33,055 nucleotides of DNA from Guillardia theta CCMP2712. Lineage: Eukaryota > Protista > Cryptophyta. How positions within the stretch are numbered: the stretch's first letter is position 1; each line of letters begins with the position of its first letter. The stretch lies in the NCBI RefSeq assembly GCF_000315625.1, contig NW_005434392.1, positions 1 through 33,055 of the forward strand, read 5' to 3'. Below are positions 1 through 33,055 of this stretch, in pieces. Both the position numbers and the translations under genes were made by a program. The notes under the pieces were generated by a model. That model had not been told where the DNA came from. It made no database searches and saw nothing but the letters and a program-made list of their open reading frames with translations.

Positions 1-62
1 TAATTGATCGGAAATCTCTCCAAAAAGTCCTGATTATGCCTCTTTGCTTTGGATCGGCCTGA

Positions 63-233
63 NNNNNNNNNNNNNNNNNNNNNNNNNNNNNNNNNNNNNN
101 NNNNNNNNNNNNNNNNNNNNNNNNNNNNNNNNNNNNNNNNNNNNNNNNNNNNNNNNNNNNNNNNNNNNNNNNNNNNNNNNNNNNNNNNNNNNNNNNNNNN
201 NNNNNNNNNNNNNNNNNNNNNNNNNNNNNNNNN
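63..233. other. Assembly gap (171 N)
   Basis: Run of N whose length equals one unit of the adjacent 171-bp tandem repeat. Confidence 0.95.
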
Positions 234-1321
234 TGAGCCTCTCCATGACCTCAGATGGAAGGTGGGAGGGGATCTGGGGGTATGTTTGCGGTGGGGCTCC
301 CGACGTTACGAGTTTTTTGTAAGGCGGGCCCTGCGGGCCCGCCTCAGTATATATATGAGTCGGATGACACAAGGAGGTATCAGATCAGTCTAGATGGAGG
401 CCAATGAGCCTCTCCATGACCTCAGATGGAAGGTGGGAGGGGATCTGGGGGTATGTTTGCAGTGGGGCTCCCAGCGGGCCCTGCGGGCCCGCCTCAGTAT
501 ATATATGAGTCGGAGGTATCAGATCAGTCTAGATGGAGGCCAATGAGCCTCTCCATGACCTCATATATATGAGTCGGATGACACAAGGAGGTATCAGATC
601 AGTCTAGATGGAGGCCAATGAGCCTCTCCATGACCTCAGATGGAAGGTGGGAGGGGATCTGGGGGTATGTTTGCAGTGGGGCTCCCGACGTTACGAGTTT
701 TTTGTAAGGCGGGCCCTGCGGGCCCGCCTCAGTATATATATGAGTCGGATGACACAAGGAGGTATCAGATCAGTCTAGATGGAGGCCAATGAGCCTCTCC
801 ATGACCTCAGATGGAAGGTGGGAGGGGATCTGGGGGTATGTTTGCGGTGGGGCTCCGCGACGTTACGAGTTTTTTCTAAGGCGGGCCCTGCGGGCCCGCC
901 TCAGTATGTATATGAGTCGGATGACACAAGGAGGTATCAGATCAGTCTAGATGGAGGCCAATGAGCCTCTCCATGACCTCAGATGGAAGGTGGGAGGGGA
1001 TCTGGGGGTATGTTTGCGGTGGGGCTCCCGACGTTACGAGTTTTTTGTAAGGCGGGCCCTGCGGGCCCGCCGCAGTATATATATGAGTCGGATGACACAA
1101 GGAGGTATCAGATCAATCTGGGGGTATGTTTGCAGTGGGGCTCCCGACGTGAGTTTATTGTAAGGCGGGCCCTGCGGGCCCGCCTCAGTATATATATGAG
1201 TCGGATGACACAAGGAGGTATCAGATCATAGTCTAGATGGAGGCCAATGAGCCTCTCCATGACCTCAGATGGAAGGTGGGAGGGGATCTGGGGGTATGTT
1301 TGCAGTGGGGCTCCGCGACGT
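234..1321 (+). repeat. Tandem array A, ~171-bp unit, with internally deleted variants and a GC hairpin
   Basis: TGAGCCTCTCCATGACC recurs at about 234, 405, 544, 619, 790, 962 and 1247 (full periods 171-172). Full units contain AGGCGGGCCC-TGC-GGGCCCGCCT. Confidence 0.95.
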
Positions 1322-1322
1322 A

Positions 1323-1916
1323 ATGATCGGATGGCTTTGTTTTGAAAATGTGAACAGGGACGAGCGACTCCAAATGGGGTTCTTCCAAAAATTTCGTCTG
1401 ACAGCTGATATGCTGCACTCATATTTTGGACAACCAGGAAATACGATCGATTATTTCAAAACCTCTACAGAGCTTTGGATAATCAGAGACACTCTAAAGC
1501 GATGGCTCAATGCTCGTGGAGCTGTTAATTGGAATCCAAGGAAAGCAAGGAGGCTTGACTTCGACATTCATATTCCTGTATTCAATTGCATACTTGCCTT
1601 ATTGCAAAAGGTCCCAATTGATGACAAGCTTGTTACGTGTGCGGGATCAGAAAATGGGAAACAATTCACTTGGTGCATAGATGCAGAATTATTGAAAACT
1701 GCTTTGTTTCAGAGAGAGCTGCACATCCCTCTCAAAGCGAATCCTTATGATTTAGGACCTGCGAGGGGCACTATCTATCTTGAAGGTCCGCTGTATTTTA
1801 CACTCGTTTCCAAGCCTAGCTTGAACGTCGATCGAGCTGTAATTAAAATGAAATTTTCGAGAATCGTGCGATTAGGCTGGAATAATGAAATTATCTGGGA
1901 ATTCCCAGACCCTTGA
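1323..1916 (+). CDS. Intronless hypothetical protein (~197 aa), tail-to-tail with the transposase; possibly 5'-truncated by array A
   Basis: ORF of normal globular composition starting at the ATG right after the array (MIGWLCFEN...WEFPDP). The upstream 18 codons in the ORF track are repeat-derived. No family recognised. Confidence 0.6.
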   Translation: MIGWLCFENVNRDERLQMGFFQKFRLTADMLHSYFGQPGNTIDYFKTSTELWIIRDTLKRWLNARGAVNWNPRKARRLDFDIHIPVFNCILALLQKVPIDDKLVTCAGSENGKQFTWCIDAELLKTALFQRELHIPLKANPYDLGPARGTIYLEGPLYFTLVSKPSLNVDRAVIKMKFSRIVRLGWNNEIIWEFPDP

Positions 1917-2112
1917 CTCTTTTGGCGCTTCGTTTTCTCCGATGATTCTCCCTCCCTTAGTGCTTTGAAGGAGAGTGGAGGGGATAGAACGCAACATACG
2001 TTTACAACGCAGCATACGTTCTAGTAAACGTATGTTCATCGGATTAAGAAGGAGAGCAGAGGGGAAAGGACAAACGATACAGATTAGCCGCAACATACAT
2101 TTACTAGAACAA

Positions 2113-4842
2113 TCAGGTATGAACATCAGGTGTGCATTCGTTGAACGAGTGCAGAGCTAATTCAGACAGAGTGAAGTAAGACTGACAATCCTTCCTTGTT
2201 TTCTCTCCTGCTCCACACGGTCCATGTTCACTCAGGCTTTCGCCTTGCTGCTTCCTTTTCCCGCTCATTGCACAATTAATGGCTGGGATCGAGGTTTTGT
2301 AGCTGTGACGTCCCAAAAGCTGATGACGTCGTTCTACACAAGACAAACTCATCAAACCCATTGGGATTCCAAAAGTATTCCACAAATAGGTAAATTGTTC
2401 TCCAATATGACCCACCATCATCGAGTGCAGGTAGTGACTCTGCAATTGCTTGGAATTTGCGATGAGACAGATGATTTTTGTACACCAACTTCTGATTTCG
2501 ATTGGTAAATTCTGAACATCTTCGCTGCTGATAGCTTCTGAATGCTGGCATGACAAAACTGTGATTATTTGTTTCCATTGCTCAATAGCACTTCTCCACA
2601 ATTGAAGTTTTTCACCATCTGGAACCAACGAAGAAATAAGTGTATCGAAAATACGGATAAACTGATCGCACTGAGGTCCGCTCAGATTCCTTTGCGAATC
2701 CTTGTCCTTCAATACGATCTTGATATTGTTGTCAGCCAATAGCTTGTTGATTGCTGACAACTTGGACCTGTTTACTGCCAGGTGCACGACGTGATTTACC
2801 AACATGTTAACAATCCGAATTTTCAGATGCAACATACAGTAAATGAAATGAATAGTGTCAAAATTTAGTTCTTCAAGATAGCGACATTTTCTGGAGATCT
2901 TCACAGAGCGCAGCAATGGAAGGGAAAGTCCGGCAACGTCAATTTTTTCATCGGGATCTGCGAAGCATTGATTGAGTTTATCTTGATTCGAAGTCGATGC
3001 CAAAGCCTGGAACAGATGCTCGTTGAAATCTTCAATTGGGTTCGTCAAATTGGAACTGTTGGTTTTGAGAATCATGTCGTTCAGTAGCTTAACACTAAGA
3101 GGATCTGTACCATGCATCCTGCAAAGTTCTCGGAAGCTGACTGGCCCACCATTTATCTCCCGAATTTGGAGGAACTTTCCAGATTTCCGATCTGAAGTTT
3201 GTTCACAACAATGAATACAGAAAGTACCGTCTGAGTCGTTTCTGCCCCCGTGACTTAGCAGAGAATTTTGTCCCATTAAATCTGCTCTGAAGAACAAGAC
3301 AAATTTGATGGTAGCATCCCCTATCTTCAAACCATCTCTGAGAATGGATACTATGTCAGGCTGATAGGGCTCCCAGAAATTGAATTTCAGAGTTGCTGTA
3401 GTGTCTGACAAAGGAATTATCATTAGGGTACAAGCGTCCGAAGCTTGTCTTATGCGCTTTTCCTCTTCCGCCCATTGCTGAAGATTTTTGCAATACTTCT
3501 TGGGAACAAACACCGTGAAACTAATTTCTGTATGCTTGGTGTCTCCACCGAGATTCCGGATAAGCAGCGCAGCATCTGAGTTCAAAGTCATAGCAATGAT
3601 GTTCTCACGGTCTAGGCCAAGTTGCTTGAGTTTCATGGTGAGACTAGTTTTGAGACTGAGTCCATGGCCATGGTCTCGAGTGGAAAACATCTTCAAGTTT
3701 TTCTTCAGCCAGATTTTCTTCATGACCCTCGTCTTACAGATTAGCTTCGCAGAAACTGCAACCCTCTTCAATCTTTTCACGTGTGAATGATACGCGATGT
3801 AGGACCTCATAGGCATTCTGGATGCATGCACTCCAGTACATGCTTCATTGACATTCGGCGCGTATGCTCGGGCAACATATTTCAATTTCTTTTCAAATTT
3901 TTCGTCGGTAGGGATTTTTGTTTCAATGCACTTCTTGACGTTCTCATTCTGCATTAGGCCAAGGATAACTTTGTCAATCAACAAAGGGTTCATCCTTGGC
4001 GACACATTTGACTCTTCTCGTGGCCGCAAGCAATTTCCAAGACGTTTCCATAGCTCTTCATGCGGTAGATCTTTCACTCCATGAATGATCGCTACCATCT
4101 GCAACACCTTCAACAAAACTGGGACCATGTATTCATTATATGCAATTTCCAACGCTTCTTGCGCCTCCGGGTCTTCGACATAGTCAAAATTGATGGGGTT
4201 CTCGTGGTGAGGCTTTGAAATTTTCGATTGAATGTCTTGCCAAAACTGATCAAACGTCTTGCAGGGAGGCGCGATTGGCCAATCGGTCAGATTTTCGCCC
4301 ACGCTATTCAAAAATTTGCCAATGTGCGGCTGCCCAGGACACTTCGAATCCTTAGTGTAAACGAAATTTTCGGCATCATCATGAGACAATTCAGGTTGAG
4401 GTTGAGCAGTTGAGAGCTCAGGCTGAGAGCTTGGGAGCTCACTCGAGTCAGGCTGAGAGCTTGGGAGCTCACTCGAGTCAGGCTGAGAGCTTGGGAGCTC
4501 ACTCGAGTCAGGCTGAGAGCTTGGGTGCTCACTCGAGTCAGGCTGAGAGCTTGGGTGCTCACTCGAGTCAGGCTGAGAGCTTGCCAGGCGGCCGGCGCGG
4601 CAGTGACGGCGGCGGCGGCGGTGCTCAGGCTCAGAGCTTGAGAGCTCAGGCTGAGAACAAGGGATATTAAGAATCTCTCTACCATCATCACCCCAATCTG
4701 ATGCCTTGTTGCGCTTCAAAACTCGTTTGACTTGTTGTTTCGCACATTTTCTTTGCTTCCTTGCCACTGGTCGCACTGTCGGAGAGATTGGTATCTTCTT
4801 GGAGGGGTCTTGATGAGGAATAATCTTGCTATGCATGTTCAA
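2113..4842 (-). CDS. DDE transposase, Transib/RAG1/Chapaev-like (CxxC + H..H zinc-binding type), 909 aa, intronless
   Basis: Ordered motifs TLNSDAA (D1), FFRADLMG (D2), FCIHC, CMLHLKIRI, NLSGPQC, HYLHSMMVGH and GLMSLSCVERRHQ (E) parallel the RAG1/Transib core: SCDG, GYDEK, CTLC, ALHC, NGNFAR, YFHKTLAH, GAWASEGNE. Confidence 0.8.
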   Translation of the reverse strand: MNMHSKIIPHQDPSKKIPISPTVRPVARKQRKCAKQQVKRVLKRNKASDWGDDGREILNIPCSQPELSSSEPEHRRRRRHCRAGRLASSQPDSSEHPSSQPDSSEHPSSQPDSSELPSSQPDSSELPSSQPDSSELPSSQPELSTAQPQPELSHDDAENFVYTKDSKCPGQPHIGKFLNSVGENLTDWPIAPPCKTFDQFWQDIQSKISKPHHENPINFDYVEDPEAQEALEIAYNEYMVPVLLKVLQMVAIIHGVKDLPHEELWKRLGNCLRPREESNVSPRMNPLLIDKVILGLMQNENVKKCIETKIPTDEKFEKKLKYVARAYAPNVNEACTGVHASRMPMRSYIAYHSHVKRLKRVAVSAKLICKTRVMKKIWLKKNLKMFSTRDHGHGLSLKTSLTMKLKQLGLDRENIIAMTLNSDAALLIRNLGGDTKHTEISFTVFVPKKYCKNLQQWAEEEKRIRQASDACTLMIIPLSDTTATLKFNFWEPYQPDIVSILRDGLKIGDATIKFVLFFRADLMGQNSLLSHGGRNDSDGTFCIHCCEQTSDRKSGKFLQIREINGGPVSFRELCRMHGTDPLSVKLLNDMILKTNSSNLTNPIEDFNEHLFQALASTSNQDKLNQCFADPDEKIDVAGLSLPLLRSVKISRKCRYLEELNFDTIHFIYCMLHLKIRIVNMLVNHVVHLAVNRSKLSAINKLLADNNIKIVLKDKDSQRNLSGPQCDQFIRIFDTLISSLVPDGEKLQLWRSAIEQWKQIITVLSCQHSEAISSEDVQNLPIEIRSWCTKIICLIANSKQLQSHYLHSMMVGHIGEQFTYLWNTFGIPMGLMSLSCVERRHQLLGRHSYKTSIPAINCAMSGKRKQQGESLSEHGPCGAGEKTRKDCQSYFTLSELALHSFNECTPDVHT
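4418..4583 (-). repeat. 30-bp coding minisatellite (~5.5 copies; SSQPDSSE[H/L]P)
   Basis: TCAGGCTGAGAGCTTGGG(A/T)GCTCACTCGAG repeats every 30 bp from 4418. Confidence 0.95.
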
Positions 4843-5365
4843 CCTCTATCTCAAAGTTCAAATCAGAACACAAGTTTTCTTCCAGAATCTGTACTAGTGC
4901 GTGGACGATACCCAGCCCGCGCAAATTCAAATCCCCAGCTTTTTCAAATAAGTGTCCACGTACCGGTGGTTTGATACACGACTAGGGGGTAGGGTTTGTT
5001 CCCCACCTACCCCGGTGGCCATAACCTCACAACAGGACCGGTGCATAGTCAAACAAGGTACTGTATCAATTCTTTACAGTACAAATATGTATAAACTTTG
5101 TACATATATATACAATTAAAATAAAATAATACGAAGTATGGTACAATTATGCCTAACTATGGTACAAAAAATCTGTACCTTTTATTTGAACAAAAATACA
5201 AGCATTAAAAACAAATTCAACGACCGCTCTGAAACCAATCTACCACCTCTACCCCCCCAAATCCAGTGATAATGACGGGTCATTACCTATAACCGGTACT
5301 AAGACCCAGAGAACTGAGAAAAGCCACTTTTCCTTTGTTTTTCCTGGTCAAAAACCTACAGAATG

Positions 5366-5469
5366 GACGGATCCTGCCGGCCGGGCCCGTCAGTAGACCG
5401 ACTGCAGCCTTCAGCCCCGCCTCAGACCCCCTGGAGGCCCGCCAGGAGGCTAAGTGTCCGGAGATTGGC
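5366..5469 (+). repeat. Repeat B, left part of an interrupted unit
   Basis: GACGGATCCTGCCGGCC...GAGATTGGC matches the corresponding part of the units at ~8185-8288 and ~8506-8609. Confidence 0.95.
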
Positions 5470-7968
5470 CATAGCGTTGCTTTTCCGGCCGGGCGCTCAT
5501 AGGAAAAATTGGCAAGATTTTTTTTTTTTCGAAGGGCCTGTGGGGTCCCTTCATTTCATGCCATGTGGGAGTACCCTACTTTGAGAAGGCGTGTAGGAGG
5601 GTACTCGCTCTTAGGAAAATCGTTGCTGCGCAGGGCCAGAGAGGGGTAGGGTGATTTGAATTTGGTTGCTTGGACACTTCACCACGCCAAACCAAAGTAA
5701 AAGTACGAATTTTAGAAGTATCTGTGGTACCAACTTAATATTGCAGCGTTTATATGGTACAAAACGAGGGCCAAACTGGTCGGAACTTCGACTTCCGAGA
5801 ACCCCTCCGTTTGACTTTCGTTGGGGGGTGGGGTGGGTATGGAGCACCCTCAACTACCCACCTTTGAACCAGTTTGAAACTCTGTGATAGGGGGTAGGGG
5901 GTAGCCCCCATTTCTCATTCCCCAAGCCCCCTCTCCCTGGACGAGCAAGAGGCGATGAAATGGTGCCTTCCTGACTCGCGAGGATGAACCTCGATATTGA
6001 GAGACTTCGAATCCAACCCAACTGAGATAGGAATGAGATGAAGATCTCATATCATACCTGTAAGAGATGATCGAGCTTCTTTCTCAACTCTGCAGGTTGG
6101 GCCAAGGTTTGAATCATCCATCGTGTACTGGAATATGCACCCTAGGTACAAACAATCCGCGTGTGTACTTGAAAATATTCTTCGAAGACAAGATGAAATT
6201 TTCATGAACAGCTAAGCAACTAATGATAGATTCACCATTGAACAGAATCAACTCTGATTGACCCTTCTTTCAAATTGCCGTAGGTTGAACGTTGAGCTCA
6301 AATGCATGATTTGTGAGAAATTTGTATCAAACTGTACCTTAAGCGACTTTGCTGTCTAGATATGTGTTCTCATGTCATCACTCACTTTCAATTCTTCTAG
6401 TCTTACGGTCAGGATTCATGCACCTCACTTTTCTATAGAGAAAGCTTTACATGCTCAACCGTTCAATGATGCATGAAGAGACGTTTGCACAAAGGATTTC
6501 TTTACCTGCCAGGATAGATGACTTTGAATCATCGTTGTTGATCATGAATCACTATACCCATGATCAAGTGGATTGACAATTGCATTTCCATGTTTCATGA
6601 CGTTGGATGATTTTTCTGCACTGCAACTAAGTTCTTCCTTTGTCATGACATTTCCACAACGCTGCAGAAACCTAGTTAGAAATGAAACAATGTGCAGATG
6701 AATCTGATATCAATAAATGAGATGTTCTTCGAATCAATCCTGCCTTGTTTGGACAGTTCGCAATGCTACCATGCAACAGTAGAGTTCTTGTCGCATTTGG
6801 CTCTACAGAGGGGTGCCTTGTTCAACAGAGCAAACACTCGATGATTGTAAACAAGAAGCATGTGACATGTAGCCACATCATAAATGCTGTACGGCCTGGA
6901 ATATCAGCATCTTCAAAGTGCTCGTGTTTGCTGTGACCGTTTCATCTGCTTGGCAGCGGCTCATTGATGGACACACGATCTGATGCAAGTTCACACCAGT
7001 AATATTTAGATGATGCATCATGTGATCAAATGGCATAGACCTTGGTGATTTGCAACATGTTTCATCGTTCCAACACATCCTTGAAAACCGGATGAAGAAT
7101 CCTTCACGAACCACTGGACTTGCTTGTTATCATTCGATAGTGCTGTGGATCATCGTGGTTTCAAGCAATCGAGCAGCTCACTGCTAAAATGCACTGTATT
7201 TCTTGCGAGCCTATCAGCCATCATCGTGAAGACATGTGTTCTTGAGCTCACTGGTGACTGTACGGCTTTTGAACAATCCAGTCACCGTCGGATGATGATT
7301 CCCTGTCGTCTTGTGTGTAATCTCCATCCATCTACTCCAACTCAGTTTCCCTGTCATGCATCGCAGATAGCTTAGGGTATTTCACAACCCGGTTTCGATT
7401 GCAACGTATCCCTGTGATGGTGATTTTCACTTGTATTATTGATGCTCTTCGCTCACCAAACGATTTTTCGTGAGATCCACGCACTGTACGAAGCACTCCT
7501 CAAGGATCATCATCTCTACACCTCAGGAATTTCCCATGAGGAGGTTCGGTGAACATCTGATGTCTGCACACGCTGCCGCGGGCTCGCTGTTTGCGAGCCA
7601 TGGTTAGGGCAGTACAGAGCGGTGCGACGTGCCCCGAACAAGGGGAGGCTCATGGCGTGTAGAGAGGTCGTTCAAACTTGTTTATAAAATTGTACCATAA
7701 GAAGGCTCTACAAATTAGTTAGTCGACTACCCCATGATCTCAGTGCAACTTCTGGGGTGCAGCCCTACTTCTCTGTTTATACTCAACCATTCCACAATAC
7801 AGTTTAAAATATCTTATTGGAAAACAACATCAGAGTTATAAACCTGAAATTTGGACCCTGTTTGAAATCCTCAAACACGCCACCCCCCAATCCACCTAGA
7901 AAGCAGAACAACCCCCTCACGGGAAAACATACAGCCCAAAGCAGAAAAAGCAAAATGTCAACGCTATG
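5470..7968. mobile_element. 2499-bp putative non-autonomous element with 10-bp TIRs and no TSD, inserted in repeat B
   Basis: Left end CATAGCGTTG (5470-5479) and right end CAACGCTATG (7959-7968). Flanks GAGATTGGC + CGGGGGCCTGAT rebuild exactly the uninterrupted B junction seen at ~8280-8300 and ~8601-8621. Confidence 0.85.
5950..7653 (-). CDS. Probable intron-dense gene of unknown function (micro-exons); exact model not resolved
   Basis: Minus-strand GTGAG...AG pairs of intron size (~7412-7456, ~7211-7251, ~7143-7181 and more). Candidate ATG in GCCATGA context at 7653. No long ORF. Confidence 0.45.
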
Positions 7969-8826
7969 CGGGGGCCTGATCTCTCCGGGCGGCCGTGACC
8001 GGTCAGCGGACCGTGTCAGCAGGCCCGTGACATGTCAGCCGGCTGACAGGGGCCGTGACCCGGCTGACAGGCTCACCTGACCGGTCACGTGACCGAGACA
8101 AGACTTTTTTATATCGCAGATCCAAAAACCCATAGGACATTTCTCCCAGGGGGAAGAAAACCTCCCTTGACCCCCCTGTTTCTCGACGGATCCTGCCGGC
8201 CGGGCCCGTCAGTAGACCGACTGCAGCCTTCAGCCCCGCCTCAGACCCCCTGGAGGCCCGCCAGGAGGCTAAGTGTCCGGAGATTGGCCGGGGGCCTGAT
8301 CTCTCCGGGCGGCCGTGACCGGTCAGCGGACCGTGTCAGCAGGCCCGTGACATGTCAGCCGGCTGACAGGGGCCGTGACCCGGCTGACAGGCTCACCTGA
8401 CCGGTCACGTGACCGAGACAAGACTTTTTTTATATCGCAGATCCAAAAACCCATAGGACATTTCTCCCAGGGGGAAGAAAACCTCCCTTGACCCCCCTGT
8501 TTCTCGACGGATCCTGCCGGCCGGGCCCGTCAGTAGACCGACTGCAGCCTTCAGCCCCGCCTCAGACCCCCTGGAGGCCCGCCAGGAGGCTAAGTGTCCG
8601 GAGATTGGCCGGGGGCCTGATCTCTCCGGGCGGCCGTGACCGGTCAGCGGACCGTGTCAGCAGGCCCGTGACATGTCAGCCGGCTGACAGGGTCCGTGAC
8701 CCGGCTGACAGGCTCACCTGACCGGTCACGTGACACATCACGTGACCGAGACAAGACTTTTTTTATATCGCAGATCCAAAAACCCATAGGACATTTCTCC
8801 CAGGGGGAAAAAAACCTCCCTTGACC
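7969..8826 (+). repeat. Tandem array B, ~320-bp unit (~2.7 copies), rich in TGAC/GTCA palindromes
   Basis: GGGGGCCTGATCTCTCC at 7970, 8290 and 8611 (periods 320 and 321). Internal palindromes include TGACCGGTCA, TGACATGTCA and TGTCAGCCGGCTGACA. Confidence 0.95.
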
Positions 8827-8874
8827 CGCCTTAGAAAAAACTCGTAACGTCGGGAGCCCCACTGCAAACATACC
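8825..8874 (-). repeat. Inverted fragment of repeat A fused to the end of array B
   Basis: Reverse complement GGTATGTTTGCAGTGGGGCTCCCGACGTTACGAGTTTTTTCTAAGGCGGG matches array A. Confidence 0.9.
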
Positions 8875-9017
8875 GAAGATCAGGAGCCTGGCCCGATTTC
8901 AGAGGTCATGTGATGGGTGAGGAGGTGTTCCGAAGCCCACAAGTACCTGACCAAGGCGAATGCGCAACCGCAACGATCCGCCATGAAAGCAACGCCGAAA
9001 TGGCTAAGTGTGAAAGA

Positions 9018-9039
9018 CCTGGTACAAATTTGTACCAGG
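9018..9039. repeat. Perfect 22-bp palindrome CCTGGTACAAATTTGTACCAGG
   Basis: Self-complementary, and built from two copies of the GGTACAA motif that recurs near module ends. Confidence 0.85.
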
Positions 9040-9313
9040 CATGAGTACCATGATTGTCAGGGAACTTGAGTGAAATCTCTGGATATCCGGTACAGTCCTT
9101 TTGTACCAGTAAATACGTCCTACAACAGTAATAAACTGCGCTTCTTTTTTTTTCGTGAAGTATAACCCTTTTCAAGGTTGCGCCCTGAGCTCAATGCTTT
9201 TATAGTTTCAACACAGTATGACCAACACGCCGGGTAAAACAGCTAGTCCATAACGCAACAAACCGGCAATTCAAAAAAAATTCATTTAAAGCCAAAATAT
9301 TTCAGTCAACAAT

Positions 9314-10615
9314 ATGGGTTTGTCCATGTCTGAAGAGGCCGAAGATTGGAAGATATCATTCACAGCTGAATGGAACAAGAGGAAGTCATCAAGGTTGCCA
9401 TCAAATGCAGTCTTTCCTTTGGCTGAGAACCCTTTCGGCTCTGCAGAAATTCTTGCCATGGCGGAGGTTTTACTATCTGGGAAGTTAACAATGGGAGAAA
9501 ACGTCTCTGAAGCTGAAGAATTGTTTGCTCGAACAGTTTCTGTACCATATGCTTGCATGGTCAACAGTGGGAGTTCTGCAAATCTCCTTGCATTAGCATG
9601 CTTAAAACATCGCTTCATGGAAGCAAATCAAAACTGGGAAATTTTGATACCAGCTGTATGTTGGTCAACGAGTCTTTTCCCCATTGTTCAGCAGGGATTT
9701 ACTCCAAGGTTTGTTGACGTTGATCCCAGGACGATGAATATGTCCCTTCAAAGCTTGCAAAACGCGATGAACCCAAATGTCAAGGCAATCATGGCCGTGC
9801 ATGTTCTTGGTAACTCGATTTGCATGCAAGACTTGATGAATTTTGTTAAACAACATGATTTGGTTTTGATTGAAGATACTTGTGAATCTCTTGGATCTTA
9901 CTGCTGTGTTGATGGTGAGAAATGCATGCTTGGTACATTAGGATCGTTCGGGACATTCTCGTTTTACTTTTCCCATCACATAACTTCAGGTGAAGGAGGA
10001 ATGTTGGTTTGTCAAAATGAAGCAGATTACAATCTTGCGGTCTGTCTCAGAGCACATGGTTGGTCAAGACAACTCAGCAACAAAGAAGCTATTGAGAAAC
10101 TATACCCTGATATCGACCCTCGCTTCCTTTTTCTGAACGCAGGGTACAATCTAAGACCAATGGAAGTACAAGGAGCAATGTTAAAGGTTCAACTGGCAAG
10201 GCTAAGTGAATTCAATGAATGCCGGCGAAACAACTTTCGCCGTATCTCAGAAGCTATCAATAGCAGCCCAGGACTTCGAGGCAAAATCCAGTTGATGGAA
10301 GCTTCAGATGGAACTGATCCTGCATGGTTCGGTCTTGCCTGTTTGTTGTGTCCCACGTACACTCATCAGCTCAAAGACTTTCTTGCATATTTGATTGAAA
10401 TGGGTGTTGAAAACAGACCAATCATAAGCGGCAATTTTCTTCGACAACCCTTTGTCAAGCAGAACTTATCTCCGCTGAATCCGTCTGATTTTCCGGGTGC
10501 TGAGGTCGTGCATTCAGCAGGATTCTTTATTGGAATTCACCAGATCCCGATTCCTGACGAAAGAATTACTGAGTTGATTCGGACATTTCAATCATTCAGC
10601 TTCCGTGAATTGTGA
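9314..10615 (+). CDS. DegT/DnrJ/EryC1/StrS-family PLP enzyme, ColD/E1-like nucleotide-sugar 3-dehydratase, intronless
   Basis: Motifs VNSGSSANLLA, PAVCWST, AVHVLGN, IEDTCESLG, GYNLRP and RPIISGN. FSFYFSHHITSGEGG has His at the position of the aminotransferase Lys, as in ColD and E1 dehydratases. Confidence 0.9.
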   Translation: MGLSMSEEAEDWKISFTAEWNKRKSSRLPSNAVFPLAENPFGSAEILAMAEVLLSGKLTMGENVSEAEELFARTVSVPYACMVNSGSSANLLALACLKHRFMEANQNWEILIPAVCWSTSLFPIVQQGFTPRFVDVDPRTMNMSLQSLQNAMNPNVKAIMAVHVLGNSICMQDLMNFVKQHDLVLIEDTCESLGSYCCVDGEKCMLGTLGSFGTFSFYFSHHITSGEGGMLVCQNEADYNLAVCLRAHGWSRQLSNKEAIEKLYPDIDPRFLFLNAGYNLRPMEVQGAMLKVQLARLSEFNECRRNNFRRISEAINSSPGLRGKIQLMEASDGTDPAWFGLACLLCPTYTHQLKDFLAYLIEMGVENRPIISGNFLRQPFVKQNLSPLNPSDFPGAEVVHSAGFFIGIHQIPIPDERITELIRTFQSFSFREL

Positions 10616-10979
10616 AGCAGCTTTCTCACTGTCTTCCCATTTTCATTCCTGTGTGGTAGTTGCTCTGCAATTAAAGTACGAAATGGAATTGCAAATGAAA
10701 GCTAAACAAACACTGATGTGTCTCAACTGTACCTCATGCCCATTCAATGAAATTATCACTCGCTGAGGATAAATCCGTACGCGATAGTTGCTCAGTCTGC
10801 GGGATTATTGTCACGGACAGGGAAGAAAATATCTTCAAATTGATACCTTATCTTCAGCCTAAAACAGCTTAGTCCCATGACTAGTGGCAGTGGCAGGAAG
10901 CAAAGGTGATGAGGTAGTTTTGGGGTTCAGGACGAGAGAGGGGAGATATTCTAAGGAAAGAATCGTTCTTTGGTTTGTC

Positions 10980-11605
10980 TTTGCGAGCAAGTTTCCTCAA
11001 CCGGTTTTCTTAGGTACGGTCTCTTGGAGTTAGCGAAACGAAAGAACGATGAAGATCCATTTTGGATTCCAAGTCCCAATGCAAGATTCAAACAGATCGA
11101 AGCCGCATACGTCTTGGATATATTACAACATCGCAAACATGATGAATAAGATGCCGAACAGTCTCAATGTGATCAATCTCTACAAGAACTGCACGATCAG
11201 CAGCCACAAGGAAACAAAGTATGTATCCGAGTAACCAAGGATATATCCGACTTCAGCAGGATGATACCGGAAGACACAGAGAGGATACAGATACACCTCG
11301 CTGAAGTCCTTATGGATTTCATATGACCATGCCAGGAGGATTTGACGAAAGATCCGATGGTCAAGGCGGAAAGCCTGGATATAGACCATGCTCTCCAGGC
11401 GATAGTGAAACTCACCAACCTTGTTAAGAGCGTGCAGCGAGAGAATTGTTTACTCTTATCTTTTCACACTCTTGGCGGAAGCCAAGGTTCGATCGAACCT
11501 GTCAGAGCTCATAGGAACCGAGCCCGAGTCAGACAAAGGCCTATCAGGATGAAAGGACAGTTGGCTGTCTCGTACTCGTGTTCGAAGCTGACTTCTCCTG
11601 GATGA
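10980..11605 (+). pseudogene. Possible decayed coding sequence
   Basis: One frame reads GFLRYGLLELAKRKNDEDPFWIP...KHDE*...LMDFI*PCQEDLTKDPMVKAESLDIDHALQAIV..., long but with two internal stops. No family recognised. Confidence 0.3.
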
Positions 11606-12050
11606 CCCAGGATACTCTACTCCAGTATGAATCTACTGAAAGGACCCCTCTGGAGGTCTTTGTTGCAGCAACCGTGTACTCGTGGGGGACCTACAAGGTA
11701 AACAGGAGGGGTGCGTCTTGTGGAGTACGACCCGTTGGAAGCAGCTTGCTGCCATGCAAGGACGGGGTTCTCTTCCCTGCGAGAGAGCATGGTATCCTTT
11801 CGAAGGTCAGAAGGGATGCTTGTCAACTTCCAAGGACAGGACACCCCTCCTTTCTGTAGCCCAGAGACGCTACCCCTGGCTCCTTCCTCGAAGCTATAAA
11901 AGGATGAAACTCGTCAGAGCTAGGCTAGGTGGTCCTCTTCCCCTTTCGTGTGTGTTCCACGATTGTGTGTGTGTGTGTGTGTGTGTGAAAGAAATAAAAG
12001 AGAGGTAGATCTCCTTCTGTTTCACCGCTTTCCCTCTTAGTAGAGAAATC

Positions 12051-12116
12051 CATAGACAGATCTGAGAGCCTGCATAGACAGATCTGAGAGCCTGATAGAC
12101 AGATCTGAGAGCCTGC
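12051..12116 (+). repeat. 22-bp tandem repeat x3 (CATAGACAGATCTGAGAGCCTG)
   Basis: Three near-identical consecutive copies. Confidence 0.9.
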
Positions 12117-12131
12117 AGGGTCCTCCGCGTG

Positions 12132-12243
12132 ATATATATGCTGAGGCGGGCCCGGTCGCGGGACTTAGCGTAGAAAACGGCAACGGATCCTGCCGGCCGG
12201 GCCCGTCAGTAGACCGACTGCAGCCTTCAGCCCCGCCTCAGAC
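12132..12243. repeat. Inverted repeat-A fragment (12132-12154) plus truncated repeat B (12183-12243)
   Basis: ATATATATGCTGAGGCGGGCCCG is the reverse complement of the A hairpin arm and tail (1 mismatch). ACGGATCCTGCC...CCTCAGAC matches B. Confidence 0.9.
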
Positions 12244-13042
12244 CATTCCATGGCATTTACTAATGCCCAATTATAAATTAATATCCTTTTAACAAACACT
12301 TGTACCTGTTAATTTGATCATAAGCGTACAGTTTTTAGTCAATTTTGTACCAGATCCATTTGTACCACTCAGTACTCTTTTATATTTGTTTTAAGCATTT
12401 GAGTTCCGGCTTACACGCCTCTTGGCTGTTCTCTACCCTGTGTACCGGTATGTTTGTCTGATATGGAGGGGGTAGGGTTATTCGTATATTTCGATACACG
12501 CCCATGAAATCTTATTAGTGTCAGCCATTGACGAGTGTAGTAAATCCAGCCAATAAGTATTTTTGTTTTCAAATCAAGGAGTCGTACGTCAGCTAGCAAC
12601 GGCAATCTTTTTTTTCCTGTACCGGTTATTTTTCCATTACCTACCCTATGTGTTGTAGGGTACTTCTGGAACACAGGTTCCCATGTTTCCAATCAAACAG
12701 CAATTAGCTAGCGTTTTCAGGATTTTTCCTAGTTCAAATCCCTGTCCGCCGGATTTCCTGAAATCCCAAACTTTATTAAAACTATTTTAGGGGTGCGGAA
12801 TCTGAGTACCCCTACTTTTGCGGGTTGACAGAGGGGATATCATATTTGTAAAAATTTATTGAAAAACATCATGACCAAAACAGGAAATTTCAATTAGAGA
12901 TTTTTTTTCACTCAACTCTGGACCTCTAATTGCTCCTACCCCCTAAATCCTGAGCCTCCTGCGTAGTAGTTTATTGCAGCCCACGGCCCCCTCCACCCCC
13001 CACCCCCCCTTTCATACCTGCAACCCGCGCAAATCGCTCAGC

Positions 13043-15250
13043 ATGGCCACAGCCGCTGGATCACAAGGTAGCCGTCAGAAATGCTTGTTCGGTTCACGAT
13101 GCAAGGTTAGGGACGACGCAGCTCAACTGTATCAATGTACTGTCTGCTCAAACCTGTTTCATCATCTTTGTGCTAGTGAATGGAGTGAAGAGTGGAGTGA
13201 TTGTGGTTGCTCGACTCGCAACCCAAAAGGAACAAAGGGACCAAAAACTTCAGCGCAGCAGCAAACCCCAAAAGTTGTTCCTTCCATCTCTGAAGAACAA
13301 ATCGCGGAATCAATTGTGGAATACGTTTCAGGGACTAACAGAACTAGACGGGTATGCAACAAGGAGAACGATCACGACGCAGACGGAGTTGCAGAGAGAG
13401 AGGTAGGCGGAGACGAAGCCTCGGACGAAGACGAAGACGAAGAAGACGACGACGACGAGGACGATAACGAGGAAGTGGAGGAAATGGAAGGCGAGGACGA
13501 ACAAGAAACAAGAGAAAAAATCGAGTCTGTCAAAGACAGGATGCTCTCGGACAATTCGAAGGCATGTTACTTGAGTTCTGTAAGTCAGCTGATTGCATGG
13601 TTGTATGAAACCAAACCATTTTGTTTGAATCACGAATTCAAGAGTTGTTTAGACAACGAACCCAGAAATCGTGGTCCAATTACCAAGAAGATCAAAGAAT
13701 TGTTGAAGAGAAGAGAATTGTTACCATTCAACACGAGAAGGTTCTCATACAAGCAATGGACCAGCTATGTGGTAAATGTCATGATGAAGAAAAAGTTGAA
13801 ATTCTCGTCATACGTAGCTTTGAGATCAGGTGTTAGGCATTTCTATAGAAGGCACCACAAGACCAAAACGTACAGGAGAAAGTTCGACGTTCAGATAGCC
13901 GATTTCTATAAAGGTCTTCAGAACACCATCGCAGATGAGAGAGCCGTGAGTGGAACGAAATTGTCATCTGGCAAGGATCCATTACCCTTTAGTTTGTATG
14001 TCATAATGGGTGGAGAGTTGCTGAAATGTAAAAAGATGGATTTAATAGTTGGTCGTACCTTCCTGATACTAAGTTGGAATCTGATCTGCAGATCTGTCAA
14101 TACGGCTGAGATTCTGTTTCAACACATGGGATGGAAAGACGATCACATGTGGATATGTTTTCCTCATAGCAAGACAGATCAAGTTGGAGAACGGAACGAG
14201 CCGAAATCAATATATGCCAATCCGATCTGTCCTGCAATTTGCCCCATTCTTGCTATGGGTGTGTACCTTATGAGTCATTCTCCAGACACCAGGAAGTTGT
14301 TTCCAGGTGTACTTGGCATGAAATGTGGTTGATACTGATGCATTTTTTGGGCATGATAGGTGGCAGTCAATACCATCGTTTTGTCAATTGTCTGCAGAAA
14401 GTCATGACACTGCCCGAACGGGGTGAGTGTGATGAATCTTCTAGCGCACAGGATGCTCCGTATGATTACCGAGCCATTCGGAAAGCTGTCTGTCAGGAGC
14501 TGCAAAGACTTGGGATGAACAAGGAGGATTTAGGCACCCACTCCATTCGAAAGGTGAGATATTGATTGATGATGTGAAGATTGTTTGAACCCTACGTGTA
14601 GGGTGCAGCGACGTATTGTACAAGTGGTTCTACTCACTGTCCATCAGTTACCGCGGTTTCTGACCGAGCCAGTTGGAACAACGGAACAATTCCCAAGACT
14701 TACTTCAAGTACGAGGCTGCATCAGATCTGTTTGTTGGTCGTACGGCCTGTGGATTACCCATTCATTCGGCGATGTTTGCGTCATTACCTCCACAGTTCA
14801 AGAAGGGAAATGATGAATTAGTACAGAGTACGATTCAGTTATGTTTTCCTACATTGCCAGGGAATATGAATGGGATTCTGATACATTGCTTAGCAAGCAT
14901 TGTGTATCATTTCGATTACTTGAGAAAGGAGTTGGACCCCAGTCATCCATTATGGAGCTGCGCATTGTTTCGGGATACTGGAATTTATGAACAGCTGAAA
15001 GAGCAAGTTTTAGTTCTGCTTCCTACAGACGTACCCACAGAGATGAATGAAAGTTCCGAGAACATGATGTGCACTGTGCAGGTTCCCATTTATCGTAGTA
15101 CTGGATGTCCGCCTCATGTCACATCACTGGTTCACGAAAAGCAGTGGATGATGAAGACACAACTTTTGCAAGAGAAGCTTGATCAAGTGGTGGCAGGCAA
15201 TGAACAGCTGGTGGCAGCCAATGAACAGCTGGTGGCAGCCAATGAACAGC
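13043..15250 (+). CDS. Crypton-type tyrosine recombinase with N-terminal Cys/His zinc finger; 3' end uncertain
   Basis: Removing introns 14307-14359 and 14554-14601 (both GT-AG) gives WNLICRS, SKTDQ, IYANP-ICPILA, LFPG|GSQYHRF, GTHSIRK|GAATY, RASW and KTYFKYEAASDLFVGR. This is an intact R-K-HxxR-W-Y set, followed by LPPQF and TGCPPHV as in CryptonS/F-like recombinases. Confidence 0.88.
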
Positions 15251-15358
15251 TGAGACTGAAGCAAGACAGCAGCTGGATAAGAAGACGATTAAGAGAGAAA
15301 GCATCCTTGAGGAAAGATCTCTTCCTCCTCTTCCTCTGCTTCCTCTTCCTCTTCCTCT

Positions 15359-15392
<34 letters not shown>

Positions 15393-17298
15393 TCTCTTAT
15401 CTCCTCTTTCTCCTGCTCCTCCTTTCTTCTCCTGCTCTTGCTCCTTCTCTTATCTCCTCCTCTTTCTCCTGCTCCTCCTTTCTTCTCCTGCTCCTTTTCC
15501 TTCCTCCTCCTCCTCCTCCTCCTCCTCCTCCTCCTCCTCCTCCTCCTCTACTACTCCTTCTCATCCTACTCCAGTCCTCCTCTCCTCTTCTCATGATTGC
15601 AGCAGATTCTCGGCTCTCAGTCGCTGTCAGAGAAACAGATACTGAGCGGGGTGGGAGACAGCAGATACGCGAGGTCAGCGAGGGGAGGTGGAAGACAAGA
15701 CCATGTCATTCAGTTCACCAGAGGAGGAGAGGCCAGCGGCAAGGATGGGGGGAAGGAAGGGGAGAGTGAGAGGGAGGGGAGGGAGGGGAGGAGAAAGGGA
15801 AGAGAATGGCCAGAAGAAGGTCATGACATGGGAAGGGGTTTTGATCAATCCATCAGGGAGATTCTACGAAGACTTTGCACGGAAGGAAAAATCTACAGAA
15901 CAGGCTTGTAGCCTCCTCCTCTCGATCTTCTCTCGCTTTACCCTCTTCCTCTCCTCTCTGGTTCCGCCAAACTTGTCCTCCACTGTCATTTCTACGCCAA
16001 TCTCTCCTCCCCTCTCCCCTCCCCTCCCTCTCCCCTCCCCTCCCCTCCTATCCTCTTCTCTTCCCTTCCCTCTTCTTTCCTCTCCCCTCCCCTTTTCTTC
16101 CCCTTCTCTCCCCTCCACTTTCCCGCCCTCCCAATTCCCCTCCTTCCTCCGGAGCCCACCTGAATCCCAGCAGGACGAGGAGGAGCGAGTGATCCCTACA
16201 AGTACACAGCTGCTCCCTACTACGACGGGCCGGACAAGCTGCCGGAGGGGGTGGTACCTCAGGTGGGATTCAGCTGGGAGGGAGCGGGTCGGCCTGACGG
16301 TCATGTGCAGGTCCCGATTGAAGTCAGGTTGCAGAGGATCGCAAACAAGATCGAGAGACTTCTCAGCTCGGGTAGAGCTGGACCCTCCCATCTCTTCCAT
16401 TTCCTCCTCCTCCTCCTCCTCCTCCTACCTCCTCCTCCTCCTCCTCCTCCACTCCTCCTCCTCCTCCTCCTCCTCCTCCTCCTCCTCCTCCTCCTCCTCC
16501 TCCTCCTCCTCCTCCTCCTCCTCCTCCTCCTCCTCCTCCTCGACTATCACCTTCTCATCTCCAGGCTCCTCGTCCTCTTCTTGTCCTCCCCCTCCTCCTT
16601 GTTTTCCTCTTCACCTCTCACGTTTATTCCTTCGCAGGTGAAAATCTTACTGAACGTGAGATTCGTGATTCAGTAGGTGATAACGTTGGGACGGGGAAGG
16701 TGCAGAATGAATACACCTCCACCACCACCACCACCTCCTCCTCCTCCTCCTCCTCCTCCACCTCCTCCTCCACCTCTTACTCCTCCACCTCCACCTCCTC
16801 CTCCACCTCCTCCTCTACCTTACCCTAGTTCCCGTCCCCCTCTTCGTCTCTCTCTCCTCGTCTCTCCCTCTCTCTCTCCCTCTGATTTCTGTCTTGTCTT
16901 GTCTCTCACTCCACAGGCTCTTCGCGTCCTTTTGCGTCTTGGACGGATAAGAAGGTAAAATCCCTTCCACCTCCTTATCTTGATCCTCTCCTTCCTTTCT
17001 CAGCTCGCTCCCCTTCCTACTTGCCCTCCCAGATCTCTCTTCCCTCCATCCCTTCTTGCTCTCACTCCTTGCTCCTGCCTCCCCTCCCCTCCTGCACCCC
17101 ATGCTCCTCCCGCTTCTGTGTCAAGACTTGCTACTCAGGTTCGGCAAGGGAGGAGGCAATGGTGCATTCCGCTACAGCAAGAGCGACTTGCTCGACTCTC
17201 CTGACAACGAGGACCTCTCCTCCTGCACCCTCCCTGCCGCTCCCCTCGACCGCCTCCACATCCCCCTCGAGCCTCCGAAGAAGCACGGAGGCAGCTGA
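15250..17298 (+). CDS. Multi-exon protein with two winged-HTH-like repeats; no independent start visible
   Basis: Exons 15603-15673, 15857-15903, 16174-16371, 16638-16699, 16917-16954 and 17139-17298 splice in frame. They give SEKQILSGVGDSRYAREILRRLCTEGKIYRTGRGGASDPYKY and TEREIRDSVGDNVGTGKALRVLLRLGRIRRFGKGGGNGAFRY, resembling a small plant/algal HTH motif (recalled as G[DN]xPDTSKALR...GxGGxxDP[FY]xY). Confidence 0.75.
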
Positions 17299-17384
17299 AA
17301 GACGAGAGGAGAGGGGAGGAGACGGGAGGAGAGTGGGAATGTAGGATACAACGCAGTTCTAGAACAACATGTTGAAACGAATAA

Positions 17385-18227
17385 TCACTGAGCTGATTGC
17401 CCCTTCCCCATCTCCCCTCCCCTCCCCTTCTTGCTGCCTCCGTTCTTCGCCTTCAGCTCTCCCCCTGCTCCTCTTCTAGAAAACTCTAGCAAGAGCTGTG
17501 GCCTTGAGGAAGCGACTCTCAACTCCTTCGTCTGACCCCTGCTGGCTGTTCGCTTCTTCCAGACCAGAGTAGATATCCCCAACGAGACCTCCTCACCTGC
17601 TGCCTTCCTCCTCCTCCTCCTCCTCCTCCTCCTCCTCTCCCTTGGTTCCCGTAGAAGAGGGCCCAAGCGCTTGTGTCTCTGCTGCCTCCCCCCCTCGCTT
17701 CTCCTCTTTCTCCATCCGCTTGCTCCTTCCAACCACCTGCGCTCTGTCACTTACTCATCCACATCCAGTCGTTCCCTCCATCCTCTACCACCCCTATCCC
17801 CACCTCCTTCCTAGGCCTGCCCTCCCCTCCTCTTTCCACTGTCCGCTTCCCGACCCAACTGCTCCCCCTCCTCCCCTCCCTCCCTCCCTCTCCCTCCCTC
17901 CTCCTTCTCTTGCCTCCTTCCCCAGCTCCTCCTCACCTTCTCGTAGAGAGGTGAAGGTTTTCCTCCTAGAGGCTTTCCCAGCGACGGCAGCGACACTGCG
18001 TCTCTTCCCAGCTCCTCTGCTGAATGCTGGAGCATCTCTCCCGCCTCCTCCATCAGCTTCTTGTTCCTCTCTGCCGCCTGTTTGGCACTGCTGTACGCCT
18101 TCCTCGCGTCCTTGTCCTGCTCCCCGAGTCAGGATCCTCCTCCTCCTTCGCCTCCATCTCTTGCCACCACCTTGGCCTCCCTCTCTCACCGCCACTGTGG
18201 CCTCCTGCTCCACCACTACCTCCGCAT

Positions 18228-18287
<60 letters not shown>

Positions 18288-18879
18288 CTCTTCTATCACC
18301 TTCATTGCCATGGCTACGTAGGAGCTCAGACTCTTGTGAGCCGGGTGCCACCTTGCGTTCCTTCCCCGTAGGTCAGCGATCACAGGGAGAGAGAGGACGG
18401 CAACACCTGCGCGATGAGAGGAGGGGGACGTTGACCGCATTTCCTCCCAGCTCCTCCTGCGATGCCTCAAGCTGCTTGTCAGCATCCTCGAGCAGCTTGT
18501 TGTTCTTCTCTGCTGCTGCTCGAGCAGCCGCCTCGATCTTGGCCAGGTCCTTCTTGCTCAGAGCTGGGCCCGTTGAGGAAGAGTTGTTCCGCTCCGCCTG
18601 CCTCCTCTTCTCCTCCTTCAGGATCCCATCGACTTCCTTCTCGTGCTTTGACAGCTCCTTCTTCTCCACGGGAGCGAGCGCAAGTGCTGCTGGAGTGAAG
18701 GCGGGGAGCCGAGCTCCAACCAGCCTCCTACTTGCGCTCCCAGTCAGCTCCGTCACATGACCTTGATCTTCCTGCTGCATGACGACAACCGCCATGGCGA
18801 CGACCACAAGCATTACCAGGCTCATCGATGCCACCCCCTTGTGCCGCAGCTTCTCCCTCCTGACAATAACGAGATCCAT
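17385..18879 (-). CDS. Hypothetical multi-exon protein with N-terminal hydrophobic segment and coiled coil
   Basis: First exon MDLVIVRREK...SLVMLVVVAMAVVVM...charged helix. Later exons are low-complexity and the 3' boundary is approximate. Confidence 0.5.
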
Positions 18880-18967
18880 GCTTGAGAGCGCGTTTCTCCC
18901 TGTTACGCAGGCGAGGACCTCTCTGTCGATGAATACGTCTAACTTGCTGCCCTGTAGGCTTGTGGTT

Positions 18968-19125
18968 TTCTTGTGTTCTTGTGTTCTTATGTTCTTGTGT
19001 TCTTGTGTTCTTGTGTTCTTGTGTTCTTGTGTTCTTGTCTTCTTGTGTTCTTGTCTTCTTGTGTTCTTGTCTTCTTGTGTTCTTGTCTTCTTGTCTTCTT
19101 GTCTTCTTGTCTTCTCGTCTTCTTC
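18968..19125. repeat. Simple repeat (TTCTTGTG/TTCTTGTC)n
   Basis: Directly visible ~8-bp periodic tract. Confidence 0.9.
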
Positions 19126-20059
19126 CTGCCTTCACTTCAGTCGTCTGGTGTACATTGCTTCCGAATCCCCAGAATAGATGATGATTTGAACCGGATCAAA
19201 TCCTGCATAAATCGGTTCAAGTCTGTCACTCATTTCAGTGACCGACCCCGGCCGGGCCCGATATAACGGGCTCGCCTCAGCAGGATGCCATTTTCTGGAA
19301 TTGAAGGTACCCTACCCTATTCTTTTAGTATTCAAGAATCAGAAAATAACCCCTCCAACTGCTTGGGCCTCAACTACACCCTACCCCCTGTGTGGATGTA
19401 CCAAAACAACCGGTAGGTCATGTCTCCAGAATGCAGGGGAACAATGGCTGCCCTGACTTGGGGAGGGGAAGGAGGAGATAGAGAAGGAGAAGAATATGGC
19501 GCGGGGACGACATGGGCAGAGGGAAGTATGAAGTGTAGATACGGAATGGTAGAGCGCTGAATGAGCAGAGAGATGAGAGATACATCATGTCTCGACGCGC
19601 GAGGGAAGGGACGGGCGAGACAAACTATCTTGTCTGCCAAGGAGTGAGGAGGGAATAGAAGCGCAGCAGCATTCACTGCGCCCTTGAGCATGCGTTTGAA
19701 TTATCCTCTTGCTATGACATCACCAAATAGCAACGTAAAGGAGCATGCTCCAAGAATGCCGAACAGTGAAAAACTAGAATTCATCATGCGGTTGAAATAG
19801 AAGGCGAAGGGAGGAGTTGAAAATGTCGATATGCAGTACAATGTGTGGGGTTTTATCACATCATGAAAACCATAGTTGTTTTACAAGAATATCAGACTTT
19901 CAGCATAAGTCACTTTCATGGCAAGGTTCCACGTATATGAAAAAAAGGTGCTCATTTTGAAACTCCGGAGCAGAACGCATGGCTGCAAACGGCATCTACT
20001 CGGTGATCTTGTGCCACTTGCAAAAGCTCAGTCTTACATCCATGTAGGGATGTGGTGGG

Positions 20060-21393
20060 ATGCGGGGCCTCTGTCTCATCTTGCTGGTTCAGTGCTGCGC
20101 TGTAGAGATCATTGCCAATGGTGCGCTGACAAGCTCTTGGAGTCAGGCAGACGGTAGACATGACCTTGTCTTGTCGGCCTTGCCTGACTTGGCATGCGGA
20201 AAAGAGTCGAGGCGTCAAACTGCTATCAAAAAGCGCTCCCCGCTGATCGGGATGAGGCTGAGAGGAGGCTCGCAAGAAGACGAGAAGGATTACTATAAAG
20301 TTCTCGGTGTATCAAGGTAAACGCTGATCGATGAGCTGGAATGTTGCGTGCCGGCTGAAGTTGAGGACGCAGAGATTGCACGGCAGACGAGGTCCGAAAG
20401 GCTTACAGGTGCGATGCGACCAAGCTGACCTGGCGGTCCTGACCGGAACGTTGTGCAGAAAGCTTGCACTGAAGCTGCATCCGGACAAGAATCCAAACAA
20501 CCGAGAGGAGGCTGAGAGAAAGTTCAAGCTTCTCAGTGAAGCTTACGATGTTCTCTCTGACCCCAACAAACGCAAAATGTACGACACGTACGGTGCCAGC
20601 GGCTTGAGGTATGCATGAATTGTCCCTCGATACCTCACCCTGTCTCTCTTGAATTGGAATTTCCGAATGAGCTGAATCCCTTTCTATCAGTGGAGACGCG
20701 GAAGGCTTCGGAGACTTCAACTTCAGGTCTGCGGAGGACATCTTTGCTGAAGTATTTGGTTCAAGGTTTCGTACATCCTCATTTGAAGGCTCCAATCTAA
20801 AGCTTGACAGGAACCCCTTTGAAATCTTTGAACAAGCTTTTGGTGGCAGCATGTTTGGTTCAAGGGGCAGGTTTTATCCCTTCTGGGTAACACGTTCTTT
20901 GTCATGAGATTCTGAGTGCAGAAATTCCGGAAGTGGAGGTTTTTTTGACGATTTCTTTGGTACATTGATCTTGTCTGGTGGGTTCAAGGAAATTGACAGT
21001 GTTTCTTCTCAGGAATGAGTGGTTTGTTTCTCAAGTCCTCCCCGTTCGACCCATGTGAGAAAACTTGCCTTAGGCATGGGGGGGGGCTCGTTCTCCTCCT
21101 TCACCTCTACATCATCGGGAGGGTTCGGAGGCGTCAGCATCTCCACGTCGACCGTGATAAGGAACGGCCAGAAAGTCACCAAGACAGTGAAGAAGTATGC
21201 TGACGGAAGGACGGAAGAAGAAGAGGTCCACGAGGGTCCTTCGGGAAGGTTTGACAGGGAGCGGTGCTGTTACTGGGAGGTTGAAACGTGCACAGCAGCA
21301 GAAGGATCAACCATTCCTCCAACTATCTGAGTGGTGAGCCTGGAGCGGCTGACCCTCCTGGTTCATGAGTTTCGCTGCAGGGGGGCACCATAA
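20060..21393 (+). CDS. DnaJ/Hsp40 co-chaperone (DNAJB6-like, G/F-rich) with signal-like leader ending RLRGG; multi-exon
   Basis: [45 protein letters not shown]-rich exons, then [14 protein letters not shown]. Probable stop at 21391-21393. Confidence 0.88.
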
Positions 21394-21769
21394 GTCTCCT
21401 TCCAAGACCTCTCGTCACCATCGAGATGAAGATTCGAACGAGTGATGCTCCCGTTTCCTCCGTATCTCCACATCGCAAGCTTCCCATCCCATGCCCTCCA
21501 CCCTAATATTCTCTTCTCATCCTTTTGGATTCCCCCGCCCCTCTATCGTACTCCTCCCAGCATTATCTGTCCCCTGCTGTCCTCTGCTTTCCTCGTTAGC
21601 ATTGTTACTGTGACGCATCATACCTTGCAGTGGGATACAAGACGAGGACCTCGAACTGCAGGAAGCTCTTCTTGACAGGTACAGCAAATTCAAAATGCTC
21701 AGCTAGTCCCCCTGCTGGTCTCCACAGCCAGTGGTCGTGTGCTTGACGTCCATTTCCAGTCTGAAATCG

Positions 21770-22500
21770 CGGACGCCGGGAGGTCAGCGAGTGCGGTAGG
21801 CCGTGCCGCGCCGCCCGGCGAGTGGCAGCGGAGAGTCACGGCACAGCTTGAGGTCGTGGCGGTGACCGCCGGGCTGGGCCCGTTTCAACTGAGTTTTGAG
21901 TTTCGGACGGCGTGACAGTAAAGGGCAGCTCGGCCTCGGACATTCAGTGTGCAGCGCCACACGGTCCGGCGAGTCAGTGGCACGGCGGCGGTGATCGGAC
22001 AGTGCGGCACCGTCATGCGTCCGGCGGCGTCACCAGTCACGGGCTGAGTCCGACCGTAGTAAAGTTAGTTTTGATACTGTAATACCTAGTATGGGTGCCA
22101 CCCGGTGAACGTCGTGAGCCAAGAGCCTGCAGTGCCTGACGACCAGGGACCGCCGCCGGGCCGCCTCACGAGTCACGCCATTGAGCCTGCCAGCCCGGCG
22201 TCCGTCCGATCAGTGTGCCGCAGTGCTGGGCTTCCGAATCACTGAGCGGCGCCGGGCCGCGCCTGAGCGTCGGGAACACCGGTGACCCGGGGGGCCAGTG
22301 CTACGGTGCGCCGTCCCGGATCCGAGCCTGGAGTGACTGCCCGGCGGCGGCCGTGAACTTCGGAACTTCGAATATCCTAGCCTAGTAGTACCGAGTCACT
22401 GGCAGCCCGCCCCGGGCCCCGCGGCGGCCCGGTGCGGCCGGGCAGTAGTGCAGCCGCGTGCGGCGCCTGGCACGCCAAGCCTAGTAGCTCAAAGTTAAGT
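21770..22500. other. GC-rich non-coding block with dense GTCAC/TGAGT/CCGG motifs
   Basis: Abrupt compositional shift with no ORF in the track. A similar block lies at ~27480-27960. Confidence 0.5.
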
Positions 22501-23666
22501 TAAAATCAGTACGAGCCGCCAGTCGTTTTGTGAAGGGACGCGATTCGCGAGCGGTTCGGAACCTCGTGGCCTCTGTTACACCATGAGAAGCCCGCCTCGG
22601 AGTGTCTTCCTTGTCCCGAGTCCTCACGGCGCGCCTGTAAGCAATCCCCTCGGTATCATCCTCGAAAAAGGTCGTTTTCGATCACTTCCCAACGGATGGA
22701 TGGCCTCATTGCTCCATGACATGCCGTGATTGGTGCATTTTACTACAGATCGTGGCGCCGTGCTGCTGACAGGCAGCACAAGGCTGCGTTCTGGGACAAG
22801 AGCAAGGCGCACCGTCTCAAAGTTTGAGCTCAAAGTTCAAACTTTGAGATGCCAAACTCCGACGGAACTTAAAGTGGAAACTATTAATGGGGGCGTACCC
22901 TCCTATCTCAACCTTCTCTCGAGTGGAGCACTAGGAAATCAGGGGGATCCTCGTAAGAAGCAGATCAGCAAACAGCAACTCGCCTCAGAGCATGGGTGTC
23001 AGCAGGTGACAGACGTGAGCAATTCGCACGGTTTGATTACGGTCGTGCAGAGATATTTATCCTAGGGACCGGTGCTGGGGAAGCATGGGGATAGAGGAGG
23101 GTAGGGTGTACCAGCGCCTGCTCGGAGTGGTTTACTCCAAGGAGGTCCGGTCGCTGCATGCTTTACTTGATGACATGTGCTGACAAATCCTGAGATAATC
23201 TTATCTGTGGTGTGTTGATAATGTGTGGTTTCGCATGTTTTATGCACTGAGATGACCATGTATAATCCACTAATACATTTGTAGTAAACATGAACATGCT
23301 CATGGTGGGTGGTCTTGAAATGGAAGACAAATATGAGGGTGGGTAATGAATTGAAGGTTTTAGGGTGGGTTGATCTCAAACAGAAGCATACTTCCTATGA
23401 AAAGGGGGGTACTATTAGGTAAAAAGAGGGGTACATAGTTCAATGATGGGGTAAACCAACGTCTGTAGGATTTAAAGTAGGTATAATCGGGGTGGGGTAT
23501 AAAAAGGAGGGGTGGGGTACGACCGGGGAGGATGGAGAGGGACAAAGGGGGGATCCATAAAAGTGACGAGTAGAAATAGAGGAAATACAGTAGGAAGAGG
23601 ACACACCGAGCACGCGGAACGGAAGAGAGGAGGAGAAGACGAACGAGAACAAGACGAGCTATCGCA

Positions 23667-24302
23667 ATGTGTATGCCAGTGAACAAGGACATGTGCAGAA
23701 AGAGGGCGGCAGAGCATAGCCTTGAGGAGAGCTGCCCCAAGAAGGAACGGAGAGTTCGCTTCAACCAGGTCATGGCGGTCAGGAGGTACGCCGAAGAGCA
23801 TGAGGAGGTTCAGGAGCATGCTCCAGCCAAGAACGACGATACCTATGAAATCGCCAAGAACGAGGATGGCCCAGCACTGCTCTCCTTCGTCACCAGCTCT
23901 CTCATCACCGCCATGGCTTCCAAGAAGGTTGTGGACGGGGATGGCGTGCTAGCAGAAGTCAGGAGGTGCCTGCGGTCGCACAATGGAAGAGCAGAGAACG
24001 AGGAGGCAGCAAACAAGTTGATGGACGGAAGTTTGACGGAATGGATGGTGCTGAATGGAGTATACCTCAAGGTGCAGGGGATGATGGAGCAAGTGAAGGA
24101 GCGAGGATATGCTGGACTCCTGCCGTCCACGATCAAGGTCACCCCAGCCTTCCTCCCTGCTCTGCAGTACATGCAGAAGCTGGTGCATGCTGCCGGGGTT
24201 CAGCTCATCACCCGGAGATCTCAGGGAGCCTCCAACTTCCATGTAAACAAGGTCGAAGCCCCGACTTGTAGTCTAGTGCACAGCCAACCATGCCAAGCAT
24301 GA
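23667..24302 (+). CDS. Hypothetical protein, 211 aa, apparently intronless
   Basis: Uninterrupted ORF with coding-like GC3 bias and a basic NLS-like segment (RKRAA...PKKERRVRF). No family recognised. Confidence 0.65.
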   Translation: MCMPVNKDMCRKRAAEHSLEESCPKKERRVRFNQVMAVRRYAEEHEEVQEHAPAKNDDTYEIAKNEDGPALLSFVTSSLITAMASKKVVDGDGVLAEVRRCLRSHNGRAENEEAANKLMDGSLTEWMVLNGVYLKVQGMMEQVKERGYAGLLPSTIKVTPAFLPALQYMQKLVHAAGVQLITRRSQGASNFHVNKVEAPTCSLVHSQPCQA

Positions 24303-24659
24303 GCTCATATTGTTTCAATGTGTTGAATAAACTTGTACATGTACTTCACCTCTGCTTCCCGCTCGCCTCTCTATCCCCCCTCCTTCTCCTCCCCTCTCGT
24401 CATCCTTCTGTCCTTGTTTTTCCTCCGCACCCGTTCTCATGGCATCTTAGAACAGCGCCCAGTCAGGATGATCCTTCATCATCTGCTCAGTCGAGTGAAT
24501 ATCAGCAGCCAGGAACAGATCCTCCTCCTCCACATCCCTCCCCCTCCTGTCCCTCCTCCTCCTCCTCCTCCTCCTCCTCCTCCTTCCCCCCTGTCCCAGC
24601 TCTTCTCCTCCCCTGAGTTAACACGCCCGCTCTCCCTTCCCCTCTCCCTCTACTCACAG

Positions 24660-27404
24660 CGTTGAAGTCGCGGGTTCGCGAGCCCTCAATGTTCGCGTAA
24701 TGCCAGCACATCTGGTTCAGCTATCAGCTCCTCCTCCATAACCCCATTCCAACCCCTTCTCTTGTCCTCCTTTCGTACCCCCCCCCCCCCCTTCCCGCTA
24801 CCCAACCACCAATCCCCATCACCCACTACTCCTTCCCCTGCTTCTCTGCTTGCACTTCCCCCCGCCCGCCCTCCCCCAGCACACACACACGTCCCTCCCC
24901 CTTCCCTCTCCCTATCTCGATCGTCTTCTTCCCGCTCTCCCTTCTGCTTCCCACGTCCTCACCTCCGGCTGGCCGTCAACGTAGGGCAGCCTGCAAGGCG
25001 AAGGCTGTCAGAGCAGGAGGAGGAAGAAGAGGGGACGCGACCCTGTCGTGGACTGCGGGTAGACGACGACTCCTCCCGTCGCTCCCACCAGCTTATAGTC
25101 GCACTTGGTGAGGTCAAAGTTGTTCTCCTGGCTCAGGATCAGCTACTTGCTCCCTCCTTCCCCCTCTCCGGCCAGCTACGTTCATGCAGATCGGGTCCGG
25201 CATGCGGAGGTTCGTGTCTTTGACCACCTGGTGCTGCTGGTGAGCAGGCGAGCAGGGAATGAAAGGTGTGGACGGGGACATGGAGGGGCAGGGAACGAGA
25301 AGGAGGAGATGAAAGGAGGGGAGGAGAGGGAGCAGAGCAGAGCAGAGCAGAGCAGAGCAGAGGAGGGTAGAGAGACAGGAGAGCAAGAGGTCAAGACAGA
25401 CTTTGTTGCAGGAGTCCATCAGCTTCTTGTTGGAGGAGTATCCGCTGCATGTCGTAATGTCTGCGACATGTTCATCCGACGAAGAGCAGGGGGAGAAGAA
25501 TTCGAGGAAAGAGGACAAGATTGACCTTTGACGAACAGCCAAGTCTCGTTCATATGCCTCCATGCACTGCATGCCAAGTACATGAGGATGACTGTCTCGC
25601 TTTGTTCCCTTCCCTGCCTCTCCTTGTCCCTCTCCTCATACGTTCCCACCTCCCTTCCTCCCGACCATCTTCTTCTCCTCTCCTGCCTTTCTCTCCCGCC
25701 TCTCCCTTCCTCTCACCCGTTGTAGTAGACGTATCCTCCTCGACTCGCGGTCTCGGCATAGTCATAGAATCTGCACAGCAGGCCCCACAGCCTCGGCCTG
25801 GAAGGGAAGGCACCAGATGAGGAGGGAAAAAGGAGAGGGCAAATCTCACGAGTTTTTCGGGATCTGTCAACACAGACAAGTCAGCCCGACTAGCTACATG
25901 ACCCTCGTCTCCTCTACACCTGGAAGTCTGAGAAGAGAGTAGAGCGCTGCGGGTCGTTCTTGGAGTTGCAGGGCTGCGGGCAGGGACAACGGGCCCGGTC
26001 ACTTCAACTGCCAACGTCGCATGCAACATGGTACCGCATCGAACTGGCAGTTAGGCAAGATATCGTACACGTGCCTTCCATTCTATTGCCTCACATCAGT
26101 CAACGTCTGCTCCATCCCCCCCAACCCGTCGAATACCTGCAAGCAAGGCAGCCCACCCTGACACAGAGGAGTCTCAGCGAAGGGGTTCGGAGTCACCTGA
26201 CGGGAGGAGGCAACAGAGTCAGAAGAGGCAGGAGAGGCAGAGAAAGATATTGTTGTTATCACATCAACGACTGGGAGATCGTGAGCTGTAAACGCACACC
26301 TGCACGTCATCCAGCATTGTCAGTCATCCACAGGGCATGCGAGCTGCATGACAGTACAAGGATTGCGTCGAGTCCGGCGTCGCCTGCATGCCGAGCACGC
26401 GTCAGGACGTGTCGACATCATCGGTGCGACATGGTTAGCATACCATCGTCAGCGTTCCGATGTCATAGGACGTCAGGCAATTGACGCCCTTGTAGCACCT
26501 GCGGGATACGATGAGACAGAGGGGAGGAGGGCAGGAGGTCAGAGGAAGGGAGGCAAACGGGAGGAGGTCAGGGGAGGAGAGATAGAGCAGAGGGAGGAAG
26601 GAGGAGGGAGAGGGATCAATAGCCATGTGAAGGATTCACCATCGTATTTCTGGTTTTCCTTGCTTCTGCCATACGTCCACTAGATATCTGCGAACTTCTT
26701 CATCTCCAAGATCCATAATCGCAATGCTCTACCTGTATTGATAGGGAAAAGGTCCTTGACAAGCATTGATGGTATCAACACTGGCTCTAGAAACATGTTA
26801 TCGTCCTCCTCTTTCTGCTTTCCTCACTCACCGGATCTCGTTGAAAGTCAGGATGATTTCCCACGTTCCTCCCACGAAAGGGAGCTCCTCTGCTGAAGCT
26901 ATGATGTCCTGCATGCTGTCTTTCATTTTGTTGCATAGACATGACCTCTCTGTCTTCACATCATCATGGTAATCATCATGGTAATCATCATGGTAATCAT
27001 CATGGTAATCATCATGGTAATCATCATGGTAATCATCATGGTAATCATCAACATCATCATCAACATCATCATCATCATCATCATCAACATCATCTCAATC
27101 ATCGCCATCGTTTCCATCACAGTCGTTGTCTCCATCTTTCTCATTTTGTCTGTATGCCATAGACCTGTGTGGTGGTAGCAGTTGAGCTGGAGCTTCCAGA
27201 GGCAGCGCTTGTGGTGGGGGCACTTGTTTGAGCAGTGACAGGCACCCAAAGAAAGAGAGAGGAGAAGAGGAGGGCGGAGAGAAGGATGGAAGACAAGGAA
27301 GAGGAGATGGAGGGGAGGAGGAGGCGACTGATCAGGATGGTAGCGGAAGAATCTTCAGCATGGCGCTGCGGCAGTCCTTTCAGTGGCTCCCCCGACCCTT
27401 GCAT
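24660..27404 (-). CDS. Hypothetical multi-exon gene(s); boundaries approximate
   Basis: Coding-like segments (e.g. DSMQDIIASAEELPFVGGTWEIILTFNEIR, MQCMEAYERDLAVRQRSILSSFLEFF) alternate with simple-repeat introns carrying minus-strand splice signals. A hydrophobic segment lies near the 5' end. Confidence 0.4.
26958..27095. repeat. 12-bp minisatellite (CATCATGGTAAT)n grading into (CAT)n
   Basis: Directly visible. Confidence 0.9.
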
Positions 27405-28042
27405 TGTGATCGGCACTGCAAAATGTCAAATATGTAACCGATTGTAACAGTCCTTTCAGGGAATGGCTCGGAACTTTCAGCCAGTCACAGCGGCCTCACT
27501 GAGTCATCAGCGGCACGGCCCGGGAGGCCCCGGGGGCCGCCTGGAGTGACTCAGGCTACCGCACCGTAGCTACGCCGCCGCTGAGCGGCAGTGCAGCCGC
27601 GTGACACGACTTGAAACAAGGTTTGACAAGAGAGTTTTGTTAACCGTGACTTGGCCGGGCCGCGCCGGCCCGGACTCCGGACTCCGACAGAGGAGCGGCT
27701 TATCGGCCGGGTGACCGCCGACGGTGAGTGACGCGCCGGGCCCCAGCCTGATGGCCGGGCACCGTGTGACTTGCGGCGTCGCTGCCGGCGGCCCGGGGGG
27801 GCCGTGCCACCGTGACAGTGAGCTCACAGAGCCTCCCGGCGTCGGCACCTGGTCGGCACCGCCGGAACTGCCGGGCCGGGCGGCCCGGGCAGTCCGACCG
27901 GCCGTTTCGGACTAGCTCAGGTCAAACCGTTGAAGTGAACAGTCGGACGTCACAGCCTTGAGCTGAGAACTCTGAATGTTTACATGTGACGAGCGAAGTA
28001 GATCGGAGGCTACAAGGCTGCTGAATACTATGATAAGGATCT

Positions 28043-29027
28043 TCATAGCCTTGACTCTGCGGGGCAGGTGGGGGTCAGCTGGACTGAGTCGACAGGAAGA
28101 AGGCGCTTCTCACTCTGCTTCTGCGCATTGAGACTGTCCATGGCCTCTTTGGCTGCTCGTTGACCCGTTTCCCTGTAAGCGATGAGACTAGAAGAGGGGG
28201 AGAGGAAGGGGAGGATGGGAAGGGAGGGAGAGGAGAGGGAGCAGGGAGAGCAGGAGGAGCAGGAGGAAGAGGACTATGTTACATGGCAGCCTGCAGGCAA
28301 GGATTTACTCCCGTCTGCGTCGCTTCTCCCGAGAAGAAGATGCGAGAGTCTGCGAGGAAGAACTCAGTGACAACGAGAAGGAGGGGGGAGACCACAGGGA
28401 GTAAGGAAGAGGAAGGAGGGAGGAGGGAGGAGGGAGGAGGGAGGAGGGAGGATGGAGGAGAGGAGGAGGGAGGAGCGAGGAGGGAGGGAGGAGGGAAGAT
28501 GGAAACGAGGCTAGTAGGAAGGGAGATGTAGTGACATCACCAATAGGAGAAGCGAGTGCCTCTCGTTTGCCGAGAGCGTCGGGGGAAGGAAAGGTGTAAG
28601 CCCCGCGAGCAAGCCGCTCCTGAGCCCAGTCCTGCTCGCTGCGTCAGAGAGGAAGGAGGGAGGGAGAAGATGAAGGGAGAGTGAGGGAGGAGCTGTTGTG
28701 GGCGGAAGAGAAAAGGACAGGACAGGACAGGACAGGACAGGACAGAGCAGAATAGGATAGGACAGGAGATTCTTTCACCTTGACAAGGAATCCCGTGCAC
28801 GCCCTCGTCGCCGGGTTGGGATCAGAAGAGGAGCCGAAGATGGCATCGAGCTGACAGGAAGAGTCATCCCCAGCTCACGTCCACCTCCCTCCCCAGCTGA
28901 CCTGGAGCATCATCTTCCTTGCGATCTCCGCGTGCGGCAACTTAGCCAACCTGCTCGCGCGATCTCCCGAGACGAAACCAACCTGAGGGGAGGAGAAGGT
29001 GCAAGAGAAGCATGAAGAGGAAGAGAG

Positions 29028-29059
<32 letters not shown>

Positions 29060-29219
29060 GGGTCACAATCTTGAGGAGGCTCCATGAAGCATCACTATGT
29101 AATATTCCGGCATCTTGGCTCGCTTGAGAGCTTGAGCTGGCGGAGTCAACCAGAACTGAGATGAGAGTCATGTGAATGCGCAGAGAACAAAACGATCGTG
29201 AGGGGAAACGAGAAATGAG

Positions 29220-29291
<72 letters not shown>

Positions 29292-29293
29292 CC

Positions 29294-29364
<71 letters not shown>

Positions 29365-30537
29365 AAGTGCGGAGCAGAGACCAAGGAGCAGGGAGCACCG
29401 GGAGCTGGTGGGAAGGAGGTGCAAGTCATTTACCTCGGGGATGAGGGAATCAGAGCAGACAACGTCCCATAGATCATCCGGCCAGAACTGAGTCTTGACG
29501 CGGAGAATCACCTAAAAGATACTTTACATCCTCTTCTCCTGCTCTCCTGCTCTCCTGCTCTCCTCTGCTCTCCTCCTCCTCTACTACCTCCTTCTCCTTT
29601 CTTCTTAACATTCGCAGAAGACCCTTCCTCTTGTCTGCTCTCTACTCTCCTCTCGTTCCCTCCCTTCCCGACCCCCCTCGTCGTCCTTCTCCTTCTGCTC
29701 GCCCCTCGCTCCCGCTCTCTTCTCTCTCACCTTCATGGCGTTGCCCATCTTCACCAGCTTCGTCGCTTCTGCTTTGAGCGCGGGAAGTGGAGGAGTGAAC
29801 TTGATCTTGAGAAGCAAAGTTAGAATGAAGACGAGGAGGGAACTCAGCAGCAGCAAGAGCAAGAGCAAGAGCAAGAGCAAGAGCAAGAGCAAGAGCAAGA
29901 GCAAGAGCAAGAGCAAGAGCAAGAGCAAGAGCAAGAGCAAGAGCAAGAGCAAGAGCAAGAGCAAGAGCAAGAGCAAGAGCAAGAGCAAGAGCAACCGAAT
30001 TGGACGAGAAGTAGGAGGAGCAGGACAGGGAGGAGGTCGACGAGGACGAGGACGAGAACGAGGACGAGGACGAGAACAAGGAGAAACTGGAAGAGCGGCA
30101 GCGGCAGCAGCAGCGGCAGCAGAGCGTACGTCAGCACTGCTGAGGATTGAGATAGGGACAGCGATGATAACTCGATCTGCTATGACTGTATCTCCTTTCC
30201 TGCTGGTGATCTTGACCTGTTTATCTCCCGTCAGGTGCCCTATCAGTCCTCTTCCTCCTTCTCTCCCTTTCTCCCCCGCCCCCCCCCCCTTCCACTCCCT
30301 TTCTCCTTCCTTCCTCTCTCTCTCTCTCTCCTCCCATTCCTTCTCCTCTTTCCTCCTCCTCCTGCTCCTCCATCTAGGTATACCTTGCTTTGCTCGTAGT
30401 TGATCTCAGCGACCTGTACGTCCGCAACGTCAGACGCGGAAGAAAATGCGAGGAAAACTGAGGAAAACCTCCCAGTTGAGACGAATGTCAAGCCCCTTTG
30501 CCATGTCTGCGCCAAAGTAATCAAAAATCATCATCAT

Positions 30538-30574
<37 letters not shown>

Positions 30575-31026
30575 CCACCACCACCACCACCATCCCATAG
30601 ATCGTGTTTTTGACGGTTAAAAACCTGTTAAAACGTCCGCGAACGACAAGCCATCCATCACTAGATAGTCTTCGCCGTAATTCCAACTGGCATCTCGTCA
30701 ATTCTCCTCCTCCTCCTCCTCCTCCTCCTCCTCCTCACTCACTCACTCACTCACTCACTCACTCACTCACTCACTCACTCACTCACTCACTCACTCACTC
30801 GCCTCCTCCTCCCTCACTTTCTCCACTACCATAACCACCACCTCCTCCCTGCCCAACTTTCACCTGCAGGAGAGTTTCTTCGGGGATGAGATCAGCGTCG
30901 AGATCTCCGGTCATCTCGAACGTGTCCTGAGACAATCTCTCAGCCATCAGTCTTGAAGGCAAAATGTCGTCTCATACGATCATCTTCATCAGCTCCTTGT
31001 CCTGACAACACATCTATGTCATCCAA

Positions 31027-31074
<48 letters not shown>

Positions 31075-32295
31075 CACCTGCTCGGCCTCCTTCTCCCCCA
31101 CCAGCTTCCCCTGGCATCCTACTTGTCAACAGCAGCAACATGAGGCCTATCTTGCTGTTTCAACCTCCTTGCCGAAATAAAAGTAATTGGGCCAAGCTGC
31201 TTGCTGTAGGAACAGTGTCATTATCACTGAAAATTATACAGCATCTTCTAAATCAACTCCTGCTTGTCATCTACCACCACCACCAGCAGCACAGCAGCAC
31301 CACCAGCATCTTCAAGTCGTCGTCATCATCATCATCAACAGCAGCAGCAGCAGCAGCAGCAGGACCATCACCACCACCACCACCACCAACGTTTTTGTCA
31401 TCATCTCCACTATCATCATGCAGTACCAGGAGCGGGACACTTGGGTAGTGCTTCTTGATATAGTCAAGCAACAAGTTGTTCTGATCGCCATGAATGAACT
31501 CAGGGCCAAGTTCCACTGCAGGGGAAGTCAACAGACCCTCCTCCTTCCTCCCTCCTCCTCCTCCACCACCACCCTCCTCCCACCTCTTCTCTAATCCTCC
31601 TCCGTCCTCCCTTCCTCCCTTCCTCCCTCCTCCCTCCTCCCTCCCTCCCTCCTCATCCCTCCTCCTCCCTCCCACCCCCTTCTCTACTCCTCCCTCCTCC
31701 TTACATGGAACGCTGGCAAACTCCTTGACTCCCGTGTCAGGGCAAGTGAAGGTGCTCATGACGCTATCAGGAGGTATCAGTCGCGCAGGCACGTTCAGAA
31801 GCTCATCACCGTCCTCCCAGCCTTGAGTTCGCTTCCAGCAGAACAACATCGCTGTACTGCACAGTGAGGGGGAGATAGAGGAAAGCCGTGCACACAAGCA
31901 AAGTGTGCGAGGAAAGCTGGAGGAGGGAAACAGCAAAAGGATGCGGGGAGGAGGAGAGTAGGAAACGAGATGGGAGAAAGGGATGGACCAGATGCAGGTG
32001 CAGCAGAGAAGGACCAAAATCGGTGTTGTTAGAACAGGAGAGGAAGGAGCAGGAGCAGGATCAGGATCAGGATCAGGATCAGGATCAGGATCAGGATCAG
32101 GATCAATGGTATCACTTGTAGCCAGAAGTCTTGAGGTGGTTAGCTGCAGTAATGCCGGAGGTTCCAGCCCCAATGATGGCTATCTTGGCGTCCTTAAGGG
32201 AGAGGAAGGTGAGAGGTCGATTAATCTCGTCTCCTCTCCTCCTCTCCTCCTCTCCTCCTCTCCTCCTTGCATCCAGATTCTACCATAATTGGCAT
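28043..32295 (-). CDS. Flavin-containing amine oxidoreductase (monoamine/polyamine oxidase family), multi-exon, C-terminal PTS1
   Basis: Exons read DAKIAIIGAGTSGITAA (GxGxxG), VLLEANSRLGGR, ELGPEFIHG, LDIRLNWE, ADRVIIAVP, IKFTPPLP, QFWPDD, VGFVSGDRA, DWAQE..RGAY and ETGQRAAKE...SRL*. Confidence 0.88.
29853..29994 (+). repeat. Intronic hexamer microsatellite (GCAAGA)n
   Basis: Long perfect tract inside an intron of the amine oxidase gene. Confidence 0.95.
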
Positions 32296-32626
32296 TGCGT
32301 ACACAAATATCCTCCTCGAATACTGAAAACTACACCTACAAGCACCGCTCCGCTCCTGTTCCAGCCCCCTTCCATCGCAATGATTTCCTGGGGTCTTGGA
32401 TGGTACTTTATACCGCTCTATCGCATTGTCCTTCAGTATGATTATGTTTAGACTATTATCTCTCTTTCCGTTGTCTGCAATACTTTCATTGCATTCGGCC
32501 CCTCTGTTCCTGCCCATTCAATTCGATTCCCTTGTACATTTGGCCTTCCCCTCTTTCTATCCAAATCATTCTTGGCATACCACGCTCAGACCCCCTACCC
32601 CATCTCCTCTTTCTTCTCACATTCTC

Positions 32627-33055
32627 TCATATCTCAACGTAGCCTTCATCACACATCCTCGCTCCTCCTCCTCCTCCTCCTCCTCCTCCTCCTCCTCCTC
32701 CTCCTCCTCCTCCTCCTCTCACCATGATTTCGCGCTGAATTATGAGCACGTGCGTCACGTTACCTTCGATTACGACCACCCCCACCCCTACCCTCACATT
32801 CCCAGTGACTACCCCCTCCTTGCTCCAATGGCCCGATGGGACCCTTTGCAAAGTCACGATCCCTGTACCATCTCCCCACTAAAGCCCATCAAGGAGGACA
32901 GCAACTCAAGATATAGGGGAGAAGGGAGATATTCGGAGGACAGCAAATCCCTGGTGACGATGGCTTGCAGGGGACAGCAATGGAGTACAAGAAAGAGGAT
33001 CGGGGAGGAGAGGAGAGTGAGAACAGAGAAGGGAAGGACAGGACAGAGCAGAAGA
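32627..33055 (-). CDS. Possible 3' end of a further multi-exon gene running off the window
   Basis: Short coding-like segments between simple-repeat introns, ending MCDEGYVEI*. Confidence 0.3.

Follow-up and report, generated by a model that had tools for sequence, protein, structure and literature searches.

We analyzed a window of 33,055 nucleotides, the whole of contig NW_005434392.1 (forward strand) from Guillardia theta CCMP2712. The features on which the analysis turns are as follows.

234..1321, plus strand: satellite A, a degenerate tandem array with a 171-bp unit, which truncates the transposase element.
1323..1916, plus strand: 197-aa 3' portion of ORF2 (the whole ORF spans about 430 aa), the convergent partner of the transposase.
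2113..4836, minus strand: intact 907-aa DDE transposase of RAG1/Transib fold, identified from its open frame, motifs, predicted model, and structural matches.
4846..5365, minus strand: end of the autonomous element with its promoter side; it begins with CATTCTGTAG and lies in satellite B at C|G.
5366..5469, plus strand: satellite B fragment of 104 bp that separates two insertions, 100% identical to 8185-8288.
5470..7968, no strand assigned: complete multi-copy element of 2,499 bp with a 10-bp TIR (CATAGCGTTG), lying in satellite B at C|C.
7969..8831, plus strand: satellite B, 321-bp unit, 2.7 copies, 64% GC, high depth.
8982..9143, plus strand: multi-copy CAT-starting end (CATGAAAGC) at target C|C, leading into single-copy DNA.
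9314..10615, plus strand: intact intronless gene for a 433-aa ColD-like PLP/PMP-dependent deoxysugar 3-dehydratase (DegT/DnrJ family), candidate cargo.
11500..12052, plus strand: high-copy LTR-like repeat of 553 bp (TG...CA) recognized from contig evidence, with unmatched flanks.
12183..12243, plus strand: satellite B fragment of 61 bp, which follows a diverged fragment of A in inverted orientation (12096-12154).
12244..12650, plus strand: CAT-starting end family (CATTCCATGG), with a copy number above that of the recombinase gene.
13043..15270, plus strand: Crypton-type tyrosine recombinase (YR) gene with an N-terminal PHD-like finger, probably with two short introns, 3'-truncated near 15270.

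The transposase has no match by sequence in PDB or Pfam. Its structural model (pLDDT 81) has as best match RAG1 (Foldseek E = 2e-9; Z = 22.2, rmsd 4.2, 431 residues aligned), followed by Transib; P transposase reached Z = 14.5, compared with 22 for RAG1. The alignment conserves D421, D519, C540-x2-C543, H804-x5-H810, and E835, and the three acidic residues, conserved across subfamilies, make up the RNase H-fold DDE triad of the CMCT clade. G. theta has seven subfamilies of this protein, annotated as "hypothetical protein," with loci that include GUITHDRAFT_110778, 162260, 149260, and 114463, and there are relatives in Hanusia phi. Our quick tree contains the family's own hits only. Almost no RNA reads map to the gene (depth ≤0.09, from the 6% of one run that was read), and the viral contigs searched contain no relatives of the transposase or of the YR. 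The element that carries the transposase is about 4.9 kb long. One end is visible (CAT, 5365), and the left part is cut off by satellite A; in an X1 contig, another copy continues for 213 nt of other DNA beyond 1324.

The second gene of this element, ORF2, is 31% identical (E = 2e-26) to a 426-aa ORF in L002 and also has a match in L003. RNA reads cover its 3' end. Searches of Pfam, NCBIfam, Atlas, and predicted folds returned no family match, and RAG2 was not among the matches listed. The ORF2 model has a mean pLDDT of 48, with residues 1-200 unreliable and a best Z of 6.6, to unrelated folds; a kelch propeller is not visible in this low-confidence model. ORF2 is a conserved tail-to-tail partner gene of the transposase, with no known family.

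The first-pass annotation had proposed that, where repeat B gives way to other DNA, that DNA begins with an inward-reading CAT. The strings on which it relied are all present: CATTCTGTAG begins at 5365 on the minus strand, CATAGCGTTG stands at 5470 and recurs in inverted form at 7968, and CATGAAAGC and CATTCCATGG stand at 8982 and 12244, respectively. Within the window, CAT reads inward at 4/4 junctions between repeat B and non-satellite DNA. CAT occurs in module DNA at a frequency of 0.020 per position, and the chance of finding it at two further independent junctions is p ~4e-4 (1.6e-3 with one base of slack) and at three, p ~7e-5. That these junctions are the ends of mobile elements is borne out by DNA contigs: at exactly 5365 and 7968 they either stop or diverge, and at 12243 they end. 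At 5365, an X1 contig ends and an X2 contig diverges, with 163 other letters beyond; at 7968, an X6 contig ceases to match. The first flanking base is not fixed, because contigs that carry other flanks cease to match precisely at 5365 and 7968. Past the CAT, the termini diverge (CATTCTG, CATAGCG, CATGAAA, and CATTCCA), which indicates that the ends come from different families or subfamilies. The junction of repeat A at 1321/1322 lacks CAT and is a truncation.

The ends also share internal sequences, as had been noted. The 13-mer AGGGGGTAGGGTT is common to the transposase end and the YR end, GAGTACCC occurs at both 5569 and 12804, and the 2.5-kb element has at its left end the 12-mer GATTTGAATTTG in the orientation seen in the transposase end. 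Over five ends, we counted 14 copies of GGTACA (mean 1.5 and maximum 6 in 200 dinucleotide shuffles), 12 of GGGTAG (mean 1.4, maximum 4), and five of GATTTGAA (mean 0.1, maximum 2), and 10 nine-mers are common to at least three of the five ends (mean 0.2, maximum 2). The end motifs of 4846..5365 are conserved in L001 and L003, where two other transposase subfamilies have GGTACAA, GGGTAGGGT, and GATTTGAATTT in their upstream DNA. A candidate end in L003, C|CATGTC, lies where GC drops from 0.57 to 0.42, and L002 has a candidate end, ATG|C, nine bases from the contig end. The 907-aa DDE transposase is the likely mover of the CAT-ended elements. Clusters of GGTAC and GGGTAG also occur at 19300-19410 and 23100-23520, and these motifs are therefore not exclusive to CAT ends; every one of the shared motifs lies upstream of a transcription unit. 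A 145-bp MITE candidate at 19289-19433 (CAT...ATG, C|C) was rejected, since an X7 contig aligns through both supposed ends, collinear with 55 differences in 437 letters and with TG where CA was expected. Multi-copy cover of 19289-19433 was absent from X1, X2, and X6, where the contig filter can hide contigs. Since a related contig runs collinear through this region without CAT, the shared motifs may be promoter elements.

The element at 5470-7968 is, as the first-pass annotation stated, the single module with both ends visible. Its two flanks equal intact B units up to the first and last bases of the perfect TIR and rejoin to intact B with nothing duplicated or lost. The proposed absence of a TSD thus holds at this one complete element, where ends and target overlap by 1 bp only. 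The statement that insertion occurs without TSDs rests on 1/1 complete insertion, a second candidate having failed. In X1, single-copy DNA has a depth of 68 and the element a summed contig depth of about 6,000; in X2 the values are 5 and about 200. Its interior is transcribed from both strands, and the idea that every module carries a gene of its own fails here, as none can be named inside it. No recognizable transposase is present. A Pfam scan of 39 fragments from 5470-7968 gave no match above threshold, 57 of 95 stop-to-stop fragments from the interior and from 10620-12060 gave one sub-threshold RING match, and profiles of the transposase and ORF2 matched neither region. The putative link between the 2.5-kb element and the RAG1-fold enzyme is drawn from end motifs only.

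Repeat B had been regarded as a landing pad, a view that the contig data weaken. The summed depth of satellite B is thousands of times that of single-copy DNA, and a contig joins it to the LTR-like repeat; this very high copy number and the abutting LTR-like repeat argue against a dedicated landing pad. A further contig, at single-copy depth in both X1 and X2, joins 7857 to 12241 and fits a 12244-type end inserted at GAC|CCTG in a copy of the 2.5-kb element, which implies a C|C target outside B. Neither the repeat B pattern (viral and genome contigs) nor the TIR end (viral contigs) had a match.

The remaining two genes, ColD and YR, are each located after one multi-copy CAT end. The flank before 8982, described earlier as B-like, has no BLASTN match to repeat B and is therefore a different flank; the junction itself has read support. 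After 8982, twelve RNA reads depart from the window and continue in different sequence (agreement 0.53), and single-copy contigs of this module start at 9114 (X1) and 9144 (X2). The ColD-like protein matches PF01041 (E = 1e-64), with 2gms/ColD as its best PDB match (E = 7e-72). Its gene is single copy (depth 68) with RNA reads at the 3' end, and the best phage proteins are about 30-32% identical, with no close donor among them. Beyond the LTR-like repeat at 11500..12052, no second end of this module is visible. In the YR module, homology between the 12244 family and its other copies stops near 12650, at an ATG, and an X6 contig covers 12243-12651 and then diverges; X1 depth is 1,464 at 12502, compared with 290-440 across most of the YR gene. 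The segment 12244..12650 is either a 407-bp MITE or a shared end. The YR, whose relatives are found in oomycetes and G. theta (GUITHDRAFT_101130 and 121198 among the latter), retains its catalytic R/K/HxxR/Y residues (ICRS, HSKT, HSIRK, and TYFKY motifs), and its paralog P0090 continues for about 280 aa past the break of the 13043 copy. When second ends were sought for the ColD, YR, and transposase modules (at most two mismatches), none stood out; the pairing score was loose, gave no rank to the genuine TIR pair, and was discarded. Because neither of their modules has a visible second end, the ColD and YR genes remain candidate cargo.

Taken together, these data suggest, with a probability of roughly 0.6, that the satellite block holds several independent insertions and fragments of CAT...ATG transposons, likely moved by a local cryptophyte RAG1-fold DDE transposase that is predicted to insert them without duplication. 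By analogy with what is generally known of RAG and Transib, the transposase would bind the CAT ends and the subterminal motifs GGTACA, GGGGTAGGGT, and GATTTGAA, excise a blunt-ended element, and insert it 3' of a C, mostly at C|C or C|G. Such a preference would favor a 64%-GC satellite without dedicated targeting. Joining both element ends to directly opposite target bonds would leave no duplicated bases. Non-autonomous relatives, mobilized in trans, would account for the 2.5-kb element and for the ends at 8982 and 12244; the YR and ColD genes would be passengers or neighbors rather than drivers. Of the four modules, three were later cut by rearrangement: one by satellite A (1322), one by the LTR-like repeat (11500-12052), and one by the break at 15270.

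One alternative, which we consider unlikely though worth weighing, is that these are ordinary CMCT transposons that duplicate 2-5 bp, and that the missing TSD at 5470/7968 is either a one-off, through imprecise repair or recombination between satellite units, or the work of an unseen enzyme that moves just the 2.5-kb element. Published CMCT lineages have TSDs of this length (PMC12730594), there is a single complete insertion, and the candidate at 19289-19433 failed. The site also lies in a tandem array, where unequal exchange would be plausible. However, the flanks match intact B to the edges of the TIRs with nothing added or lost, so that only a crossover at the edge of the element could have removed precisely the TSD.

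A reading in which the CAT ends are real but the way the modules are ordered and adjoined is artefactual, through a mosaic mis-assembled over satellite arrays or through chance juxtaposition, is highly improbable. The 33-kb scaffold does begin in satellite with an N gap, the stretch is spanned by no contig, and three modules are cut off, but independent runs give contigs that reproduce the element boundaries, and the flanks at 5470/7968 keep exact phase with B, which would not be expected of a random join. The least probable reading, and one already largely refuted, is the earlier proposal of a single cassette system in which the Crypton-type YR excises and integrates modules at repeat B as its attachment site: YR integration yields no TSD (PMC12220804), the catalytic residues are kept, RNA reads are present, a CAT end lies 800 bp away, and the joined ends of the 2.5-kb element would make a palindrome, but the copy of the YR here is truncated, TIRs (absent from Cryptons) bound the complete element, its ends and target overlap by a single base and share no 4-6 bp direct repeat, insertions occupy three different positions of the B unit as well as non-B sites rather than one att site, and the 12244 end family ceases to match at 12651, so the YR may belong elsewhere, with TATGT (12647-12651), which resembles the CryptonS terminus TATGG, possibly marking a separately inserted Crypton.

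A broader proposal, which we hold tentatively and at somewhat less than even odds, is that cryptophytes harbor an undescribed superfamily of two-gene RAG1-fold transposons with zero-stagger insertion after cytosine. Within RAG/Transib/CACTA no TSD-less branch would precede it, and among cut-and-paste groups Spy would be its one TSD-less predecessor. The partner gene, not a RAG2, would serve as a cofactor, and CAT-ended derivatives that lack autonomy would carry complete genes, such as those for a bacterial-type deoxysugar dehydratase and a Crypton recombinase, into satellite DNA. We found no description of this transposon family in the literature searched, which lay outside Repbase and most subscription journals, where an entry for it may exist. 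The strand-transfer complex determines target-duplication length by its geometry, and this length serves to define transposon superfamilies; the structures of RAG and Transib explain how a 5-bp stagger arises. If true, a relative of the same fold with zero stagger would allow direct comparison of what sets the spacing, and such an integrase, blunt and leaving no footprint, could find use as a tool. The second gene, tail to tail with the first and not resembling RAG2, bears on whether RAG1-like enzymes recruited partners more than once, and TSD-based annotation would overlook such elements. Should the TSD-less rule fail, what is described here would be an unnamed yet ordinary CMCT lineage in a transposon-rich satellite block.

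P elements carry a THAP domain and generate TSDs of 7-8 bp; the transposase described here has no THAP match, and 5470-7968 has no TSD. Cryptons carry direct repeats of 4-6 bp and lack TIRs (Kojima and Jurka 2011, PMC3212892), and thus do not explain the CAT ends. The YR at 13043 is related to oomycete proteins of CryptonS/CryptonF type, and the composite MarCry-1_FO, described in PMC3212892, is a precedent for a Crypton YR inside a TIR transposon moved by its DDE enzyme. Pack-TYPE and Pack-CACTA elements (Gisby and Catoni 2022, PMC8903248) are similar in having repeated ends, more unique interiors, and capture via neighboring insertions; they are described in plants with TSDs, whereas here whole intronless genes lie beside single ends.

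Spy is the known case of TIR-bearing, DDE-type, cut-and-paste elements without TSDs, as demonstrated by paralogous empty sites, and blunt strand transfer has been proposed for it (Han et al. 2014, PMC4122938). The likeness is the absence of a TSD at the paralogous empty site, in 1/1 complete elements here. Spy, which occurs in invertebrates, belongs to the PIF/Harbinger-ISL2EU group, with a PHIS-type transposase, an AAA|TTT target, and GGA ends, in contrast to the RAG1 fold, CAT ends, C|S targets (C|C, C|G), and algal host of the present family. RAG-like elements resemble the present family in having two genes tail to tail, as in ProtoRAG, and in occurring in a microalgal host (Tao et al. 2022, PMC9435367). 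Transib and RAG-like elements (RAGL/ProtoRAG, AanRAGL) have RSS-like ends starting with CAC and a 5-bp TSD (PMC9435367), whereas all ends here are CAT, with 0 bp at 5470/7968; sequence identity to Transib/RAG-like proteins is about 10-13%, and the supplement of that paper has no Guillardia, Hanusia, or Cryptophyta entries.

The CMCT clade comprises EnSpm/CACTA, Mirage, Chapaev, Transib, and Plavaka, as well as ESTA and Lanisha (Kojima 2025, PMC12730594); the supplement of that paper has no Guillardia entry. CA..TG termini mark CMCT lineages in this source; here they are seen at the visible terminus of the transposase element and at the two termini of the 2.5-kb element. PlavakaB, with ends CATCA..TGATG, comes nearest in termini. 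C540-x2-C543 agrees exactly with the CMCT motif. In the cryptophyte proteins the histidine pair reads H-x5-H, in the distant relatives P0058, P0065, and P0066 it reads H-x4-H, and the clade has H(3-4)H (PMC12730594), so that the motif is present with a one-residue variation. Members of the clade make 2-5 bp TSDs, compared with 0 bp at the sole complete element here, and the partner gene is of no known family. By fold and motifs the DDE enzyme belongs to the CMCT clade, and the elements at this locus can be regarded as a variant of CMCT transposons.

Two satellites, A and B, lie in the left half of the window, where four modules have termini reading CAT inward.

Satellites and CAT-ended modules in the left half of the window
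234-1321, satellite A, 171-bp unit
7969-8831, with pieces at 5366-5469 and 12183-12243, satellite B, 321-bp unit, 64% GC
to 5365, transposase element
5470-7968, 2.5-kb element
from 8982, module with a ColD-like dehydratase gene
from 12244, module with a Crypton-type tyrosine recombinase (YR) gene

Every string quoted in the first-pass annotation was found in the window, and the CAT bias it reported where B gives way to other DNA was borne out. CAT reads inward at all four places in the window where B meets non-satellite DNA; these represent three independent events (p ~4e-4 to 2e-3 from the CAT frequency), and adding the junction at 8982 gives p ~7e-5. Words shared by the module ends were enriched there over 200 dinucleotide shuffles: GGTACA (14 versus 1.5), GGGTAG (12 versus 1.4) and GATTTGAA (5 versus 0.1). 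However, GGTAC/GGGTAG clusters also occur at two other regions of the window, 19289-19433 and 23100-23520. The AT-richer stretches around them (19164-19600 and 22950-23540), each upstream of an ORF, carry GGTAC, GGGTAGG and ACCGGT clusters like those of element ends and may represent promoters or belong to other repeats. Because the clusters also occur away from module ends, the words may serve in promoters and not as binding sites.

Contigs from three DNA sequencing runs, together with reads from one RNA run, were placed on 1200-15400, with 24 of 19,311 pieces, 15 of 26 joints and 24 of 441 loose ends listed. For minus-strand records, the start coordinate was taken as the high one, which fits minus-strand record 3, stopping at 4369 where the transposase copy P0069 has extra residues. 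A contig from run X1 (record 4) terminates at 5365, and an X2 contig (record 12) loses its match there and continues for 163 other letters. In X6, one contig loses the match at 7968 and continues for 27 other letters (record 21), and another ends at 12243 (record 23). After 8982, twelve RNA reads depart from the window into sequence beginning with C (agreement 0.53). The CAT ends are real element boundaries, as had been proposed. In X1 and X2 alike, 7857 is joined to 12241 by a contig of single-copy depth. At this joint the 2.5-kb element reads GAC|CCTG and 12241-12243 is GAC, which suggests that a further end of the 12244 type entered a copy of the 2.5-kb element at C|C, a site outside B.

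Over B, the summed depth of DNA-run contigs on 1200-15400, which gives rank order only and not copy number, was thousands of times the level of single-copy DNA. Rough ranks in X1 were 68 for the ColD interior, 180-340 for the transposase element, mostly 290-440 for the YR gene, ~1,460 for the 12244 end and ~6,000 for the 2.5-kb element. Three further B junctions among the pieces listed lacked a CAT end (0/3): one joint to an LTR-like repeat and two loose ends from X6, a low-depth run whose ends at B may be chimeric. B therefore takes in other DNA too, which, with the 12244-type insertion apparently outside B, argues against its proposed role as a dedicated landing pad. Every B unit contains an imperfect internal palindrome of ~96 bp (e.g. 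7994-8089; 75% self-complementary), and CCCGCCTCAG is common to both satellites. Inverted A pieces adjoin B twice (8825-8874 and 12096-12154) and, among the pieces listed, the A-B junction runs on into full A in contigs, which makes A and B parts of one composite array. Several metagenome runs (X7, X9, X10 and X12, three of them labeled freshwater, runoff or lake) contain 20-33% of the words of 4800-9300, which may reflect satellite carry-over or a close relative.

The transposase frame (4836-2113) is open and encodes 907 aa. Apart from a near-identical copy, a word search returned only two proteins of Hanusia phi, at 42%; a profile search returned 33 proteins. Among the profile matches looked up, members named as G. 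theta fall into seven distinct subfamilies, and in a quick tree of 15 rows they are intermingled with Hanusia sequences. Conserved residues are D421, D519, C540-x2-C543, C667-x2-H670, H804-x5-H810 and E835. RAG1 clusters ranked top in the Atlas (0.95), with a recognition score under the Atlas's own bar. The AlphaFold model (pLDDT 81) matched RAG1 (Foldseek E 2e-9; VIA Z 22.2, rmsd 4.2 over 431 residues), followed in VIA by Transib (Z 14.6) and P-element transposase (Z 14.5). In the 6% of one RNA run that was covered, almost no reads fell on the gene. A 30-bp coding tandem repeat at 4418-4583 (5.5 copies, SSQPDSSELP) lies in the N-terminus and varies in copy number between paralogs; other copies are longer by 22 residues at 4369.

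Three metagenome contigs encode two other transposase subfamilies, each with a second gene lying tail to tail with the transposase and homologous to 1323-1916 (ORF2; 31%, E 2e-26 against a 426-aa copy in contig L002). Because contigs bearing these genes span 4,883-4,969 bases, the whole element is probably ~4.9 kb, and the window copy has probably lost ~0.9 kb at satellite A, including its second end. ORF2 had no family or fold match, and only the C-terminal 160 residues of its model can be trusted. GGTACAA, GGGTAGGGT and GATTTGAATTT recur in this order upstream of each transposase, and candidate ends are C|CATGTC in L003 and ATG|C in L002. In L003 (880-3200) the copy, from another transposase subfamily, is decayed: in-frame stops interrupt it, and its ORF2 partner is frameshifted.

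Joined directly, the flanks of 5470-7968 restore exactly an intact B sequence that is present twice in the neighboring array; the insertion thus neither duplicated nor removed any bases. This agrees with the reported lack of a target site duplication (TSD) at the module with both ends visible. The C common to TIR and target could formally be a 1-bp duplication, only if the ends are made asymmetric. RNA reads lie on both strands of the interior, and no identifiable gene was found inside this element, contrary to the claim that each module carries a different one.

The analysis shows CAT termini, one zero-TSD insertion and an intact RAG1-fold enzyme frame in a CAT-ended two-gene element. RAG and Transib excise blunt ends. 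Our analysis favors, with a probability of roughly 0.6, the view that this RAG1-fold enzyme family moves all CAT-ended elements, excising blunt ends in the same manner and attacking opposite bonds of the target, as proposed for Spy. C precedes the cut at five sites, seen or inferred, and the 32% of B dinucleotides that are CC, GG or CG could account for the clustering of insertions. Ordinary short TSDs, or another enzyme, are a distinctly less likely alternative, favored by the fact that the zero-TSD finding rests on one complete insertion. A second TSD-less candidate, 19289-19433, failed: a related X7 contig is collinear through both proposed ends, without CAT. Mis-assembly of the locus is improbable.

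The ColD-like gene (9314-10615) is intact, intronless and single-copy, and ~160 bp of multi-copy CAT end precede it. No second end of this module was found in the window; on the far side lies an LTR-like repeat of the form TG...CA. This 553-bp repeat (11500-12052), likely an LTR, is high-copy and transcribed, with unmatched flanks; among the pieces listed, a contig joins another copy to B at 8149. The YR gene shares 99% identity with a named G. theta CCMP2712 protein; the YR retains its catalytic residues and resembles oomycete Crypton-type proteins. Its N-terminal PHD-like Cys/His finger, which may read chromatin, and acidic tract (13043-13210) also occur in G. theta paralogs and were absent from the five non-cryptophyte relatives examined. 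A spliced gene at 20280-21330 (+), with YKVLGV...HPDKNP...AYDVLSD motifs by eye, is presumably a DnaJ-like host gene.

A multi-copy CAT end lies upstream of the YR, but among the pieces listed the match between the 12244 family and its other copies stops at 12651, before the gene, so the YR is at most candidate cargo. The sequence at 12651 ends in ATG and, read inward, resembles other ends. This stretch could be a MITE of 407 bp, a common end whose interior has been swapped, or the site of a nested Crypton, the last because TATGT at 12647 is similar to TATGG, the terminus of CryptonS (PMC3212892). Mobilization of cassettes by the YR, the earlier suggestion, is the least probable reading, since this copy is cut short near 15270, a point beyond which paralog P0090 has ~280 more residues, and the 12244 match stops short of the gene.

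We found no published description of this CAT-ended family in the literature (Repbase lay outside the search scope), and no Guillardia entry in the supplements of PMC12730594 and PMC9435367. In MarCry-1_FO a Crypton YR is carried inside a TIR transposon (PMC3212892), Pack-TYPE elements capture DNA between neighboring insertions (PMC8903248), and Spy is the published TSD-less cut-and-paste group and belongs to another clade, with attack on opposite target bonds proposed (PMC4122938). AanRAGL, an algal RAGL precedent, has CAC ends and a 5-bp TSD (PMC9435367), whereas the ends here are CAT and the complete element has zero TSD. CMCT lineages share CA..TG ends and make 2-5 bp TSDs (PMC12730594); the ends here are of similar type, but the complete element has zero TSD. 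The enzyme is predicted to work like a CMCT transposase and, given this difference in TSD, is regarded here as a variant of the CMCT kind and not as a member of a named superfamily. A zero-TSD RAG1-fold family would be an unusual finding, with one complete insertion behind it so far.

Follow-up and report, generated by a model that had tools for sequence, protein, structure and literature searches.

The whole stretch of Guillardia theta DNA analysed here (33,055 nt; the window) begins with 15 kb of clustered repeats and mobile-looking genes, among which an array of 321-bp repeat units is interrupted by a 2,499-bp insertion with short inverted ends (Table 1). The insertion, its target repeat and the genes on either side are described below, followed by the ways in which the insertion may have been made.

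Table 1. Features of the inserted element, its target repeat and the neighbouring genes (window coordinates).
Feature	Position	Strand	Basis
Intact 909-aa RAG1/Transib-like ORF, candidate but unlinked mobiliser	2113..4842	-	Atlas feature matches to RAG1 clusters at 0.95; four-member cluster
Interrupted 321-bp unit, left part (target left flank)	5366..5469	+	100% identical to 8185-8289 and 8506-8610
Element, 2,499 bp	5470..7968	.	Excision regenerates 321-bp unit; other copies end identically; belongs to a multicopy family that has several subfamilies
Left terminal inverted repeat CATAGCGTTG	5470..5479	+	Match of X5 record 9 starts at 5470, with 4,865 bases of unlike flank beyond it
Internal transcribed unit A	5950..6820	+ (presumed)	X21 RNA first mates on + over 5936-6817; read-through frame without homolog
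Likely 72-nt intron	6212..6283	+	Donor CT in the 5470-7968 copy; G at 6212 in other copies makes it GT
Central segment, other sequence in some copies	6767..6847	.	Joint 6766>6848, loose ends ahead of 6848; RNA strand switch nearby
Internal transcribed unit B	6848..7650	- (presumed)	X21 first mates on - over 6818-7699; no homolog for one frame
Right terminal inverted repeat	7959..7968	-	Matches of X1 record 8 and X6 record 24 end at 7968, unlike flank beyond
Interrupted 321-bp unit, right part (target right flank)	7969..8184	+	Repeat comparison
Two more 321-bp units, empty sites 8288/8289 and 8609/8610	8185..8831	+	GC-rich, very high-copy
Intron-split gene, putative Crypton-type tyrosine recombinase	12974..15300	+	Motifs in translations

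Target repeat and neighbouring genes

The first-pass annotation had described the empty insertion site as present twice in the window. The two sites are indeed identical; they are, however, units of a tandem repeat of very high read depth and not an ordinary locus. Because the 321-bp unit is so abundant, the empty allele is a firm reference. The unit (5366-8831) contains a 96-bp imperfect palindrome, and in run X6 its depth relative to that of the element is about 100-fold above the ratio in X1 or X5. No prior description of the repeat was found in the literature searched.

No Pfam RAG1 match was obtained for the 909-aa ORF, no inverted ends were found around it, and single-sequence structure prediction of its protein gave a pLDDT of 34 and no usable fold. 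An ORF of 217 codons at 1263-1916 is convergent to it and has no known relatives (Atlas gave nothing). On the other side of the array, the intron-split gene has motifs that we take to be those of a Crypton-type tyrosine recombinase, for which Pfam and PDB sequence searches gave no confirmation. PDB sequence searches were empty, and no viral relatives were found. An intronless aminotransferase gene of the DegT/DnrJ/EryC1/StrS type (9314-10615, + strand; Pfam E 1.5e-64) stands amid mobile-looking modules and is possibly a cargo or transferred gene.

Ends of the element and copies elsewhere

The first bases of the element are CATAGCGTTG at 5470 and its last are CAACGCTATG at 7968. The two ends are inverted copies of each other over exactly 10 bp, the next three positions all being mismatched, and both terminal 10-mers occur only once in the window. 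The first-pass annotation had placed perfect 10-bp repeats exactly at both breakpoints, 5470 and 7968, and this is what the sequence holds; with the breakpoints fixed by the target repeat, inverted ends matching at 10/10 positions would arise by chance with a probability of about 1e-6 (2e-6 if a slide is allowed). Excision in silico joins GAGATTGGC to CGGGGGCC, as at the intact junctions 8288/8289 and 8609/8610 to which the first pass had pointed. The restored site is identical to the former over 104 bases on the left and 142 on the right, and to the latter over 104 and 83 bases, respectively; the sole difference between the restored 321-bp unit and unit 2 is one T within a T-run.

A C follows each junction, so the cut can slide by one base, and excision of 5471-7969 restores the identical site. 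The element is flanked by C on both sides, and an automatic finder would report a 1-bp duplication; excision of the element together with one C yields a site with one C fewer than the reference unit. No direct repeat of 2-10 bp fits at either the symmetric or the slid boundary. The insertion site is GGC/CGG (the slash marks the cut), that is, C/C in GC-rich DNA. The insertion in the Guillardia theta assembly is real, with exact inverted ends and zero duplication at the 5470-7968 site.

The two junctions of this copy have no read support among the contigs listed: those crossing their 14-base flanks numbered zero in four of four runs. Such holes prove nothing, and low depth, filtering or strain difference could explain them. 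One X5 contig, of depth 144, joins 5470 to 7968; this joint may represent a variant repeat or a footprint left by excision.

Evidence for a family comes from contigs of public sequencing runs with unpaired flanks, gathered in two comparisons, of which the first lists 24 each of 14,921 pieces and 191 loose ends, and the second 32 of 608 pieces along with 24 of 77 loose ends. Coordinates of minus-strand records were taken as native, in agreement with X8 record 19, whose 98 leading letters are the loose end behind 7167. Among the records listed in the two comparisons, the element is multicopy, with subfamilies about 85-100% alike. On the left, X5 record 9 matches 5470-5625 and then runs past 5470 into other sequence, the match of X1 record 1 starts at 5469, and an X8 loose end is situated before 5469. 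On the right, an X9 loose end lies behind 7969, and the matches of X1 record 8 and X6 record 24 end at 7968, beyond which the two records extend by 364 and 27 bases, respectively, into unlike flank; they are counted as one because variants are common to both. The same termini thus recur in copies with different flanks, which identifies 5470 and 7968 as the ends of the family. Different ends in other copies, a prospect raised by the first-pass annotation, were not seen among the records listed, which instead contain what generally marks a non-autonomous inverted-repeat transposon, namely dispersed copies with common ends and different flanks.

The base adjoining the element is C in two of three other left ends and in one of two other right ends among the records listed; some flanks of other copies end in GTC and some begin with CCCC. 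Zero duplication is established for the 5470-7968 copy only, since the left and right flanks of the other copies are unpaired. In X5, contig depths sum to about 2,000-18,000 across the element and to 1.4-2.1 million across the 321-bp unit, and records that look single-copy have depths of 61-82; although summed depth itself is no copy number, copies of the element probably lie in the tens and 321-bp units in the thousands. Two contigs carry partial matches. In the one from X8, the match to the left end spans 29 bases (5469-5498) and is followed by at least 255 diverging bases; it may point to a related family whose members could be longer or autonomous. The other, from X9, has at least 255 differing bases upstream of 6060, which suggests a variant having another 5' part of unit A.

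Transcription and coding capacity of the interior

RNA run X21 contributes 488 reads, almost none of them in the outer parts of the element, and its first mates change strand between 6817 and 6818. Two runs guessed to be RNA cover nearly the same interior interval. With the strand of the library uncontrolled, this favours an interior of two opposed (convergent) transcribed units. Two of 12 joints are confined to RNA-like runs, 6209>6282 (X9) and 6965>7073 (X8 and X9), and look like introns. The former slides by two bases and fits a 72-nt GT-AG intron at 6212-6283; copies in X1, X5 and X6 have G in place of C at 6212, and the 5470-7968 copy looks defective at one splice donor. The 6965>7073 skip is without clear canonical ends. 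Long unspliced contigs run through many stops (X8 record 18), and the base composition is depleted in CpG and raised in TG/CA, as would be expected of eroded methylated sequence. Units A and B probably represent eroded genes or cargo. At 6848, a large deletion within the element was considered and dropped, as other copies have a segment of about 82 bases replaced at this point.

The first-pass annotation had recognised no transposase inside, and the searches agree: the six read-through frames of the insert have no Pfam match, none of three partial frames matches NCBIfam, and no Spy-type DDE transposase was detected within the element. A unit A frame compared with 1.84 billion representatives gave one match, to a plant LRR repeat protein, which was rejected because it has no tblastn match to the window. 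One unit B frame had no match among 45 candidates of similar length and 935 longer ones. An intron-aware ORF parse (scores 0.5-24) gave no discrimination from opposite-strand controls (1-20), and therefore no protein is claimed. Neither an internal inverted duplication (score 56.5 vs shuffles up to 91) nor a longer subterminal repeat (34.5 vs shuffles up to 45) was found, and Rfam gave three weak matches, all far under threshold.

The usual eukaryotic DDE transposase is longer than a unit of less than 900 bases can encode. Each of the two units is below this length, too short for such an enzyme, so the element is likely non-autonomous. The first pass had called it non-autonomous in appearance, and this much stands; the interior is nonetheless two transcribed units and no inert filler.

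Mode of integration and relation to known elements

The length of a target-site duplication reflects the cut that the transposase makes in its target, and it serves in the classification of superfamilies. Zero duplication is rare among eukaryotic inverted-repeat elements, and Spy is the only cut-and-paste example in the literature examined. The reading preferred here, with a probability of roughly 0.5, is that the element is a non-autonomous inverted-repeat cut-and-paste DNA transposon, integrated bluntly by a DDE transposase that joins the ends at non-staggered positions. An enzyme supplied in trans would bind both ends and excise the element, then attack both target strands at one position, so that no gap would be filled and no duplication made; zero duplication would require non-staggered strand transfer of the kind known from Spy. 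Short perfect inverted ends, copies dispersed yet fixed in their termini, and no carried-over bases are cut-and-paste anatomy. It is from this anatomy that the DDE assignment is drawn, as neither an autonomous partner nor a transposase was found. Judging from the few flanks available, C (or C/G) may be loosely preferred beside the cut, in GC-rich DNA. The C bias of the flanks has direct-repeat orientation, whereas the preferred target of a symmetric transposase is usually palindromic; the bias speaks against blunt DDE integration and would also suit a 1-bp duplication.

Spy, as described in the available text of two reports, is an inverted-repeat DDE element with non-staggered integration, and its precise insertion without duplication was demonstrated by a paralogous empty site; its ends in silkworm are 10-12 bp, and its copies are mostly non-autonomous and 1-5 kb long (PMC4122938; PMC11304231). 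It belongs to the PHIS superfamily, targets AAA/TTT, has ends in GGANNNNG and is found in invertebrates (Han et al. 2014, PMC4122938), and its PHIS relatives make duplications of 0-4 bp (PMC10045372). Like Spy, the Guillardia theta element has terminal inverted repeats, here perfect over 10 bp, and at its empty site no target duplication, here in one copy. Unlike Spy, it lies in GGC/CGG within GC-rich DNA, lacks the terminal motif GGANNNNG and has ends that begin CATAGCGT (CATAG); its host is a cryptophyte protist, and there is no transposase inside to place on a tree. Judged by these features, it would work like Spy at the 5470-7968 site and yet be no member of Spy, a contrast that the first pass had drawn for the target. 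Spy, which the first pass gave as the DDE example, is not the sole precedent for inverted repeats without duplication; tyrosine-recombinase polinton-like viruses of cryptophytes likewise have inverted repeats mostly without duplication (PMC12220804, available text). PlavakaB, of the CMC group, resembles the element in ends that begin CAT; its ends are CATCA..TGATG, however, and it is a fungal element with duplications of 2-3 bp (PMC12730594, available text).

No earlier description of such a family, in Guillardia theta or of such a kind, was found in the literature searched, of which Repbase, subscription journals and supplements were no part, so that it may be catalogued there; the available part of PMC4482050 has no mention of Guillardia theta, and that of bioRxiv 2024.06.04.597373 has nothing relevant to such an element. 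The element is real and, on the strength of one fully resolved site, is likely a new form of duplication-free inverted-repeat transposon. If the family is blunt, with its other ends, GC-rich target and protist host, then either Spy-like chemistry is wider and more flexible or scarless integration arose twice, and an enzyme that inserts without a scar into GC-rich targets could be of use alongside Spy in gene transfer. A test of the claim would cost little, since Guillardia theta grows in culture, carries many copies and has a publicly available assembly.

The zero duplication reported in the first pass stands for the 5470-7968 copy, where no repeat of 2-10 bp fits, with one reservation. The family may normally duplicate its target, the 5470-7968 copy being exceptional either in that a 1-bp duplication was masked by a one-base loss in the C run (by mutation or assembly error) or in that end-joining repair sealed an excised blunt element into a break. 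Both the C on either side of this copy and C as the commonest neighbour at both ends in the other copies listed are consistent with this, as are the capacity of PHIS-type elements for 1-bp duplications (PMC10045372, available text), the one-base difference between adjacent repeat units in a T-run and the lack of a bridging contig among those listed. Yet a second event would have had to fall precisely at the junction, and duplications of 2-10 bp fit neither boundary. Moreover, the starting site that a 1-bp duplication would need is a one-C variant of the target, and in X5 such variants occur at depths of 82 and 122 only, against more than a million for the repeat. We regard an exceptional copy as unlikely, though a serious alternative; if the family gives ordinary duplications, the insertion is a single aberrant copy of a repeat not yet catalogued.

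It is rather improbable that a circular form of the element was integrated by a tyrosine recombinase, from either a polinton-like virus or a Crypton-type element, that used the 10-bp inverted ends as binding sites. The gene 5 kb away that looks Crypton-like by its motifs could be a source of such an enzyme, although Pfam and PDB sequence searches do not confirm the call, and a crossover core of minimal size could underlie the one-base slide. One other right end, however, has no following C, no foreign bases were brought in, and no end-to-end (circle) joint is among the joints listed, contigs being prone to drop rare forms. In the available text of the sources, recombination sites need a spacer of 6-8 bp between arms of 11-13 bp, (PMC3212892); the joined ends here would be spacer-free. 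Polinton-like viruses of cryptophytes share the host group with the element and, as noted, inverted repeats without duplication, but they measure 14-40 kb, with repeats of hundreds of bases and capsid genes (PMC12220804), in contrast to 2.5 kb, 10-bp ends and no Pfam match in six frames. Cryptons and IS607-like eukaryotic elements, which resemble the element in making no classical target duplication, have no terminal inverted repeats, and Cryptons have terminal direct repeats of 4-6 bp (PMC3212892, PMC3627910); the element has inverted ends and no 4-6-bp terminal direct repeat, and falls outside the IS607-like group as the available text defines it (PMC3627910).

The RAG1-like ORF lies 630 bases from the element, and a transposase of this RAG1/Transib-like family might mobilise it as a non-autonomous partner, having lost its 5-bp stagger (or by a side reaction) and pasting scarlessly into GC-rich DNA. 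The ORF is intact, has RAG1-like features and has near-identical copies elsewhere. The first seven bases of the element match the RAG heptamer at five of seven positions; the third differs, the ends beginning CAT instead of the required CAC. The two convergent units recall the RAG1L-RAG2L layout of RAGL elements, but RAG, RAGL and Transib give 5-bp duplications (bioRxiv 2023.08.20.553239, available text), of which there is none here. The RAG1-like gene also stands outside the ends of the element and is flanked by neither inverted ends nor a copy of the terminal 10-mer, and tblastx found no similarity between it and the insert, including the internal units. This origin is therefore very doubtful; were it true, blunt DDE integration would have arisen a second time and independently, in the lineage related to the V(D)J recombinase. 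An assembly chimera of the repeat array with a dispersed repeat is least likely of all, for although both parts are repetitive and the junctions are unbridged among the contigs listed, a mis-join would not hit the true ends of the family on both sides with the repeat unit in exact register.

Minor observations concern short sequences in and beyond the window. A pattern search for both ends of the element elsewhere returned three metagenome loci and one viral locus; with only 19-27 pattern bases matching, all four were treated as chance. In the window, a 171-bp tandem array is present, and an inverted 50-bp piece of it closes the 321-bp array (234-1321 and 8825-8874); a 62-bp piece of the 321-bp unit lies at 12096-12244, with a further site at 19236-19290. 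The motif GGGCCC...GCCTCAG is common to these four places, which border one-gene modules; the arrangement suggests that a single mobile system may recombine at them. GGTACAA is another recurrent motif, with 13 occurrences within the first 20 kb, 10 of them upstream of the mobile-looking genes and of both internal units (positions include 5140, 5161, 5756, 7690, 9021-9101 and 12300-12360), and is a possible shared promoter signal.
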